In this document: positions 1 through 23,946 of the stretch, piece by piece | How the letters are laid out: each line of letters opens with the position of its first letter | Position numbering within the stretch: the first letter of the stretch is position 1 | DNA from: a virus | Taxonomy: Duplodnaviria; Heunggongvirae; Uroviricota; Caudoviricetes | DNA length: 23,946 nt | Direction: 5' to 3' (one strand) | Virus record (IMG/VR): IMGVR_UViG_2617270941_000003 | Coordinates: 1-23,946 of that record | Made by a program: the position numbers and the translations under genes | Notes under the pieces: model-generated | Told to the model about the DNA's origin: nothing | Database searches by the model: none | The model's input: the letters and a program-made list of their open reading frames with translations, nothing else

Positions 1-88
1 TTATCTTCTGGTATTTAGCTATCCCTCATAAGTTAATTGCCGCTGAGATATCCTAAGCTCTAGCCTCTGAAAATACATTTATATTTCG

Positions 89-121
89 AAGCCCGCGATA
101 TTTTAAGCGGGCTTTTATTTT
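89..121 (+). terminator. Rho-independent terminator-like hairpin just beyond the tfa 3' end
   Basis: Stem AAGCCCGC (89-96), 10-nt loop, GCGGGCTT (107-114), followed by TTATTTT. The T-run is on the plus strand, so it best fits a convergent upstream plus-strand gene; it may act weakly in both directions. Confidence 0.5.
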
Positions 122-701
122 AAACTTCAGGTATTACAGGCCACTCAATATCAGGTGCAGTTGATGTATCAACACGGTTCAGCAACACCCGATACTTTTT
201 CCAGGCTTCCAGCAATGAGGTTTCTTCCTCCGTTGCGATTTCCAGATCTACAGCATCCTGAAGTGGCGCAATATGCTCACTGGCTACCTGCATCAGGTTG
301 TTTTTTGTTTCTTCCGCCTCCCGGATCCGGAACAGTTTTTCTGCTTCTGCATCTTTCACCCAGGCTGTGCCGTTCCACTTCTGAAACTCCCCTTCCGGGG
401 ATAACCAGGTGACATTTTCCGGTAATAAGCCGAGTTCAGAAATAAATAACGCGTCGCCGGAAGCCACGTCATAAACCGTTTTACCCCGATGGTCTTCAAC
501 AAGATGCCACGATGCCTCATCACTGTTGAAAACAGCCACGAAGCCTGCCGGAATATCTGGCGGTGCAATATCGGTACTGTTTGCTGGCAGACCTGTATGA
601 GGCGGAATATATGCGTCACCTTCACCAATAAATTCATTAGTTCCGGCCAGCAGATTATAAATTTTTATGGTCCGTGGTTGTTCACTCATTCTGAATGCCA
701 T
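120..701 (-). CDS. tfa: Tail fibre assembly protein (Tfa family chaperone)
   Basis: 193-aa ORF whose translation ([24 protein letters not shown]...) matches the TfaR/TfaQ/TfaE family as I recall it. Its ATG overlaps the upstream tail-fibre stop by one base (TAATG). Confidence 0.85.
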
Positions 702-2125
702 TATGCAAGCCTCACAATATAGTTAAATGCGATGTTTTTGACGGTGTTTTCCGCGTTACCAGCAGCGTTAATGGTGATGGTGTGTCCATGTGAACCAATC
801 GCAACGGAGTGCGTATGAGCACCAATACCGACAGTATGTGCATGTGCGCCTGCGCTTGCAGCAGTGCCGGACAGCGAGTGGGTATGAGCACCATCTGATG
901 ATGTCTTCCCTGCATTACGAGTCTGGCCAGTACCGCTTGTTGTGCTCATAATCCCCGCGCTTAGATTTGAAATCGCGGTATAACCATTAGGGAAAATGCT
1001 CGTGTTCGTGCCACCAAATGCACCGGAACTCTTGTGTTGGTGCGCACCGGCACTATTTGCAGTCCCGCTAATACTATGGGTATGCGCCCCGGTGTTATTC
1101 GTGGATTTGGTTCCGTAATCAAACGACGATGTGTTTTTCGTCCCCAAATCCGTACTGGATGCGCTGGCGCTGTGGGTGTGCGATTTAATGCCGTCCTGTT
1201 CCTGAGACAATACGGCACGACCACTGGCGGGTTTGCCCTTAATCGTCCAGCCACGCATATCAGGGATCACGCCTGACGGATAAGCGGCTGCAAGTTTCGG
1301 GTATGCAGATTTGTCAAAAGTCTGCCCCTGCATCAGGGCATAGCCAGACGGAACGGTATCTGATGGCCACGGGATTGGTGCGCCAGGCGGATAAAACTGC
1401 TCTGATGGCGTATAGAGTGAATAAACTGTACCGTCCGTTAACCCTTCCGGCTTATTAGCAGAATATGCTGGTGACGTATGAATCGTCACGCTGGCATTAC
1501 TGGTATAATCCCATTGAATATTTACACCAGTCGCATAATTTCCGATTGCAACGTAAATATCGTAAGTATCACCAGATGTATTGACCCAGGCAAAATTTGT
1601 AAACCCTGTCGATGTGCGCTGCCATAAAGCACCAGTAATCCCCTTCGGATTACCATTACCTGCACGCAAAACAAGTTCAGATATACCTGCCTGTTGAGGT
1701 GACCCCACGTTAAATCCCGCGCCACCAATCAACGTAATTGAAACAACAGAACTCGCCTGTGGCATGGTTACCGTTGCTAATTTGAACCAACCAGCACCAC
1801 CGCTGAATGACATTGTTGTTGAGTTAAGCGTACCAATATCTTTCGGCGTCAGTGTTATATCCGCTGAAAGCGCCTTACCATTCACCTTACGGGCAGAAGG
1901 TAGACTATCTTTAATTTCTCGCTCATACAGCCTTGCTTTATGAATAAAACGCACCCCAGCAGCCAGTGCTACTGGGGACGGAGGTGTTGCTGGTAAAGTT
2001 AGGTATTGGATCAATGAGTGAGTCAACATAATATTAAACTCACAATTATAAATCAGCCATATATTAGGAGCGCCAAAAAAAACCTGAAAACAATATAATA
2101 ACAGGATAAATTTCAAGGCGACCAA
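701..2125 (-). pseudogene. stf: Side tail fibre gene, C-terminal fragment only (5'-truncated stf remnant)
   Basis: The C-terminal part has repeated GAHTHS/GAHQH/GAHAH motifs and ends [11 protein letters not shown], typical of lambdoid Stf C-termini. The N-terminal ~50 codons of the ORF are AT-rich, non-homologous sequence that overlaps the trkG 3' end, so the gene has lost its 5' portion. Confidence 0.7.
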
Positions 2126-3521
2126 GAATCATAGCTATGCACATTAAACATTTTGCAATGTCATTAAGCACTCCGAATGACGATGCAGTAGCCCCAAAAC
2201 CTAATCCCATATTATTAATACATGCAGCCACTGTTGCAAATGATGTAAGAAAATCATATCCCATACCATTTAACACCAGTATAAAAAACACCGTGAAGAG
2301 AGTATAAAGAAAAAAGAAACTCCATACAGACCTCATTACACGATCTGTAACTATCTTCCCTCCTACATTTACACTCAACAACGCTCTGGGATGAGAAAGC
2401 TGATTTATCTCGTGTTTGCTTTGTTTGAAAAGTATAAGAAATCGAAGTGACTTAATTCCACCACAAGTTGAACCTATACATCCCCCAAAGAAACTTGACA
2501 ACAGCAAAAACACTATCGTGTGCGTGGGCCAACTTGCATAATCCTGCGTAGCTAAACCATTATCAGTGAGCATGGAGCTGGCAAGAAAAAACGAATGAAT
2601 AAAACTTCCATGCAAGTCATACATACCTATATGCCAGACCTGGAAAGAGGTAACAATGATCACCCCTAAGGCTATTAACAGAAAGAAACGAAGTTCAATA
2701 TCTCTGATTAAAGGTTTTATCGTTTTCCTGCTAATAACAATATACCAAAGAGTGAAGTTGAAAGCCGATAGCAGGGAAAAAGAACCAGCCACCAGCTCAA
2801 CCAAATAGTTATTAAAATATCCGATACTCTCGCTATGAGTTGAGAAACCACCAAGCGAAACTGTGGAAATCCCGTGACAAATAGCATCAAACAAAGGCAT
2901 TCCTGCAAGTCTATAACAGACAATACAAGCAATACCTAATAAAGAATAAGTTATCCACAGTGTCCGTGACGTATCGGCCAGGCGGGGAGTGAGTTTGTCA
3001 TCCTTAAATGGCCCCGGCATTTCTGACTGATAAAGCTTTGCACCACCAATACCCAATAATGGCAATACAGCAACCGCCAGAACAATAACTCCTAAACCAC
3101 CTATAAAATTTAACTGTGACCGATAGTACAAATATGCCCGAGGTAATGAACTAACATCATCAATTACAGTTGCTCCTGTTGTTGTTATTCCAGAAACCCC
3201 TTCAAACAGAGCATCAATGAACGTTAAATTAAGTTCTGAGTCAATCCATAAAGGGAATGCACTAATAACAGAAAACAAAATCCAAAACATTACAATTATA
3301 ATAAACCCATCACGGGTACGTAATTGAATGCCAGATTTCTTAGTTGTATACCACGCTCCGCCACCAATGCAAAAAAATATAACGAAAGTTATAAAGAAAA
3401 CGAACAGGCTTTTTTCTTTATAAAACAATGCTACAACCATTGGTGGCAACATTGAAAGACTATAGAGCCAAACCAGGAACCCACACATATGAGTAACAAC
3501 TCTTACATGAGATGTATTCAT
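2064..3521 (-). CDS. trkG: Trk-type potassium uptake membrane protein (TrkG/TrkH family)
   Basis: Multi-pass membrane protein. Starting at the internal Met (MNTSHVRVV...) gives 485 aa, the length I recall for Rac-encoded TrkG, and the sequence reads like TrkG/TrkH throughout. Confidence 0.85.
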
Positions 3522-3658
3522 ATCTAAATATTCTTTCAATTATAACCACCTTGCTGCAATATTATGATTATACTGTATAAAATTTAACTCCTCTTAGATC
3601 TTACTTCACTGTTCCTTATGAAACAATCATCAAAATGAATCATATTGTAGTTAAGATT

Positions 3659-4123
3659 TTACTTTAAACACTGCTCGGTTATGTATTGCTGAGCACCTTC
3701 AAGTTGGGCCTGCATCATTACCAGTCGTTCCCGGAGGGTGAAATAATCCCGTTCAGCGGTGTCTGCCAGTCGGGGGGAGGCTGCATTATCCACGCCGGAG
3801 GCGGTGGTGGCTTCACGCACTGACTGACAGACTGCTTTGATGTGCAACCGACGACGACCAGCGGCAACATCATCACGCAGAGCATCATTTTCAGCTTTCG
3901 CATCAGCTAACTCCTTCGTGTATTTTGCATCGAGCGCAGCAACATCACGCTGACGCATCTGCATGTCAGTAATTGCCGCGTTCGCCAGCTTCAGTTCTCT
4001 GGCATTTTTGTCGCGCTGTTCTTTGTAGGCGATGGCGTTATCACGGTAATGATTAACACCCCATGACAGGCAGACGACGATGCAGATAACCAGAGCGGAG
4101 ATAATCGCGGTTACTCTGCTCAT
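3659..4123 (-). CDS. Rz: Rz i-spanin (inner-membrane lysis protein)
   Basis: 154 aa with an N-terminal TM segment and coiled-coil body, near-identical to lambda Rz as recalled. Its start overlaps the endolysin stop. Confidence 0.85.
3718..3903 (-). CDS. Rz1: Rz1 o-spanin lipoprotein, embedded in Rz in another frame
   Basis: 61-aa ORF wholly inside Rz with a lipobox (LVVVGC) and a proline-rich body ([15 protein letters not shown]), the classic embedded Rz1 architecture. Confidence 0.8.
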
Positions 4124-4596
4124 ACCTCAATCTCTCTGACCGTTCCGCCAGCTTCTTTGAATTTTGCAATCAGACTGTCAGCCTTATGCTCGAACTGACC
4201 ATAACCAGCGCCCGGCAGTGAAGCCCATATATTGCTGCAACGGTCGATAGCCTGACGGATATCACCGCGATCAATCATCGGCAAAGCGCCACGCTCTTTA
4301 ATCTGCTGCAGCGCTACAGCATCCTGACTTTCTGGAGAAAAATCTTTCAGGCCAAGTTGCTTGCGGTAGGCATCCCACCAGCGTGAAAGAAGCTGGTAAC
4401 GTCCAGCGGCTGTTGATTTGAGTTTCGGATTTAGCGTGACAAGTTTGCGGGGGTGATCGGAGTAATCAGTGAACAGTTCGCCACCGACAATAACATCATA
4501 ACCGTGATTTCTGGTTTTCTGCCGTCCGTTATCTGTTCCTTCTGACCATGCCACCATATCAAGGAAAGCTTTACGCTGGGAATTAAGTGTCTGCAT
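4120..4596 (-). CDS. R: Endolysin, lambda R-type lytic transglycosylase
   Basis: 158 aa ([51 protein letters not shown]...), nearly identical to lambda R over its full length as recalled. AAGGAG Shine-Dalgarno 6 nt upstream. Confidence 0.9.
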
Positions 4597-4624
4597 TAAT
4601 TACTCCTTATGGGCACCGAACTTG

Positions 4625-4939
4625 TTACCGATGACCCTCATTGCCGCACCACGAATAGCAAACACCAATCAGCCCCACCCCACCACCAATGGCAACAGAA
4701 AGTGATTTAGGCCATCCGACATACTCAAGCGCGGATGCAAAGGTCAGCGTCAGAGCACCACAAAGCAGAATCTCAAGCGTTTTTCGTTTCCAGCCGCCGC
4801 CACCGCCAAAATAGGCAATGCGCAAACCAGCCATAATAATTGACATAACCACTGCACCCAGCGGCGTATCTCCACGCCACCAACTTTGTAAGAGTTCCAG
4901 TAAGTCAGGCCAGGAATGAGGGGCATTGTGCATTTTCAT
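4625..4939 (-). CDS. S: Putative class I holin with a lambda-S-like dual start (Met-Lys-Met)
   Basis: Small protein with three hydrophobic segments directly upstream of R-Rz-Rz1. The ORF opens at GTG (4948) followed by in-frame ATG-AAA-ATG (4939 and 4933), behind a GGAGGTGA Shine-Dalgarno. The sequence itself does not resemble lambda S and lacks a strongly charged C-terminal tail, so the call rests mainly on position and topology. Confidence 0.6.
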   Translation of the reverse strand: MKMHNAPHSWPDLLELLQSWWRGDTPLGAVVMSIIMAGLRIAYFGGGGGWKRKTLEILLCGALTLTFASALEYVGWPKSLSVAIGGGVGLIGVCYSWCGNEGHR

Positions 4940-5035
4940 AAGCCTCACCTCCGAGAGTTCGGATGGTGCTAAGTGTAAGATTCAGGCTCTCAGGCTTGCT
5001 AACAAGAAGTCGAGGATGTTTCCGGAGCCTAACAA

Positions 5036-5062
5036 CGAAAAAGCCCCGGGACATGCCGGGGC
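5036..5062 (-). terminator. Rho-independent terminator (minus strand) between the membrane-protein moron and the holin
   Basis: Minus-strand GC-rich hairpin (plus-strand GCCCCGG 5043-5049 pairing with CCGGGGC 5056-5062) followed on the minus strand by TTTTT. Confidence 0.5.
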
Positions 5063-5156
5063 CAGATGGAGTGCCAGATTAAGCTTCTGGCGGTATATAC
5101 TCGTGTTTGATATCGTTAAATCGCCAAAAGTAACAATTCAAACAAAGAGGATTTTT

Positions 5157-5318
5157 ATGTCTGAAAAAAACAAACCACAAGGTGAAAATAAACCTCAGCA
5201 ACCCGTGGCACCAAAACCAACTCCAACACAAAGTACTACAGACTTTGCTACACGTCGTGTTTTTGTTGGAGATTCTGCCGACTCAGTCATTGAACATATA
5301 AAAAAACAGCCGAGATAA
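5157..5318 (+). CDS. Hypothetical small hydrophilic protein (53 aa, Pro/Gln-rich N-terminus)
   Basis: ATG at 5157 preceded by AGAGGA 7 nt upstream. Translation MSEKNKPQGENKPQQPVAPKPTPTQSTTDFATRRVFVGDSADSVIEHIKKQPR. Its 3' end overlaps the 3' end of the convergent minus-strand gene by 32 nt. The longer ORF in the track (from 4926) overlaps the holin start and is probably not the real N-terminus. Confidence 0.35.
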   Translation: MSEKNKPQGENKPQQPVAPKPTPTQSTTDFATRRVFVGDSADSVIEHIKKQPR

Positions 5319-5856
5319 ACATCGCCGCTACCGGAGCAAGGATGGTATACATCCTTGCTTTATCGAGACTCGTGCGGATTTTCTCATTTTCCAACAGTAA
5401 CTCTCTTGCTGTATCACTCAAGTCAACAAGGCGATACCTTCGTATAAGCGGCAATAACTTATCAGGTCCTAAATATCCTGCATCAGCGAATATTTTAAAG
5501 CTCGAGGGCTCCATATCCTTATATTTTTCATGATATAGATGATCAGGAGGGGCATTGATCAGGCCCCTAACCTTCACAGATAAACCAGTACATACCAAGT
5601 AAATGGCGCACCATGTCCATAGTAATGTAAATGTGGTAATTCCGGCGGTGAGAAAATCGAAATTAGTTTTCTGTGTCAGCAATAAAAAAGATGAACCAAT
5701 TCCAACAATCTGAATGTTCAGAAGTTTGTATCCATTCTCAACATTGGTTTTGTTAGAAAGATGAATCTCTCGTATCGTCTCTTCCCCTTGTTTTTCAAGA
5801 TAATCGACGAGCTCATCATCTACTCCTAAAAAATAATCTTTAGGTAGTTCTCTCAT
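5287..5856 (-). CDS. Hypothetical membrane protein (189 aa, acidic N-terminal domain, three predicted TM segments); moron between the Q region and the lysis cassette
   Basis: ATG with GGAGGTGA Shine-Dalgarno 4 nt upstream. AT-rich codon usage unlike neighbouring phage genes. No family recognised from the sequence. Confidence 0.6.
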   Translation of the reverse strand: MRELPKDYFLGVDDELVDYLEKQGEETIREIHLSNKTNVENGYKLLNIQIVGIGSSFLLLTQKTNFDFLTAGITTFTLLWTWCAIYLVCTGLSVKVRGLINAPPDHLYHEKYKDMEPSSFKIFADAGYLGPDKLLPLIRRYRLVDLSDTARELLLENEKIRTSLDKARMYTILAPVAAMFISAVFLYVQ

Positions 5857-5963
5857 CTCACCTCCACATCCTGTACTGAAAACAATTTTACCAGAATGTC
5901 TCGATTCTAGGTATTCCGCCAGGAATCGCGCTCCAGAAATGAAACATCAGGTTCGCCAGTACC

Positions 5964-5994
5964 AGAAACAACAAAACCCGCTCAATGGCGGGTT
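5964..5994 (-). terminator. Putative tR'-like terminator downstream of the Q-like gene
   Basis: Minus-strand hairpin (plus-strand AACCCGC 5975-5981 and GCGGGTT 5988-5994) followed on the minus strand by TTTTGTTGTTT. Sits where lambdoid phages place tR', between Q and the first late gene. Confidence 0.5.
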
Positions 5995-6077
5995 CTGGTA
6001 AAGTTCATGCGCTTGGTTCGCCTCGCGATACAGCTTTGCGAAGCATACCGGAATTGAAGCAGTTTATGCGTAAAAAA

Positions 6078-6620
6078 TCAAGCTATTTTTTGAGCAAATG
6101 ATTCTCGCATGGGAATATATAGGGCATACTCAGCAACAGCCAACCAATTAGCAATTCGCTTTTCGCATGTGCTAAAACACCACTCAGGATGTGCATCATT
6201 TAGCAATTCAGCCATTTTGCGCTTAGTCATCCCCCGTCCTTCATACCGTTGCCGGAGGACACTAATCAATCCAGGATGCTCTGCCAGCACCTCACTTATG
6301 ACTCTATCAATACATAACGCCTCTGCATCAGTACAATGCGCCAGCCAGGTCTTTTGCTTGCCATTGATCATCTCTCGCAAAAACGCTTCCAGCTCAGGTT
6401 TCTCTATTCCCGCTTTTTTCATCCTGCGCAGGGCTTCATTGACGGCTGTTTTCGTCAATTTTTTGGATGCCAGCAACTGGTTAAACATATTTCCCGTCTT
6501 ACCGCCGCCAATATACGACCAGCGCCCCCACATGCGCAGTTTTCCCTGAATCCAGACACTTTCCAGCGTGGTGAGACGAAGGTGTTCCCCGCTTTTGCCT
6601 GTATTTGTTGGGTAAATCAT
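6078..6620 (-). CDS. Putative late-gene antiterminator (Q-like); family assignment uncertain
   Basis: 180 aa from the internal ATG at 6620 (MIYPTNTGKSG...), with a GGAGAAAGGAAGG ribosome-binding region, translationally coupled to the upstream gene by an ATGA overlap. It sits immediately upstream of a terminator and the lysis genes. The Q-like assignment is from position and overall resemblance, not a verified alignment. Confidence 0.5.
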   Translation of the reverse strand: MIYPTNTGKSGEHLRLTTLESVWIQGKLRMWGRWSYIGGGKTGNMFNQLLASKKLTKTAVNEALRRMKKAGIEKPELEAFLREMINGKQKTWLAHCTDAEALCIDRVISEVLAEHPGLISVLRQRYEGRGMTKRKMAELLNDAHPEWCFSTCEKRIANWLAVAEYALYIPMRESFAQKIA

Positions 6621-6907
6621 AAATAACCTTCCTTTCTCCAGATTTCTTGTGTGCGAAAAACACCTTCTGCATGCATCAGGCGTAATTCTTCTTTGGTGTA
6701 ATCGCTGGTTTTTACCCGCCCGTCGATTAAATCGTGGCATGAGCTACAGGCAATCGCTGCCTGCATATCGTGTGGTTTTGTCGCTGTTCCGCACGTCCCC
6801 GCCAGCCTGTAATGCGCCAGCACAGAGGTTTCGGGATTGTGATTGCAGTAGCCAGGGATTCTGATCTGGCACATCTGGCCTTTAGCCGCTTTACGTAAAT
6901 TCACCAT
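6617..6907 (-). CDS. YbcO-like prophage protein (DUF1364 family, Cys-rich putative metal-binding nuclease)
   Basis: 96 aa (MVNLRKAAKGQMCQIRIPGYCNHNPETSVLAHYRLAGTCGTATKP...IACSSCHDLIDGR), closely resembling DLP12 YbcO as recalled. Confidence 0.7.
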   Translation of the reverse strand: MVNLRKAAKGQMCQIRIPGYCNHNPETSVLAHYRLAGTCGTATKPHDMQAAIACSSCHDLIDGRVKTSDYTKEELRLMHAEGVFRTQEIWRKEGYL

Positions 6908-7506
6908 TACGCAAACTCCAGTAGTTGTGCGGCCACATTTTCAACTTCCTCCTGAGAGGAGAATTTACGGAACAGAATCCAGTTCCACAGCACATTCAGA
7001 ACAGATTTATAAACCTGCTGAAACTCGGTTTCGTCCATATTCGCAAACGCGATGGATTTCGCCCTGCGCCCACGGCTACCGTCCGGATAAATATGCTCGG
7101 TGTAAAATCCGGCCTGAATGGTTACCCACTCGCGGAAAGCCTCAAACGACTTTAGCAATGCCGTATCCCGAGTTCTGCGTGTCGCAACTGTATTTAGATA
7201 TTGCTCTGCGGCATCACTCAGGGCTGGTGTGTGTTCCCGACCAACTGATTCGCACAAGTAATCCACGAAACCAGACAGCAGTTCTCGTTCGCGAGGTGTG
7301 ATCGCCCCACCGACCGGAGTCCAGTAATCGAATCCCAGTTGCAGGAGTTTGAAAAAACGCTTGTGGAATGCGTAGTTACGCACACGCTTAAAGTCTGCGT
7401 GTATCCACTCACCTATTTTGATTTGATGCAGAAAATCGCAACTCTCCGGCGTCGCCGGGAGAAGTAAACCAGAAGAGGTTTGTTTGACCAGTTGTATATG
7501 CGCCAT
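6907..7506 (-). CDS. nin-region phage protein, possibly DUF1367 family
   Basis: 199-aa ORF directly upstream of, and coupled to, the YbcO-like gene, an arrangement common in lambdoid nin regions. Family assignment is from memory and is tentative. Confidence 0.5.
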   Translation of the reverse strand: MAHIQLVKQTSSGLLLPATPESCDFLHQIKIGEWIHADFKRVRNYAFHKRFFKLLQLGFDYWTPVGGAITPRERELLSGFVDYLCESVGREHTPALSDAAEQYLNTVATRRTRDTALLKSFEAFREWVTIQAGFYTEHIYPDGSRGRRAKSIAFANMDETEFQQVYKSVLNVLWNWILFRKFSSQEEVENVAAQLLEFA

Positions 7507-7786
7507 TTCTCAATCTCTCGATGGCGCAGCGCAGCAGATGCCAGTTGTTCAGGCTGACGAATAAAGTATAAATAAACTGGCTATGGTGTAAAGCCCCACA
7601 TAGCATGAACAAACACTACATATCAAATAGCTGGTACAAGGATAGAAATACGACATTTATTATTAAAAACGATTAGATAAATTACATTTTAATGTTATGC
7701 AAAAGTTCTTTTTTATCATAACATTTCAATAAAAGCATTACAGATGCAATCATCCCGTCATCATCAATTATTTAAGGTGGTTAAAC

Positions 7787-7873
7787 ATGGAAAATAACAA
7801 GTTCGCACATCTCGCTCCTTTTTTATCCGTAATCCTTTTCGCTTGTTGTTTTATATGGGCATTATTTTTATAA
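7787..7873 (+). CDS. Candidate small hydrophobic protein (28 aa): MENNKFAHLAPFLSVILFACCFIWALFL
   Basis: ATG at 7787 with AAGGTGG 6 nt upstream, a single predicted TM helix and a Cys-Cys pair. Lies in an otherwise ORF-free AT-rich stretch. Confidence 0.4.
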   Translation: MENNKFAHLAPFLSVILFACCFIWALFL

Positions 7874-7947
7874 AGTAGCCGCATGATAAGTTGCTGGAAT
7901 CATATTTCCCACTCAAGTCATTAACATTTGATAAGATATATCTAAAA

Positions 7948-8006
7948 GGACACCTTTACATTATTTATGTGTATATAATTTATTTATATACACAGTAAAG
8001 GTATCC
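7948..8006. repeat. Nested imperfect palindrome in AT-rich non-coding DNA
   Basis: Outer arms GGACACCTTTAC (7948-7959) and GTAAAGGTATCC (7995-8006), 11 of 12 complementary. Inner arms TGTGTATATA (7968-7977) and TATATACACA (7985-7994), a perfect 10-bp inverted repeat with a 7-bp spacer. Confidence 0.5.
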
Positions 8007-8264
8007 TGGGAAAATATTTATCGTTAAAAAATACATCATAAATAATTAAGCTGAAATTTCAGAACACAACTAATACACACAATAAGGTTCAGTAACAATA
8101 ATCTATGTGGACTACATCGAGATTTTTTGATTAAACTTTAATAACTTATTCCTAACACACAGAATGCATAAACTAAAAGTAAAACAAATAGTTATACGAA
8201 AAACAACCATATTTATTATATCTTCTCCTCTAATCAACATATCAATTATGTGTTTCATAACAGC

Positions 8265-8312
8265 TTGACATAACCCTCAAAAACACGCATTTATAATGCA
8301 TGTTTTTGAGGG
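8265..8312 (+). promoter_or_regulatory. Putative promoter with an overlapping 17-bp inverted-repeat operator upstream of the YeaR-like gene
   Basis: Consensus TTGACA (8265-8270) and TATAAT (8292-8297), but with a long 21-bp spacer. Inverted repeat CCCTCAAAAACACGCAT (8274-8290) / ATGCATGTTTTTGAGGG (8296-8312), one mismatch, centred on the -10 element. Confidence 0.45.
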
Positions 8313-8319
8313 GGTGGTT

Positions 8320-8658
8320 ATGACACACAAGAGAATTCCTAAAGATTGGGTAATCAAACGCTCAACTCCGTTCTTCACAAAAGAGAACGTACCTTCAGCG
8401 TTATTAACACATCATAATACAGCAGCAGGTGTTTTTGGGCAGTTGTGCGTAATGGAAGGCACTGTAACATATTATGGTTTTACTGATGAGAATGCTACTG
8501 AACCGGAGATAAAAGTAGTCATTAATGCTGGCGCTTTTGCAACAAGCCCACCACAATACTGGCACCGTGTTGAACTAAGCGATGATGCTCAGTTTAATAT
8601 TAACTTTTGGGTCGCTCCAGACTTCTCGGGCGAAAAAGTCTATAGCACCAAAAAATAG
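8320..8658 (+). CDS. YeaR-like protein (DUF1971, the domain also found at the TehB N-terminus)
   Basis: 112 aa from the ATG at 8320 (GAGGGGG Shine-Dalgarno). Motifs RSTPFF, CVMEGTVTYYGFTDE, EPEIKVVINAGAFATSPPQYWHRVE and FNINFWVAPD parallel E. coli YeaR as I recall it. Confidence 0.65.
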   Translation: MTHKRIPKDWVIKRSTPFFTKENVPSALLTHHNTAAGVFGQLCVMEGTVTYYGFTDENATEPEIKVVINAGAFATSPPQYWHRVELSDDAQFNINFWVAPDFSGEKVYSTKK

Positions 8659-8687
8659 ATGATCATATTAAAAATGCTTTAACAGTC

Positions 8688-8725
8688 AGACCCGGCAGGG
8701 CTATCCCCGACGGGTCTCATTTTTG
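8688..8725 (+). terminator. Rho-independent terminator of the YeaR-like gene
   Basis: AGACCCG (8688-8694), loop, CGGGTCT (8711-8717), then CATTTTTGT. Confidence 0.6.
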
Positions 8726-9420
8726 TAAATATATTGGTTCTACATTGACAGGAGACTTCAACCATAAGAAGTAATCTGAATACTTGAGCAATAAATTTAC
8801 TTAAGATTAATGAGCGCACCTTGCCGGACAAAGATAAACCAAGGTAACACCTTTTTTCTAGCCAGTATGTAATCAATCAGAAAGCCGCTCCATAAGAACA
8901 ACAGCAAGACAATAAATTGCCATTACAGCCGCAATAGCCAGCGCACATTTGAGAACCAGCACGACAACCCCCTGTATTAGACGCACACCAGTCCTGATAA
9001 ATATGAGGCTGTCTCGTCAGTGATTCAATACAACTATTGGGTATAGTTTCTGTGATTTTATTCTGTAGAAATGGAACACAACAACCAGTCACCACCAGCA
9101 CTTCTTTAAATACGCCAAGTCCGACGCAAGCTAACCTTCTAGTCCGCTTTGAGCGAAAAGCGGACAGGAACATTCTGGTTAATAGATATCAATGCTAACA
9201 AAAAAGCTCCCGATGGAGATTTTGAAACCGCTTCCACATAATGAAATAAAAGGATTTATTTCTGATCATGCCCACACATTGACCACGTCGAAGTAAGTAG
9301 CTCCGCTTCGCGGAGTTACTTAAGATAATTTCTATGTAGTTCCATGCTATGATTTAATTTTCAAGTTACAAAATCTAAATCTACAAATGTCCATTTGGGT
9401 GTAAAATTACACAATCCTAT

Positions 9421-11746
<2,326 letters not shown>

Positions 11747-12047
11747 TTTAATTACCTTATATATCCAAACTCTTAATTTTCTCTTTTTTACCATAGGATT
11801 AATCCAAAATAAAGACCTTGTTGACTAAACCCTCATGTACAAAATGCACACTTACTCAAAAGGATCTGGAGGCAATCTCGACCTCCATGATTTAGTTCCT
11901 AGGGATAAGCAGAAATCTAGCACTGGATTAAAATTTAAAAATAATAATCAATAGGTTATAATGGTTTTTATTCGCATCCATGGGATCTGCTGCTGCCCGC
12001 ATGATGTTGGATGCGACGGCGCTGGCACGACCTCACCCGGTGAAACG

Positions 12048-12492
12048 ATGAAACGCGAAAGGGTTGTTCTTCGGGAAGGTGCAGTTGGACTTTCAATCGA
12101 TGACGTTGCAAAAGAGGCTGGCGTCAGTAAGGCAACGGTAATGTACGATCATAAGTCAAAGCAAGATTTGCTCAGCGATCTCATCAGTCGCCTTATGCCA
12201 GTAGAGGAGGAACGTGTTCAGCAAGCGATAGCGGAAAGTAATAATACCCCACATCCCGCACTCTATGGGCGAATTATTTCAGCCAGTAATGCTCTCAGTC
12301 ATACTGAGAGCAGTAGTGCTGGCGGTCAGCGAATCGTTAACTAACGATACGAATATCAGGGACACCATGCGTTCCTGCACAAACAAAGATTTGGATGAGA
12401 TAAAAAGAGGACCAAAACCAGACGTTGCCGTCCTGGTATATTTGGCGTTATCTGGTATCTACTGCCAAGAATTTTTTGATTTTTACAAATGA
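12048..12492 (+). pseudogene. TetR-family transcriptional regulator, apparently frameshifted, divergent from the three-gene operon
   Basis: The first ORF (frame of 11961..12344) carries a TetR-type helix-turn-helix (LSIDDVAKEAGVSKATVMYDHKSKQDLLSDLI) from an internal ATG at 12048. A second overlapping ORF (12265..12492) in a different frame could be the remaining C-terminal domain. Confidence 0.4.
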
Positions 12493-12765
12493 TCTCCTGG
12501 CGAGCGAGATAAAATTATCGAAGGCATTCGCTGTTTGTATGAATCATACCCTTACAAGTCTGAATAAATAATGTCTCCGGGAATGACATTTCATGTGCGA
12601 CTAATTCGCGATATTCCTATACGTAAAGGTCCGCTTTTGGCACAAAGTGGACAACCACGCTAGCTCTACCCTGTGCCACAAAATGTCAATTTGCATCTGA
12701 ACTAATGCACTTTAATCTCGTCACTTCAATAAATACCGAACATCCCCCTGATAAAACGACAATAT

Positions 12766-13143
12766 TCACTGCATAACTTCACTCTTCAGGCACTCGCGAC
12801 AGATTATGTTCAGACGCCTGTCGTAACGGCGTATTTCTCCGTCTGGTAATGACCAGATAAGGTCAGGATCAACCACAACCGGTTTCTTCACCTTTGTCCT
12901 TGATAGTTTTTTGCGGGCGTTTTGCCAGTCTTTACGCGCCTGCTCAGACGGGAATAATCCGTAGCCTGAATTGTAAACATCACCACTGGCGACTAGTTCT
13001 CTGGCGAGAGTGCTTATGTAATACCTTGATGCACCGGTTTTAGCCTCCAGAGCCCGTAACGTCTCGCGACCGCTCAGAGGTACAAGTTCAACAACCTGTC
13101 CTTTAATTTTTTCTCGCTCTTCTGGTGTAAATACTTTTGCCAT
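12766..13143 (-). CDS. Hypothetical phage protein (125 aa)
   Basis: ATG at 13143 with GGAGG 5 nt upstream; the track's longer ORF begins at an upstream TTG. Follows the preceding gene after a 15-nt gap. No family recognised. Confidence 0.5.
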   Translation of the reverse strand: MAKVFTPEEREKIKGQVVELVPLSGRETLRALEAKTGASRYYISTLARELVASGDVYNSGYGLFPSEQARKDWQNARKKLSRTKVKKPVVVDPDLIWSLPDGEIRRYDRRLNIICRECLKSEVMQ

Positions 13144-13158
13144 AGGTGCCTCCGGCAA

Positions 13159-13920
13159 TCACTTTTCCGATGCAACATGGCGGGAAGAATCAGTAATCTG
13201 TCGTACAATATCCCTGTGCTTGTTCAACTCACGCAGCGCGGCGCAGACACGCTCCCACTTCTGGACATGATTTTTCGCCCGACGCAGTTCGCGGTTTGCC
13301 ATATGCAGTGATGGTAAAACCAGGTCATCCGCTCGCGTTTCAGTAAACGATGGCAGCGACTGCACAATGTCCGCCACAGTTTCTGTTTTAATATCTTCCT
13401 GTGTTGCAGCCTCCTGTACTGGTAACGCAACACCTGCGGTCTGAGGAAAGGCCTTACCATCAGTTTCCGCTACCGATGCTGCTTTCGGCTCTGCTGGTAA
13501 ATTATCGCCCGGTATGCAGTAACGAAATTTACCGCCCTGATTTACGCGAATCAGACGACCTTTGCTGATTGCCATTGCCAGCGTTGAAGCCACTTTGCGT
13601 GATGTGGTACCAAACAATGTAGCCAGCTCATCAGCCGTTTGTGGTCCTCGTTGTTCAATCGTCGCGGTTAAATCGCACTCTGAGATTTTCGCTACTGTTG
13701 CTGTGGTGATTTCTTCCGGCAGTTCTGCCTGCGCTGGCTGTTCCTGCTGAACATTGTTATCAGCCACACGCCAGGTGTACGCGCTTTTATCAACAAAACC
13801 AGCCTTTTTCAGTTCCCATAGTTCGTTCAGCACTTCTTCACGACTGATATCAAGTCGCGCAGCAAGTTCTATGGATGTGGCTTTTCCCATTGCTTTCAGT
13901 GCGTCAAAAACAGTCTCCAT
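13159..13920 (-). CDS. Hypothetical phage protein with two winged-helix-like segments (about 254 aa)
   Basis: ATG at 13920 with GGGAGA 8 nt upstream (the track ORF extends to 13971 and would overlap the DnaC-like gene). Segments [30 protein letters not shown] and [33 protein letters not shown] look like DNA-binding winged helices. Confidence 0.5.
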
Positions 13921-13942
13921 TAAATTTTTCTCCCGGTAAAAA

Positions 13943-14689
13943 TTACTTCGCAATTCCTGGCTGGACGACATTCGGACGCCAGCTCTCCCAGTTAAAATTC
14001 ACCCATCGCCCGCCGTTCATGGTCATGCGATCCATAATCCGCTCGCCGAGCAATGTTTTCATGGCCTCATAGTTCAGGTTTGTCAGCATCCCCACGCTGC
14101 GCATCGACGCTGTCCGGCGATCAACAATCTGGTGCAGTACCACCTGCTCGTTTTTCGTCTCGCGCTGAATGCCAATTTCATCAAGAACCAGCAGATCCAC
14201 TTCGCACAGTTCCCGCAAAAATTTTTCGCCTGACTGCCCATCGTCATAGCTGGCGTGCAGGGCACTCATAACATCAGCCACGGTAACCACAATCACTGTC
14301 TGACCGTCTTTCAGCAGGCGATTCCCGATAGCTGCCGCTAAGTGGTTCTTCCCGGTACCAGGTTTTCCGCTGAACGCAAAATTTGTACACCCGGTCATCA
14401 GTTCATCAGCGATGGATTTCGCCTGACTCAACGCGTATCGCTGCCCTTCGTTCTGCACCTGGTAATTCGAAAACGAGCATTTGCGGTGCAATGGCTGGAT
14501 GCCAGAGCGATTCAGAATTTTTTCCACCCGCAACTGACGATTCTGACGGTTGATCTCCTCACAACGTTTCTGGCCTTCGGAAAGTTGCCACTCGCGCCAC
14601 TCCGCTACCGTCTTGAATGGCGCGGTTACATGTGACGGGGCCAGTCTGCGGATACGTTCAAGAACATCGCCTGTCGCAATATTTTTCAT
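13943..14689 (-). CDS. ydaV: DnaC/IstB-like AAA+ helicase loader (lambda P-analogous replication protein)
   Basis: 248 aa with Walker [12 protein letters not shown] and Walker B LLVLDEIG. Length and position match Rac YdaV. Confidence 0.85.
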
Positions 14690-14695
14690 GGTCAG

Positions 14696-15553
14696 TTACC
14701 CCCTGAAGCCTGGCGGGATCGCACTATCCGGTAACGAGACGGTGTTAACCTGTCGGAGTAACGTCTCAGGTCGAACACCTTTCGGCGCGAACAAGCCCTG
14801 GTATTCATTGGCGATGCTGTGTCGAATCACCTGCTCAGGTGAAAAACCCTGCTGGCGGAATTTTTCCAGCTCCCGTATCGCCCCGTTAGCGCCCTGCTCC
14901 GTTCGAATCGGTTTTCGCAATGCCTGGCGAAATTCAACCCACTCACGCCAAAGCGAGACAGAAATCCAGTTCGGCAAAGTAATATCCAGAGGGTCAAACT
15001 TTTTGACACCTCGATTCCCCCGGGGGGGATTTAGGGGGGGATCTGTTTTTAGATCTTTATCTGTATCTTTATTAGTTGCCTTTGTGTTGACATCATGTTC
15101 AAACACCACTTCAACATCTGTTTGAACACCTGTTAAATTTCTCTCTTGTTTTGTTTGAACATCTGCTTCCTTTCTGCTTCTTCTGGCCTGAACAGATGCT
15201 TTTCCTGCGGCTGATTTTTTGGTTAATTTTTCCCTGACTGATGCCAGATCTTCCTCAATCCGAAGATGCACCCATTCCTCGCCGTTATCGCAAAAAAACT
15301 CCTGCAAGGATGGTTCAACATCAGCCCATCGCTCGTTAGTCAGACGGGCAATTTTTGCCAGCCTGTTTTTAGGTATTGGCTTTCCTGTTTGCCAGTAATT
15401 GAACATCAGCAACAAATACGCACCATGCTCCTCTGCTGACAAATGCATGGTGTCAGCCAGGTAATCAGCTATGTACAGTTGCATGTATGGTAATGCGGCC
15501 ATAATTGCCCCGTATGATGCTGCCCGGTGGCTTAGAATAAGCACAAACAGCAT
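14696..15553 (-). CDS. ydaU: YdaU-like replication protein (O-like initiator, DUF1376-type)
   Basis: 285-aa ORF immediately upstream of the DnaC-like gene, matching the YdaU length I recall. Contains internal iteron-like repeats and homopolymer tracts. The start is uncertain; an alternative ATG lies at 15502. Confidence 0.7.
   Translation of the reverse strand: MLFVLILSHRAASYGAIMAALPYMQLYIADYLADTMHLSAEEHGAYLLLMFNYWQTGKPIPKNRLAKIARLTNERWADVEPSLQEFFCDNGEEWVHLRIEEDLASVREKLTKKSAAGKASVQARRSRKEADVQTKQERNLTGVQTDVEVVFEHDVNTKATNKDTDKDLKTDPPLNPPRGNRGVKKFDPLDITLPNWISVSLWREWVEFRQALRKPIRTEQGANGAIRELEKFRQQGFSPEQVIRHSIANEYQGLFAPKGVRPETLLRQVNTVSLPDSAIPPGFRG
15096..15161. repeat. Iteron-like 10-bp repeats inside the O-like gene (candidate replication origin)
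   Basis: TGTTCAAACA at 15096-15105 (inverted) and TGTTTGAACA at 15119-15128 and 15152-15161 (direct), each flanked by CATCTG. Lambda's origin likewise sits as iterons inside the O coding sequence. Confidence 0.4.
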
Positions 15554-15728
15554 GGAAACTTTTGCTTAATGAACAATGACAGAATCGTCGGAAGAACCGC
15601 CGCCGCTGAAATGCGCTTTCCGGTAAGGGGTTAAGTAGCCAGCCCGAGGCGTATGAACATGACGGCGGGATTCAAATTTTGCAGTGCAGCAGTTAGTTCC
15701 GCCACCCGGCGTTAAGGGGAGAGATAAG

Positions 15729-15863
15729 ATGGTGCATTACGAAGTAGTTCAGTATTTGATGGATTGTTGCGGTATCACTTACAACCAGGCTGTGCAGGCT
15801 TTACGCAGCAACGACTGGGATCTCTGGCAGGCAGAAGTCGCTATACGTAGCAACAAGATGTGA
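15729..15863 (+). CDS. ydaG: Small protein, probable YdaG homologue (44 aa)
   Basis: ATG with AGGGGAGAG Shine-Dalgarno. Translation MVHYEVVQYLMDCCGITYNQAVQALRSNDWDLWQAEVAIRSNKM. Length and position match Rac ydaG; sequence identity was not checked. Confidence 0.5.
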   Translation: MVHYEVVQYLMDCCGITYNQAVQALRSNDWDLWQAEVAIRSNKM

Positions 15864-15873
15864 GATTCGCAAA

Positions 15874-16029
15874 ATGCAAAAAATCGACCTCGGCAACAAC
15901 GAATCCCTGGTGTGCGGCGTGTTCCCCAACCAGGATGGAACGTTCACTGCCATGACGTATACCAAAAGCAAAACATTTAAAACCGAAACTGGTGCGCGCC
16001 GATGGTTGGAGAAGCACACAGTAAGCTAA
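15874..16029 (+). CDS. ydaF: Small protein, probable YdaF homologue (51 aa)
   Basis: Translation MQKIDLGNNESLVCGVFPNQDGTFTAMTYTKSKTFKTETGARRWLEKHTVS. Follows ydaG after 10 nt; its 3' end overlaps the convergent sieB stop by 4 nt. Confidence 0.5.
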   Translation: MQKIDLGNNESLVCGVFPNQDGTFTAMTYTKSKTFKTETGARRWLEKHTVS

Positions 16030-16514
16030 CGATTAAAACGTCTACTCCTGCTGTTCCAGAATAACTTCATAAAATGGGAGTATTTTTCGGTGACGAGATA
16101 ATAAGAACAGTTTGCGCTATCACTCTGATGTTGAATGATGCCCTTCCGTTCTAATTTTTTCATAACCGGGTTACGGCAAGGAGAAGTGATAATAAGATTT
16201 CCTGTTTTAAGGAAATCTTTAAATACAGCGATTTCTTTCTCAGATAAACGAAGCAATACTCGTTGCTCTGGTAGTAATGAATAATGCTTTTGAATATGTG
16301 CTCGCAATCTTGAGAAGGAAATGGCGACCACGAAAGAAAAGGCAAAAACGATAATCTGAAAGAGCCAAGGTATTTCAGTATAAGCATTGAATGCGACAGT
16401 AAACTCTTTCGGTATCAGCCAGAGAGTGAGACCAAAAATGATAATCGTATACATAAGTCTTTCGAGTGGCTCGTTTGCAAAAAGTTTCAACAATGGAGTA
16501 AATACATCCAACAT
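16026..16514 (-). CDS. sieB: Superinfection exclusion protein B-like membrane protein
   Basis: 162 aa from the internal ATG at 16514 (MLDVFTPLLKLF...), matching the Rac SieB length, with several TM helices. Divergent from kilR as in Rac. Confidence 0.7.
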   Translation of the reverse strand: MLDVFTPLLKLFANEPLERLMYTIIIFGLTLWLIPKEFTVAFNAYTEIPWLFQIIVFAFSFVVAISFSRLRAHIQKHYSLLPEQRVLLRLSEKEIAVFKDFLKTGNLIITSPCRNPVMKKLERKGIIQHQSDSANCSYYLVTEKYSHFMKLFWNSRSRRFNR

Positions 16515-16955
16515 ATCAATAACTCTCAACTGTAAGGGTATTGAAATGTTAACACAAGCTCTCGCTGTAGGGGTATAGCCGAGACCACCGAAGCCCGGAG
16601 GTGGTGAAATAAAACCGGGCACAACACGAAGGCGCATTTCCGATATCCATAAAGAGTCGGTCTTGTCTGTTAAATTTAAATGGTGGGAGTGCGCCTCCGG
16701 TTGTAAATAACGACATTGCTGTGTGTAGTCCTGGCGGCATCAGTTTTTTTCTTGAAGTTCGGCTGATGTCCGCCCTTTTTAAAGTGAATTTTGTGATGCG
16801 GTGAATGCGGCTAAGCGCACGTGGCACAGTTAAAAGTCATGTTAGTCCTTATTGGTTTGGGTGGGAAAGCCGACTGTAATTGTTAACTGGTTGCAGTCAC
16901 CTGGAGGCACCAGGCACCGCATCAACAAAGTTCATTTGTAAAAATGGAGATAATT

Positions 16956-17177
16956 ATGATTGCACATCACTTCGGAACTGATGAAATACCACGTCAGTGT
17001 GTGACTCCTGGTGATTATGTTCTTCATAACGGCCGGACATATATTGCCTCGGCAAACAATATTAAAAAGCGAAAACTTTATATTCGTAACCTGACCACAA
17101 AAACATGCATTACTGACTGCATGATTAAAGTCTTCCTCGGTCGTGATGGTTTACCTGTAAAGGCGGAGTCATGGTGA
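16956..17177 (+). CDS. kilR: KilR, FtsZ-targeting cell-division inhibitor
   Basis: 73 aa from [46 protein letters not shown]..., matching Rac KilR as recalled. Confidence 0.8.
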
Positions 17178-17347
17178 TGACTAAGAAAATAAAATGTGCT
17201 TACCACCTTTGCGATAAAGAAGTTAAAGAAAGCAAAAGCATTAAAAGACCACTTCATTTCATGCGTGGAGTTATCCCAACGACGGAAATGAAAAAATATT
17301 GTAGTGAAATATGTGCCGAAAAAGACCAGATGGCACACGAAATTTAA
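17177..17347 (+). CDS. ydaE: YdaE-like small zinc-binding protein (56 aa)
   Basis: Translation [56 protein letters not shown] with C-x-x-C...C-x-x-x-C spacing. Its start overlaps the kilR stop. Below the ORF-track length cutoff. Confidence 0.65.
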   Translation: MTKKIKCAYHLCDKEVKESKSIKRPLHFMRGVIPTTEMKKYCSEICAEKDQMAHEI

Positions 17348-17421
17348 TTAACTGACTATGCGAAACTGAATTTATGCCAGCAATGGCAGGGATTCGCTCA
17401 ACCTTAATTAAGGAGAAAAAC

Positions 17422-17697
17422 ATGATTACCAGTTATGAAGCCACTGTTGTAACTACTGATGACATTGTTCACGAAGTTAATCTGGAAGGAAAGCGTATTG
17501 GCTACGTGATTAAAACAGAAAATAAAGAAACCCCATTCACTGTGGTTGATATCGACGGTCCATCAGGCAACGTTAAAACACTTCACGAAGGTGTCAAAAA
17601 AATGTGCCTGGTGCATACCGGAAAGAATCTGCCCGCAGAAAAAAAAGCCGAATTTCTGGCAACTCTAATTGCAATGAAATTAAAAGGTGAAATCTGA
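17422..17697 (+). CDS. racC: RacC protein
   Basis: 91 aa from MITSYEATVVTTDDIVHEVNLEGKRIGYVIK..., with AGGAGA Shine-Dalgarno 6 nt upstream. Confidence 0.8.
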   Translation: MITSYEATVVTTDDIVHEVNLEGKRIGYVIKTENKETPFTVVDIDGPSGNVKTLHEGVKKMCLVHTGKNLPAEKKAEFLATLIAMKLKGEI

Positions 17698-17798
17698 AAG
17701 AAATAGCCTGCGTATGGCGCAGGCTATGAACAGTGTGTATCCGGCAAGATCATTCACTGAACAAAACGAATTTTAATCTGAGTTGAGGTTAAAAAACA

Positions 17799-20700
17799 AT
17801 GAGCACAAAACCACTCTTCCTATTACGGAAAGCGAAAAAATCATCCGGTGAACCTGACGTCGTCCTGTGGGCAAGCGACGATTTTGAATCGACCTGTGCC
17901 ACTCTGGACTACCTGATCGTTAAGTCAGGTAAAAAACTGAGCAGCTATTTTAAAGCTGTTGCCACGAATTTTCCTGTCGTTAATGACCTGCCCGCTGAAG
18001 GTGAGATCGATTTTACCTGGAGTGAACGCTACCAACTCAGCAAAGACTCCATGACATGGGAACTAAAACCGGGAGCAGCACCAGACAACGCTCACTATCA
18101 AGGCAATACCAACGTCAACGGCGAAGACATGACTGAGATTGAGGAGAATATGCTACTCCCAATTTCTGGCCAGGAACTGCCCATTCGCTGGCTTGCTCAA
18201 CACGGCAGCGAAAAACCGGTAACGCATGTTTCACGCGACGGACTCCAGGCATTACACATTGCTCGGGCTGAAGAACTACCGGCTGTTACTGCCCTGGCTG
18301 TTTCCCACAAAACCAGCCTGCTCGACCCGCTGGAAATTCGCGATCTCCACAAACTGGTTCGTGACACTGACAAAGTTTTCCCTAATCCTGGTAATTCAAA
18401 CCTGGGACTGATAACTGCTTTTTTCGAAGCATACCTGAACGCTGACTACACCGATCGAGGACTGCTGACAAAAGAGTGGATGAAGGGTAATCGTGTTTCA
18501 CACATCACTCGCACGGCTTCCGGTGCTAATGCTGGCGGCGGAAACCTCACCGATCGCGGCGAAGGTTTCGTACACGATCTGACGTCACTGGCGCGCGACG
18601 TAGCCACTGGCGTACTGGCCCGTTCAATGGATCTGGACATCTATAACCTTCATCCGGCACACGCTAAACGCATTGAGGAAATTATCGCTGAAAATAAACC
18701 GCCCTTTTCTGTTTTCCGCGACAAATTCATCACCATGCCTGGCGGGCTGGATTATTCCCGCGCCATCGTGGTTGCGTCCGTAAAAGAAGCACCAATTGGG
18801 ATCGAGGTCATCCCCGCGCACGTCACTGAATATCTGAACAAAGTACTGACTGAAACCGATCATGCCAACCCTGATCCGGAAATCGTGGATATTGCCTGCG
18901 GTCGCTCCTCTGCCCCAATGCCGCAGCGTCTAACAGAAGAAGAAAAACAGGATGATGAAGAAAAACCGCAACCATCTTGCGCAATGGCAGATGAACAGGC
19001 AACGGCTGAAACAGTGGAACCGGATGCAACTGAACATCATCAGGACACGCAGCCGCTGGATGCTCAGTCACAGGTAAATTCTGTTGATGCGAAGTATCAG
19101 AAACTGCGGGCAGAACTCCATGAAGCCCGGAAAAACATTCCGCCCAAAAATCCTGTCGATGCAGACAAATTACTGGCTGCCTATCGCGGAGAATTTGTTG
19201 AAGGGATTAGCGACCCGAATGATCCGAAATGGGTTAAGGGGATCCAGACCCGCGATTCTGTGTACCAGCATCAGCCAAAAACGGAACAGAACGACCGAAA
19301 ATCGGAACAAAACGGCCAAAATGCGCGACAAAATGAACCAGAAGCGCAACAGGAACCGGAAAAAGTCTGCGCCGCCTGCGGTCAGACCGGCGGCAGTAAC
19401 TGCCCTGACTGTGGCGCGGTGATGGGCGACGCAACATACCAGGAAACATTCGATGAAGAGAATCAGGTTGAAGCTAAGGAAAATGATCCGGAGGAAATGG
19501 AAGGCGCTGAACATCAGCACAAGGAGAACGCTGGCAACCATCCGCATCACGATTGCAGTGATGAAACTGGTGAAGCGTCAGCTCATGTAGCAACTGAAAT
19601 CATGTGGCCATCATATTTCGAGCCTGGCCGCTATGAAAACCTCCCGAGCGAGGTTTATCACTCCGCCAACGGAATAAGCAGCACAATGCTGAAGGATGCC
19701 CGCATCAGTCTGATGTATTACCACGGGCGGCACATTGCCAGGACTATTCCGAACGAGGAAAGTGATGCATTGCTGCGTGGGCGGATCATTCACAGCTATG
19801 TTCTGGAAACGGATAAATTCGCTGATGAATATGCCATTCCGGTACCGGTTCCTGAATATGTGGTTACTACTTCTAACGAACTGATCACCATCATTAAAAA
19901 ACACAATGCCAGTCTGCCATCACTGATGACACCAGAGCAGATGAAAGAGTGGATCGAAAGCTACAACAGCACTCTTATACAGCCACTGTCGGTAAGCGCT
20001 GGGGCCGAAGAAACAGGCATCCTTTACGGTTCGCTTCCGGAGGAATTTCGGCGTATTCCTGAGGGGGAAAAACACAAAGCATCAGCAATGAAAGCCTGTA
20101 TTAAAGAATACAACGCAAGCCTCCCTCCTCTGCTGAAAACCAGTGGAACACGGGAGCAGCTTCTGGAGCAAATTGAAACTGTAGATCCAGAACTGGCAAA
20201 AAAAGAACGTGCTAAATCGTTGCCTTACAACATCAGTGGCACAAAAGAGCAATTAACCGAAATCGCCCGGAAAATTCGCCCGAAACTGGTAACACTGGAG
20301 GATTGGCAAAAACGCCAGCAAGAAGAAAATGCAGGAAAAACGTTTATCAGTCCAGATATGTATGAACAGGCAAAAAATATTCACGCGGCACTGCAAAACA
20401 ATACTGACGCGGCAAGACTACTCAACCACCCGGATCGCAAATCTGAAATCAGCTATTTCGGGTTTGATGAAGAAACCGGGCTGGAAATCAGGGTCCGCCC
20501 TGATATCGAAATCCGACTGCCATACGAAAGCATCTGCGCCGACGTGAAGTCAGTCAGCCTCGGTTATGTGCGGCAAGAACGACTAAAAGATCGCTTACAC
20601 CGTGAAATTATTGAACGTGATTATCACCTGAGCGCCGCAATGTACTGCGATGTGGCAAACCTGGACAAATTTTTCTGGATCTTCGTCAACAAAGATGCTG

Positions 20701-20891
20701 GCTATCACTGGGTGGCTGTCGTGGAAGCCTCGCAGGAACTCCTGGAACTTGGTCGACAGGAATATCGCCGGACGCTACGACAGATAAACGAAGCGCTGGA
20801 GACAAACAACTGGCCAGCACCGATTACCGAAAGTTATACCGACGAATTAAACGACTTTGATCTTCGTCGTCTTGAAGCACTGAGCATCTGA
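17799..20891 (+). CDS. recE: Exodeoxyribonuclease VIII (RecE-like), 1030 aa, with a divergent C-terminal PD-(D/E)XK nuclease domain
   Basis: The N-terminal ~600 aa ([44 protein letters not shown]...) follow K-12 RecE closely as recalled, including the CxxC...CPDC zinc ribbon. The C-terminal domain ([11 protein letters not shown]...RPDIEIR...ADVKSVS) is RecE/YqaJ-like but clearly different from K-12 and longer. Confidence 0.85.
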
Positions 20892-20902
20892 GGAAGGACA
20901 CA

Positions 20903-21955
20903 ATGAACGAATTAACTCAACAAGAAAATATTAACTCTAATGTTGCGGTTTTCAGCCCTCAGTCTCTGACTGCAATTCAGACGTTTTCTCAGGTAATGGC
21001 TTCCGGCATGGCTACTGTACCGGAACACCTCCGAGGAAATCCATCAGACTGCATGGCCATCACCATGCAGGCGATGCAGTGGCAAATGAACCCTTACGCA
21101 GTAGCTCAGAAAACTTTCGTTGTGAATGGTGTGCTCGGATATGAAGCGCAACTGGTTAATGCCGTAATCAGTACTCGTGGGCCGCTAACCGGGCGTATTG
21201 AATATGACTGGTTCGGGCCGTGGGAAAAAATTATCGGGAAATTTGAAATCAGGAAGAACGACAAAGGGAAAGAATATCGTGTACCTGGCTGGAAGCTGGC
21301 CGATGAAAACGGGATTGGAGTTCGCGTCCAGGCAACACTACGCGGAGAGAGCAAACCACGCGTACTGGAGTTACTTCTGGCGCAGGCCAGAACACGTAAC
21401 TCAACGTTATGGGCCGATGATCCTCGTCAGCAGCTTGCCTATCTGGCACTCAAACGCTGGGCGCGCCTTTATTGCCCTGAAGTGATTCTTGGAGTGTACA
21501 CCCGGGACGAACTGGACGAACCACAGGAAAAAATCATTAATCCGGTTCAGGAACATAAAAACACATCCGCCTGCCGTGCGGAACGTGAAACAACAATTAT
21601 TGAGCAGGATGCCGGGGAAAACTGGATCAGTGCTTTCCGTGAACGTATTGAGCAGGCACAAAGCACCGGAGAAACAACAGCACTTCGGCAGGAAGTGGAA
21701 GAGCATAAAAATACACTTGGCGCTCTCTATACGGAACTAAAAGGAAAAGTGGTTCAGCGTCATCACCGTCTCAATGCTATTGCCCGTATTGAGAAGATGA
21801 TAAATGACCTGCCTTCATCAGGTGATCCGGAAGCAGAACAAAAATTTACTGCTCTGGAAAATACGCTGAATACTGCACGACCACATCTGGGAGAATTATA
21901 TGAGGCGTATAAAACGACACTGACAGATATGAAACCAGAATATATCGAACCCTGA
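20903..21955 (+). CDS. Single-strand annealing protein, RecT/Red-beta-like partner of RecE (not the K-12 RecT sequence)
   Basis: 350-aa ORF 11 nt downstream of recE, in the position of recT. No Walker motifs, which argues against a Sak4/RecA-type protein. Family assignment by position and general character only. Confidence 0.55.
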   Translation: MNELTQQENINSNVAVFSPQSLTAIQTFSQVMASGMATVPEHLRGNPSDCMAITMQAMQWQMNPYAVAQKTFVVNGVLGYEAQLVNAVISTRGPLTGRIEYDWFGPWEKIIGKFEIRKNDKGKEYRVPGWKLADENGIGVRVQATLRGESKPRVLELLLAQARTRNSTLWADDPRQQLAYLALKRWARLYCPEVILGVYTRDELDEPQEKIINPVQEHKNTSACRAERETTIIEQDAGENWISAFRERIEQAQSTGETTALRQEVEEHKNTLGALYTELKGKVVQRHHRLNAIARIEKMINDLPSSGDPEAEQKFTALENTLNTARPHLGELYEAYKTTLTDMKPEYIEP

Positions 21956-22018
21956 TATTTACTATGGCGGTGTAGCCTCACCGCCATAACAAAAATTTAT
22001 TATATGAGAGAAAAGACA

Positions 22019-22213
22019 ATGCGGTATGAAAAAGTCAAACCATGTCTATTTTGTGGTTGTCCATCAGTAACGGTGAACGCCATTTCAGGATATTACCGAG
22101 CGAAGTGTAACGGATGCGAATCCCGAACCGGTTATGGTGGAAGTGAAAAAGAAGCACTCGAAAGATGGAATAAACGAACCACTGGAAATAATAATGGAGG
22201 TGTTCATGTATAA
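22019..22213 (+). CDS. ralR: Lar/RalR (restriction alleviation protein and type I toxin DNase)
   Basis: 64 aa from MRYEKVKPCLFCGCPSVTVNAISGYYRAKCNGCESRTGYGGSEKEALERWNKRTTGNNNGGVHV, near-identical to Rac Lar as recalled. Confidence 0.8.
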   Translation: MRYEKVKPCLFCGCPSVTVNAISGYYRAKCNGCESRTGYGGSEKEALERWNKRTTGNNNGGVHV

Positions 22214-22394
22214 AATTACCGCCACTATTGAAAAGGAAGGTGGCACTCCTACTAACTGGACAAGATATTCAAAATCTAAACTAACGAAATCAGAATGCGA
22301 AAAAATGCTCTCAGGTAAAAAAGAAGCAGGCGTTTCCAGAGAGCAGAAAGTAAAACTGATAAATTTTAATTGCGAGAAACTTCAGTCCTCGTGA
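22206..22394 (+). CDS. ydaC: YdaC-like small protein
   Basis: 62 aa from MYKITATIEKEGGTPTNWTRYSK..., with GGAGGTG Shine-Dalgarno. Its start overlaps the lar stop (ATGTATAA). An upstream in-frame ATG at 22194 is also possible. Confidence 0.6.
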   Translation: MYKITATIEKEGGTPTNWTRYSKSKLTKSECEKMLSGKKEAGVSREQKVKLINFNCEKLQSS

Positions 22395-22493
22395 ATTGCA
22401 TTGTATTCAAATTAAAACTTCATAGCTGATTATTAATAATCAACATCGGGCGTCAATTTCAGTCTAACATTGGCGCCTGCCAGAGGTGATGCG

Positions 22494-22709
22494 ATGGCAC
22501 AAGTAATCTTTAATGAAGAGTGGATGGTTGAATACGGCCTGATGCTTCGCACTGGTCTGGGGGCCAGACAAATTGAAGCATACCGCCAGAACTGTTGGGT
22601 GGAGGGCTTCCACTTCAAACGAGTATCTCCTTTAGGTAAGCCAGACAGCAAACGAGGGATTATCTGGTACAACTATCCAAAGATAAATCAGTTTATCAAA
22701 GACTCATGA
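22494..22709 (+). CDS. xisR: Excisionase-like protein (Rac XisR/YdaQ-like)
   Basis: 71 aa ([35 protein letters not shown]...) immediately upstream of the integrase with a 1-nt gap. Confidence 0.7.
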
Positions 22710-22710
22710 T

Positions 22711-23946
22711 ATGTCTAAATTACCAACAGGTGTCGAGATTAGAGGTAGAAACATTCGCATCTGGTTCATGTTTCGAGGAAAACGATGTCGGGAAACATTA
22801 AAAGGCTGGGAGATTACAAACAGTAATATTAAAAAGGCCGGAAATTTAAGAGCGCTGATAGTTCATGAAATAAACTCCGGTGAATTTGAGTATTTAAGAC
22901 GTTTTCCCCAGTCCAGCACTGGGGCAAAAATGGTGACAACGAGGATCATAAAAACGTTCGGGGAGCTTTGTGATATCTGGACAAAAATTAAAGAGACAGA
23001 GTTAACAACAAACACAATGAAGAAAACGAAATCACAATTAAAAACACTCAGAATAATAATTTGTGAGAGCACCCCAATATCACATATTCGTTATAGCGAT
23101 ATCTTAAACTATCGGAATGAACTGCTGCATGGAGAAACGCTTTACCTGGATAATCCAAGATCCAACAAAAAAGGAAGAACCGTGCGCACAGTTGATAACT
23201 ATATCGCCCTGCTCTGTTCGTTGTTACGTTTTGCATATCAGTCGGGATTTATATCAACCAAACCATTTGAAGGAGTAAAAAAATTACAGCGAAACAGAAT
23301 AAAGCCTGATCCGTTATCTAAAACAGAATTCAATGCATTAATGGAAAGTGAAAAAGGACAGAGCCAGAACTTGTGGAAATTTGCCGTTTACTCCGGGCTT
23401 CGTCACGGGGAACTGGCTGCTCTGGCGTGGGAGGATGTGGATTTCGAGAAGGGAATTGTGAATGTCAGAAGAAACCTGACGATACTTGATATGTTCGGTC
23501 CCCCAAAAACAAATGCCGGGATCCGGACGGTAACATTACTACAGCCAGCTCTTGAAGCACTGAAGGAGCAATACAAACTGACCGGGCATCATCGCAAAAG
23601 CGAAATCACTTTTTATCATCGGGAGTACGGCAGAACCGAAAAGCAAAAACTGCATTTTGTTTTCATGCCCAGGATGTGTAACGGAAAACAGAAACCTTAT
23701 TACTCGGTAAGCAGTTTGGGTGCGAGATGGAATGCAGCAGTAAAACGTGCTGGTATTCGCCGCCGTAATCCGTACCATACGCGACATACTTTTGCCTGCT
23801 GGCTGTTGACGGCAGGAGCGAACCCGGCATTTATAGCCAGCCAGATGGGGCATGAAACTGCGCAGATGGTGTATGAAATTTACGGTATGTGGATTGATGA
23901 CATGAACGACGAACAGGTAGCTATGTTGAATGCGCGGTTATCGTAG
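22711..23946 (+). CDS. intR: Tyrosine integrase, lambda Int family (Rac IntR-like)
   Basis: 411 aa. C-terminal catalytic region with R...HxxR...Y context (RHTFACWLL, GHETAQMVYEIYGMW). The N-terminus MSKLPTGVEIRGRNIRIWF is typical of Rac/e14-type integrases. Confidence 0.9.
   Translation: MSKLPTGVEIRGRNIRIWFMFRGKRCRETLKGWEITNSNIKKAGNLRALIVHEINSGEFEYLRRFPQSSTGAKMVTTRIIKTFGELCDIWTKIKETELTTNTMKKTKSQLKTLRIIICESTPISHIRYSDILNYRNELLHGETLYLDNPRSNKKGRTVRTVDNYIALLCSLLRFAYQSGFISTKPFEGVKKLQRNRIKPDPLSKTEFNALMESEKGQSQNLWKFAVYSGLRHGELAALAWEDVDFEKGIVNVRRNLTILDMFGPPKTNAGIRTVTLLQPALEALKEQYKLTGHHRKSEITFYHREYGRTEKQKLHFVFMPRMCNGKQKPYYSVSSLGARWNAAVKRAGIRRRNPYHTRHTFACWLLTAGANPAFIASQMGHETAQMVYEIYGMWIDDMNDEQVAMLNARLS

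Follow-up and report, generated by a model that had tools for sequence, protein, structure and literature searches.

We assign a probability of about 82% to the reading that the 5′ region of the 474-codon tail-fiber reading frame in this Rac prophage is a scar of prophage decay, left where an illegitimate microhomology join at a TA dinucleotide connected ynaK, at its codon 9, with stf, at its codon 588; the estimate also covers the two-step history and the functional reading proposed below. The gene ynaK is the first late gene past the trkG moron and its terminator, and everything from there to the stf remnant (stf′) is absent. The window, that is the whole stretch of DNA analysed, is 23,946 nt long, and its features are given in Table 1.

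The identity of the prophage as Rac is given by its integrase side (window 21,965–23,946 is 97% identical to K-12 xisR/intR), by its site (ttcA, dbpA, and zntB come after intR in contig JNQL01000007.1), and by its early region (recET, kilR, sieB, and ydaU/V, in blocks 96–100% identical to K-12 Rac). Read from right to left, the minus strand carries the holin, lysozyme, and Rz genes, trkG, the 474-codon ORF, and tfa. The open frame of trkG spans 2064–3539 and the real gene 2064–3521; its product has zero amino acid differences from K-12 TrkG (BLASTP). Rac gene content is variable, and trkG is among the most conserved Rac genes (PMC5700373). The idea that trkG is a mobile cassette with a fixed end was rejected, as its upstream side is always linked to Rz.

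Table 1. Features at the trkG to tfa end of the window (positions in the window; strand as given)
Feature	Start	End	Strand	Description and basis
Spacer, Mn-catalase gene (outside the window) to tfa	1	119	plus	Hairpin and T-tract on the plus strand
tfa	120	701	minus	193 aa, intact; Pfam Caudo_TAP 1.8e-44
stf′	701	1902	minus	Authentic 3′ 1,202 nt; residues 589–987 of the 987-aa Stf plus stop
stf-frame ORF	701	2125	minus	474 aa, TTG start
ynaK′ mini-ORF	1882	1926	minus	ATG at 1926 and AAGG Shine-Dalgarno kept; 8 ynaK codons + 2 nt, then out-of-frame stf
In-frame GTG	1883	1885	minus	Overlaps the mini-ORF stop (GTGA); NCBI start of a 394-aa "tail fiber protein"
Junction	1901	1902		TA dinucleotide common to both parents; three-way alignment of the window, K-12 ynaK, and full-length stf
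trkG intrinsic terminator	1944	1977	minus	10-bp stem with 7 GC pairs, then UGCGUUUUAU; terminator scan and RNA fold
Overlap of trkG ORF and stf-frame ORF	2064	2125	minus	62 nt; mechanical 5′ extension into the trkG 3′ end
trkG	2064	3521	minus	485 aa plus stop, intact; Pfam TrkH 5e-145

Alignment to K-12 Rac, a check proposed in the preliminary description, placed the junction at 1901/1902. On one side of it, window 1901–4123 is 99.9% identical to K-12 Rac (1901–4103 as the BLAST block) and covers trkG with its 163-nt downstream flank and the opening 26 nt of ynaK. On the other side, window 139–1902 consists of the 3′ part of stf and tfa, and within it 139–904 and 1056–1384 match K-12 tfaR and the 3′ end of stfR (BLAST). 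The stf-side homology stops at 1902 in more than 1000 genomes, and the ynaK-side homology begins at 1901 in every match listed for that side. On the coding strand, with a slash at the breakpoint, K-12 ynaK reads ...AAAGATAGTCTA/TCGCCC and full-length stf reads ...GGTCGGGTA/CCTTCTGCC; the window reads ...AAAGATAGTCTACCTTCTGCC, so that codon 9 of ynaK, at a distance of 163 nt from the intact trkG, runs into codon 588 of the 987-codon stf. The truncated ynaK (ynaK′) is left as a mini-ORF of 14 codons with its TGA stop at 1884–1882. A deletion scar in place of the structural module had been expected at 2030–2125, at the trkG stop; the scar is there, and its place is instead within ynaK, about 130 nt outside that interval. 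No IS element or IS end was found at the junction, where ynaK and stf are joined directly, and an IS-mediated deletion was rejected on the same observation at 1901/1902. IS-bearing variants are seen in other loci, with IS1 in one (H3) and IS3 at a distance of 6 nt in another (L026).

The exact junction is known from one draft contig (2 samples). It is present in 0 of 5,426 complete E. coli genomes and in none of the GTDB representative genomes, and was not found in the other IMG/VR contigs searched. We count the single contig and the absence of the junction from the complete genomes against the preferred reading.

The 474-codon frame itself is not a gene with an early start. Its residues 75–474 align at 99% to residues 588–987 of the Stf from the Rac prophage of CFSAN061771 (BLASTP), and residues 1–74 match no Stf. 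The approximate make-up of this leader is the 3′ end of trkG read in another frame (codons 1–21), the trkG 3′ UTR and terminator hairpin (codons 22–66), and out-of-frame ynaK (codons 67–75). The ORF reaches 2125 only because the stf frame happens to meet no stop codon in ynaK′, in the trkG terminator, or in the end of trkG. The 62-nt overlap with trkG (minus-strand ORFs 701–2125 and 2064–3539), which had been noted correctly, is the upstream run of an open frame to the first TTG past a stop and no gene start. The preliminary description called the first ~50 codons AT-rich junk; the AT-richness holds (34–37% GC over 1901–2300 vs about 47–56% in the stf part), and the length does not, the non-Stf leader being 74–75 codons long. 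This low GC belongs to the trkG moron and the DNA beside it. A full-length fiber beginning at 2125 had been named as the case that would overturn the truncation; BLASTP and Pfam show only the C-terminal part, and that candidate was rejected on the absence of an N-terminal domain and on the unrelated residues 1–74. The terminator hairpin occupies 1977–1954 with the U-tract next to it, and the same sequence occurs in K-12.

What is left of the tail-fiber genes is, as had been claimed, only the C-terminus of Stf (399 residues by BLASTP and Pfam) with an intact Tfa. The stf′ DNA is 99.9% identical to stf of E. coli 55989, and Tfa is 95% identical to K-12 TfaR, its start overlapping the stf stop. 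Pfam finds Collar and Phage_fiber only in the ORF, and the N-terminal prophage tail-fiber domain is absent from it; judged from this missing domain, the remnant would be unable to build a virion-attached fiber. Annotators place the start of stf′ at the GTG in Table 1 or, in the case of PGAP, at the ATG at 1813 (370 aa). An exact protein look-up found the 394-aa and 370-aa versions, and the 474-, 442-, 417-, and 354-aa versions are absent from the collection. Expression of stf′ appears doubtful. A sequence scan from the trkG terminator to stf′ gave no promoter-like site, none of the in-frame stf′ starts has a properly spaced Shine-Dalgarno, and the terminator and the missing Shine-Dalgarno argue against expression. 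If lambda is a guide, Q-modified transcription of the late genes could continue from the intact lysis operon past the trkG terminator. Transcription of stf′ would then probably come only from such antiterminated late transcription, and translation only from the fortuitous GTG, coupled to the ynaK′ mini-ORF.

The extent of the loss can be measured on the near-complete Rac prophage of CFSAN061771 (NZ_CP042896.1; locus L009), which lies in the same orientation as the window. It holds both parental sequences in one colinear element, in the order trkG, ynaK, a TAGT-type glycosyltransferase gene, terS, terL, portal, head, tail, J, lom, stf (987 aa), tfaR, and pinR, with ynaK 99.9% and the 3′ part of stf 98% identical to the window. 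Unlike the window, it has 24.2 kb between the breakpoints and pinR beside tfaR. Missing from the window are 24,204 bp (L009 2665–26868), comprising the rest of ynaK, the TAGT-type glycosyltransferase gene, the terminase, portal, head, and tail genes, J, lom, and the 5′ 60% of stf.

K-12 Rac (intR...recET...racR...rzpR-trkG-ynaK-ydaY-ynaA-lomR::IS5-stfR-tfaR-pinR) shares with the window the ttcA site, an IntR-type integrase, colinear early genes, an identical TrkG, and a late region downstream of trkG that was eroded by microhomology deletions. Several genes do lie between trkG and stfR in K-12, as stated in the preliminary description (ynaK, ydaY, ynaA, and lomR::IS5). These are themselves remnants of deletions with other endpoints; nt 254 of ynaK, for example, is joined to ydaY. 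The window differs in having no structural-gene fragments, in an stf cut at codon 588, and in the flank of tfa, where K-12 has pinR-uspF and the window prophage, at the ydfJ locus, has a Mn-catalase cargo gene. The window prophage is not simply more reduced than K-12 Rac, as had been proposed: it has intact holin, lysozyme, and Rz genes, and 9.4 kb of it (4104–13,470, most of the lysis and nin region) are absent from K-12 Rac. Many other Rac remnants, K-12 included, carry different ynaK-to-stf deletions with 2–8 nt of microhomology.

In the Mu G/Gin, P1 C/Cin, and e14 P/Pin systems the exchangeable unit is the variable C-terminal part of the fiber with a Tfa-type chaperone, and the retained stf′ and tfa had been seen as such a unit. 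A relative (L014) does have a second, oppositely oriented stf-C/tfa pair beside pinR, in likeness to these systems. The comparison fails for the window, which is without an invertase, inverted crossover repeats, or an alternative cassette. No serine invertase (pin/gin/cin) lies beside tfa, and no recombinase is called within 10 kb on that side in 55989 or JNQL01000007.1. Window 1–2200 has no inverted repeats that bracket the cassette (three 14–20 nt pairs do not bracket it), and a second stf-C/tfa cassette in opposite orientation is absent here. Other site-specific routes to the breakpoints were also rejected or, in the case of a packaging end, judged less likely. A Din invertase (Pin) crossover or quasi-site is contradicted by the lack of pin, and by the ynaK site matching about 6/20 of the hix/gix/cix half-site consensus, which is the chance level in a comparison made by eye against the consensus sequences. 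A secondary att site for a tyrosine recombinase would need identity over a 6–8 bp overlap, and 2 nt are shared. Restriction-type 5′-TA ends or the TA target of an IS630-type element fit poorly, with GTAC present at two sites only and CTAG at none. A cos or pac end as a fixed breakpoint is disfavored by terS lying 1.9 kb away and by the terminase, which is of the Terminase_6N/6C kind with a DUF4055 portal and which we take, from what is known of these families, to be of the headful type with no precise cut.

The two arms of the junction appear to come from different loci. Window 1–1902 differs at 2 positions (99.9% identity) from a lambdoid prophage that E. coli 55989 carries at its ydfJ (Qin) locus, and among 5,426 complete genomes no other reaches ≥99%. 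Window 1–330 is 100% identical to 55989, where the manganese catalase CDS ends immediately before the base matching window position 1; in that genome this cargo gene adjoins tfa with no pinR there, and Rac is absent from ttcA. The draft contig JNQL01000007.1 (L142; GCA_000704125.1) is 100% identical over window 1–11,885 and gives the order dcp...ydfJ - KGG - DUF892 x2 - Mn catalase - tfa - stf′ / ynaK′ - trkG...intR - ttcA - dbpA - zntB. The ydfJ and ttcA loci are head-to-head in this contig and co-oriented in K-12 and 55989; therefore at least one terminus-region inversion must be part of the history. A simple deletion within one prophage would fit the flanks, which are colinear in the CFSAN061771 Rac, yet the stf′-tfa arm belongs to the ydfJ locus. 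A very close relative, the L141 type, has an identical IntR protein and only 4 mismatches over the 11 kb of flank in common; it is 100% identical to window 1–1902, and its stf endpoint, the same as that of the window, is joined to DNA upstream of dicB in a non-inverted arrangement. This join was present in 4/4 representative places shown, of 23 contigs with the linked exonuclease allele. The shared, non-inverted stf endpoint fits neither simple deletion nor chance comfortably, and we count it against the preferred reading. A mosaic crossover within stf′, suggested by the two SNPs relative to 55989 (1814 and 1847), was rejected on the finding that most alleles and the L141 relative carry the window bases.

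We consider the most likely route to be two steps, in which Rac and a Qin-site lambdoid prophage would have recombined homologously at their inverted tail regions, with inversion of the terminus region as the result, and a ynaK-to-stf deletion, after or before the inversion, would have taken out the structural genes. As in prophage-mediated terminus inversions of E. coli, two oppositely oriented lambdoid prophages flanking the terminus appear to have swapped arms; here, in difference from those, one of two junctions is seen and the join is of 2 nt rather than homologous. The junction could instead be one breakpoint of a one-step illegitimate inversion of ~200 kb of the terminus, between ynaK of Rac and stf of the Qin-site prophage or the dicB/stf′ junction of the L141 type. 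The head-to-head loci, the near identity of window 1–1902 to the 55989 and L141-type copies, and the stf endpoint common to the very close L141-type relative all speak for this possibility, which we regard as the less likely course. It would need two simultaneous microhomology joins, whereas homologous inversion and deletion are two common event types. It also predicts reciprocal sequences, ...AATGGGCGATACCCGACCATTCGC... and ...AATGGGCGATATCCGGCGTTAATTG...; GGGCGA-TA-CCCGACCATTCGC would be expected if the inversion took place between intact prophages and GGGCGA-TA-TCCGGCGTTAATTG if it reused the dicB/stf′ junction. No reciprocal junction was found in the 4 representative places shown, which stand for 23 contigs with the linked exonuclease allele, a set that the genome of the window may lie outside, and the absence of the window junction from IMG/VR also weighs against a single step. 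That the junction is an assembly chimera of a short-read draft genome would explain its restriction to one contig, but we consider this very improbable: an overlap of 2 nt cannot cause a false join during assembly, the contig runs on without a break for over 100 kb to either side, and analogous junctions at the same site occur in the closed genome ET565 and in many independent contigs.

Both breakpoints are found again, exact to the nucleotide, in unrelated strains, unlike what a purely random illegitimate event predicts, and we count this too against the preferred reading. The ynaK codon-9 site has at least five partners. In the closed genome ET565 the same ynaK endpoint is joined to a different partner at L009 15303, and three further partners were found in metagenome and IMG/VR contigs by means of the ynaK-side sequence preceded by any non-wild-type base: stf near L009 1627, an stf repeat of a K-12-like allele, and a point 13 nt beyond the end of an inverted tfa′, counted from its stop codon. 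These five types of junction lie on at least four trkG haplotypes that are common to strains with ynaK intact at this site; the junctions are independent because the haplotypes are shared in this way, and common descent of the five types is ruled out by the four or more haplotypes. The stf codon-588 endpoint has at least three partners, one of them being ynaK nt 277 in two loci (L085/L105) on another haplotype. A candidate fourth partner (L006/JNQH497) arose by unequal crossover between ~133-nt stf repeats and was left out of the count. An unbiased sample of 119 IMG/VR loci, each with its anchor in the 3′ end of trkG, showed 25 different types of junction over 1,052 nt and five partners at a second ynaK site (L009 26474). 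Coincident endpoint pairs number 12 vs about 0.3 expected (P<5e-6, simulation). Junctions with a known partner have 0–8 nt of microhomology, about a third (10/~30) beginning with TA, and TA microhomology is found at 8/9 of the hotspot junctions with a known partner. Three hotspots coincide exactly with the start or end of a short inverted repeat, and in the ynaK repeat (ATGGGCGA/TCGCTCAT) the loop starts at the breakpoint. Our literature search returned only variation in Rac content and nothing on recurrent breakpoints.

These observations raise the possibility of breakage directed by structure or by an enzyme, with both sites fragile or preferred. The candidate processes are stalling of replication at hairpins, cutting of short inverted repeats by SbcCD, or a site-specific nick that leads to template switching at microhomologies. 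For the reused breakpoints, our leading candidate is slippage or breakage directed by hairpins. In E. coli, short-homology, palindrome-associated deletion endpoints were reportedly described in the lacI deletions of Albertini/Farabaugh and in the work of Glickman and Ripley and of Weston-Hafer and Berg. Hairpin cleavage by SbcCD belongs with such endpoints. The likeness lies in microhomologies of 1–8 nt and in endpoints that coincide with the base or the loop edge of a short inverted repeat; in difference from the classical deletions of tens to hundreds of bp in one fork, the events here span 11–36 kb or are inversions, which is long for simple slippage, and one endpoint is reused with many partners. 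The number of partners and haplotypes, the excess of coincident pairs, and the position of the inverted repeats and TA dinucleotides favor directed breakage. Against it, the hairpins fold weakly (-3.6 to -8.6 kcal/mol, z -0.3 to -1.5), L009 26474, one of the hotspots, is off any stem boundary, no common sequence motif was found across hotspots, and no reciprocal ynaK-site event (ynaK body kept and trkG side lost) was seen in 38 IMG/VR loci. We therefore hold directed breakage as a tentative reading only. A further reading takes stf′-tfa as a retained and expressed functional unit, for example a receptor-binding module for prophage exchange or exclusion, translated from the fortuitous GTG. The 399 open codons with an intact, translationally coupled tfa, the overlap of the GTG with the stop codon of a mini-ORF behind a genuine RBS, and the calling of the gene by annotators agree with it, as do the intact Q-like, holin, lysozyme, and Rz genes upstream, by which a late transcript is possible, and the many independent deletions that end within stf. 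In addition, stfR and tfaR are kept in more than 85% of strains (PMC5700373). We nonetheless find this reading improbable: 99.9–100% identity to full-length or sister copies makes the intactness a sign of youth and not of selection, the fiber lacks its N-terminal domain, the gene lies behind the trkG terminator and has neither a promoter-like site nor a properly spaced Shine-Dalgarno, and stf is shorter still in other remnants, down to ~165 nt (L011).

Rac is a highly variable prophage (PMC5700373). The locus itself is ordinary decay of this widespread element; what is unusual is that breakpoints are reused across lineages. Taken alone, the locus is of little consequence; it adds one more route by which Rac is whittled down while the host keeps trkG, and here the decayed prophage is the seam of a terminus-region inversion. 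It also removes a pitfall for annotation, an ORF of 474 codons in which codons 1–74 come from the terminator and from DNA read in the wrong frame. Loss of the structural module of Rac may possibly be non-random, with a structure- or enzyme-directed process channeling prophage domestication, and the same process may also have caused the terminus inversion here, although we consider this the less probable case. If exact breakpoints are indeed reused in independent lineages, prophage domestication would be partly deterministic.

The deletion endpoints downstream of trkG are reused to the exact nucleotide, with different partners and in independent lineages. In the unbiased IMG/VR sample of 119 loci anchored in the trkG 3′ end (25 distinct junction types), there are 12 coincident endpoint pairs versus about 0.3 expected. 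The recurrent sites are given in the table in the coordinates of L009, the near-complete Rac prophage of strain CFSAN061771.

Recurrent deletion endpoints and other features of the Rac prophage, with strand in brackets
Feature	Position	Partners or match
ynaK codon-9 site	window 1901 = L009 26869	at least 5 partners
Second ynaK site	L009 26474	5 partners
Site near ydaY start		3 partners (in K-12, L059 and ET565)
stf codon-588 site	window 1902 = L009 2664	at least 3 partners
Other positions among recurrent endpoints	L009 26618, 26332, 15075-15081	
Regions showing arm arrangement	window 1-1902 and 22711-23946	
Cargo cluster and adjoining genes	window 9421-11794 (-), 11961-12344 (+), 8296-8658 (+)	
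Cargo gene, adenosine deaminase		PADLOC CARF_ADA model PDLC01908, 3e-36 (deaminase region)
Cargo gene, Ham1-type ITPase		
Cargo gene, SIR2_2 protein		ThsA-like, 9e-32

Other Rac variants carry insertion sequences here: an IS3 at about L009 26875 in one IMG/VR variant (L026), 6 nt from the ynaK hotspot, and IS1 and IS5 between trkG and stf in others (H3 and H30). The short trkG-stf interval is thus also struck by IS traffic. One further variant, L014, has a second stf-C/tfa pair in opposite orientation beside pinR (L014 1760-3039), the arrangement that an invertible fibre segment would be expected to show; the deletion in L014 reaches to 13 nt past the stop of the oppositely oriented tfa′.

In intact Rac (L009 25178-26894), ynaK forms the 5′ portion of a far longer open frame, which encodes a ParB_N domain and continues without a stop for at least about 500 nt past the K-12 breakpoint. 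The 87 amino acid YnaK of K-12 is what remains after truncation, and it is joined to ydaY. A gene for a TET-associated glycosyltransferase (TAGT) lies downstream of ynaK in intact Rac and hints at a DNA-modification module.

On the source contig (JNQL01000007.1; loci L142 and L147), the Rac arm on the ttcA side stands head-to-head with an arm of the ydfJ/Qin locus (Mn catalase, ydfJ, ydfI ... dcp), which implies a terminus-region inversion relative to K-12 and strain 55989. No reciprocal junction was found among the four representative places listed, from 23 contigs with the linked exonuclease allele.

K-12 Rac (L001) has a clean 9,367-bp deletion (L001 13201/13202) compared with the window prophage (window 4104-13470). 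The missing stretch begins near codon 7 of Rz and extends to a DUF977-family gene, so the ydaW and rzpR genes of K-12 are the two stumps of the deletion. RecE and RecT (window 17799-21955) are 1,030 and 350 amino acids long in the window prophage versus 866 and 269 in K-12, and K-12 Rac contains nothing that matches window 19575-21965, indicating a different recE-3′/recT allele. Also absent from K-12 Rac is the three-gene cargo cluster. This cluster, whose neighbours are a TehB-like gene and a divergent TetR-like gene, resembles an anti-phage defence operon and is a candidate for one.

Follow-up and report, generated by a model that had tools for sequence, protein, structure and literature searches.

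The window, that is, the whole stretch of 23,946 nucleotides analysed here, was identified as a Rac-like E. coli prophage. A gene for a 189-aa protein (M189) was located just 3' of the late-gene switch, where it is the first gene past the Q-type antiterminator and the tR'-like terminator, has the late-operon sense, and lies 5' of the genes for holin, lysozyme, and Rz. This location agreed with an earlier note on the same DNA, which had put the gene between a putative tR' and the lysis cassette. A second gene, encoding a 53-aa protein and missed in the earlier note, converges on M189 from the opposite strand. The features of the resulting two-gene cassette and its surroundings are listed in Table 1. 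The prophage is decayed, as its head genes are missing and the holin gene carries a 2-bp deletion that shifts the frame of its C-terminal tail in the alignment with strain D3; the M189 cassette is nonetheless intact.

Table 1. Features of the M189 cassette and its genetic context in the window
Feature	Position	Strand	Basis
M189 gene, 189 aa, three predicted transmembrane helices, phrog_11870	5287..5856	-	ORF call, PHROGs, homologue searches, AlphaFold2
Convergent small gene, 53 aa	5157..5318	+	phrog_14506, E=6e-33; Shine-Dalgarno sequence AGAGGA at 5146-5151
Conserved stem-loop with 12-nt conserved loop	5104..5144	.	Alignments A3 and A7; folds
Second conserved stem-loop, GCCAGA...TCTGGC	5072..5092	.	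Alignment, fold; helix 2 90% paired
Intrinsic terminator on the M189 strand, cassette end	5042..5063	-	Terminator scan; 8-bp stem, 7 GC pairs, T-run
TGGTAAAAT, extended -10-like element, 29-37 nt 5' of the M189 ATG	5885..5893	-	Read from the sequence
tR'-like intrinsic terminator	5972..5997	-	Terminator scan
Q-type late antiterminator, DUF1133 family (context, outside the cassette)	6078..6620	-	Pfam; PGAP start of strain D3 mapped onto the window
Candidate late promoter, pR'-like, TTGGCT-18-TATATT	6114..6143	-	Promoter scan, pattern match only
Lambda-family holin (context)	4625..4948	-	PF05106, E=2e-23

The M189 gene starts with ATG preceded by GGAGG at 5865-5861, and its GC content is 39%, which is below the 44% of the window and the ~50% of the lysis genes that flank it. 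Residues 1-42 include 11 D/E against 5 K/R, and hydrophobic segments were found at residues ~43-62, 68-92, and 169-189, in agreement with the earlier description of an AT-rich gene for a protein with an acidic N-terminus and three transmembrane (TM) helices. The AlphaFold2 model (pLDDT 83) consisted of long helices at residues 14-62, 68-92, and 134-188. The searches detected 104 homologues, nearly all of which were exactly 189 aa in length, with 25 invariant columns across Enterobacterales, and the wider family (102 representatives at 50% identity) extended as far as Burkholderia. Given this conservation, the M189 ORF is not a chance ORF. No Pfam, NCBIfam, or PADLOC model matched M189 (Pfam, including PF18967, and PADLOC at E<=1), the PDB sequence search was negative, and the structure searches gave generic long helical bundles only. 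The sole family assignment was phrog_11870 in PHROGs, the function of which is not annotated; the earlier note had likewise named no family. It had regarded homology to a lysis accessory protein or a housekeeping membrane protein as a potential objection to a moron, and the search for such homology gave neither, as no housekeeping family was matched and the probabilities obtained with lambda S, RexB, and SieB were all below 1%. In the papers searched, including the DefensePredictor supplements, the protein was not mentioned under its accession or PHROG identifiers.

The coding sequences of the convergent small gene and of M189 share 32 nt at the 3' end of M189. Its product is basic, rich in Pro, Gln, and Lys, and possesses a conserved R-V-F-V-G-D-S-A-D motif; the AlphaFold2 model was mostly coil, i.e. 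mostly disordered. The codon position 3 was the most variable in the alignment of the gene. A longer ORF of 71 aa annotated by PGAP (GTG at 5103) was rejected because the frame 5' of 5157 varied between the loci while the ATG at 5157 and its ribosome-binding site were conserved. In nearly all of the loci for which sequence on the downstream side was available (the window, L002-L006, L010-L013, L015, L017, L019, L020, L022, L024, and L028), a convergent, 3'-overlapping ORF of 42-53 aa lay beside the M189 homologue, against a chance background of ~5% for other large ORFs. Each of the clear homologues examined had an ORF in the corresponding position. The two halves of the cassette co-occurred almost 1:1 in E. 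coli, with M189 in 224 and the small gene in 227 genomes. The homologue search with the small protein detected close relatives only, and the HMM built from the small proteins of Enterobacterales did not significantly detect the remote small ORFs. The latter would belong with the small gene of the window by their position and composition.

Three conserved stem-loops were found in the region between the small gene and the cassette end. The stem-loop at 5104-5144 belongs to both genes, to the small gene as its 5' leader and to M189 as its 3' UTR, and contains the best-conserved DNA of the cassette (TGATATCGTTAAATCGCCAAAAGTAAC, 5108-5134); its inner stem was 100% paired with compensatory changes. 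The second stem-loop is replaced by GCCGC...GCGGC in Trabulsiella, and 9 of 10 cassettes had kept the hairpin and T-run at the cassette end, with compensatory changes. For the three stem-loops in this region, 80% of the cells pair, compared with 30-43% when the partners were slid, and 12 pairs showed double-sided changes, a covariation matched in none of 500 shuffles. The earlier note had claimed a terminator of M189's own at 5036-5062. A strong GC-rich hairpin with a T-run does exist, but at 5063-5042, which is 225 nt past the M189 stop codon and beyond the entire small gene. The Rfam search over 4900-6150 gave nothing beyond one chance-level match.

The extended -10-like element upstream of M189 was conserved as TGGTAAAAT / CAGGTAAAAT at ~30-40 nt 5' of the ATG. 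The motif (C/T)(A/T)GGTAAAAT was kept in 6-7 of 10 related cassettes, and the remote homologue at L019 had CAGGTAAAGT at the same distance. This element is a possible promoter of the M189 gene itself. The consensus promoter scan called no promoter for either gene, and a search of the conserved box and hairpin region for a sigma-70 promoter of the small gene gave no register that fitted all loci.

The antiterminator gene upstream of the cassette matched DUF1133 (E=5e-109) as well as Phage_antitermQ (27 bits) in Pfam. The candidate pR'-like promoter sits just 5' of a 119-bp segment (5962-6080) that showed 85-100% identity in many of ~1,270 other E. coli genomes, these being the genomes that matched the query in part only. 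The homology to prophages with the same Q stopped just past tR', at 5962-5973 of the window (1013-1024 of the query). The Rac-like prophage of E. coli ATCC 8739 offers a direct comparison. Its Q gene is a related one of the DUF1133 family, and the 119-bp stretch that starts at the stop codon of Q and ends shortly after tR' is identical to that of the window; the same slot is filled there with tRNA-Thr, tRNA-Gly, an ORF of 106 aa, and a holin different from that of the window. The slot between Q and the holin is a genuine cargo-swap site. The tRNA-bearing layout after Q, as at ATCC 8739, matches that of Stx phages. The position of M189 after Q and the tR'-like terminator and before the holin also bore out the comparison of this slot, made in the earlier note, with that of stx in Stx phages, and prophage induction would therefore both accompany and regulate the expression of the cargo.

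With regard to the moron concept of Hendrix and Juhala, the cassette was present or absent at one site among related prophages (different cargo in ATCC 8739), and it had its own terminator and a deviant base composition. The designation as a moron thus stood, and was incomplete in that the element is a convergent two-gene cassette. The cassette is AT-rich and bounded by terminators, and it was found in three kinds of slots, namely, between Q and the holin, beside cI, and inside a tail cluster. The Q-holin slots in Pantoea, Morganella, and pPE4 had different types of Q, holin, and lysin around the cassette. At the cI-adjacent loci L017 and L019, the small ORF was on the cI strand, immediately 3' of cI. 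The cassette was carried by ~4% of complete E. coli genomes, 5 of 50,697 sequenced phages, and 2 of 72,556 plasmids; its near-absence from plasmids is not the behaviour of a general addiction module. It is also present in many other Enterobacterales, yet it is annotated just as 'hypothetical protein' and is missed by current defence-system catalogues.

Homology to proteins of described function was detected through a family member. P0129 is an unambiguous member of the M189 family (hmmsearch E=1.1e-21; hhalign 99.4% probability, 31% identity) and has the DDYFLD..LE and RRY motifs in common with it. This protein matched the PADLOC PycTM model PDLC02364 with E=1.5e-8 (residues 17-182, profile 7-152 of 160) and the CBASS '2TM effector' model PDLC00700 with E=4e-5, while the match to Pfam PycTM was sub-threshold (16 bits vs the cut-off of 27.2 bits). 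Four further family members matched PDLC02364 weakly (E=0.011-0.1), and three of these matches, inspected singly, all began at the same end of the model. Two members gave marginal matches to NCBIfam SLATT_1 (E=0.046). M189 itself gave no PycTM or SLATT profile match and was not assigned to PycTM by its own profile. These results suggested that M189 is distantly related to PycTM-type effectors as a divergent relative, the link being transitive via one strong match, P0129. PycTM has been described as a disruptor of membrane integrity leading to abortive infection (PMC11224242), and the exclusion or abortive-infection function guessed in the earlier note gained support from this transitive link. 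No cyclase was found among the annotated and called genes in the window or in the locus of any clear homologue. There was also no CD-NTase/SMODS or other nucleotidyltransferase neighbour in any locus, and M189 was not placed among the CBASS 2TM / SLATT effectors. Several remote members gave weak Pfam matches to 8xMP, DUF6249, Rv2743c/PspM, and YLATT, all of which were below threshold and were rejected; literature searches on 8xMP yielded nothing for the M189 family.

We propose, with a probability of roughly 40% for the reading as a whole, that the two genes form a prophage moron of ~0.93 kb (~5962 to 5036) that is autonomous and insulated and encodes a cyclase-less PycTM-like membrane-disrupting effector under the control of an antisense-coupled small partner and Q-driven read-through. 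M189 would reside in the inner membrane with its N-terminus inside. The chain would begin with an acidic cytoplasmic helix that continues into TM1, on one face of which G-I-G-S-S is conserved, pass through a tight hairpin into TM2, form a helical stretch in the cytoplasm that bears the invariant R-R-Y-R-L patch, and end with TM3 at the C-terminus. From the homology to the PycTM and CBASS '2TM' models, the protein is expected to oligomerise and to damage or depolarise the membrane, which would result in growth arrest or death in the manner of an abortive-infection or exclusion-type effector. The M189 transcript would be antisense across the whole small gene, its ribosome-binding site, and the leader stem-loop, up to the terminator. 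In the lysogen, M189 may be held in check by the small protein, its transcript, or both, in the role of antidote or regulator. The balance would tip to M189 when its own side is strongly transcribed, which in this slot would come about by Q-dependent late read-through past tR'; an alternative trigger may be the loss of a labile partner during foreign infection. If a depolarising M189 were produced early in late transcription, the holin should be triggered too soon, and this would be awkward for the phage unless M189 is gated.

Should the relationship to PycTM be real, cyclic-nucleotide immunity has membrane effectors that also circulate in morons without a cyclase, and their control differs, consisting of a small protein and of antisense transcription for which the late switch of the phage is the gate. 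A bolder proposal, which we regard as doubtful, is that the cassette represents a new class of abortive-infection switch, in which an orphan PycTM-like pore former works without a nucleotide signal, is restrained by a labile disordered 50-aa protein and cis-antisense kissing stem-loops, and is freed by foreign-phage host shut-off or Q-dependent late read-through. Second-messenger effectors would then have been rewired as toxin-antidote modules. As the cassette is small (0.9 kb) and easily cloned, the hypothesis is directly testable.

M189 might instead serve for superinfection exclusion, blocking incoming DNA from the inner membrane without killing, as HK97 gp15, P22 SieA, and T4 Imm do, with the small gene only tuning its expression. 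The predicted inner-membrane architecture, the occupation of several moron slots including the tail-gene cluster as with HK97 gp15, and the retention of the cassette in a decayed prophage are all consistent with such a role, and the late boost by Q would protect the lysing cell too. However, the comparisons with known exclusion proteins were negative, as hhalign of the family profile A2 gave probabilities of 0.1% with lambda RexB and 0.2% with Rac SieB, and hmmsearch detected no similarity of HK97 gp15, gp22, and gp23 to the family (~1 bit). The sole significant homology was to killing-type effectors. Moreover, a conserved partner was present in nearly all loci here, and single-protein exclusion factors are not known to need one. 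We consider this role rather unlikely.

A function in lysis, with M189 as a holin-like, antiholin, or lysis-timing protein and the partner setting the timing, would fit the gene order, as M189 is the first gene after tR' and in the late sense, directly 5' of the holin in all enterobacterial loci. The pore-forming relative PycTM is functionally holin-like, and the Q read-through would silence the partner just when the lysis proteins are made. Against this, the remote homologues with the partner adjoined cI or tail genes, far from the lysis genes, and the cassette has its own terminator. It was absent from the related Rac-like prophage of ATCC 8739 and nearly all sequenced phages, and is intact here despite the frameshifted holin. 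In addition, no holin family in Pfam or PHROGs matched M189, and hhalign of the family profile A2 with the lambda S holin gave a probability of 0.4%. A lysis function is thus regarded as improbable.

The roles of the two products could also be reversed in comparison with the proposed effector and partner, as in Tai/Ati of phi80. The small protein, expressed in the lysogen, would then be the anti-phage or host-modifying factor, and M189, expressed in the lytic cycle only, would neutralise or sequester it and thereby spare the development of its own prophage. This is in accordance with the antisense orientation of the small gene to the late operon and with its placement right after cI on the cI strand in L017 and L019, as expected for a lysogen-expressed gene, and phi80 provides the precedent (PMC11364771). 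A disordered 42-53-aa peptide with one short conserved motif is, however, a weak effector candidate, and of the two partners M189 is much the better conserved and looks like an effector rather than an inhibitor, so that we judge the reversal to be quite improbable. That M189 is a true cyclic-nucleotide receptor of the Pycsar/CBASS type, receiving its signal from an unlinked host or phage cyclase, is very improbable, because the PycTM and 2TM matches within the family, the basic patch (R-R-Y-R-L) that is invariant in the cytoplasmic segment, and the class III cyclase gene 1.25 kb from the very remote homologue P0199 stand against the absence of a cyclase from the window and every clear homologue's locus, the borderline status of P0199 (E=7e-4, no PycTM match), and a small partner left unexplained.

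Compared with known systems, the proposed effector resembles PycTM (PDLC02364/02363; PF18967) in being a small standalone membrane protein of ~160-190 aa, and the expected output of both is membrane disruption leading to abortive infection; the end-to-end alignment with the model was obtained for P0129 and not for M189. M189 differs in that there was no adjacent PycC cyclase in the locus of any clear homologue, in its pairing with a convergent small gene in an antisense architecture, and in its location in prophage moron slots, whereas PycTM is encoded in a two-gene cyclase-effector operon. The CBASS '2TM' / SLATT effectors share the N-terminal helix, the TM hairpin, and further helices with M189, which is distinguished from them by an extra C-terminal TM helix and weak family matches.

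The taiEcA/atiEcA pair of phi80 has been described as a 'noncontiguous operon' within the late operon under Q control, where the late transcript reduces the expression of the antisense gene (PMC11364771). The cassette likewise has one gene antisense within a Q-controlled late operon beside a late-sense partner, and its gene arrangement, with the 32-nt overlap and the terminator beyond the small gene, is that of a noncontiguous operon or cis-antisense pair, the transcripts of which are predicted to overlap. The proteins of the two systems are unrelated. Tai is cytoplasmic and targets tail assembly, whereas the late-sense gene here encodes a large membrane protein and the antisense gene a tiny one.

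Type I toxin-antitoxin pairs with convergent 3' overlap, such as bsrG/SR4 and txpA/RatA, occur in B. subtilis prophages. The cassette shares with them the prophage location and a predicted membrane-targeting product whose mRNA would overlap a convergent transcript, and its conserved stem-loops would be suited to loop-loop pairing. A classification as type I was rejected, as the candidate toxin has 189 aa and is not a peptide of <60 aa, and the convergent side codes for a protein, with a conserved ORF that has a ribosome-binding site and codon-position-3 bias. Among the HK97 morons, gp15 for superinfection exclusion is unlike M189, having 62 aa, one TM helix, and no sequence similarity to it. 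In organization, the cassette is similar to the HK97 morons as an autonomous insert with its own terminator inside the late genes, and the gp22/gp23 'moron / reverse moron' of HK97 is, according to the annotation, also a convergent overlapping pair.

The window was found to belong to a lambdoid, Rac-like Escherichia coli prophage. Gene order and a terminator scan confirmed the earlier placement of M189, a predicted membrane protein, between the Q gene with its tR'-like hairpin and the holin, with a terminator downstream. In keeping with the earlier note, the ORF was AT-rich (39% GC vs ~50% in the adjoining lysis genes) and its product had three hydrophobic segments (residues 43-62, 68-92 and 169-189) behind an acidic N-terminus. 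M189 is a real gene: its 104 homologues, from Escherichia, Klebsiella, Citrobacter, Serratia, Yersinia, Proteus, Morganella, Providencia, Pantoea and other hosts, were nearly all 189 aa long and had 25 invariant columns in common.

Features located in the window (coordinates refer to the whole stretch)
Feature	Position	Strand	Basis or remark
Tail-fibre-assembly gene	120-701
IS009 RNA	160-358		Rfam RF02111
Tail-fibre gene	701-2125
Lambda-family holin, then GH24 lysozyme, Rz/Rz1, trkG	after terminator (holin 4625-4948)	minus	gene order
GC-rich hairpin and T-run, terminator	5063-5042	minus	terminator scan
Same terminator, as third stem-loop	5042-5063
Second stem-loop	5072-5092
Leader stem-loop	5104-5144		most conserved DNA of the cassette, with conserved 12-nt loop
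Small gene	5157-5318	plus	RBS AGAGGA at 5146-5151; phrog_14506 match (function unknown)
M189 ORF, 189 aa, ATG start	5856-5287	minus	ORF call
Candidate extended -10, TGGTAAAAT	5893-5885		upstream of M189
Terminator-like hairpin (tR'-like)	5997-5972	minus	terminator scan
Q-type antiterminator	6078-6620	minus	DUF1133 (E=5e-109) and Phage_antitermQ
Very AT-rich island	7500-8700		GC 27-37%
DUF1971 protein	8296-8658	plus	within the AT-rich island
Three-gene operon	9421-11794	minus	PF00962, PF01725, PF13289
RecE	17799-20891		beside RalA
RecT	20903-21955		beside RalA
RalA sRNA	22212-22390	minus	Rfam RF02694, 225 bits; antitoxin of the RalR type I toxin-antitoxin pair of Rac

The 225 nt between the M189 stop codon and the terminator contain a small gene that converges on M189 and shares the last 32 nt of its ORF; the pair is referred to here as the cassette (~5962 to 5036). 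The product is a basic, Pro/Gln/Lys-rich protein of 53 aa, residues 1-40 of which were coil in the AlphaFold prediction. A small ORF occupied the same position beside the M189 homologue in every clear case having downstream sequence, as in Trabulsiella, Serratia, Yersinia, Leclercia, Pantoea, Morganella and the 47.5-kb phage pPE4, and likewise beside remote homologues of 17-30% identity. The enterobacterial small proteins conserve the N-terminus M-S-x-x-N-K-P, the motif R-V-F-V-G-D-S-A-D/E and a Lys-rich tail, and codon position 3 was the most variable among their genes (0.56 vs 0.36 and 0.31 differences per site). For the remote-locus ORFs, homology was not statistically demonstrable, and the evidence is position, size and composition; the chance rate of such a convergent ORF, taken from large ORFs elsewhere in those loci, was ~5%. 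Among 5,426 complete E. coli genomes, the two halves co-occurred near 1:1 (224 vs 227 genomes, matches at coverage of at least 80%).

Decayed copies were seen in three of the eight species-representative cassettes. The membrane gene of Leclercia adecarboxylata (L007, 6001-6702) was frameshifted into three tblastn segments beside an intact small gene (92% identity), and Symbiopectobacterium and Yersinia pekkanenii (L008, L009) had lost the small gene and kept the 5' half of the membrane gene. About 27 E. coli genomes matched the small-gene region in part only, and these matches may mark places where the cassette was lost or exchanged; one of them, hit H76 (NZ_CP148405.1, 2639182-2639246), was a 65-nt piece that spanned the second stem-loop and some of the conserved box but none of the remaining cassette.

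Three stem-loops, the terminator included, lie between the start codon of the small gene and the terminator. In a 10-sequence alignment, a small sample with the structure taken from the window sequence itself, 80% of cells were paired vs 30-43% with the partners slid, 12 pairs were changed on both sides, and the observed values were reached by 0 of 500 shuffles. The M189-strand terminator sits beyond the small gene, a geometry from which it follows that any M189 transcript would be antisense to the whole small gene, its RBS and the leader stem-loop. The sequence TGGTAAAAT upstream of M189 fits an extended -10, with similar forms kept across most cassettes as well as in a remote one. M189 may be expressed from a promoter of its own, a proposal kept conditional since a consensus promoter scan called none.

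The cassette is a mobile moron rather than a fixed lysis gene. Similarity to other E. coli prophages with the same Q ended at ~5962, just past the tR'-like terminator. In strain ATCC 8739 (L023, 3190-3782), the same Q-tR' segment was followed by tRNA-Thr, tRNA-Gly, a 106-aa hypothetical ORF and a different (EssD-type) holin, a tRNA-bearing version of the slot resembling that of Stx phages. The cassette was located in three kinds of slot: between unrelated Q types and unrelated holins/endolysins (Pantoea, Morganella, pPE4), in the immunity region (L017, L019, L024), and, in late orientation, within a tail cluster of myovirus type (Burkholderia cenocepacia). In L017 and L019, the small ORF lay directly downstream of cI on the cI strand with the membrane gene converging on it, and L024 was arranged similarly. 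As a common theme, the small gene occupies positions of genes expressed in the lysogen or runs antisense to late genes, and the membrane gene has the late orientation or opposes the cI operon. The late-operon moron proposed in the earlier note was supported, and is extended by a partner gene which that note lacked. The cassette was rare in sequenced phages (5 of 50,697) and plasmids (2 of 72,556).

The prophage itself is decayed, and the cassette is still intact. The tail-fibre and tail-fibre-assembly genes directly adjoin trkG (120-3539), a place taken in strain D3 by genes for ParB-like, terminase, portal and capsid (head) proteins; the window prophage is a deletion remnant. Relative to D3, a 2-bp deletion (GA) at ~4659 frameshifted the C-terminal cytoplasmic tail of the holin (107 vs 113 aa), and lysis by this copy of the lysis genes may fail or be wrongly timed. 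The three-gene operon encodes, in this order, an adenosine deaminase, a Ham1-like NTP pyrophosphatase and a SIR2_2 protein, the domain set of the Kongming (KomA/B/C) anti-phage system, for which the operon is a candidate; it marks another cargo-swap site, since D3 has a single hypothetical ORF of 1210 aa at the equivalent place. The AT-rich island separates the NinG/DUF1367 region from the genes that follow, at a position where the D3 annotation has a Hok/Gef toxin gene.

M189 matched no Pfam, NCBIfam or PADLOC model and no PDB sequence, and fold searches returned generic helical bundles only. A profile search of 1.8 billion representatives yielded 102 relatives, all standalone and of ~160-200 aa, and a second search detected no domain fusions. 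When 71 diverse members were scanned with PADLOC, the Pycsar transmembrane effector (PycTM) model PDLC02364 gave one strong and four weak matches. The strong one, P0129 (E=1.5e-8, residues 17-182 vs profile positions 7-152 of 160), also matched the CBASS '2TM effector' model (E=4e-5), and the Pfam PycTM model scored it below threshold. P0129 belongs unambiguously to the M189 family (hmmsearch E=1.1e-21; hhalign 99.4% probability, 31% identity, motifs in common); its gene faces a convergent ORF of 53 aa in the immunity region of a prophage, with no cyclase at the locus. Most likely, therefore, the family forms a divergent branch among the PycTM/2TM effectors that has no cyclase, a placement made through a transitive link. 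The most remote candidate homologue, P0199 (L026, 2930-6546; E=7e-4), had no PycTM match and lay outside any prophage. A gene for a class III nucleotide cyclase of 605 aa, with TPR repeats, is located 1.25 kb upstream of it; the two could form a true cyclase-effector pair or be neighbours by chance.

Activated PycTM is described as disrupting membrane integrity and causing abortive infection (PMC11224242). Our leading reading, tentative at a probability of about 0.4, is that M189 would act as a membrane-disrupting effector restrained by the disordered small protein, the small-gene transcript, or both. Strong transcription from the M189 side, in the window by Q-dependent read-through of tR', would tip the balance, and the same could result if the partner decays while a foreign infection is under way. 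The conserved TM1 face G-I-G-S-S, the invariant P104/L107/Y108 and the R-R-Y-R-L patch are candidates for oligomerisation and regulation. The toxicity of M189, the antidote role of the partner, the trigger and the promoters are all matters that we infer; such gating logic has a published precedent in phi80 taiEcA/atiEcA (PMC11364771). A block of injection by M189 that spares the cell is improbable, and so, to the same degree, is a role as an accessory of lysis timing, against which stand the occurrence in slots away from lysis genes, a terminator of its own and the absence of similarity to holins. Reversal of the two roles, as in Tai/Ati, appears still less probable. Least probable is that M189 acts as a genuine receptor for a nucleotide made by an unlinked cyclase.

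The cassette, whose function we infer, is widespread and carries no annotation; current defence finders miss it, and it is cheap to test. Profile comparisons detected no relation to RexB, SieB, lambda S or HK97 gp15/22/23. HK97 gp22/gp23 (L031, 6476-6976), annotated as 'moron' and 'reverse moron', are convergent with a 123-nt overlap inside tail genes, a layout analogous to that of the cassette without sequence similarity. The cassette lacks the adjacent cyclase that defines Pycsar and should therefore not be filed as a Pycsar system. PycTM and the 2TM effectors are closest in how the cassette would work, and cis-antisense toxin-antidote pairs, or the 'noncontiguous operon', are closest in its organisation, here inside a moron.

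What the first reader, a model, noticed from the sequence alone, without database searches (positions are those of the whole stretch)
7787..7873. 28-codon hydrophobic ORF with a near-ideal Shine-Dalgarno in an ORF-free AT-rich region
AAGGTGG lies 6 nt before the ATG. The product is a single predicted TM helix with a Cys-Cys pair (MENNKFAHLAPFLSVILFACCFIWALFL). Peptides of this size and shape include type I toxins and small membrane regulators, and it falls below standard gene-calling cutoffs. The AT-rich non-coding DNA on either side could encode a regulatory or antisense RNA.
Basis: seen in the sequence. Interest (0 to 1): 0.5.

Follow-up and report, generated by a model that had tools for sequence, protein, structure and literature searches.

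The report
Unannotated 28-residue prophage membrane peptide gene
The 28-codon ORF is very probably a real gene that no pipeline has called: it encodes a one-helix membrane peptide, sits in Rac/Qin-type prophages of about a fifth of E. coli genomes, evolves like a protein, and has an untested function.

Summary
ATG 7787 to TAA 7873 encodes MENNKFAHLAPFLSVILFACCFIWALFL, AAGGTGG lies 6 nt upstream, and the surrounding ~800 bp is 32% GC.

It is more than chance. A ~215-nt unit (A/T-rich block, leader, Shine-Dalgarno, ORF) occurs in 1176 of 5426 complete E. coli genomes, and in Shigella flexneri and E. ruysiae. It forms three lineages only 73-76% identical in DNA. All 129 loci found through the upstream block alone keep exactly 28 codons. 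Substitutions fall 7/13/26 by codon position, synonymous changes are in excess (p = 1e-5), and dN/dS is 0.06-0.37.

No pipeline calls it. It matches no Pfam, NCBIfam, PHROG, PADLOC or Rfam family, and E. coli K-12 lacks it.

The unit always lies at the edge of a variable cargo hotspot. It faces away from the nin-region gene (DUF1367 here). In most other loci it converges on an intact hokD-like toxin gene.

Best reading: a self-contained promoter-plus-ORF unit (a phage "moron") making a tail-anchored inner-membrane peptide. Whether that peptide modulates another membrane protein or acts as a type I toxin is unresolved. I found no convincing antitoxin RNA or unusual mRNA structure. Only Cys21 is invariant, so the Cys-Cys pair is not a conserved feature.

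The parts
7659..7702 (+). Conserved A/T-rich block, the 5' boundary of the mobile unit. Proposed to be an UP-element-like region plus a weak -35 (TATGCA, 7696-7701).
   Evidence: It is the slowest-evolving part of the unit: 0.32 parsimony events per site, against 1.35 in the leader. Homology in the divergent E. coli class and in L102/L142 begins here. It occurs once in the window, so it is not a repeated operator.
7719..7724 (+). Candidate -10 hexamer TAACAT. It is TAATAT in most other alleles and TAGCAT in L102. It lies 17 nt after TATGCA. The inferred transcription start is near 7731, giving a leader of about 56 nt.
   Evidence: All 37 distinct leader variants keep TA[AG][TC]AT exactly 17 nt after TATG[CAT]A and 60-67 nt before the ATG. 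The 17-nt spacer varies in sequence but not in length. My own position-weight scan picked this pair. This is inference; no transcript data exist.
7691..7725 (.). Inverted repeat AATGTTATG ... CATAACATT with a 15-17-nt centre. It is either an RNA hairpin or simply the -35/-10 flanks of the promoter.
   Evidence: the repeat finder pair I3. It keeps 8-10 pairs in all lineages, with a constant spacing of 15 nt between the 11-nt arms compared. RNAalifold predicts it on the plus strand. Covariation is too sparse to decide.
7774..7780 (+). Shine-Dalgarno AAGGTGG, 6 nt before the ATG.
   Evidence: Among the 37 distinct leader variants, 26 have AAGGTGA, 2 AAGGTGG, 6 AAAGTGA, and 1 each AAAGCGA, AAGGTAA and AAGGTAG. 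The site is strong in most lineages and weakened in one.
7787..7873 (+). 28-codon gene (stop included) encoding MENNKFAHLAPFLSVILFACCFIWALFL: a polar N-terminus (residues 1-9) followed by a 19-residue hydrophobic helix that runs to the C-terminus.
   Evidence: Intact and exactly 28 codons in 129 of 129 loci anchored on the upstream block. Events by codon position 7/13/26, 22 synonymous against 24 nonsynonymous, p = 1.3e-5. dN/dS 0.06-0.37. Kyte-Doolittle mean for residues 10-28 is 2.3-2.7 in every allele.
7947..8007 (.). Long imperfect inverted repeat downstream of the ORF, specific to this lineage. It may be a minus-strand terminator-like hairpin.
   Evidence: the repeat finder pairs I1 and I6. 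In the other two lineages a different hairpin with a minus-strand T-run lies just after the stop: the hok terminator AAACCCGCCGAAGCGGGTT and ATCCACT...AGTGGAT. Function not tested.

Best explanation
The ORF is a real, translated but unannotated gene. It is the payload of a ~215-nt self-contained unit (window 7659-7873) that lambdoid Rac/Qin-type prophages of Escherichia and Shigella carry at one edge of their cargo hotspot, between the replication genes and the nin/Q region.

**Shown**
- The unit and its exact 28-codon frame are conserved in three diverged lineages and in different genomic contexts.
- The frame is under purifying selection at the amino-acid level.

**Inferred**
- Transcription starts from a sigma-70 promoter made of the conserved A/T block (UP-like plus -35 TATGCA), a 17-nt spacer and a -10 TAAYAT. 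This would give a leader of about 56 nt.
- A strong Shine-Dalgarno drives translation.
- The product inserts into the inner membrane as a tail-anchored helix. The polar N-terminus (M-E-N-N-K..H) would face the cytoplasm and the C-terminus would sit at the periplasmic surface.
- The gene points against the phage early-rightward (nin) transcription. It would therefore be expressed in the lysogen and opposed by antisense read-through during lytic growth.

**Most likely role, not shown**
A small membrane modulator that binds a host or phage membrane protein, for example in superinfection exclusion or envelope physiology, rather than a dedicated toxin.
For: **Presence and boundaries**
- 1176 of 5426 complete E. 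coli genomes carry it, and 1169 of them cover at least 80% of the query.
- In the 73-76%-identity class, homology spans exactly query positions 8-225, which is from the block to the stop codon.
- The genome-collection scan found it only in Shigella flexneri and E. ruysiae representatives.

**ORF integrity without ORF-based ascertainment**
- All 129 evaluable loci found through the upstream block alone have a 28-codon ORF.

**Selection**
- dN/dS against the window allele is 0.06-0.37. The most divergent allele (L102) has 10 synonymous and 5 nonsynonymous differences.
- On a neighbour-joining tree of 42 distinct units there are 46 events, 7/13/26 by codon position. Synonymous changes are 22 of 46, against 19% synonymous sites (p = 1.3e-5).
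- Third positions change at about the leader's rate. First and second positions change at about the rate of the conserved block.
- Replacements are conservative (V/I, A/V, L/F, L/V), and the hydrophobic helix is kept in all alleles.
- No other frame fits the wobble pattern.

**Autonomy**
- The same unit sits beside DUF1367-type or rem/ydfU-type nin genes with at least three unrelated downstream cargos.
- In L102/L142 it lies in a different context altogether.

**Promoter anatomy**
- The -35-like and -10-like hexamers and the 17-nt spacer length are kept in all 37 leader variants, while the spacer sequence varies.

**Chance**
- The SD + ORF + TM-like combination appears in 0.1% of shuffles.
Against: - There is no direct evidence of transcription or translation.
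- All carriers are closely related bacteria, so the total divergence sampled is small: 46 inferred events in 87 nt.
- The promoter assignment is weak by position-weight score (about 4-6 bits), and AT-rich DNA is full of such matches.
- One lineage has a weakened Shine-Dalgarno (AAAGTGA or AAAGCGA).
- Rare disrupted alleles exist. One is a deletion of the ATG through about codon 20 in strain ZH177. Two are frameshifted alleles picked up as 36- and 58-aa proteins.
- The 'modulator rather than toxin' part rests mainly on the absence of toxin-antitoxin hallmarks, not on positive evidence.
- The conserved-face trend on the helix is not significant (p = 0.16).
Confidence: 0.6

Rival explanations
1. 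It is the toxin of a new type I toxin-antitoxin module. The hydrophobic peptide would depolarise the inner membrane when made in quantity. A cis-antisense RNA, started from a promoter embedded in the translation-initiation region, would pair with the leader and keep the toxin silent.
For: - Size, hydrophobicity to the C-terminus and prophage location resemble IbsC and ShoB (my own knowledge, not tested here).
- A minus-strand promoter-like site is kept in all lineages. Its -35 TTTCCA overlaps ATGGAAA. Its -10 is TATGAT, CATAAT or AATAAT, 15-16 nt further on, just upstream of the SD.
- The leader it would cover is the most variable part of the unit, as expected if each allele specifies its own cognate pairing.
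- The same hotspot edge commonly carries another type I toxin, hokD-like.
Against: - No match to any Pfam, NCBIfam, PHROG or PADLOC model of known toxins.
- No Rfam antitoxin RNA.
- The mRNA folds no better than shuffles (z = -0.46), and no anti-SD element is conserved between lineages.
- In this window, no minus-strand intrinsic terminator lies between the putative antisense start and the DUF1367 gene, so no discrete sRNA is defined.
- The promoter-like score is ordinary for AT-rich DNA.
- The -35 is forced by the Met-Glu codons, so its conservation is not independent evidence.
Confidence: 0.2
2. The ORF is incidental. What is conserved would be a DNA or RNA element, such as the divergent promoter region of the nin operon, a recombination boundary of the cargo hotspot, or a non-coding RNA. 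The open frame would persist only because the sequences are young.
For: - The upstream block is more conserved than the ORF.
- All carriers are Escherichia or Shigella.
- Two other frames across the 87 nt are also open in most alleles, 39 of 42 and 37 of 42.
- A strong minus-strand promoter-like site for the DUF1367 gene lies nearby (7592-7565, 10 of 12 matches).
Against: - The 7/13/26 codon-position pattern and the synonymous excess (p = 1.3e-5) are specific to this frame.
- There are no indels in the ORF across lineages whose leaders differ by several indels.
- Start, stop and length are identical in 129 of 129 loci.
- Replacements keep hydrophobicity.
- The unit keeps the ORF even where the nin-operon neighbour is absent (L102/L142).
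Confidence: 0.12
3. It is the signal peptide of a lipoprotein. It would be either a truncated N-terminal remnant of a longer gene, or a tiny lipopeptide processed at a lipobox (ILFA|C).
For: - Weak sub-threshold hits to lipoprotein signal regions: NCBIfam Lp6.6 (E = 0.03, 14 bits against a cutoff of 35) and a PHROG Rz-like spanin (E = 0.24).
- The window allele (I-L-F-A-C20) and the A-G-C21 allele fit the lipobox consensus, as I recall the PROSITE rule (my own knowledge).
Against: - The commonest alleles (LFVLCC, LFVFCC, LFVCCF) have L, F, V or C at position -1 and do not fit a lipobox.
- The mature product would be only 8-9 hydrophobic residues.
- A search of 5.8 billion protein clusters with the doubled peptide found no longer homologue, only three aberrant alleles of this same ORF.
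- The stop codon is at the same place in all lineages.
Confidence: 0.03

Closest known systems
IbsC / ShoB-type type I toxins of E. coli (19-26 aa, hydrophobic to the C-terminus)
   Same: Very small size, a single hydrophobic helix, a gene below calling thresholds, and a location in horizontally acquired or variable DNA (my own knowledge of these families).
   Different: - No sequence or profile match.
- No defined antisense RNA gene.
- No structured, translationally inert mRNA.
- An apparently exposed strong SD.
- Single copy rather than tandem repeats.
- Toxicity untested.
Small single-pass inner-membrane modulators of enterobacteria (KdpF 29 aa, MgtS 31 aa, PmrR 29 aa, AcrZ 49 aa)
   Same: Length and one-helix architecture, a strong own SD, and purifying selection with conservative helix substitutions. 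This is the class into which most validated E. coli small membrane proteins fall (my own knowledge; reviewed in PMC12648545, which I found but did not read).
   Different: - Those are core-genome genes with known partners and known inducing signals.
- This one is prophage-borne, restricted to Escherichia and Shigella, absent from K-12, and has no known partner.
Phage morons: autonomous promoter-gene(-terminator) units expressed from the prophage, for example lambda bor/lom and the HK97 gp15 superinfection-exclusion membrane protein
   Same: - A compact unit with its own promoter-like region.
- Oriented against the flanking phage operon.
- Found in otherwise different phage backbones and contexts, at a known type of insertion hotspot.
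   Different: - Much smaller than described morons.
- It behaves as a constant edge of the hotspot rather than as one of the exchangeable cargos.
- No plus-strand terminator is recognisable.
- Expression in the lysogen is not shown.
Hok/Gef family (hokD/relF of prophage Qin)
   Same: A membrane-active small protein encoded at the same hotspot edge. In 68 of about 127 related loci, an intact mok/hokD-like gene converges on this ORF, and its terminator lies about 20 nt past the ORF's stop codon.
   Different: - Unrelated in sequence. Hok is 51 aa with a periplasmic Cys-containing tail.
- This window and the S8-peptidase lineage have the ORF without hok, and K-12 Qin has hokD without the ORF. The two are neighbours, not one system.

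Membership tests
Type I toxin-antitoxin system | A small hydrophobic peptide whose overexpression is toxic (membrane damage). | not testable with these tools
   The peptide is 28 aa with a 19-residue hydrophobic helix. Toxicity needs an expression experiment.
Type I toxin-antitoxin system | An antisense or divergent small RNA antitoxin encoded at the locus, with its own promoter and terminator. | tested here: inconclusive
   A promoter-like minus-strand site overlaps the translation-initiation region in all lineages. No minus-strand intrinsic terminator was found between 7560 and 7760, and there is no Rfam match.
Type I toxin-antitoxin system | A toxin mRNA with a long, stable, SD-sequestering structure. 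| tested here: not met
   Folding 7690-7900 gives -34.8 kcal/mol against a shuffle mean of -33.0 (z = -0.46). The alifold consensus is weak at -13 kcal/mol. No anti-SD element is conserved between lineages.
Known E. coli toxin and small-protein families (Hok, Ldr, Ibs, ShoB, TisB, DinQ, ZorO and others in Pfam/NCBIfam) | A significant profile match. | tested here: not met
   Pfam gave 0 hits at E up to 10. NCBIfam gave only Lp6.6 at 14 bits against a cutoff of 35. PHROGs gave E of 0.11 or more. PADLOC gave none.
Bacterial lipoprotein (signal peptidase II substrate) | A conserved lipobox [LVI][ASTVI][GAS]C. | tested here: not met
   Only the minor alleles ILFAC, FAGC and FVSC fit. The commonest alleles LFVLCC, LFVFCC and LFVCCF do not.
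Phage moron | An autonomous unit found in different phage backbones and contexts, with boundaries that coincide with the gene and its own control region. | tested here: met
   Homology is limited to the span from block to stop codon between lineages. There are two kinds of nin neighbour, at least three kinds of downstream cargo, and an unrelated context in L102/L142.
Phage moron | Its own promoter, active in the lysogen, and usually its own terminator. | tested here: inconclusive
   Conserved -35-like and -10-like hexamers sit at a fixed 17-nt spacing but score weakly. No plus-strand intrinsic terminator was found. Expression state cannot be tested here.
Protein-coding gene under purifying selection | An excess of synonymous and third-position change, frame and length conserved. 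| tested here: met

The most novel reading that the evidence does not exclude
The unit is a new, minimal type I toxin-antitoxin or abortive-infection module. A 28-residue pore-forming peptide would have its antisense regulator start inside its own ribosome-binding region. The module would be stationed at the fixed edge of the prophage defence-cargo hotspot. There, lytic read-through from an infecting or induced phage, or its loss, would switch the peptide on or off, stabilising the hotspot or aborting infection.
Probability: 0.15. Interest if true: 0.65.

Novelty: new member of a known kind. Interest (0 to 1): 0.45.

Why it matters
About one E. coli genome in five carries this gene, yet it appears in no annotation, no protein database entry in its normal form, and no paper I could find. 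K-12, where nearly all small-protein discovery was done, lacks it.

It is a clean example of a conserved prophage small membrane protein that length cut-offs hide. It marks the constant border of a cargo hotspot that in this window holds a SIR2 / Ham1 / adenosine-deaminase cluster and elsewhere holds hok and other defence-like genes.

If it modulates a host membrane protein or excludes other phages, it adds a new player to lysogenic conversion. If it is a toxin, it is a new type I family. Either way it is cheap to test.

Tried and rejected
**Searches that found nothing**
A doubled peptide worked, but found only three aberrant alleles of the same ORF.
- Exact look-up of 9 alleles in the 15-billion-protein collection found none.
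- A full-text search for five peptide substrings found no paper.
- Rfam scans at gathering threshold and at E up to 10 gave only eukaryotic miRNA/snoRNA noise in this region.
- A search for a repeated operator using the conserved block found it to be unique in the window.

**Analyses that did not reach significance**
- mRNA folding and alifold gave no significant structure.
- The 7691-7725 hairpin shows changes compatible with G-U pairing but too little covariation to claim an RNA structure. I now think it is more simply the -35/-10 flanks of a promoter.
- The helical conservation moment was not significant (p = 0.16).

**Readings rejected**
- Lipoprotein or truncated signal peptide: rejected on allele comparison and on the absence of longer homologues.
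- Leader peptide for the downstream gene: rejected because the downstream DNA differs completely between lineages.
- Part of the hok locus: rejected because each occurs without the other.

**K-12 and literature**
- K-12 Rac, Qin and DLP12 were checked for the unit and lack it.
- A CFT073 Ribo-seq preprint (10.64898/2026.09.28.754932) turned up but could not be opened.

**Technical failures**
- One script failed on a syntax error.
- One script printed far too much because of a negative slice.

Full report

Yes. One search shows ATG at 7787-7789 and TAA at 7871-7873. AAGGTGG lies at 7774-7780 with a 6-nt spacer. The product is MENNKFAHLAPFLSVILFACCFIWALFL.

The ORF sits in an 813-bp gap of 32% GC. 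The gap lies between a DUF1367 gene (6907-7506, minus strand) and a DUF1971/TehB-like gene (8320-8658, plus strand). The gap is 'ORF-free' only for long ORFs: 17 mechanical ORFs of 20 aa or more overlap it.

On its own the ORF is already unusual. An SD-preceded ATG ORF of 20-60 aa appears in 4.3% of 2000 dinucleotide shuffles of the gap. One that also has a 19-residue hydrophobic stretch appears in 0.1%.

**2. Where is this?**

The window is a Rac-type lambdoid prophage of E. coli.
- RefSeq annotation of a 99.9%-identical genome gives lysis genes, then DUF1133 (Q-like), DUF1364 and DUF1367. After the gap come TehB-family, SIR2, an NTP pyrophosphatase, an amidohydrolase and a TetR gene.
- The window also holds RalA (Rfam, 22212-22390). 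It has IstB/DnaC-like, DUF1627 and DUF977 genes matching the replication module.
- In K-12 Rac the homologous genes ydaV and ydaW are adjacent.

So the gap and its neighbours are cargo inserted between the replication module and the nin/Q module. The ORF points away from the DUF1367 gene, against the direction of phage early-rightward transcription.

**3. Conservation**

*Phage records.* tblastn against 50,697 phage records found four induced E. coli prophages with 68-89% identical peptides, unannotated in each.

*ORF-based scan.* A codon-degenerate pattern over codons 1-14 hit 119 or more IMG/VR contigs. All had a 28-codon ORF. That pattern biases the N-terminal half, so I re-anchored on the conserved upstream block only.

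*Block-anchored scan.* All 129 evaluable loci have a 28-codon ORF 85-92 nt downstream. This includes 11 loci with alleles the first pattern had missed.

*Complete genomes.* blastn found the unit in 1176 of 5426 complete E. coli genomes, and 1169 cover at least 80% of the query. In the 73-76%-identity class, the alignment runs exactly from the start of the block to the stop codon. No listed hit has an annotated feature.

*Other species.* One genome per species across 185,579 species gave only Shigella flexneri and Escherichia ruysiae.

*Third lineage.* L102 and L142 (metagenome scan) are the most divergent. They lie in a different context, near integrase and tail-fibre remnants, and share only the stretch from block to stop codon.

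*Broken alleles.* They exist but are rare. One is a deletion of the ATG through about codon 20. Two are frameshifts, and one is an N-terminal extension. The last three are the only forms present among 5.8 billion protein clusters, because only these forms are long enough to have been called as genes. The normal 28-aa sequences are absent from the 15-billion-protein collection.

**4. Is it coding?**

- Pairwise dN/dS against the window allele is 0.06-0.37. L102 differs by 10 synonymous and 5 nonsynonymous changes.
- On a neighbour-joining tree of 42 distinct units, parsimony gives 46 events in the ORF, distributed 7/13/26 by codon position.
- Synonymous changes number 22 and nonsynonymous 24, where 19% synonymous is expected (binomial p = 1.3e-5).
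- Per-site rates are 0.32 in the upstream block, 1.35 in the leader (with indels) and 0.53 in the ORF (no indels).
- Replacements are conservative within the helix (V/I, A/V, L/F, L/V, I/V). Mean hydropathy of residues 10-28 stays at 2.3-2.7.
- Invariant residues are M1, E2, N3, N4, H8, P11, L13, S14, I16, L17, F18, C21, W24, A25, F27 and L28.
- The 'Cys-Cys pair' is not conserved as such. Only C21 is invariant.
- Two other frames are open in most alleles, but their wobble positions do not match the substitution pattern.

I conclude that the amino-acid sequence is under selection.

**5. Anatomy of the unit**

*The block.* The 44-nt A/T block (7659-7702) is the most conserved part and forms the 5' boundary of homology in all three lineages.

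*Promoter-like elements.* Seventeen nucleotides after TATG[CAT]A (7696-7701) lies TA[AG][TC]AT: TAACAT at 7719-7724 here, and TAATAT in most alleles. The 17-nt spacer varies in sequence but never in length across 37 leader variants. The -10-like hexamer is 60-67 nt from the ATG.

*My reading.* I read this as an UP-like A/T tract plus a weak -35, a spacer and a -10, with a start near 7731. This is inference. The position-weight score is modest, and the tool's consensus scan did not list it.

*Inverted repeat.* The repeat at 7691-7725 may be an RNA hairpin or merely these promoter flanks. Covariation is too thin to tell.

*Leader and Shine-Dalgarno.* The leader is variable. The SD is strong in most alleles and weakened in one lineage.

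*Downstream.* I found no plus-strand intrinsic terminator. Each lineage has a different hairpin just downstream, and each looks like a terminator for minus-strand transcripts.

**6. Toxin or not?**

Evidence against a type I toxin:
- Pfam, NCBIfam, PHROGs and PADLOC give nothing at or near threshold.
- Rfam gives nothing relevant.
- The mRNA does not fold better than shuffles (z = -0.46).

One lead favours it. A minus-strand promoter-like site has its -35 (TTTCCA) over the start codon and a -10 just upstream of the SD, and it is present in all lineages. However, its -35 is dictated by the Met-Glu codons. Its score is ordinary for AT-rich DNA. In this window nothing would terminate such a transcript before the DUF1367 gene.

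I therefore rank 'small membrane modulator expressed from the prophage' above 'type I toxin', but neither is tested.

The lipoprotein-signal reading was suggested by weak hits. It fails because the commonest alleles lack a lipobox and no longer homologue exists.

A leader-peptide role fails because the downstream DNA is not conserved.

**7. Neighbourhood**

The unit is the constant edge of a variable region. In this window the cargo is DUF1971, then a SIR2 (ThsA-like), Ham1 and adenosine-deaminase cluster.

Elsewhere the cargo is an S8 peptidase with an AAA protein, or other gene sets of unidentified function, in one locus interrupted by what looks like a transposase gene.

Most often it is an intact mok/hokD-like gene converging on the ORF. 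This holds in 68 of about 127 loci. The hok terminator lies about 20 nt beyond the ORF's stop codon.

K-12 Qin has hokD without the unit, and this window has the unit without hok. They are therefore separate elements.

**8. Verdict**

This is a real feature, very probably a translated gene for a 28-residue tail-anchored membrane peptide. It is a new sequence family within the known class of small membrane proteins and phage morons. It is unannotated and absent from K-12, and its function is unknown.

Confidence that it is a genuine coding gene is about 0.8. Confidence in the full best explanation is 0.6.

Noticed in passing
L140 2640-2860; L141 (K-12 Qin) 7030-7275; most B-type loci, e.g. L004, L008, L009: In about half of the related loci, an intact mok/hokD-like type I toxin gene converges on the small ORF. 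Its 3' terminator hairpin (AAACCCGCCGAAGCGGGTT) lies about 20 nt after the ORF's stop codon. A read-through transcript of the small ORF would be antisense to the hok mRNA 3' end, which controls hok activation.
   Followed up: partly
window 9421-11794 (minus strand): A three-gene cluster: a SIR2-like protein (PADLOC ThsA SIR2, E = 9e-32), a Ham1/ITPase-like NTP pyrophosphatase, and an adenosine deaminase (PADLOC CARF_ADA deaminase part, E = 3e-36). It looks like defence cargo, and PADLOC does not call it as a known complete system.
   Followed up: partly
window 8274-8312: An 18-nt inverted repeat, 94% complementary, with a 3-nt centre (CCCTCAAAAACACGCATT / AATGCATGTTTTTGAGGG). It lies immediately upstream of the DUF1971 start codon and overlaps a TATAAT and part of the GAGGGGG Shine-Dalgarno. 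It could be an operator or a translational hairpin for that gene.
   Followed up: no
window 7565-7592 (minus strand): A strong sigma-70-like site, TTTACA-16-TATACT (10 of 12 matches), lies upstream of the DUF1367 gene. It is conserved in loci with that neighbour. It would give the nin/Q-like operon its own promoter, about 100 bp from the small ORF's control region and facing away from it.
   Followed up: no
window 160-358 (minus) and 22212-22390 (minus): Rfam matches above gathering score: IS009 RNA (229 bits), and the RalA antitoxin sRNA of the RalR/RalA type I system (225 bits). The latter confirms the Rac-type identity of the prophage.
   Followed up: no
window 11961-12494 (plus strand): The TetR-family gene, which is a single 447-nt CDS in the near-identical genome L001, appears here as two overlapping ORFs (11961-12344 and 12265-12492). 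This may be a frameshift or a different start.
   Followed up: no
L017 2491-2721 and other B-type loci: In B-type alleles, a +2-frame ORF starts at the GTG inside the Shine-Dalgarno and runs through the small ORF into the hok 3' region (76 aa in L017). It is not conserved in the window lineage and does not fit the substitution pattern. It is probably spurious, but a gene caller could pick it up.
   Followed up: partly

Follow-up and report, generated by a model that had tools for sequence, protein, structure and literature searches.

The locus analysed here raises the question of whether a small passenger gene on an Escherichia coli prophage answers to NsrR, the nitric oxide (NO) sensor of the host, and whether such control arrived together with the gene. 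The gene lies in a 23,946-nt stretch of DNA (hereafter the window; positions 1 to 23,946 of IMG/VR record IMGVR_UViG_2617270941_000003), and a preliminary description had presented it as a self-contained, YeaR-like DUF1971 cassette with a palindromic operator resembling an NsrR box. The features on which the analysis draws are as follows.

8265–8270, + strand: −35 hexamer TTGACA, read directly and aligned with ~55 orthologous promoters
8274–8312, no strand: 39-bp palindrome enclosing the predicted NsrR box, its right arm containing the Shine-Dalgarno, found by arm search
8282–8304, no strand: predicted NsrR operator (11-1-11), AACACGCATTTATAATGCATGTT, centred 27 nt before the ATG, from its matrix score
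8288–8293, + strand: candidate homologous −10 CATTTA, 17-nt spacer from TTGACA, deduced from orthologue geometry
8292–8297, + strand: consensus TATAAT at 21-nt spacing, the −10 of the preliminary description, read directly
8308–8314, + strand: Shine-Dalgarno GAGGGGG, 5 nt before the ATG, read directly
8320–8658, + strand: coding sequence of a 112-aa DUF1971 protein of the STM1808 / PDB 3DL3 subfamily, from Pfam and PDB matches
8688–8724, + strand: intrinsic-terminator-like hairpin (8688–8717) followed by TTTTT (8720–8724), from folding
6907–7506, − strand: nin gene DUF1367/NinB, followed by DUF1364 and DUF1133 on the same strand
9421–11746, − strand: three-gene operon of SIR2, ITPase and an adenosine-deaminase-like gene

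The gene, its protein and its prophage setting

The reading frame opens at ATG 8320 and stops at 8658, and its product matches the entire DUF1971 domain in Pfam (PF09313, profile positions 1–80 of 80; E 2.3e-26, 92 bits against a cut-off of 23). The best structural counterpart was PDB 3DL3, a 119-aa protein named "tellurite resistance protein B" (E 3.5e-59); since it aligns across residues 1–111, the fold of the 112-aa protein can be taken as known. E. coli YeaR (PDB 3BB6) matched with E 1.6e-24, K-12 YeaR being 41% identical to the prophage protein, and a TehB homologue with E 5e-11. On the NCBIfam TehB model, for which the cut-off is 303, the protein scores 49 bits, so that its RefSeq name, "TehB family protein", misleads. 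By sequence comparison the protein is thus nearer the STM1808 / 3DL3 type than YeaR or TehB. A search with PADLOC returned no hit for the DUF1971 protein, and an anti-phage role was dropped.

The assignment to STM1808 was made through the Salmonella arizonae gene beside dsbB rather than through the LT2 STM1808 sequence itself. The S. arizonae orthologue (77% identity) directly follows nhaB-dsbB, dsbB is STM1807 (PMC4143323), and the 90%-identity cluster of this orthologue takes in subsp. enterica serovars, which together identify the gene family as STM1808. A yeaR orthologue was ruled out: identity to YeaR is only 41%, a terminator follows the gene and no yoaG-type DUF1869 gene is present. As judged from these comparisons, the gene is orthologous to the STM1808 / 3DL3 subfamily and distantly paralogous to YeaR. 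Three histidines of the window protein, H31, H32 and H82, recur without exception in the orthologues compared (80 of 80). H32 and H82 of STM1808 were reportedly found by Karlinsey et al. 2012 to be necessary for zinc binding and NO resistance. Codon differences from the Kluyvera orthologue are mostly synonymous (52 synonymous, 20 non-synonymous).

At ttcA lies a Rac-like prophage remnant to which the window could be matched; RalA/RalR is found further along the window. Rfam yielded nothing at 7500–9400, its only matches being RalA and IS009 elsewhere in the window. The cassette runs on the + strand, opposite to the nin genes and the SIR2 operon on either side of it, which both lie on the − strand. 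Across prophages its slot is always beside DUF1367 (NinB), whereas the right-hand neighbour varies (SIR2 operon, queH, hok/gef or kilA-N), and in one strain an IS3 element lies 9 bp upstream of the cassette −35. The gene was found in 466 of 5426 complete E. coli genomes (~9%) and in three sequenced phages, and E. coli lacks a chromosomal STM1808-type gene. Its own predicted signals, opposed orientation, fixed slot, variable neighbours and patchy presence together identify the cassette as a moron. It seems, from sequence relationships, to have been captured from an enterobacterial chromosome, with the closest relatives in Kluyvera, Pantoea and Enterobacter. A literature search found no earlier account of DUF1971 on a prophage or of an NsrR-controlled prophage moron.

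The promoter and terminator scan was limited to spacers of 16–18 nt and loops of ≤8 nt, and called neither cassette signal: the TTGACA/TATAAT pair was missed because its 21-nt spacing falls outside 16–18 nt, and the terminator hairpin because its loop is longer than 8 nt. Promoter and terminator were settled by direct reading, folding and homology. The terminator-like hairpin folds with a dG of −17.1 kcal/mol, and the EBJ003 allele of the prophage carries a related hairpin downstream of the gene followed by a T-rich tail. The hexamers, Shine-Dalgarno and terminator that had been taken to make the cassette self-contained were thus all found in place.

The predicted NsrR operator and its orthologues

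To score the putative operator, we took the 27 E. coli sites of 11-1-11 form that Mehta et al. 2015 list in their Table 4 (PMC5320621) and derived a symmetrised NsrR matrix from them. On a uniform background, AACACGCATTTATAATGCATGTT scored 20.8 bits (p 4.8e-8, ln P −16.8), which was the top match within the window and ranked 9th against the 27 known sites scored leave-one-out (8.5–30.9 bits, median 18.6). The matrix sites had partly been chosen with a similar matrix, making the comparison circular for 9 of the 27; with ChIP-positive or validated sites alone in the matrix, AACACGCATTTATAATGCATGTT scored 19.9 bits (p 9e-8). On the local AT-rich background p was 2.5e-6, and the score was equalled by 0.2% of Markov-simulated 810-nt AT-rich spacers. 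The ln P of −16.8 compares with a published cut-off of −14.28, which belongs to the authors' own matrix, and with −17.05 for the validated yeaR operator in the source table (PMC5320621). Scoring with an NsrR matrix had been put forward as the check on the operator, and the site stands above background and within the range of the published ones.

The box, AACACGCATTT-A-TAATGCATGTT at 8282–8304, fits the 11-1-11 inverted repeat AAGATGCATTT-N-AAATGCATCTT and shares 19 of 23 positions with the ytfE site AAGATGCATTTAAAATGCATCTT. The 17-bp core that had drawn attention to the locus, ACGCAT-TTATA-ATGCAT, is indeed present at 8285–8301, and the half-site spacing first given for it, ATGCAT-N5-ATGCAT, matches the published consensus gATGyAT-N5-ATrCATc (PMC1274295). 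Box position 5 of the window allele is C, giving ACGCAT rather than ATGCAT or GTGCAT; because this costs 4.8 bits, the window operator may be weaker than those of other alleles. A search of 8150–8320 for NarL heptamers (TACYYMT, either strand) and an FNR site found none, so yeaR-style nitrate control is not supported and the proposed "same control as yeaR" holds for NsrR only. The description of the gene as a yeaR-like paralogue under the same control stands as regards DUF1971 and the NsrR box, and needs correcting as regards the degree of kinship and NarL.

The decisive part of the case for NsrR is comparative, as far as sequence can carry it. Chromosomal orthologues with 75–82% identical protein occur in many Enterobacteriaceae, in Vibrionaceae and in Shewanella, and the 250 nt upstream of each were scanned with the NsrR matrix. 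Nearly all of ~55 enterobacterial orthologues have a 20–30-bit box centred 27–39 nt before the ATG, and every one of these boxes is absent from the matrix training set. Boxes were found in Kluyvera, Leclercia, Pseudescherichia, Buttiauxella, Citrobacter, Klebsiella, Raoultella, Yokenella and Phytobacter, as well as in Enterobacter pasteurii and Salmonella arizonae and diarizonae. The lone low scorer, Leclercia adecarboxylata, reaches 12 bits in register, and its box becomes visible when a 1-nt deletion is allowed for. Vibrionaceae orthologues mostly lack a box directly upstream, with the exception of two Photobacterium loci. These two fit the 2005 work of Rodionov, who predicted a tehB homologue to be an NsrR target throughout the enterobacteria and in Photobacterium profundum (PMC1274295). 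Together, the matrix match and the boxes in ~55 chromosomal orthologues lend in silico support to the earlier reading of the cassette as an NsrR-controlled moron.

The orthologous promoters also bear on the −10 element. All of the ~55 boxed promoters share a single geometry, a −35 (TTGACG, TTGCCT, TTTACA or TTGACA), exactly 11 nt, and then the box; box positions 7–12 read TATATT, CATATT or TATTTT, always 17 nt from the −35, and would serve as the −10. The Kluyvera-type promoter and that of the prophage can be aligned base for base, from which it follows that the cassette, promoter and operator were most likely captured from such a chromosome, and that the homologous −10 in the window would be CATTTA. 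The E10 allele has CATAAT, and the 30COLEC allele TTTAAT, in place of the TATAAT, which lies 4 nt downstream of CATTTA; at 21 nt from the −35, TATAAT is probably not the ancestral −10. The doubt first expressed over the 21-nt spacing was thus justified. CATTTA is itself poor as a −10, missing the final T; with this and the unusual spacing of TATAAT, promoter strength and start site are uncertain. The predicted NsrR box covers both candidate hexamers.

The long palindrome around the operator

The 17-bp inverted repeat noted at first is real, but it is merely the centre of the 39-bp palindrome, which is longer than NsrR needs. The arms (8274–8291 and 8295–8312) are 18 nt each, 17 of 18 positions being complementary, and are separated by a 3-nt loop; a weaker outer repeat, TGACATAACC / GGTTATGACA (8266–8275 / 8316–8325), spans the −35 and the start codon. 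The palindrome exceeds the NsrR box by 8 bp per side, an excess that the NsrR model does not account for. Extended palindromes with unrelated sequences recur around the NsrR operator of the DUF1971 gene family: the Citrobacter palindrome measures 43–45 bp, and the chromosomal box of Citrobacter/Yokenella is flanked by a further 10 bp per side.

Six prophage promoter alleles were read, and genomes were counted as megablast hits to each 53-mer. The alleles group as follows.

Window allele (exact 53-mer): 20.8 bits, 13 of 5426 genomes
Window box, Shine-Dalgarno arm changed at 1–2 positions (two alleles read): 20.8 bits, 248 genomes, these being hits 95–99% identical to the window 53-mer; two of these genomes and, in addition, the Shigella flexneri locus were read, all three with the window box
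EBJ003 type, AAGGTGCATTTATAATGCATGTT: 26.7 bits, 104 genomes
E10 type: 17.6 bits, 12 genomes
30COLEC type, AAGATGCATTTTTAATGCATGTT: 27.8 bits

The −35 and the right half-site are invariant among the six alleles, while the outer arms are hypervariable and allele-specific; the Shine-Dalgarno of other alleles reads GGAGG or GATGAGG.

The long arms may be a mutational by-product with no function of their own: template switching at a quasi-palindrome during replication would copy one arm from the other and so make the palindrome around the already symmetric NsrR box longer and more perfect, a reading that we consider quite possible though somewhat short of probable. Clustered changes that raise symmetry are what such switching would be expected to leave behind. 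Several observations were in line with it. First, variable sites are concentrated in the palindrome region, 14 of 46 positions in 8271–8316 compared with 5–7% in the flanking spacer and coding region (Fisher p 1.5e-6), and the variable positions 8275–8279 and 8307–8312 mirror each other across the palindrome. Second, the window differs from the outgroup-like EBJ003 allele by multi-nucleotide clusters, GGT to CAC and ATGGGAGG to TTGAGGGG, which increase symmetry, and outgroup promoters look like the less symmetric EBJ003 allele. Third, extensions of unrelated sequence arose separately in Citrobacter/Yokenella, in Raoultella planticola and in the prophage, and the exact window 53-mer is confined to the 13 genomes. 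Against this, the Citrobacter extension is kept in at least 11 species, and in the outer arms of Citrobacter/Yokenella 6 of 10 pairs have changed on both sides with complementarity kept, a result reached by 0 of 500 shuffles. Selection fits this pattern equally well; selection for a stem and arm-to-arm conversion are both compatible with the arm pairing, and sequence alone cannot separate template switching from selection.

Such recurrence could mark a second layer of regulation above NsrR, either a DNA cruciform by which the −10 is lost or a stem in the RNA that keeps read-through transcripts silent, with only NO-induced starts being translated; we think this unlikely, if worth keeping in mind. 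The more specific proposal, that the palindrome acts at the RNA level, in addition to or in place of a role as operator, by forming a hairpin that hides the Shine-Dalgarno in read-through transcripts, strikes us as improbable. Transcripts from the cassette's own promoter would start inside the palindrome, lack the left arm and hence be translated, an arrangement that would resemble the fold-back inhibition by which the IS10 transposase is shielded from outside transcription. The Shine-Dalgarno does sit in the right arm, and the palindrome forms a stable RNA (−23 to −26 kcal/mol, z = −5 against shuffles). Moreover, every allele has an anti-Shine-Dalgarno in its spacer (CCCTC, CCTCC or CTCCT) facing GAGGG, GGAGG or AGGAG, one clean compensatory pair (A-T to C-G) separates the window from 30COLEC, and in these two alleles the Shine-Dalgarno is predicted to be 0% unpaired in long transcripts and 35–37% unpaired in short ones. 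However, the other four alleles show this difference in accessibility either not at all or in reverse, and covariation over the six alleles is not above shuffles, the single compensatory pair being matched by 233 of 500 and pairing amounting to 83% compared with 82% in shuffles. For these two reasons an RNA-level function cannot be claimed. In addition, the Kluyvera-type promoters, the closest chromosomal ones, have no extension, the Citrobacter extension stops short of the Shine-Dalgarno, and the + strand has no established upstream promoter.

It is hardly credible that the palindrome is the operator of another regulator (a phage repressor or an Rrf2 protein such as IscR), or that it is non-regulatory with a constitutive TATAAT: the palindrome is longer than an NsrR site, the left half-site is the weakest part of the window allele's NsrR match and TATAAT is a perfect −10, but the outer arms vary in sequence between alleles and lineages and so do not form a recognition sequence common to them, conservation from the prophage to the Klebsiella and Salmonella chromosomes, where NsrR is encoded and the phage is not, is confined to the 23-bp NsrR core, and the palindrome, inspected by eye, gave no match to the IscR type-2 pattern.

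Proposed control and comparison with known systems

We consider it very likely that the cassette is an NsrR-repressed, NO-inducible moron encoding an STM1808-type DUF1971 protein. It would be a self-contained passenger gene of a Rac-like lambdoid prophage, set with the nin region on one side and a defence-like island on the other, and pointing against the phage early genes, whose promoter, operator and coding sequence would have been acquired together from an enterobacterial chromosome. The host [4Fe-4S] repressor NsrR would bind the 11-1-11 box at 8282–8304 as a dimer and, because the box covers the −10 region, would block RNA polymerase. Nitric oxide would nitrosylate the cluster and NsrR would leave the DNA, whereupon transcription would start at ~8300–8305, giving a leader of 15–20 nt, and stop at the hairpin at 8688–8724. 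What the sequences show directly are the features of the locus, the statistical match to NsrR sites, the conservation of box and promoter geometry among orthologues, and the protein family; that NsrR binds, where transcription starts, that NO induces the gene and what the protein does are inferred, the last from what Karlinsey et al. 2012 reportedly described for STM1808. As a stress gene carrying a predicted site for the host NO sensor NsrR, the passenger is probably NO-induced.

In Salmonella, STM1808 was reported by Karlinsey et al. 2012 to aid nitrosative-stress resistance and systemic infection, and the prophage copy could therefore add to the NO tolerance of lysogens, which could matter in the inflamed gut or the urinary tract. 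Should NsrR indeed control the gene, the locus would show plainly how a gene carried by a phage can join a stress regulon of its host as soon as it arrives. The alleles, whose operators score 17.6, 20.8, 26.7 and 27.8 bits, form a natural series suited to testing NsrR affinity against induction threshold. Work on Salmonella and comparative genomics had already revealed DUF1971 genes repressed by NsrR, so that the advance is incremental, the new part being carriage by a prophage in E. coli.

Of the known systems, Salmonella STM1808 shares with the prophage gene its DUF1971 subfamily, the conserved H32 and H82 and an NsrR box upstream at a fixed distance from the −35. STM1808 is listed as "NsrR regulon" in PMC7527575, where its virulence role is credited to Karlinsey et al. 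2012 (Mol Microbiol 85:1179). The window gene differs in lying on a lambdoid prophage of E. coli, in the distance of the box from the ATG (27 nt in the prophage, 39 in Salmonella) and in the degenerate left half-site and extended palindrome of the window allele.

The yeaR-yoaG operon combines an NsrR operator with NarL activation (Lin et al. 2007, cited through PMC5320621). It resembles the prophage cassette in its DUF1971 protein, nitrosative-stress context and 11-1-11 box of similar strength (ln P −17.05 vs −16.8), whereas the prophage gene, 41% identical, has neither yoaG downstream nor NarL heptamers. The prophage operator also covers the −10, unlike the NsrR operator of yeaR, which is said by Lin et al. 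to be centred at −32. Among proteins of determined structure, PDB 3DL3 aligns with the window protein across residues 1–111, and the Haemophilus-type TehB (PDB 3M70), which has an N-terminal DUF1971, differs in that the window protein has no methyltransferase domain.

Like lambda bor/lom and the HK97-type morons, the cassette is a single gene with its own promoter and terminator, opposed to the flanking operon, patchily distributed and set among variable neighbours. Unlike these morons, it has a promoter that appears to be wired to the host sensor NsrR and to have been imported along with the gene.

Predicted upstream control region of the cassette

In chromosomal orthologues of the DUF1971 gene from Kluyvera, Leclercia and Enterobacter (among them loci L006, L009, L013 and L019), a near-consensus Fur box lies directly upstream of the -35 element. 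It is situated ~20 nt from the -35 as GATAATGAGATTCATTATC, which agrees with GATAATGATAATCATTATC at 17 of 19 positions; the Fur-box sequence from Photobacterium damselae is TGAGAATAATTCTCA. At window positions 8241-8259 the prophage retains no more than a degenerate trace of this box, CAATTATGTGTTTCATAAC, which carries a deletion of 7 nt, and this decay of the box suggests that capture by the prophage entailed the loss of dual Fur/NsrR control.

Further upstream, the cassette is separated from ninB by an AT-rich stretch that accompanies it in prophages and is missing from the Kluyvera-type chromosomal loci. The stretch contains no long open reading frame, the longest being 48 aa. In strain CPww7 (locus L004), an IS3-family element sits 9 bp ahead of the -35 TTGACA, at the equivalent of about window position 8256; its insertion has left promoter, operator and gene intact.

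Features of the spacer
7507-8264: AT-rich stretch between ninB and the cassette, ~750 bp, 70% A+T
7968-7994: perfect inverted repeat within this stretch, 11-nt arms, TGTGTATATAA / TTATATACACA

Palindromes around the NsrR box

The predicted NsrR box is embedded in extended palindromes in some chromosomal orthologues. When 49 bp around the box were examined in Citrobacter (loci L028-L053) and Yokenella (L062), it was found to lie inside a perfect 43-45-bp palindrome whose 10-bp outer arms covary, with both sides changed in 6 of 10 pairs and 92% pairing, a level matched by none of 500 shuffles. Raoultella planticola carries an independent outer arm of 7 bp, GACAGAT / ATCTGTC.

Within the prophages, the segment comprising the palindrome and the Shine-Dalgarno sequence (window 8271-8316) is a mutation hot spot. 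Among six E. coli alleles, 30% of its sites were polymorphic, compared to 5-7% in the adjacent spacer and coding region. The 30COLEC allele differs from the window at six positions in this segment and at only one in the 336-nt gene.

The product of this gene is named in RefSeq either as "DUF1971 domain-containing protein" or as "TehB family protein" (e.g. NZ_CP104123.1, WP_000149055.1). We regard the latter label as misleading, since the protein is without a methyltransferase domain and its score against the TehB model, 49 bits, is far under the 303-bit cut-off.

A second NsrR match and the neighbouring operon

The runner-up NsrR matrix score in the window, 17.4 bits (p 5.7e-7), belongs to AAGATCCATTTTAATTACCTTAT at 11738-11760, which has one good half-site and overlaps the ribosome-binding site and ATG (11746-11744, - strand) of the amidohydrolase gene in the neighbouring operon. 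This match may be a chance occurrence in AT-rich DNA, or it may mark a second NsrR target. This operon, at 9421-11746, has taken the place of the prophage replication genes.

Other features of the window
160-358, - strand: IS009 (Rfam, 229 bits)
9421-11746, - strand: three-gene operon of SIR2, Ham1/ITPase-like and adenosine-deaminase-like genes
near 12048-12494: TetR-family gene, divergent from the operon
22212-22390, - strand: RalA, the antitoxin sRNA in the RalR/RalA system of the Rac prophage (Rfam, 225 bits)

Searched with PADLOC, the Ham1/ITPase-like pyrophosphatase returned no match. The SIR2 protein contains a ThsA-like SIR2 domain (E 9e-32), and for the adenosine-deaminase-like amidohydrolase the match is to CARF_ADA, in its ADA portion (E 3e-36). 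The deaminase could produce ITP, and its placement next to an ITPase and a SIR2 protein makes the region a candidate island for defence or counter-defence.

What the first reader, a model, noticed from the sequence alone, without database searches (positions are those of the whole stretch)
11747..12492. Divergently transcribed TetR-like regulator next to the operon appears frameshifted
A TetR-type helix-turn-helix ORF starts about 300 bp from the operon start on the opposite strand, the classic layout for a local repressor. The reading frame breaks after about 98 codons and resumes in a different frame (12265-12492), suggesting a frameshift pseudogene. If this was the operon's repressor, its loss could leave the operon constitutively on. 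The 300-bp divergent intergenic region includes a consensus TATAAT at about 11957-11962.
Basis: partly seen in the sequence, partly recalled or inferred. Interest (0 to 1): 0.5.

Follow-up and report, generated by a model that had tools for sequence, protein, structure and literature searches.

The report
Decayed TetR gene beside Kongming operon
The frameshift is real, but the TetR-like gene next to this already published anti-phage operon (Kongming) was broken before that frameshift arose and is drifting like a pseudogene, so this is an ordinary gene remnant rather than a newly lost switch.

Summary
A TetR/AcrR-type ORF (12048-12344, 98 codons) lies 302 bp from, and divergent to, an operon on the minus strand. 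Its C-terminal domain continues in another frame, to 12492. The cause is a 2-bp deletion in a (GA)3 run at 12306-12310. None of 80 complete E. coli genomes with this locus has the deletion, but independent assemblies do, so it is probably real.

The operon is Kongming (KomA/KomB/KomC). KomB and KomC are 100% identical to the PDB entries.

The window's TetR gene carries two older lesions, shared by all 80 of those genomes:
- an 8-bp insertion (12041-12048) that cuts off the original start (ATG 11980);
- TGG>TGA at 12490-12492, which removes the last helix.

Full-length 193-aa alleles survive only in Klebsiella. At least eight other independent disruptions exist elsewhere.

Between Escherichia and Providencia the gene evolves at dN/dS of about 1, against 0.07-0.3 for komABC. 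Its GC content is 46.5%, against 33-37% for the kom genes. The cassette lacks the operator motif found upstream of three distant homologues. Sixteen more distant KomA loci have no TetR gene.

The best reading is a decaying passenger or former regulator in a 3.5-kb mobile Kongming cassette inside a Rac-type prophage. The frameshift probably changes nothing. Interest is low.

The parts
9142..12653 (.). About 3.5-kb mobile cassette: KomC-KomB-KomA, a 233-bp intergenic region and the TetR gene or remnant. It has the same end points in unrelated genomic contexts.
   Evidence: Homology at 95-99% identity (lowest over the TetR part in Providencia) starts at 9142-9152 and ends at 12644-12653 in P. sneebia L011, P. 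rettgeri L012, E. bugandensis L013 and Klebsiella L041/44/45. The ENA contig L004 ends its match at 12652. In Citrobacter L017 the match is cut at 12028.
9421..10215 (-). komC, the SIR2-type NADase effector of Kongming. The ORF is intact.
   Evidence: Pfam SIR2_2 at 1.5e-26. 264/264 residues identical to PDB 8zsf KomC.
10215..10769 (-). komB, the HAM1-like dITP sensor of Kongming. The ORF is intact.
   Evidence: Pfam Ham1p_like at 2e-39. 184/184 residues identical to PDB 8zsg KomB.
10766..11746 (-). komA, an adenosine deaminase (326-aa form starting MDLYEAR). The ORF is intact.
   Evidence: Pfam A_deaminase at 2.2e-46. His15 and His17, named as catalytic in the Kongming paper, fall at those positions only in the 326-aa numbering. 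More distant KomA proteins align from residues 6-10.
11747..11979 (.). Divergent intergenic region, 31% GC. The kom-proximal 180 bp are nearly invariant across hosts. The part next to the TetR gene varies.
   Evidence: Alignment of six hosts. GC values. No CGAACG/CGTTCG-type operator is present.
11867..11887 (.). Palindrome TGGAGG-N9-CCTCCA. On the minus strand it is followed by a T-rich stretch. It could be an operator or a weak terminator-like hairpin; its function is unknown.
   Evidence: It is conserved in 4 of 6 hosts, with single changes in L011 and L017. The fold is -11.7 kcal/mol, z = -2.0, and 8 of 200 shuffles fold as well.
11934..11962 (+). Sigma-70-like promoter match for the TetR gene: TTTAAA, 17 nt, TATAAT.
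   Evidence: 10 of 12 positions; not enriched over shuffles. The -10 element is TACAAT in Providencia and TATGAT in E. bugandensis, and the -35 region carries a 6-bp indel.
11980..12051 (+). Original 5' end of the TetR gene, now a stranded 23-codon ORF (MGSAAARMMLDATALARPHPVKR*).
   Evidence: It is identical to residues 1-23 of the full-length 192/193-aa alleles P0003 and P0028. Its TGA (12049-12051) overlaps ATG 12048 as ATGA.
12041..12048 (+). Lesion 1: an 8-bp insertion (TGAAACGA, an imperfect tandem copy of TGAAACG). It shifts the frame and creates the ATG used by the 98-codon ORF.
   Evidence: Absent from the intact allele on L004. Present in L001 and L002, and inferred for all 80 E. coli genomes with the locus from their match lengths and identities. 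Also present in E. bugandensis with two substitutions. Providencia has an insertion of about 200 bp at the same TGAAAC site.
12048..12344 (+). It encodes the second half of helix 1, the helix-turn-helix and helices 4-5, followed by 11 out-of-frame residues and a TAA.
   Evidence: The product is on record as WP_248841508.1.
12306..12310 (+). It is specific to this lineage.
   Evidence: It is absent from all 80 complete E. coli genomes with the locus and present in independent assemblies.
12307..12492 (+). The C-terminal (ligand-binding and dimerisation) domain in the ancestral frame, up to the premature TGA. The mechanical ORF 12265-12492 lies in this frame.
   Evidence: TetR_C_28 at E=2.5e-4. 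It is contiguous with the N-terminal part in the 177-aa alleles.
12490..12492 (+). Lesion 3: TGA where full-length alleles have TGG (Trp). Providencia and one E. coli allele have a Cys codon here.
   Evidence: It removes the helix at residues 171-187 of the AF2 model (block pLDDT about 96) and drops the TetR_C_28 score from 33.8 to 21.7 bits.
12493..12567 (+). Untranslated remnant of the last 24 codons (SPGERDKIIEGIRCLYESYPYKSE*).
   Evidence: It matches the C-terminus of P0003, P0028 and P0005.

Best explanation
The feature is the eroded remnant of a TetR/AcrR-family gene (TetR_N plus TetR_C_28). It forms the right end of a roughly 3.5-kb mobile cassette (window 9142-12653). The rest of the cassette is the published anti-phage system Kongming (komA-komB-komC), here lodged in a Rac-type prophage.

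The window's copy has three lesions.
1. An old 8-bp insertion at 12041-12048 detaches the native start (ATG 11980) and the first half of helix 1.
2. An old TGG>TGA change at 12490-12492 deletes the last helix. By analogy with solved TetR proteins that helix probably belongs to the dimer interface.
3. A younger, lineage-specific 2-bp deletion at 12306-12310 removes the whole C-terminal domain from the product.

Shown here: the three lesions, their distribution among genomes, the relaxed constraint on the gene, the GC mismatch with the kom genes, and the absence of the operator motif shared by the three distant homologues examined.

Inferred: the E. coli allele was already non-functional before the 2-bp deletion. 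On that reading the frameshift has no regulatory effect. komABC is transcribed from its own conserved upstream region. It is kept harmless by its mechanism rather than by a repressor: KomBC is activated only by dITP, which needs a phage dNMP kinase (bioRxiv 10.1101/2024.12.20.629578).

The TetR gene was either a regulator that became dispensable or a gene of foreign origin captured when the cassette formed.
For: - Identity of the operon: KomB and KomC are 100% identical to PDB 8zsg and 8zsf. KomA is an adenosine deaminase.
- Lesions: the alignment of the window, a 177-aa E. coli allele and the intact allele on L004 shows all three (translations).
- Distribution: 80 of 5,426 complete E. coli genomes carry the locus at 99.2% identity or more. 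Their match lengths and identities fit lesions 1 and 3 without lesion 2, and this was checked base by base in L001 and L002.
- Other disruptions: IS3 insertion (L003); a 1-bp deletion in an A5 run (P0002/P0007); three in-frame stops (L013); an insertion of about 200 bp, plus an 11-bp deletion and an early stop in P. sneebia (L011/L012); frameshifts in the Klebsiella 115/86-aa and 142/202-aa alleles; deletion beyond 12028 together with ATG>ATA in Citrobacter.
- Constraint: dN/dS is 1.15-1.41 (window vs Providencia) and 1.02 (window vs L004), against 0.08-0.22 for komA/B/C in the window-Providencia pairs. Fisher p = 2e-4 and 7e-4. Variable sites by codon position are 15/17/13 against 16/12/46, chi-square p = 0.0015.
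- Family comparison: almost all of the 150 listed homologues align from query residue 23-28 onward, and a 10-aa insertion (ALARPHPVKR) inside helix 1 is unique to the Kongming-linked clade. TetR_N matches only profile positions 11-45 even in the 193-aa allele.
- Operator: palindromes with a CGAACG/CGTTCG core lie within about 60 nt upstream of P0011, P0012 and P0083. None lies anywhere in the cassette, in the window or in Klebsiella.
- Composition: TetR is 46.5% GC, the kom genes 33-37% and the intergenic region 31%, with a sharp step at about 11975.
- Linkage: no TetR-like ORF lies within 3.5 kb of KomA in 16 more distant loci, 13 of which hold all three kom genes on the fetched DNA. Positive controls were detected.
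- Literature: the Kongming papers do not mention TetR.
Against: - The TetR gene travels with komABC in every close copy of the cassette, always divergent, and full-length alleles persist in Klebsiella on about 140 contigs. That layout is what a local regulator would show.
- Lesion 1 may be tolerated. It creates an ATGA stop-start overlap preceded by GGTGA. The product that re-initiates there keeps everything AF2 models with confidence, since residues 1-20 have pLDDT of about 59. A 173-aa allele carrying only this lesion is common in K. pneumoniae (146 contigs).
- RefSeq annotates the 177/148-aa allele as a normal CDS.
- The dN/dS estimates rest on 9-26 substitutions per pair, and the pairs are not independent. 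Comparisons with E. bugandensis give 0.34-0.5, which is not significant.
- The operator consensus comes from only three distant homologues.
- Nothing here measures expression.
Confidence: 0.72

Rival explanations
1. Recent loss of a working repressor. The E. coli 148-aa protein, translated from ATG 12048, still represses komABC. The 2-bp deletion in this lineage abolishes it and derepresses Kongming.
For: The arrangement is divergent and the TetR gene is strictly linked to komABC in close cassette copies. The ATGA overlap with an upstream GGTGA would allow re-initiation. AF2 is confident from residue 21 onward. RefSeq treats the allele as intact.
Against: Every E. coli allele also lacks the last helix because of TGG>TGA, and TetR_C_28 falls below its cut-off. 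The gene evolves neutrally. No family-type operator is present. Other E. coli lineages have broken it again with an IS3 insertion and a 1-bp deletion.
Confidence: 0.1
2. Repeated adaptive loss. The ancestral 193-aa protein does repress Kongming, and phage pressure has repeatedly selected null alleles that give constitutive immunity. This would parallel repressor loss in efflux regulons such as acrR, ramR and mexR.
For: At least ten distinct disruptive events across Escherichia, Klebsiella, Enterobacter, Providencia and Citrobacter, while komABC stays intact and constrained. Broken alleles far outnumber intact ones by contig count.
Against: Neutral decay of a useless gene produces the same pattern. 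The Klebsiella cassette with the intact gene also lacks a family-type operator. More distant Kongming loci have no such regulator. The GC mismatch suggests a separate origin. Even the 'intact' allele has an aberrant helix 1.
Confidence: 0.13
3. Sequencing or assembly artefact. The 2-bp deletion is not in the real genome.
For: None of the 80 complete E. coli genomes with the locus shows it. Short repeats are prone to indel errors.
Against: The same allele appears in three NCBI contigs and in Logan assemblies of two runs. One of these (ERR13731125) differs from the window by a SNP and therefore comes from another strain. A three-unit dinucleotide repeat is not a typical error site.
Confidence: 0.03

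Closest known systems
Kongming anti-phage system (KomA adenosine deaminase, KomB HAM1-like, KomC SIR2 NADase) from E. coli NCTC13216; bioRxiv 10.1101/2024.12.20.629578; PDB 8zsf/8zsg/8zsh
   Same: The operon next to the finding is this system. It has the same gene order, KomB and KomC are 100% identical to the PDB chains, and KomA has His15/His17 at the published positions.
   Different: The papers describe a three-gene operon and do not mention the divergent TetR gene or remnant. The 3.5-kb cassette with a fourth (pseudo)gene is not described in those papers.
TetR/AcrR-family repressors with a TetR_C_28 C-terminal domain (Pfam PF00440 + PF17937). The closest relatives are P0083 (50% identity), P0011 (55%) and P0012 (46%), which sit next to RND or MFS efflux genes.
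   Same: The HTH and recognition helix are nearly identical (SIDAVAKEAGVSKATVMYDHKSK against SIDAVAQEAGVSKSTVVYDHKSK). The nine-helix fold is predicted at pLDDT 90, and Foldseek matches CgmR, RcdA and MexL at TM of about 0.65-0.7.
   Different: The Kongming-linked clade has a 10-aa insertion inside helix 1 and a different N-terminus. It lacks the CGAACG/CGTTCG palindromes found upstream of those relatives and sits next to a defence operon instead of an efflux pump. The window's copy is broken three times.
Dedicated transcriptional regulators of defence systems (WYL-type BrxR and CapW; CapH/CapP for CBASS): PMC9122589, bioRxiv 10.1101/2022.04.27.489752
   Same: A small DNA-binding protein is encoded next to a defence operon.
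   Different: Those regulators belong to other families, are described as associated with many homologous systems, and have shown repressor activity. The TetR gene here is confined to one young enterobacterial cassette, is mostly broken, and has no demonstrated or predicted operator.

Membership tests
TetR/AcrR family transcriptional regulator | N-terminal helix-turn-helix domain matching Pfam TetR_N above the gathering score | tested here: met
   31.3 bits against a cut-off of 24 for the 127-aa ORF. Only profile positions 11-45 match, so the first half of helix 1 is not recognised, even in the 193-aa allele.
TetR/AcrR family transcriptional regulator | All-helical C-terminal ligand-binding and dimerisation domain, contiguous with the HTH in one ORF | tested here: not met
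   In the window the domain is in another frame because of the 2-bp deletion, and it is truncated by TGA. TetR_C_28 scores 21.8 bits, below the 26.4 cut-off. The feature is met only in the Klebsiella 193-aa allele, at 33.8 bits.
TetR/AcrR family transcriptional regulator | TetR fold (about nine helices) | tested here: met
   This holds for the intact allele P0003 only. AF2 gives pLDDT 90.2 with ten helices. The best PDB matches are all TetR-family repressors.
TetR/AcrR family transcriptional regulator | Palindromic operator in its own or its target's promoter region | tested here: not met
   The motif shared by three distant homologues (CGAACG/CGTTCG core) is absent from the 233-bp intergenic region and from the whole cassette. 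The best matches are no better than in shuffles. The TGGAGG-N9-CCTCCA palindrome remains an untested candidate.
Functional local repressor of the adjacent operon (divergent regulator-target pair) | Divergent orientation with a short shared control region | tested here: met
   233 bp separate the KomA ATG (11746) from the ancestral TetR ATG (11980).
Functional local repressor of the adjacent operon (divergent regulator-target pair) | Regulator and target co-occur across homologous loci | tested here: not met
   Linkage holds only in the 95-99% identical enterobacterial cassette. Sixteen more distant KomA loci have no TetR-like ORF within 3.5 kb.
Functional local repressor of the adjacent operon (divergent regulator-target pair) | Purifying selection on the regulator | tested here: not met
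   dN/dS is about 1, codon-position usage is uniform, and there are many independent null alleles.
Functional local repressor of the adjacent operon (divergent regulator-target pair) | Binding to and repression of the operon promoter | not testable with these tools
   This needs EMSA, reporter fusions or RT-qPCR.
Kongming defence system (the neighbouring operon) | komA (adenosine deaminase), komB (HAM1-like) and komC (SIR2) in one operon | tested here: met
   Pfam hits. The ORFs overlap. KomB and KomC are 100% identical to the PDB Kongming chains.
Kongming defence system (the neighbouring operon) | Anti-phage activity triggered by a phage dNMP kinase through dITP | not testable with these tools
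   Taken from bioRxiv 10.1101/2024.12.20.629578 and PMC13454610 for identical KomB and KomC proteins.

The most novel reading that the evidence does not exclude
The ancestral, still intact 193-aa allele (Klebsiella) is a genuine ligand-responsive TetR-type repressor of Kongming with an unusual split helix 1 and a non-canonical operator, perhaps TGGAGG-N9-CCTCCA. Its repeated independent destruction in E. coli, Enterobacter, Providencia, Citrobacter and K. pneumoniae would then reflect selection for constitutive immunity. The window's 2-bp deletion would be one more hit on an already disabled gene.
Probability: 0.13. Interest if true: 0.5.

Novelty: new member of a known kind. Interest (0 to 1): 0.2.

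Why it matters
The practical value is mainly for annotation.

- RefSeq lists the 177-, 148- and 98-aa products as ordinary TetR/AcrR regulators, although they are fragments of a 193-aa gene.
- The operon beside them is the published Kongming system, carried on a compact 3.5-kb cassette that moves between prophages, integrase islands and chromosomal defence islands.
- Anyone studying Kongming regulation should not take the E. coli TetR remnant for its repressor. The Klebsiella 193-aa allele is the one to test.
- If that allele does regulate komABC, it would be, as far as the papers searched here show, an undescribed case of a TetR-type regulator of a nucleotide-signalling defence system. The many null alleles would then be a natural experiment on the cost and benefit of constitutive immunity.
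- On present evidence the frameshift itself has no consequence.

Tried and rejected
1. I scanned GTDB species representatives for relatives of the intact TetR (P0003). 284 pattern matches came back and none was confirmed. I switched to exact-protein look-ups and a KomA-based scan.
2. I searched for a family-type operator: CGTTCGGATAT with up to 2 mismatches and CGAACGNNCGTTCG with up to 3, then 6-mer and best-match scans against shuffles. Nothing exceeded chance. The one near-match at 11761-11771 (AGTTTGGATAT, just upstream of the komA ribosome-binding site) is one of 8 window hits against 5.4 expected.
3. I tested two inverted repeats as RNA structures. TGGAGG-N9-CCTCCA gave z = -2.0. The 9-bp arms TCGCATCCA/TGGATGCGA around ATG 11980 gave z = -0.9. 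Neither is convincing.
4. I could not locate a sigma-70 promoter for komABC. The scan found no candidate on the minus strand in the intergenic region, and my manual candidates were weak, so I assign none.
5. PADLOC has no model that hits the TetR protein. Rfam finds nothing in the focal region, only IS009 and RalA elsewhere.
6. I considered that the 8-bp insertion is a transposon footprint, because Providencia has an insertion of about 200 bp at the same TGAAAC site. No terminal inverted repeats were found, only the microhomology GAA..TGCAGTTG. This is left unresolved.
7. I first assumed the 8-bp insertion must be inactivating. I softened this after AF2 gave low confidence for residues 1-20 and after I noticed the ATGA restart.
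8. A literature search for TetR regulators of defence systems found nothing relevant to Kongming.
Full report
**Observation**

The plus strand holds a 98-codon ORF at 12048-12344, or 127 codons from ATG 11961. Its HTH segment (LSIDDVAKEAGVSKATVMYDHKSKQDLL) matches Pfam TetR_N at 31.3 bits against a cut-off of 24. A second ORF at 12265-12492, in another frame, weakly matches the TetR C-terminal family TetR_C_28 (E=2.5e-4).

The neighbouring operon runs on the minus strand and starts at 11746, 302 bp away. TATAAT is at 11957-11962 with TTTAAA 17 nt upstream. In this AT-rich DNA, promoter-like matches are no more frequent than in shuffled sequence.

**What breaks the frame**

Of 5,426 complete E. 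coli genomes, 81 match this gene and 80 carry the whole locus at 99.2% identity or more. In every one of those 80 the 601-base query spans 603 bases.

Alignment shows a single difference. ACTGAGAGAGCAG in the other genomes is ACTGAGAGCAG in the window, a 2-bp deletion in a (GA)3 run at 12306-12310. In those genomes the two ORFs are one CDS of 177 aa, or 148 aa from the second ATG. RefSeq annotates it as a TetR/AcrR regulator.

The deletion allele is not unique to the window. Its exact 98-aa and 127-aa products are on record from three NCBI contigs (KDX75824.1 / WP_248841508.1, GCA_000704125.1) and from Logan assemblies of SRR1186719 and ERR13731125. Two of those loci are 100% identical to the window over 3.3 kb and the third differs by one SNP. 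The frameshift is therefore real and heritable, though rare.

**What the operon is**

The three minus-strand genes encode an adenosine deaminase (10766-11746), a HAM1-like protein (10215-10769) and a SIR2-like protein (9421-10215). The last two are 184/184 and 264/264 identical to the PDB chains named KomB and KomC (8zsg, 8zsf).

This is the Kongming defence system. In it KomA and a phage dNMP kinase generate dITP, which activates the KomBC NADase (bioRxiv 10.1101/2024.12.20.629578; PMC13454610). His15 and His17 of KomA, cited there as catalytic, fit the 326-aa start at 11746.

The surroundings identify a Rac-type prophage. The best-matching E. coli genomes annotate racR, ydaS/T/U/V, recE, trkG and intR over the matching stretch, and Rfam finds the RalA sRNA in the window itself.

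Homologues show that the true full length is 192-193 aa: MGSAAARMMLDATALARPHPVKRERVVLREG...FYKWSPVERDKIIEGIRCLYESYPDKSE (P0003, P0028). An ENA contig that is 97.9% identical to the window carries this intact form divergent from komA (L004).

Against it, the window and the aligned 177-aa E. coli allele show two further lesions.
- An 8-bp insertion at 12041-12048 turns TGAAACG into TGAAACGATGAAACG. It strands the native start as a 23-codon ORF (11980-12051). It also creates an ATGA stop-start overlap from which the 98-codon ORF begins.
- TGG>TGA at 12490-12492 leaves the last 24 codons untranslated (12493-12567).

An AF2 model of the intact protein (pLDDT 90.2) places a confident helix at residues 171-187, and this is the part removed by the TGA. 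Residues 1-20 are modelled at only about 59.

The 8-bp insertion alone might therefore be tolerated. A 173-aa allele carrying only that lesion is common in K. pneumoniae. Loss of the terminal helix is probably disabling, by inference from solved TetR dimers; this was not tested here. The 2-bp deletion certainly removes the whole C-terminal domain from the product.

**The gene is decaying everywhere**

The TetR gene and komABC travel as one block of about 3.5 kb (window 9142/9146 to 12644-12653) in quite different places:
- the E. coli Rac prophage;
- a lambdoid prophage of Enterobacter bugandensis;
- integrase islands in Providencia rettgeri and a Citrobacter species;
- a locus next to an RHS gene in P. 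sneebia;
- a chromosomal island with AbiH in Klebsiella.

Only the Klebsiella copies (about 140 contigs) and L004 keep the full ORF. Elsewhere the disruptions are:
- three in-frame stops plus the 8-bp insertion (E. bugandensis);
- an insertion of about 200 bp at the same TGAAAC site (both Providencia), with an additional 11-bp deletion and early stop in P. sneebia;
- an IS3 insertion (E. coli A134_1EC);
- a 1-bp deletion in an A5 run (P0002/P0007);
- two different Klebsiella frameshifts (115/86-aa and 142/202-aa products);
- deletion of everything beyond window 12028, together with ATG>ATA (Citrobacter).

**Selection**

Nei-Gojobori estimates for the TetR region give dN/dS of 1.15 and 1.41 (window vs the two Providencia copies) and 1.02 (window vs L004). 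For komA, komB and komC in the window-Providencia pairs the values are 0.08-0.22. Fisher tests on the pooled counts give p = 2e-4 and 7e-4.

Variable sites fall 15/17/13 on codon positions 1/2/3 in TetR, against 16/12/46 in komABC (chi-square p = 0.0015). The site density is about three times higher in TetR.

There are caveats. The counts are small and the pairs share branches. Comparisons with E. bugandensis give 0.34-0.5 and are not significant.

**Was it ever the Kongming repressor?**

Four observations argue against a conserved regulatory partnership.

1. Sixteen more distant KomA loci have no TetR-like ORF within 3.5 kb, by tblastn and by an HMM built from 76 family members. Thirteen of them hold all three kom genes on the fetched DNA (Pseudomonas, Halomonas, Salinicola, a Planctomycete, Citrobacter amalonaticus and others). 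Five positive controls scored E of 1e-28 or better.

2. The closest intact relatives sit next to RND or MFS efflux genes, or an IS and a Usp gene (P0011 55%, P0083 50%, P0012 46% identity). Each has palindromes with a CGAACG/CGTTCG core within about 60 nt of its start, for example ATCGAACGTCCGTTCGGAT, ATACGATCGTTCGGATAT and TTCCGAACGTTCG. Their recognition helix is almost the same as here. Even so, neither hexamer occurs anywhere in the cassette, in the window or in the Klebsiella copy with the intact gene.

3. The TetR ORF is 46.5% GC, against 33-37% for the kom genes and 31% for the intergenic region, with a sharp step at about 11975.

4. Among the homologues aligned, the family N-terminus is MGRPRxIDxxxILDAAERVV. 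The Kongming-linked clade instead reads MGSAAARMMLDAT-ALARPHPVKR-ERVV, with a 10-aa proline-containing insertion inside helix 1 that no other aligned sequence has. Pfam TetR_N matches only from profile position 11.

Together these suggest a gene of different origin joined to the cassette at or near its own 5' end. On the other side, the strict linkage and divergent layout in the close cassette copies, and the survival of full-length alleles in Klebsiella, keep a former regulatory role possible.

**Intergenic region**

The 180 bp next to komA are almost invariant in six hosts. The TetR-proximal part drifts: TATAAT becomes TACAAT or TATGAT, and the -35 region has a 6-bp indel. A conserved palindrome TGGAGG-N9-CCTCCA (11867-11887) is the only operator-like candidate. 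As an RNA hairpin it is marginal (z = -2.0).

**Verdict**

The inference of a recently lost repressor is not supported, because the 2-bp deletion is the third hit on a gene that shows no constraint. Kongming's safety in uninfected cells is explained in the literature by its need for a phage kinase, not by transcriptional repression. The Kongming papers do not mention TetR.

This is a known defence system with an ordinary decaying neighbour. The residual interest is whether the Klebsiella 193-aa allele regulates Kongming and whether its repeated loss is adaptive.

Noticed in passing
window 9142-12653; L011, L012, L013, L017, L041-L045: Kongming plus the TetR gene behaves as a discrete 3.5-kb module. 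It has the same end points in a Rac prophage, a lambdoid prophage, integrase islands, a locus next to an RHS gene and a Klebsiella AbiH island. I did not look for the recombination sites or repeats at the module ends.
   Followed up: partly
L012 5849-6050 and L011 (same region); window 12041-12048: The TGAAAC site in the TetR 5' region is hit repeatedly. E. coli and Enterobacter have an 8-bp insertion there. Providencia has an insertion of about 200 bp that includes a 39-aa Ogr/Delta-like ORF on the opposite strand, flanked by the microhomology GAA..TGCAGTTG. It is unclear whether this is one event followed by partial deletion or a true hotspot.
   Followed up: partly
L003 (E. coli A134_1EC), locus 1-960 and 3848-5010: In this strain the cassette is hit twice by insertion sequences. 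An IS2-family element truncates komC and an IS3-family element interrupts the TetR remnant.
   Followed up: no
L043 (Klebsiella, GCA_027257135.1) 2452-4236: There is an extra SIR2 ORF, a 109-aa Ham1 fragment and a 231-aa SIR2 ORF next to the normal komB. This looks like a partial tandem duplication or rearrangement of komB-komC.
   Followed up: no
protein P0079 (E. coli, MDA7242898.1 / WP_271330278.1): A 270-aa annotated 'TetR family' protein fuses about 100 residues of KomA sequence to the frame upstream of the TetR ORF. This implies an inversion or rearrangement in that contig.
   Followed up: no
window 11972-11980 and 12008-12016: A perfect 9-bp inverted repeat (TCGCATCCA / TGGATGCGA) brackets the ancestral TetR start codon. 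As RNA it is no more stable than shuffles (z = -0.9).
   Followed up: yes
window 22212-22390 (-) and 160-358 (-): Rfam finds the RalA antitoxin sRNA of the Rac RalR/RalA toxin-antitoxin pair (225 bits) and the IS009 RNA family (229 bits). RalA and the racR, ydaS-V, recE, trkG and intR genes annotated in matching E. coli genomes identify the window as a Rac-type prophage.
   Followed up: no
window 10766-11794 (-): RefSeq genomes annotate KomA either as 326 aa (ATG 11746, with AAGG a few bases upstream) or as 342 aa (ATG 11794, no Shine-Dalgarno). The published residue numbering and the more distant homologues support the 326-aa start.
   Followed up: yes

Follow-up and report, generated by a model that had tools for sequence, protein, structure and literature searches.

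The DNA between ydaG and ydaU in the prophage analysed here raises the question of where its immunity region went and how its two early operons would behave after losing their repressor. A first-pass annotation of this locus had claimed that racR, ydaS and ydaT are missing together, that such a joint loss is viable because RacR is needed only to silence the toxic ydaS-ydaT pair, and that it leaves the replication operon without its cognate repressor.

The ydaU-ydaG interval and its prophage context

By its gene order, the stretch of DNA under study (23,946 nt; hereafter, the window) is assigned to a Rac-family lambdoid prophage: it shows the Rac synteny ydaV-ydaU ... ydaG-ydaF-sieB-kilR-ydaE-racC-recE-recT ... 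xis-intR and runs opposite to the K-12 map orientation. Positions 1901-15626 are 99.9% identical to the full-length Rac-like prophage of BR1220, and positions 15622-19575 are 96% identical to K-12. The window ends at the intR stop (23946); in a related assembly, GCA_000704125.1 (L004), a 311-aa ATP_bind_3 gene follows directly after the end of intR, which is the ttcA position in BR1220. According to the K-12 annotation, the Rac order is sieB, ydaF, ydaG, racR, ydaS, ydaT, ydaU, just as the first-pass annotation had given it. In the window, a mere 175 bp (15554-15728) run from the ydaU start codon to the ydaG start codon, and the RacR-type immunity region (racR, operators, ydaS, ydaT) is absent save for 19 ydaT codons. 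The interval and its surroundings comprise the following features (L001 denotes the K-12 locus):

2064-3539, minus strand: trkG
13943-14689, minus strand: ydaV, DnaC/IstB-like replication ATPase (248-aa ORF; Pfam IstB_IS21 and Bac_DnaA; K-12 synteny)
14696-15553, minus strand: ydaU, O-like replication initiator, DUF1376 (285 aa; Pfam DUF1376)
15554-15565, no strand: original 12-bp ydaT-ydaU spacer, unaltered (alignment to K-12)
15566-15626, minus strand: 3' remnant of ydaT, 61 bp, stop plus codons 122-140, including GGTAA (tblastn)
15622-15626, no strand: deletion junction with a single GGTAA, where the BLAST pieces overlap
15627-15728, plus strand: distal 102 nt of the putative leftward (PL-like) transcript leader, identical to K-12 L001 5515-5616
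15729-15863, plus strand: ydaG, 44 aa, leading gene of the leftward early operon ("phage protein" in K-12)
15874-16029, plus strand: ydaF, DUF1391, 51 aa (ORF; K-12 annotation; Pfam DUF1391 on the identical L004 gene)
16026-16637, minus strand: sieB, superinfection exclusion (ORF; Pfam SieB on L004)

The close abutment of ydaG and ydaU described earlier is thus borne out by the ORF list and the sequence. Four flanking genes, ydaV, ydaU, ydaG and ydaF, are intact; YdaU is 100% identical to its K-12 counterpart (tblastn), as is the YdaG protein, and ydaV is the second gene of the orphaned rightward operon. In the K-12 locus, the ydaT stop is annotated at 3967 and the ydaU start at 3954. Beyond the spacer that corresponds to this gap, tblastn with K-12 YdaT places residues 122-140 at window 15569-15625 with 100% identity, and this remnant reads as a dead fragment because its upstream in-frame translation has no start codon. 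The 102-nt remainder of the leader upstream of ydaG is now severed from what we assign in silico as its PL-like promoter.

No repressor- or Cro-like ORF lies in 15554-15728, as had been noted before, the sole ORF there being a GTG-extended reading of ydaG. Folded as RNA, both strands of the 175 bp were no stabler than shuffled controls (z 0.17 and 0.36), and Rfam gave 0 matches within the interval. With ORF, folding and Rfam searches all negative, we reject the idea that the 175 bp conceal a small repressor, a Cro gene or an RNA element. Across the whole 23.9-kb window, tblastn with K-12 RacR and YdaS gave no RacR- or YdaS-like match, so that no racR homologue is present elsewhere in it; YdaT 122-140 is the only trace of the three genes, and a functional ydaT is absent.

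Rightwards from trkG, the window holds a lysis cassette, a Q-like gene, a cargo operon, DUF977 and DUF1627 genes, ydaV and ydaU; past sieB follow kilR, ydaE, racC, a 1,030-aa RecE, RecT and intR. A Q-like antiterminator and a holin-endolysin-Rz cassette are retained downstream of the PR position, and the lysis cassette is absent from K-12. At the other end, a tail-fibre assembly gene (120-701) is followed by an N-terminally truncated tail-fibre gene (701-2125) that abuts trkG, and homology to the BR1220 Rac begins only at window position 1901. Since this tail-fibre fragment abuts trkG and BR1220 homology starts only there, the head and tail genes are missing and the prophage was defective already.

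Several further observations concern the other modules of this prophage. The cargo operon (minus strand) encodes an adenosine deaminase (10766-11794), a Ham1-like NTP pyrophosphatase (10215-10769) and a SIR2-like protein (9421-10215), for which PADLOC gave matches to a ThsA-type SIR2 and a CARF_ADA-type deaminase. A divergent TetR gene (~12048-12492) is frameshifted in the window and in L004 and intact, with 177 aa, in three relatives (L003, L005 and L006), and the SIR2-Ham1-deaminase cargo may be a defence island with an inactivated regulator. Among Rac relatives (L007-L016), the segment from the DUF977 gene to the nin-like genes is a hot spot of variable cargo: depending on the locus, it holds the SIR2-Ham1-deaminase operon, a 1,210-aa YobI-type ATPase, an ORC/CDC6-like protein of 689 aa, a DNA methylase with an AAA ATPase, or a KilA-N/BstA protein. 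Neither K-12 nor BR1220 gives a nucleotide match to positions 19576-21964, which span the 3' half of recE and the whole of recT. The RecE of the window has 1,030 aa, with an Exonuc_VIII N-terminus and a DUF3799 PD-(D/E)XK C-terminus, and its RecT has 350 aa; we read these recombination genes as a module swap. The plus strand of the sieB-kilR gap gave two sub-threshold Rfam matches, a DicF-like RNA at 16720-16775 (39.1 bits vs a gathering threshold of 48; E 4e-6) and an STnc100-like RNA at 16777-16963 (35.5 bits vs 47). Within ydaU, a 10-nt palindrome-like motif, TGTTCAAACA / TGTTTGAACA, occurs three times at 15096-15162; by analogy to the lambda ori, these repeats are probably the iterons of a replication origin inside this O-like gene.

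A deletion between two GGTAA repeats and its inheritance

Alignment of window 14600-16700 to the Rac prophage of K-12 MG1655, as had been proposed by the first-pass annotation along with a look for junction repeats, yields two pieces of 100% identity that span 3,588 bp in K-12 and 2,101 bp in the window, so that K-12 holds 1,487 bp more (L001 4028-5514). Window position 15626 corresponds to L001 4027 and window position 15622 to L001 5510 (alignment and BLAST), and both flanks are colinear up to the breakpoints, each matching K-12 without a mismatch for ~1 kb. The overlap of the pieces is explained by the pentamer GGTAA, which K-12 has twice (L001 4023-4027 and 5510-5514) and the window only once, at 15622-15626. 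In the intact relatives BR1220 and GCA_021912865.1 (L003), GGTAA likewise bounds a 1,492-bp segment at both ends. No repeats longer than GGTAA were found at the breakpoints, and the alignment to K-12 reveals no FRT scar, IS element, filler or extra bases at the junction; microhomology of 5 bp or more would arise at a random junction with a probability of ~0.005. These results confirm that the 175-bp interval is the product of a scarless microhomology deletion of 1,487 bp, which took codons 1-121 of ydaT, all of ydaS and racR, the 123-bp racR-ydaS spacer and 201-206 bp 3' of racR, leaving 19 codons of ydaT behind.

The survival of this 19-codon remnant marks the interval as a deletion and not an ancestral arrangement. 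Together with the identity of both flanks to Rac, it rules out an ancestral or mosaic arrangement and makes the prophage a deletion derivative of Rac and not a member of another family. The event would have been a spontaneous deletion between the GGTAA in the 3' end of ydaT and that in the leftward early leader, for which the 5-bp repeat points to illegitimate recombination or replication slippage as the mechanism.

When queried with 501 bp around the junction, 5,426 complete E. coli genomes had 0 places with at least 80% coverage, and a 35-nt junction search of three large collections (genome, metagenome and viral contigs) gave 0 matches; the deletion allele was found only via an exact-protein look-up of the window's RecE allele, which returned 11 contigs. 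This absence from all 5,426 genomes and all three contig collections is what would be expected if the junction were due to assembly collapse or contig chimerism or had been engineered as a scarless knockout. However, three separately deposited assemblies that mutually differ by SNPs and an indel have the same junction: L004 (JNQL01000007.1) is 100% identical to window 7799-23946, while GCA_017131775.1 (L005) and GCA_030003155.1 (L006) show 2-3 SNPs and one indel compared to the window. Furthermore, a 5-bp repeat is unable to cause assembly collapse, and the prophage concerned is a wild-type-like Rac variant with cargo that is not in K-12. The endpoints lie inside ydaT and inside the leader, away from the gene borders that a designed construct would follow, and with no scar at the junction this rules out an engineered knockout. 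An origin as artefact or laboratory construct is therefore hardly credible. A near-isogenic fourth assembly, L003, retains intact copies of ydaT, ydaS and racR; it shows 4 SNPs in 14.7 kb compared to the window, and 1 SNP in its GGTAA-bounded segment compared to K-12. Because three assemblies share the junction and this fourth one is intact, we conclude that the deletion is a recent, heritable allele of one lineage and neither an assembly artefact nor a lab construct. As an event, it is ordinary prophage decay by microhomology deletion; the natural allele is new, and its kind is well understood.

Promoters, operators and the expression of the early operons

What was lost besides coding sequence is best seen in K-12, where the racR-ydaS spacer holds the mapped promoters of ydaS and racR as well as RacR operators (PMC9638921, PMC5700373) and a YdaT box lies at the ydaT start codon (PMC11879457), which also falls within the deletion. 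The only mapped promoter of the ydaU-ydaV operon is PydaST, given that ydaT has no promoter of its own (PMC9638921), and this PR-like promoter (L001 4764-4735) is inside the deleted segment. Using the RacR operator consensus TAGGC-n3-GCCTA (PMC9638921), we found 6 matches with at most 2 mismatches in the 9.6-kb K-12 locus, of which four lie in the racR-ydaS spacer and two at L001 5406 and 5431. The deletion takes all six, and the early region of the window has 0 matches. Separately, L003 and K-12 differ at a single position of the deleted segment (L003 ~7108, equivalent to K-12 L001 4794), where a G-to-T change turns the operator-like repeat TAGGGATTGCCTA into TAGGTATTGCCTA.

The two operator matches outside the spacer flank a promoter match that points into ydaG and is likewise inside the deletion. 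This sequence, TTGACA-17-TATAGT at L001 5419-5447, matches the sigma-70 consensus in 11/12 positions. The operator matches on its two sides read TAGGCATAGCCTA (no mismatch) and TAGGCATTACCTA (1 mismatch). In an intact relative, the PR and PL regions form a 35-nt inverted repeat of 83% identity. The heteroimmune Rac relative L008 matches K-12 from L001 5455 onwards, a boundary immediately 3' of the PL -10 hexamer, upstream of which it has another promoter and operator/repeat set. RacR depletion was reported to raise the expression of ydaG, ydaF, kilR, ydaE and racC by 40- to 70-fold (PMC11014345). Based on the operators and promoter, their inverted copy at PR, the L008 boundary and these transcriptomes, K-12 L001 5406-5447 can be read as a previously unremarked PL/OL analogue. 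A simple consensus scan, which recovers both promoters in K-12 and could miss a weak or fusion-created one, gave 0 promoter-like sites at threshold on either strand of the 175 bp and none created by the fusion.

A single step thus removed the whole lysis-lysogeny switch, comprising RacR (the CI analogue), YdaS (the Cro analogue) and the DNA-binding part of YdaT (the CII analogue), along with all RacR operator matches and the YdaT boxes. It also took both divergent early promoters, the mapped PR-like PydaST and the putative PL-like one upstream of ydaG. The rightward operon (ydaU, ydaV, the Q-like gene and, via Q, holin, endolysin and Rz) and the leftward operon (ydaG, ydaF, kilR, recET, xis and int) would both be promoterless and are most likely silent. 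In this way, the lethal functions (YdaS/YdaT, KilR on the leftward side, and replication, Q-like antiterminator and lysis cassette on the rightward side) would lose their promoters along with their repressor, so that the cell survives and the allele is inherited. The remaining prophage would be transcriptionally headless, that is, non-inducible, non-replicating and without repressor immunity, and would stay locked in the chromosome together with its cargo of trkG, the SIR2-Ham1-deaminase operon, sieB and recET. All in all, we think it very probable that a microhomology deletion of the entire switch and the early promoters has created a silent, locked-in prophage remnant.

Taken literally, the remark that the replication operon no longer has its cognate repressor is correct, yet the derepression that it implies is unlikely to follow since the promoter is gone as well. 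If the ydaU-ydaV operon and the genes downstream were constitutively on without RacR, one would expect what the window shows in part, i.e., no RacR and intact ydaU and ydaV. On the other hand, the only mapped promoter of the operon lies inside the deletion, ydaT could not supply one of its own (PMC9638921), 0 promoter-like sites are seen in the 175 bp, and the upstream ydaT frame has lost its start and with it any translational coupling to ydaU. Constitutive in-situ replication and Q-dependent lysis would, moreover, presumably be deleterious, yet several isolates inherit the allele. Because promoter and operators were lost with the repressor, we expect the replication operon to be silent and consider its derepression very improbable.

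Transcription could also reach ydaU from further upstream. The nearest upstream gene on the ydaU strand (minus) is sieB, the sole evident source at a distance of 473 bp, and read-through of its transcripts might give low, repressor-independent expression of ydaU-ydaV and possibly of downstream cargo. Between sieB and ydaU, the minus strand has 0 terminator-like hairpins; the ~1.5 kb that formerly separated the two genes are gone together with the convergent racR, and so are the operators at which bound RacR could have acted as a roadblock. However, the gap of ~470 nt would be transcribed as untranslated antisense of ydaF and ydaG, a typical target of Rho, and no sieB promoter reached the scan threshold except for one site within the gene. 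In addition, ydaU has no obvious Shine-Dalgarno sequence, and the translated frame upstream of it is lost. We therefore regard expression by such read-through as unlikely and keep silence of both early operons as the preferred reading.

The viability of a joint loss of racR, ydaS and ydaT, as proposed by the first-pass annotation, agrees with K-12 genetics (PMC5700373, PMC5700377). In K-12, deletion of racR requires that ydaS and the intergenic region be removed with it or that the strain already lack ydaS-ydaT (PMC5700373), and the toxicity of racR silencing is fully gone in a ydaS ydaT double deletion (PMC5700377). The accompanying statement that RacR is needed only to silence ydaS-ydaT is K-12-centred and contested (PMC5917428): Jobling views racR, ydaS and ydaT not as a toxin system but as a functional switch whose genes are analogous to those of CI, Cro and CII (PMC5917428), and operators and promoters on both sides of racR fit this view. 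For the prophage studied here, loss of the promoters along with the repressor accounts for survival better than the loss of ydaS-ydaT by itself would, given that a lysis cassette absent from K-12 is retained; with Q-like gene and lysis cassette retained, it matters more that the promoter went with the repressor. Loss of PL would not be strictly needed for survival since K-12 lacking ydaST tolerates a racR deletion in which the sequence 3' of racR is preserved (PMC5700373). Previous work found ydaS never without racR and loss of racR tolerated only together with loss of ydaS, ydaT or their promoter (PMC5700373). Similarly, all relatives that we compared at the K-12 ydaS locus and that have a K-12-type ydaS also have racR, and racR, ydaS and ydaT were lost together both in the window and in two other natural deletion types. 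At the same locus in CP039753.1 (L013; 1362-2679), ydaT and ydaU are not called between ydaS and ydaV, with DNA that is 98.8% identical to the window, and the two genes may be pseudogenes there.

Comparison with known systems

The lambda immunity region is ordered OL/PL - cI - OR/PRM/PR - cro - cII. As in lambda, the segment deleted here consists of a repressor gene between two inverted operator-promoter sets, with PL assigned in silico only, and Cro-like and CII-like genes lie downstream of PR (PMC5917428, PMC9986795). Unlike in lambda, the operators are of the form TAGGC-n3-GCCTA and the proteins are not close homologues; RacR is ~15% identical to lambda CI (PMC5700373), and YdaS does not repress racR (PMC9638921).

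The closest parallels are deletions of racR-IGR-ydaS and of racR ydaS-ydaT that were engineered in the Rac prophage of K-12 (Krishnamurthi et al. 2017, PMC5700373; Bindal et al. 2017, PMC5700377), the smallest viable one being racR plus spacer plus ydaS (PMC5700373). In near-identical sequence, these mutants share with the allele described here the loss of the repressor, of ydaS/ydaT and of their common promoter-operator region, with the cells remaining viable. In contrast, the allele in the window is natural, scarless and bounded by 5-bp microhomology, reaches 201-206 bp past racR and thereby takes the PL-like pair, leaves 19 codons of ydaT, and sits in a fuller Rac with Q-like gene, lysis cassette and extra cargo. 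It mirrors in nature the laboratory finding that loss of racR is possible only along with what RacR represses, and goes beyond racR, ydaS and ydaT by stripping both early promoter-operator sets. The near-isogenic intact and deleted isolates constitute a pair for questions about expression, excision and cargo benefit of a switchless Rac.

Two other natural deletions of the region were encountered. A recE'::ydaU' fusion with a one-piece junction and a 4-bp overlap is present in 9 complete genomes, e.g., that of YZ22MPE54, and was seen in NZ_CP139337.1 (L014/L018); a recE'::ydaT' fusion that keeps the last 47 ydaT codons is present in CH4799 (NZ_CM166346.1; L017). As in the window, the two early promoters are gone from both along with racR, ydaS and the portion of ydaT for DNA binding, and ydaV and the genes downstream are retained. 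Unlike the allele in the window, they also lack ydaG, ydaF, sieB, kilR, ydaE, racC and the 5' part of recE, and they are much larger (~4.4 kb for recE'::ydaU', estimated from window coordinates plus 1,487 bp). Since their junctions differ, these deletions arose independently, so that three independent junctions in natural E. coli converge on loss of the switch. It is conceivable, if doubtful, that switch loss is a recurrent, selected step of domestication that locks in a cargo-rich Rac and not neutral decay. If true, one deletion would strip the repressor, both anti-repressor regulators and both early promoters, and hence the lethal potential, and a new sieB-to-ydaU read-through unit could be a side effect.

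The Rac, Qin and e14 elements of K-12 exemplify defective prophages that have shed phage functions by stepwise deletion but kept cargo. The prophage in the window resembles them in the loss of its head and tail genes and in the cargo that it retains. Rac, Qin and e14 of K-12 keep their repressors, which are essential there (PMC5917428), whereas in the prophage described here the repressor and the promoters of its targets were lost together.

Follow-up and report, generated by a model that had tools for sequence, protein, structure and literature searches.

A Rac-type prophage carries a recE-recT cassette unlike that of E. coli K-12, with a predicted four-unit SAP-like insert in its RecE-type nuclease

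The 23,946-nucleotide stretch of DNA analyzed here (the window) holds a Rac-type prophage whose recombination module is an allele unlike that of E. coli K-12. We consider it fairly probable (roughly 0.6 for the account as a whole) that a cassette exchange introduced a RecE-fold nuclease bearing a four-unit insert derived from SAP modules, and that this insert has a role in DNA handling. Recombineering has two standard systems, of which RecE/RecT is one, and to our knowledge the K-12 allele is the only one that has been studied structurally. The window holds a second natural RecE/RecT allele at the same prophage locus, carried by about 3% of complete E. coli genomes, whose presumed DNA-capturing loop has been rebuilt from modules of SAP type that differ in number between relatives. 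If these modules handle duplex DNA, the function of the RecE rim loops, about which little is understood, becomes directly testable and transplanting modules could alter substrate preference; if they do not, the case comes down to ordinary prophage mosaicism and a loop that tolerated the expansion of repeats long ago.

Exchange of the RecE nuclease domain together with RecT

Comparison with the K-12 Rac prophage by blastn gave 96.1% nucleotide identity over window positions 15622-19575, no nucleotide similarity across 19576-21964, and 97.1% identity over 21965-23946. The features of this region are the following:

17799-20891, + strand: complete recE-like ORF, 1030 amino acids (ORF list; Pfam PF06630 and PF12684)
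17799-19575, + strand: K-12-like N-terminal part of RecE, residues 1-592 (blastn, 96.1% to K-12 Rac)
19576-21964, + strand: exchanged cassette of 2389 bp, nuclease domain plus RecT (blastn gap between the flanks; junction alignments)
20903-21955, + strand: co-swapped RecT-family annealase, 350 amino acids (Pfam RecT PF03837, E 3e-43)
21965-23946, + strand: K-12-like right flank with a ralR/Lar-family gene, the excisionase region and intR (blastn, 97.1%; Pfam; synteny)

The recE-like ORF is intact, and near-identical genes in E. coli genomes carry the annotation recE or exodeoxyribonuclease VIII. Its residues 1-360 were almost identical to K-12 RecE, the BLASTP alignment was collinear to about residue 600, and the N-terminal part contains an acidic linker and a CxxC...CxxC motif (residues 524-539). 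The left junction lies within recE at residues 592/593 (...DETGEA/SAH), just before the nuclease domain, and both blastn and the junction alignments showed the 96% identity disappearing over a few bases at 19575/19576. On the right, similarity to K-12 was back at 21965, 9 nt past the recT stop codon. The K-12 counterpart of the 2389-bp cassette measures 1654 bp (L001, 5978-7631). The genes of the right flank were supported by Pfam (Lar_restr_allev, Phage_integrase) and by synteny with annotated loci; intR extends beyond the end of the window.

A first-pass annotation had described the N-terminal part of this protein as tracking K-12 RecE and the C-terminal domain as different and longer, and both descriptions agree with the alignment to K-12 that it had suggested as a check: up to 19575 (residue 592) the two genes match at the identity given above, while the nuclease domain of about 430 residues, compared with about 270 in K-12, is approximately 25-29% identical to its K-12 counterpart (29% over 133 aligned residues by BLASTP), so that the C-terminal region is not collinear at ordinary divergence. 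The same annotation had proposed a domain swap by recombination within the gene; the mosaic and the breakpoint inside recE stand, but the swap continues through recT. Since the cassette includes the whole of recT and ends 9 nt past its stop codon, the exchanged unit, as judged from these alignments, is larger than a domain and corresponds to a nuclease domain and annealase cassette, not to an intragenic domain swap alone. The cassette runs from the 3' part of recE through recT, and the exonuclease domain and its annealase partner were therefore exchanged together, which fits the idea that both proteins must match. Several phage matches stop at gene position 1786/1787, but at most two downstream types were demonstrable exactly there, and we do not call it a recurrent recombination junction.

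Among 5426 complete E. coli genomes, 159 (about 3%) carried the entire window-type cassette, always as the recE 3' part plus RecT, and 1728 carried the K-12-type cassette; Gifsy-2 and HK225 encode relatives of the window cassette with about 50% protein identity. The window cassette is a minority allele that is already annotated, and the insert in its nuclease domain seems to be undescribed. A literature search returned no paper linking SAP modules to RecE-type nucleases.

The window RecT, which bears a long C-terminal extension, gave no significant BLASTP match to K-12 RecT and was 51-59% identical to the RecT proteins adjoining related nucleases in L004 and L005. One and the same RecT type accompanies related nucleases with domains of 332, 430 and 481 residues, which led us to discard the idea that RecT type follows module number; in these sequence comparisons it tracks the nuclease core clade, not the module count.

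A RecE-type nuclease with a predicted intact active site

Pfam matched residues 2-178 to Exonuc_VIII (PF06630, E 8e-98) and residues 843-1007 to DUF3799 (PF12684, E 2e-13; 51.2-54.9 bits against a cut-off of 26), and further matches were obtained to the exonuclease PHROG 607/412 (E 3e-125) and, by phmmer, to the structure 3h4r (E 5e-6). Two parts of the nuclease domain, separated by the insert described below, were recognized:

19599-19847, + strand: first part of the nuclease domain, residues 601-683, with His665 (phmmer to 3h4r chain residues 5-69)
20343-20891, + strand: PD-(D/E)XK catalytic core, residues 849-1030, and stop codon (RPD at 20496-20504, DVK at 20541-20549)

His665 (nt 19791-19793), in a part modelled by AF2 with pLDDT 85-98, is the equivalent of RecE His652; the RPD motif holds D902 and the DVK motif D915 and K917, and H665, D902, D915 and K917 align with RecE His652, Asp748, Asp759 and Lys761, in the PD...DxK variant of the active site. 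Across 71 homologues (alignment A1), the R, D, D and K columns were invariant and the H column nearly so. The core motifs singled out in the first-pass annotation, RPDIEIR and ADVKSVS, do lie in the same intact ORF, at residues 900-906 and 914-920. Its label of YqaJ/RecE type was half right: the domain is of RecE/DUF3799 type, but the Pfam scan listed no YqaJ family and the closest fold match was RecE, not lambda Exo. The protein also has the marks of a RecE type, an N-terminal Exonuc_VIII region and a RecT gene (PF03837) 11 nt downstream. Taken together, sequence and predicted fold identify it as a genuine RecE-fold exonuclease of the PD-(D/E)XK kind whose H...D...DxK active site is intact. 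That it forms a toroidal tetramer and degrades dsDNA processively in the 5'-3' direction is assumed from K-12 RecE (PMC11611040).

An insert of four predicted helix-loop-helix units

Between the two parts of the nuclease domain lies an insert in which the following elements were delimited:

19848-20342, + strand: insert, 165 amino acids, residues 684-848 (alignment jump against the PDB structure; MAFFT with insert-free relatives and K-12)
19869-19967, + strand: module a', residues 691-723, degenerate SAP-like helix-loop-helix, repeat 1 (predicted helices 692-705 and 712-723; aligns with module a)
19968-20054, + strand: module b', residues 724-752, the most degenerate unit (aligns with module b; predicted helix 736-744)
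20067-20189, + strand: module a, residues 757-797, SAP-like, repeat 2 (hhalign 93.7%, E 2e-7; predicted helices 761-774 and 785-795)
20190-20294, + strand: module b, residues 798-832, SAP-like and basic, repeat 3 (hhalign 97.4%, E 1e-11; MAFFT position)

The insert occupies the place of K-12 RecE residues of about 671-696, and the phmmer alignment to 3h4r skips here from query residue 686 (chain residue 69) to query residue 881 (chain residue 126). This place falls inside residues 665-698 of K-12 RecE, the rim loops, which are disordered in the crystal and presumed to capture dsDNA (PMC11611040). Structure prediction of the C-terminal region by AF2, likewise suggested beforehand, gave confident helix-loop-helix units throughout the insert (pLDDT 89.8-96), which is predicted to fold as one helical body and not as separate beads on a string.

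Three repeats of about 40 residues had been noted in this region, and their motifs were located as reported, at residues 702-719 (nt 19902-19955), 771-792 (20109-20174) and 806-826 (20214-20276). Similarity beyond chance was obtained for repeat 1 versus repeat 2 (Smith-Waterman score 54, z 8.8, reached by 0 of 2000 composition-preserving shuffles) and for repeat 2 versus repeat 3 (score 44, z 5.5, p 0.001 from shuffles); repeat 1 versus repeat 3 alone showed no significant similarity in the shuffle test (z 0.9). When the entire insert was aligned with itself, its best score exceeded those of 300 out of 300 shuffles, and profile self-alignment paired residues 684-755 with residues 753-835 (hhalign probability 96.4%, E 1e-9). 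The repeats are real, but their number and equal size have to be corrected: according to the profile comparison and the predicted structure, a double module was duplicated in tandem, so that there are four helix-loop-helix units, of which b' had been overlooked, in place of three equal ones. An HMM built by hand from the three noted repeats picked out those same positions in homologues, but it was overfitted, and profile comparisons were used instead.

N703 and N723 in module a' and N772 in module a were invariant among homologues, the length of the insert was held at 165-171 residues in 23 homologues, down to 20% identity, and the positions of the repeat motifs were conserved in about 30 representatives. 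The DNA-level repeat searches returned only one 27-nt pair with 70% identity and a 24-nt tandem of 1.9 copies at 20370-20414 that is unrelated to the module repeats; since the module repeats are barely visible in DNA, the duplications are old, and a recent duplication was rejected on the same ground.

Module b matches the alignment position of the single module in P0141, P0147 and P0154 (MAFFT), and the Pfam-positive single modules of P0239, P0258, P0252 and P0231 share that site in alignment A1. Motif copies among relatives ranged from none to about seven, and domain lengths clustered at about 270-295, 312-333, 380-405, 430 and 480 residues, with accompanying motif counts of 0/0, 0/1, 3/2 and 4/2-3. 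The RecE proteins of Gifsy-1, Gifsy-2, HK225 and FSL SP-016 were about 50-52% identical to the window over the whole 430-residue nuclease domain, insert included, and close representatives with 49-54% identity had the same motif layout. In the relatives of about 50% identity that were compared, a set standing apart from these four phage proteins, the N-terminal regions were different or strongly diverged. Some relatives carry unrelated repeats in the same loop, for example P0188.

Relationship of the modules to SAP domains

Neither the full window protein nor the insert alone gave a match to Pfam SAP profiles that reached the cut-off, the best sub-threshold Pfam matches being SAP_new25 (E 0.041, 13.9 bits where 26.3 is required) and Ish1 (E 0.097). 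At the insert site of the one-module relatives P0239, P0258, P0252 and P0231, Pfam SAP (PF02037) exceeded the gathering score of 23.9 bits, reaching 47.8, 37.1, 35.4 and 25.4 bits. A SAP profile of these one-module relatives matched window module a with a probability of 93.7% and module b with 97.4% (hhalign); module a' alone gave no significant match to it, and modules a' and b' are tied to SAP solely through the internal duplication. Profile comparison establishes that modules a and b are homologous to SAP. A Foldseek search of the insert model against the PDB gave no match (E above 2).

The insert was net acidic in most homologues (net charge -1 to -11, pI about 4.7-5.5). Module b is basic (+5, pI 10) and the remaining modules are neutral to acidic; because basic charge is limited to the last module, it is doubtful that all four units grip DNA.

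Proposed origin and role of the insert

In the account that we favor, homologous exchange between related prophages swapped the 2.4-kb cassette, the N-terminal region of recE and the flanks staying K-12-like. The insert would have grown by duplication of a SAP-type helix-loop-helix, from a single to a double module and then to a tandem double module, the outcome being four units of predicted fold, with the two distal ones degenerate and the last one basic. In the presumed tetrameric ring, the modules may form a crown around the duplex-DNA entrance which could help the enzyme to grip or orient a duplex end. Contact with DNA would fall to the basic module closest to the core, with the acidic modules upstream of it serving as a spacer or stalk. 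Handling of duplex DNA by the insert at the channel mouth is a proposal; the placement of the modules around the channel is carried over from the description of K-12 RecE.

More tentatively, the rim loop of RecE-family ring exonucleases might be a plug-in site where amplified SAP modules tune the capture or holding of duplex ends. If this were true, the four-module crown should confer an end preference or processivity measurably unlike that of K-12 RecE, the coexistence of two cassettes at one E. coli prophage locus would be explained, and a simple handle for engineering recombineering enzymes would be available.

It is rather unlikely that the insert serves instead as a protein-docking platform, with SAP-like hairpins reused as an acidic surface for candidates such as the cognate long RecT, host SSB or the RecE N-terminal region. 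Such a role would suit an insert that has a net negative charge in nearly every homologue, folds with confidence into one helical body in the prediction and co-travels with a distinct 350-residue RecT with a long C-terminal extension, given that exonuclease-annealase pairs have been described as partner-specific (PMC11611040). However, the RecT type (51-59% identical) stays constant though the adjoining nuclease domains differ by about 150 residues at the insert site, that site is the presumed DNA-capture loop (PMC11611040), and the conserved module closest to the core has a basic charge and corresponds to a canonical SAP domain in relatives.

Somewhat less likely still is an insert that has no specific function and reflects neutral repeat turnover in a permissive rim loop, or surface change against host defences. 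The loop takes from zero to several modules in active-looking homologues, it holds unrelated repeats in relatives such as P0188, and K-12 RecE is functional without the insert (PMC11611040). Against this, the four-module form keeps a near-constant length, its invariant Asn caps and the placement of its motifs even where homologues have only 20-30% identity, which points to purifying selection, and the duplications are old, with no repeat left at the DNA level. Finally, that the C-terminal region is the K-12 domain diverged in place by ordinary mutation, as the homology of the two domains and their common fold and catalytic residues might suggest, has practically no probability, since the abrupt junctions (96% identity lost at 19575/19576, 97% regained from 21965) refute it, recT has been exchanged as well, and Gifsy-2, HK225 and other phages have a cassette of about 50% identity.

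Comparison with known systems

The closest counterpart of the window proteins is K-12 Rac RecE (exonuclease VIII; nuclease domain PDB 3H4R) with RecT, which shares the locus, the gene order, the N-terminal 592 residues, the catalytic His, Asp, Asp and Lys and a RecT-family gene directly downstream. In contrast, the K-12 nuclease domain has only the low identity reported above and lacks the 165-residue four-module insert, and K-12 RecT has 269 residues, compared with 350 in the window, with no BLASTP similarity between them.

RecE of the Salmonella prophages Gifsy-1 and Gifsy-2, of coliphage HK225 and of Salmonella phage FSL SP-016 resembles the window over the entire nuclease domain, insert included, and in FSL SP-016 the matching region overlaps or adjoins a gene annotated as RecT; the searchable literature held no description of the insert for these four proteins. 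One-module relatives (P0147 in L004, P0239, P0258) have the same insertion site, with one SAP module instead of four. P0147 belongs to the same nuclease clade and has the same RecT type as the window, and Pfam SAP (PF02037) still recognizes the module of P0239, P0258, P0252 and P0231, whereas it does not recognize the window modules.

Lambda exonuclease/YqaJ proteins have in common with the window nuclease the PD-(D/E)XK superfamily and the 5'-3' exonuclease role in an exonuclease-annealase pair, but the window active site is instead RecE-like, PD...DxK with His. Further afield, FAN1 combines a SAP domain with a nuclease domain, in Ku70 a C-terminal SAP sits on a ring that encircles DNA, and Ydc2/Cce1 joins SAP to a resolvase. 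These three have no homology to the window nuclease beyond the SAP motif, and they offer an analogy for positioning duplex DNA, each being a DNA-end or junction enzyme with a SAP-type module; there the SAP is single-copy and terminal or flanking, whereas in the window it forms a multi-copy array within the nuclease fold.

Exchange of the RecE nuclease domain and RecT

The window carries a recE-like gene followed by a RecT-family gene, and its flanks and gene order agree with those of the ttcA-integrated Rac prophage of K-12 and other E. coli. The following features were assigned, the domains and neighbours by Pfam:

17799-20891, + strand: recE-like gene, a single intact ORF of 1030 aa
RecE N-terminus: enterobacterial Exonuc_VIII region (PF06630, E 8e-98)
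RecE aa 843-1007: DUF3799, the RecE-type PD-(D/E)XK domain (PF12684, 51 bits vs a cut-off of 26)
20903-21955, next after the recE-like ORF: RecT-family gene
Downstream of the RecT gene: Lar/RalR-family gene, then a tyrosine integrase running past the window end

Comparison with the K-12 Rac locus by blastn divided this region into three segments:

15622-19575: 96.1% identity to K-12 Rac
19576-21964: no match to K-12 Rac
21965-23946: 97.1% identity to K-12 Rac

Junction alignments placed the left junction at aa 592/593, between '...CSDETGEA' and 'SAHVATE', a few residues ahead of the nuclease domain, and the right junction 9 nt past the recT stop. The encoded RecE was near-identical to K-12 RecE over aa 1-360 and collinear with it over aa 361-600, and beyond aa 600 aligned only in patches, with 29% identity over 133 residues; BLASTP gave no significant match between the 350-aa RecT and the 269-aa RecT of K-12. 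The nucleotide gap, the junctions, the patchy RecE C-terminal alignment and the dissimilar RecT therefore define the replaced unit as a nuclease-domain plus annealase cassette. The first-pass annotation had proposed a mosaic breakpoint within recE, which was right but understated, since the exchange takes in RecT as well as the nuclease domain. Exchange of module-sized pieces is ordinary in prophage mosaics.

Several phage-record matches (H23-H26, H30-H31, H39-H40) ended at gene position 1786/1787 (window about 19584-19585) whether they started at 1, 306 or 1378, a pattern pointing to a favoured module boundary where the conserved '...CSDETGE' segment ends. Within the N-terminal region, a CxxC...CxxC motif read from the alignment at aa 524-539 (window about 19368-19415), common to K-12 RecE, looks like a small zinc ribbon.

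A RecE-type nuclease with an insert in a loop

When the protein was searched with phmmer against PDB sequences, the sole match was the nuclease domain of K-12 RecE (3H4R), split into two parts (query 618-686 to chain 5-69, and query 881-1011 to chain 126-253). The RecE catalytic residues His652, Asp748, Asp759 and Lys761, of which review PMC11611040 describes His652 and the PD...DxK motif, correspond to H665, D902, D915 and K917; in the homologue alignment the Asp, Asp and Lys columns were invariant and the His column nearly so. The fold and active site are thus those of RecE, and the 'YqaJ' half of the earlier label was dropped because the Pfam scan of this nuclease listed no YqaJ family. Just past the insert, in a helix region of the nuclease core, Tandem Repeats Finder reported a 24-nt unit in 1.9 tandem copies with 86% matches (20370-20414), probably a coincidence.

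Both the split PDB match and MAFFT alignment to K-12 RecE and insert-free relatives located one insert, aa 684-848, that replaces K-12 residues ~671-696 and falls within the K-12 rim loop 665-698, which is disordered in the crystal and presumed to capture duplex DNA (review PMC11611040). All motifs quoted in the first-pass annotation lie where it put them, the three repeats at aa 702-719, 771-792 and 806-826, RPDIEIR at aa 900-906 and ADVKSVS at aa 914-920. In composition-preserving shuffles the first and second repeats were similar to each other (z 8.8), as were the second and third (z 5.5), and similarity of the first to the third alone was not significant; the best self-score of the insert exceeded 300 of 300 shuffles. 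Using a profile of 23 homologues of the insert, hhalign self-alignment showed aa 684-755 and aa 753-835 to be copies of one double unit (probability 96.4%, E 1e-9). The three repeats are therefore real, but there are four units in all, each a predicted helix-extended loop-helix:

aa 691-723: module a', a repeat already listed
aa 724-752: module b', previously missed, being too degenerate for detection by eye
aa 757-797: module a, already listed
aa 798-832: module b, already listed

The expected helix pairs appeared with high confidence in AlphaFold2 models of the complete domain and of the isolated insert (pLDDT 89.8, pTM 0.68). Three Asn helix caps (N703, N723, N772) were invariant in homologues down to 20% identity. 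The duplications are old, since a single 27-nt pair at 70% identity is the only trace of them in the DNA.

Relatives, length classes and a SAP origin

From the 1.8 billion cluster representatives searched, 3630 relatives were retrieved at E ≤0.001. Among 102 top matches covering both domain ends, domain lengths were multimodal (~270-295, 312-333, 380-405, 430 and 478-481 aa), and simple counts of a helix-end cap motif, 'h-N-x-x-L', and an SG motif, 'SG(T/S)(K/R)xxL', tracked these classes:

Short forms: 0 cap motifs, 0 SG motifs
~330-aa domains: 0 cap motifs, 1 SG motif
Window type, 430 aa: 3 cap motifs, 2 SG motifs
Longest forms: 4 cap motifs, 2-3 SG motifs

Pfam identifies the single module of several one-module relatives as a canonical SAP domain (P0258, 47.8 bits, E 1e-12; P0239, 37.1; P0252, 35.4; P0231, 25.4; gathering score 23.9). 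A profile of these SAP modules matched window-type module a (probability 93.7%, E 2e-7) and module b (97.4%, E 1e-11), and gave no match to a' alone; the window sequence itself fell under every Pfam threshold (SAP_new25, E 0.04; Ish1, E 0.097). From these profiles we conclude that the modules are SAP-derived, with good evidence for a and b and indirect evidence, via the internal duplication, for a' and b'. We give the structural and evolutionary description as a whole a probability of roughly 0.85-0.95.

The position of aa 684-848 is also occupied by unrelated inserts in some RecE-type relatives (P0188, P0177 and others), that of P0188 having short repeats of its own ('KPENQNLKPSDK...' twice); SAP modules are not the only inserts that this loop tolerates.

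Two relatives were followed to their contigs. P0147, a one-module form with a 332-aa domain that lies in Rac-like surroundings beside ttcA-type flanks, and P0130, a longer form (481 aa), are each followed by a long RecT, of 358 and 371 aa, 59% and 51% identical to that of the window; thus, RecT type follows the clade of the nuclease core and not module number. The window RecT, where the Pfam match (aa 30-209) is followed by ~140 residues, belongs to this long type.

Counted at ≥80% coverage, the window-type cassette was present in 159 of 5426 complete E. coli genomes (best 99.2%, strain UMNF18), the recE 3' part and RecT always being covered together. The K-12-type cassette was found in 1728 of the same genomes, and portions of the recE N-terminal region in 4768. 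Gifsy-2, HK225, Salmonella FSL SP-016, a Klebsiella prophage and an Aeromonas phage are among the phage records with the long domain at ~50% identity, each with the annotation RecE or exodeoxyribonuclease VIII, and the Salmonella relatives are labelled Gifsy-1 RecE in protein databases. PP818812.1 ('Actinobacillus phage vB_Apl-pPE4'; H22, H71) carries a copy of this nuclease domain of the E. coli Rac type, 98% identical in protein and 96% in nucleotide sequence; the host in its name is unexpected, as the other occurrences of the sequence are in E. coli.

Other parts of the prophage

A ~9.4-kb stretch (4104-13470) absent from K-12 Rac holds a three-gene cluster (9421-11794, - strand) that looks like candidate anti-phage cargo:

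10766-11794, - strand: adenosine deaminase (PF00962; PADLOC CARF_ADA-like, E 3e-36)
10215-10769, - strand: Ham1/ITPase family (PF01725)
9421-10215, - strand: stand-alone SIR2-like protein (PF13289; PADLOC ThsA-type SIR2, E 9e-32)

The segments at 1901-4103 (trkG region) and 13471-15626 (ydaU/ydaV region) are 99.9-100% identical to K-12 Rac, and the adjoining recE N-terminal part (15622-19575) just 96%. In K-12 these two near-identical segments abut directly (locus position 15201/15202), so K-12 Rac looks deleted for the intervening 9.4 kb; the window prophage is itself a patchwork.

Possible role and comparison with known systems

K-12 RecE is a ring tetramer in which the 665-698 loops surround the wide entrance (review PMC11611040). 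By analogy, four copies of the insert would therefore set sixteen small helical hairpins round the point of entry of duplex DNA. Module b, which lies nearest the core, is shared with the one-module relatives and is the sole basic module (+5, pI 10), would be the best candidate for DNA contact, and a DNA-handling role is our tentative reading, at somewhat under even odds. The modules upstream of it range from neutral to acidic, and the net charge of the whole insert is -1 in the window and -2 to -11 in homologues. This charge pattern speaks against a simple 'more SAP, more DNA binding' picture and is compatible with a spacer role or with protein docking; docking seems unlikely, and an insert without any specific role quite improbable.

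No description was found in the searchable literature of the RecE rim loop as a variable insertion site, of its filling by a duplicated SAP-module array in this lineage, or of the exchange of nuclease domain and RecT as a single cassette at this locus. The relevance of these results is modest, chiefly for those studying or engineering RecET, and the gene itself is already known, being annotated in hundreds of genomes, with named relatives in Gifsy and HK225.

Follow-up and report, generated by a model that had tools for sequence, protein, structure and literature searches.

Which annealing protein accompanies RecE in a Rac-like prophage whose recT position is occupied by an ORF unlike that of Escherichia coli K-12, and does this protein belong with its exonuclease? 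The question is raised by a viral stretch of 23,946 nucleotides (IMGVR_UViG_2617270941_000003:1-23946), called here the window. An earlier note on this DNA had proposed that a 350-aa annealing protein had been swapped in beside a RecE with a divergent C-terminal domain, thus forming a variant recombination module. The locus can with good confidence be described as a Rac-like prophage (int-xis-ralR side) with a mosaic recombination module that includes a Gifsy-type block, would act by a RecET mechanism and carries a putative adaptor between its two proteins.

The annealase gene and its family

The recT gene is intact, starts with ATG and extends exactly over 20903..21955 (+), encoding 350 aa. 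It is separated from the recE stop codon by 11 nt, and direct reading of the sequence places a Shine-Dalgarno motif, GGAAGGA (20892..20898, +), 5 nt upstream of the ATG. When compared with the reference sequences of K-12 RecT (269 aa) and RecE from NC_000913, the product is as different from K-12 RecT as the earlier note had held. BLASTP with K-12 RecT gave noise only (best E = 0.37), and hhalign found no alignment between a profile of 59 relatives of the 350-aa protein and K-12 RecT (probability 0.3%). No NCBIfam naming model matches the protein at E ≤ 0.01. By similarity and by NCBIfam models alike, it lies outside the K-12-type RecT proteins (the b1349 allele and its orthologues).

Profile searches nevertheless assign the protein to the RecT family, although not close to K-12 RecT. 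It matches Pfam PF03837 (RecT) with 147.9 bits (cutoff 24; E = 3.4e-43) over profile positions 2-190 of 198, and the same model also recognizes K-12 RecT, over positions 1-187. The two proteins thus represent deeply diverged clades of one family and, since this family is shared, the 350-aa protein is a deep allele rather than a different kind of annealase. It also matches phrog_561 ('RecT-like ssDNA annealing protein', E = 6.7e-144), shares 48% identity with RecT of Gifsy-2 over its full length (aa 10-348) and has more than 6500 homologues. The ORF and the Pfam and phrog_561 matches thus define a recT allele encoding a Gifsy-type single-strand annealing protein of the RecT family. Its context is that of this family, as the gene lies directly 3' of a 5'-3' exonuclease gene in a prophage recombination module. 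It is followed by ralR/lar, xis and int, a layout common to K-12, Gifsy-2 and HK225. A scan for terminators and promoters around the recET module gave nothing above the shuffled expectation.

In their source records, several relatives bear the name 'enterohemolysin' or 'RecT family enterohemolysin'. These labels would suit a protein that is an enterohemolysin or a haemolysin-associated factor, a reading that we consider extremely improbable. Among the members of the 90%-identity cluster of the 350-aa RecT are several RalR toxin sequences of 64 aa, probably through a clustering artefact; RalR itself is encoded just downstream, at 22004-22213.

A close allele used for comparison, from PP818812, is 96% identical and differs by 33.5 synonymous and 8.5 nonsynonymous changes. 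The resulting dN/dS of 0.07 indicates that recT is under purifying selection. Binding and annealing of single-stranded DNA by the 350-aa protein are presumed by analogy, the evidence being the genetic activity of Gifsy recET: once activated by mutation, the recET genes of Gifsy-1 and Gifsy-2 suppress recombination defects of Salmonella (PMC3121763). The record that supplied the allele (PP818812.1, L003) is named 'Actinobacillus phage vB_Apl-pPE4'. Its kil-recE-recT region is Rac-like and about 96% identical to the window at the DNA level, with a RecT 98.6% identical in amino acids. Its assignment to an Actinobacillus pleuropneumoniae host looks doubtful, or else the host range is unexpected.

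A chimeric RecE and the exchanged block

The recE gene (17799..20891, +) encodes 1030 aa and consists of two parts of different affinity. The 5' part (codons 1 to about 592; 17799..19575, +) is K-12 Rac-like, with 96% nucleotide identity, and includes an acidic/CxxC linker. Pfam PF06630 (Exonuc_VIII N-terminal region) is matched at aa 2-178, and the first ~590 residues (to residue 594) are 92% identical to K-12 RecE. The similarity then ends abruptly. The remainder aligns with K-12 RecE at 29% identity over 133 aa only and is about 150 residues longer, which bears out the divergent C-terminal domain proposed earlier. This 3' part (aa ~593-1030; 19576..20891, +) is devoid of DNA homology to K-12 and encodes a Gifsy-type PD-(D/E)XK nuclease domain matching Pfam DUF3799/PDDEXK.

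With the solved structure of the K-12 nuclease domain (3H4R), the domain gives an HMMER E-value of 3e-07, the RPD and DVK motifs being aligned. It is therefore, at the sequence level, a distant homologue of that domain. The residues of the catalytic motifs are D902 ('RVRPD', 20490-20504) and D915/K917 ('ADVKS', 20538-20552), and the corresponding motifs of K-12 RecE are at residues 744-748 and 758-762, including D748, D759 and K761, which we take to be its PD-(D/E)XK catalytic residues. The PD-(D/E)XK residues of RecE (exodeoxyribonuclease VIII) are thus conserved. The window protein also scores 1487.7 bits (cutoff 1269) with NF007259, the NCBIfam equivalog for exodeoxyribonuclease VIII, a score that comes mostly from the K-12-like N-terminal part. 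According to a review, the nuclease domain of RecE comprises residues 564-866 and is genetically able to replace the whole protein (PMC11611040).

As seen in an alignment with K-12, Gifsy-2 and HK225, the nuclease domain of the window contains a 174-aa insertion (aa 671-844; 19809..20330, +). Three copies of a ~45-50-aa motif, 'YN(A/S)(S/T)LP...T.EQL', make up this insertion, and K-12 RecE has none of them. The insertion is missing from the nucleases of Vibrio phage VBM1 and phiV10. Pfam gave no family for it at threshold; the SAP/Ish1-like hints obtained with a permissive cutoff are sub-threshold noise, and no HeH/SAP fold is claimed.

Two other features were observed in the 5' part of recE. 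A CxxC…CxxC motif (aa 524-539; 19368-19415), kept in K-12 RecE and possibly a zinc-ribbon-like element, lies within the acidic linker, shortly before the joint described below. A further mosaic patch covers codons ~100-218 (18095-18453), where the window follows K-12; the JNU and pPE4 alleles have no homologous DNA there, although the flanks are ~91% identical. On sequence comparison, recE is pieced together from at least three segments.

The limits of the exchanged DNA were mapped by BLASTN against the entire K-12 Rac prophage. Homology was found at 15622-19575 (96% identity) and again from 21965 up to the window's last nucleotide (97% identity), and none was found across 19576-21964. On the left, homology breaks off within recE at codon ~592 (K-12 residue ~586), where the nuclease domain begins; on the right, the joint is found 10 nt beyond the recT stop codon. 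There, an in-register comparison identified a conserved hairpin, GGCGGTG-N6-CACCGCC (21966..21985, no strand assigned), whose stem is present in both cassettes. The joints at 19575 and 21965 imply that a single 2.4-kb cassette (2389 bp, against 1654 bp in K-12) took the place of the nuclease domain and all of recT. The module is thus a variant one in both its annealase and the C-terminal domain of RecE; recT has been replaced, as the earlier note had suggested, but the swap did not involve this partner alone.

At first glance, a RecE whose first ~590 residues are 92% identical to K-12 would seem to be the same exonuclease, now placed beside a non-cognate RecT with which it would cooperate poorly or not at all. 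The position of the left joint argues strongly against an exchange of the annealase only, as the entire nuclease domain is of the incoming type. Moreover, relatives of the two parts are found together in each of the 20 phage records and in all 65 loci with an intact upstream nuclease (see the next section). We therefore regard this explanation as very improbable, and the expectation that exonuclease and annealase are usually cognate appears to hold here for a pair exchanged as a block.

Lambdoid prophages are mosaics. The cassette would most likely derive from homologous exchange between such prophages, with a left-hand crossover in the conserved linker region of recE and a right-hand one at the conserved hairpin that follows recT. 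In comparison with PP818812.1, dS is 0.017 in the nuclease domain and 0.155 in recT (19590-21952), and this approximately nine-fold jump at the recE/recT boundary indicates, from sequence divergence, an additional recombination joint between the two genes.

The surrounding prophage differs from K-12 Rac in other respects. It lacks 1482 bp, comprising racR, ydaS, most of ydaT and 201 bp upstream of ydaG. The deletion junction, 'GGTAA' at 15622-15626 (context 15425-15825), is a 5-bp microhomology whose near flanks are 100% identical to K-12, and it is spanned by none of 5426 complete E. coli genomes. As racR-ydaS-ydaT are lost, the repressor of the early-left operon, which includes recET, is absent. 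A 9.4-kb low-GC block (4104-13470) is missing from K-12 Rac. It contains three abutting co-directional genes (9421-11794, minus strand), which encode an adenosine-deaminase-family protein of 342 aa (similar to the effector portion of CARF-ADA but devoid of the CARF sensor), a 184-aa Ham1/ITPase-like protein and a stand-alone SIR2-like protein of 264 aa (like the SIR2 part of ThsA without the sensor). A small HTH ORF lies divergently at 11961-12344. This group of genes is a candidate prophage-borne defence or nucleotide-modifying cassette; PADLOC matched it to no named system.

The state of the prophage bears on whether recE and recT might be inert cargo of a decaying cryptic element, intact by chance and non-functional. 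Rac-like prophages are often defective, this one is without racR-ydaS-ydaT, and recE::recT deletion fusions and truncations are found in many related loci. Both ORFs are however full length, with a good ribosome-binding site, the catalytic residues of the nuclease are kept, the low dN/dS of recT given above speaks for its maintenance, and 163 complete genomes carry full-length copies. Loss of function thus appears improbable, and the pair, as far as comparative data go, is real, cognate and functional-looking.

These copies belong to a widespread allele. A window-type recT was found in 193 of the 5426 complete E. coli genomes, in every case on the chromosome and annotated as 'RecT family recombinase', and the K-12 allele in 1749. 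The exact chimeric joint of recE is spanned in 191 complete E. coli genomes, and among NCBI contigs the exact RecT sequence occurs in 70 and the exact chimeric RecE in 11. The cassette is therefore an already catalogued, ordinary mosaic allele, namely a Gifsy-type RecET in a Rac backbone. A literature search on the Rac-SA53 phage returned no relevant description.

Co-inheritance of the RecT C-terminal domain with the nuclease

The AlphaFold2 model of the 350-aa RecT, built from 59 homologues, is of moderate quality (mean pLDDT 71, pTM 0.37). It predicts three regions. The first is an α/β annealing core (aa ~19-196; 20957..21490, +), the N-terminal ~180 residues having the Rad52/Redβ/RecT-type annealase fold. 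The second is a linker (aa ~197-238; 21491..21616, +) that is poorly conserved in the alignment, has a pLDDT below 50 (residues 195-238) and is probably flexible. The third is an all-helical C-terminal domain (aa 239-350; 21617..21952, +) with a pLDDT of 84-90 over residues 239-347. A separate helical C-terminal domain joined by a predicted flexible linker is the architecture of Redβ. Foldseek searches with the model gave nothing significant, the Redβ C-terminal domain included, and sequence and profile searches of the PDB with the 350-aa protein matched no RecT structure. Pfam recognized no family in the C-terminal domain, the spectrin-like hints seen at a permissive threshold being sub-threshold noise. 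In an exhaustive search of 1.84 billion representatives, the domain was found in 48 clusters only, always at the extreme C-terminus.

In λ, the C-terminal domain of Redβ binds both λ Exo and SSB and loads Redβ onto the nascent 3' strand (PMC6393309, PMC11611040). RecT binds RecE specifically, and the role of the C-terminal domain in RecT is stated to be one that 'is unknown' (PMC11611040). The following model can be proposed for the window pair. The nuclease domain of RecE would resect double-stranded DNA ends in the 5'->3' direction, as in other two-component phage recombinases, and the 350-aa RecT would coat the resulting 3' single strand and anneal it to complementary single-stranded DNA. 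The helical C-terminal domain of ~110 aa would be an adaptor that tethers the annealase, through the flexible linker, to the Gifsy-type nuclease clade. If so, the nuclease and the C-terminal domain should be inherited together and the core freely exchanged.

The phage collection agrees with the first expectation. A close, full-length nuclease domain was present in 20 phage records, each of which has the RecT C-terminal domain as well. Conversely, the nuclease is present in 20 of the 21 records with the C-terminal domain; the remaining record stops within recT. For the core by itself, relatives are found in 84 phage records. A scan seeded on the C-terminal domain alone, with one genome per species, yielded 80 loci, mostly from related Enterobacterales prophages and thus not fully independent. 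A complete nuclease domain lies directly upstream of the gene in 65 of them; in the remaining 15, the contig breaks off or the locus has decayed, for instance to an in-frame recE::recT fusion, a truncated gene or a recE stub. Apparent counter-examples, in which the domain seemed to stand without a nuclease, were rejected on these grounds, and in none of the 80 loci does the domain stand beside another intact exonuclease. In-frame recE::recT deletion fusions that keep the RecT C-terminal domain at their end were observed in many decayed prophages; cases of fusion or decay include L013 (a 474-aa ORF joining the RecE N-terminus to the RecT tail), P0128, P0134, P0135, P0138, P0144 and P0158.

The domains also diverged together to different extents. 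In Mantel tests on 62 usable loci, the C-terminal domain is correlated with the two halves of the nuclease (r = 0.68 and 0.72), and the core with the nuclease or the C-terminal domain at r = 0.18-0.21 only, although it lies between them on the DNA. Three examples illustrate the exchange of cores. In strain JNU, this same Rac/ttcA site is occupied by a third cassette, with a nuclease domain that shares 97.5% identity with that of the window. The last ~190 nt of its recT are ~97% identical in nucleotides, but its RecT core is only 59% identical, and DNA identity drops to 35-80% between ~20880 and ~21760. Aeromonas phage pAEv1818 encodes a nuclease of the window clade (49% identity, insertion present) and a C-terminal domain homologous to that of the window (37%, E = 6e-14), but its core is K-12-type (31% identity to K-12 RecT, E = 9e-27) and has no match to the window core. 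Lastly, one of the 48 clusters (P0124) combines a K-12/pAEv-type core with a window-type C-terminal domain. It was predicted to adjoin the window nuclease clade, and this was confirmed in locus L090, where a 996-aa RecE with a nuclease domain 70% identical to that of the window, insertion included, is encoded directly upstream. There are thus two cases, pAEv1818 and L090, in which the core was replaced by a K-12-type one and the C-terminal domain and nuclease clade were kept. Vibrio phage VBM1 has a related core (47%) without C-terminal domain and a nuclease without insertion.

A specific link of the C-terminal domain to the 174-aa insertion in its full form was considered and is weakened by variation in the length of the insertion: the long form occurs in 58 of the 65 loci, and seven carry a one-unit form of ~76 aa. 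As a result, the full insertion cannot be taken as the docking site, and the claim is reduced to the nuclease clade. The correlation indicates, on sequence grounds, that the C-terminal domain follows the nuclease clade and not the annealing core, as would be expected of a Redβ-like adaptor whose specificity follows its exonuclease partner. This co-divergence shows co-inheritance, not contact, and it is from co-inheritance that the domain is viewed as a putative exonuclease-docking adaptor.

Alternatively, the C-terminal domain might have no part in docking and might serve in SSB-tail binding, oligomerisation or regulation, the conserved flanks acting as homology arms for the exchange of the core. 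The C-terminal domain of Redβ does bind SSB as well (PMC6393309, PMC11611040). Co-divergence is also imperfect, since pairs of loci with near-identical nucleases have C-terminal domains that differ by a median of 24%, and the recE 3' and recT 3' ends shared by the window and JNU (~97% identical) are possible crossover arms. However, E. coli and Salmonella carry related cores without the C-terminal domain, with other or fused nucleases (phiV10, SPN1S), which SSB binding alone does not predict in the same hosts. Furthermore, the association holds at 37-51% amino acid identity, beyond the reach of DNA homology, and it spans two clades of cores (pAEv1818, L090). This alternative appears rather unlikely, if still credible. 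As to the docking adaptor in its strongest form, a portable module specific for the insertion-bearing RecE nuclease, on which cores including K-12-type and Gifsy-type ones were repeatedly exchanged, the chances that it is right or wrong seem evenly balanced.

If true, such a docking module would answer for RecT the role that the 2023 review calls unknown, and would supply the analysis of 'partner interaction domain shuffling' that lay outside the scope of the 2025 survey of lambdoid phages. It would also give a rule for chimeric recombineering, any annealase core being combined with the C-terminal domain that matches the exonuclease. The domain pattern can be read as one evolutionary unit, made of the nuclease and the C-terminal domain, with an interchangeable core. 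It turns exonuclease recognition by RecT-type annealases, an acknowledged open point, into a testable hypothesis with defined constructs. The wider interest is limited to this coupling. The practical value is modest and consists of an alternative RecET pair that is naturally adapted to E. coli; the natural joints mark out its minimal unit, RecE ~593-1030 plus RecT.

Comparison with known recombination modules

The nearest systems are those of Gifsy-1, Gifsy-2, HK225, mEp237, SPN3UB, FSL SP-016 and prophages of Klebsiella OXA48 strains, which have the same gene order as the window: a long RecE followed, 8-11 nt on, by a RecT of 350-371 aa. Both parts are 48-52% identical to the pairs of Gifsy-2, HK225, mEp237, SPN3UB and Klebsiella prophages, and in the phage collection relatives of both in this identity range also stand side by side in Gifsy-1, FSL SP-016 and PHB10, with the same layout. 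The nuclease domain, insertion included, is 50-52% identical (51% to the RecE C-terminus of Gifsy-2 and 50% to that of HK225) and RecT 48-49%, C-terminal domain included; the latter domain taken separately is 47% identical to those of Gifsy-1 and Gifsy-2. The window protein therefore belongs to the Gifsy-type RecT clade (phrog_561), including in its pairing of a C-terminal domain with an insertion-bearing nuclease. A 2025 survey lists a Gifsy-1-type class of Rec modules made of a nuclease and an annealase, without anti-RecBCD function (PMC12315714). The differences lie in the N-terminal ~590 residues of RecE, which are 92% identical to K-12 Rac but 41% to Gifsy-2 and, in short segments, 27-33% to HK225, and in the prophage backbone and attachment side (intR/xisR/ralR), which are those of Rac, unlike in the Gifsy-type relatives.

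The phiV10/epsilon15-type systems have a core 63% identical to the RecT core of the window and a RecE-type PD-(D/E)XK nuclease, but nuclease and annealase form one polypeptide of 586 aa instead of two proteins. In phiV10, the nuclease is short and without insertion and the annealase is without C-terminal domain, whereas the window has both. The absence of a C-terminal domain from a fusion is what would be expected if this domain replaced a covalent tether. The Exo-Redβ pair of λ, in turn, has no sequence similarity to the window pair. The C-terminal domain of Redβ is ~70 aa, against ~110 aa in the window RecT, with no significant structural match between them, and λ Exo is a trimeric protein of 226 aa, whereas the exonuclease of the window is a RecE-type domain that ends a 1030-aa protein.

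Lastly, RecE-RecT of K-12 Rac belongs to the same prophage family, occupies the same position between the same flanking genes, and shares with the window pair the Pfam families of both proteins, the catalytic motif of the nuclease and a nearly identical RecE N-terminus. K-12 RecT, with 269 aa, is however devoid of the helical C-terminal domain carried by the 350-aa protein. The nuclease domain of K-12 is 279 aa and without the 174-aa insertion, against 433 aa in the window, and the two are 29% identical locally. The recE and recT genes overlap by 8 nt in K-12 and are 11 nt apart in the window.
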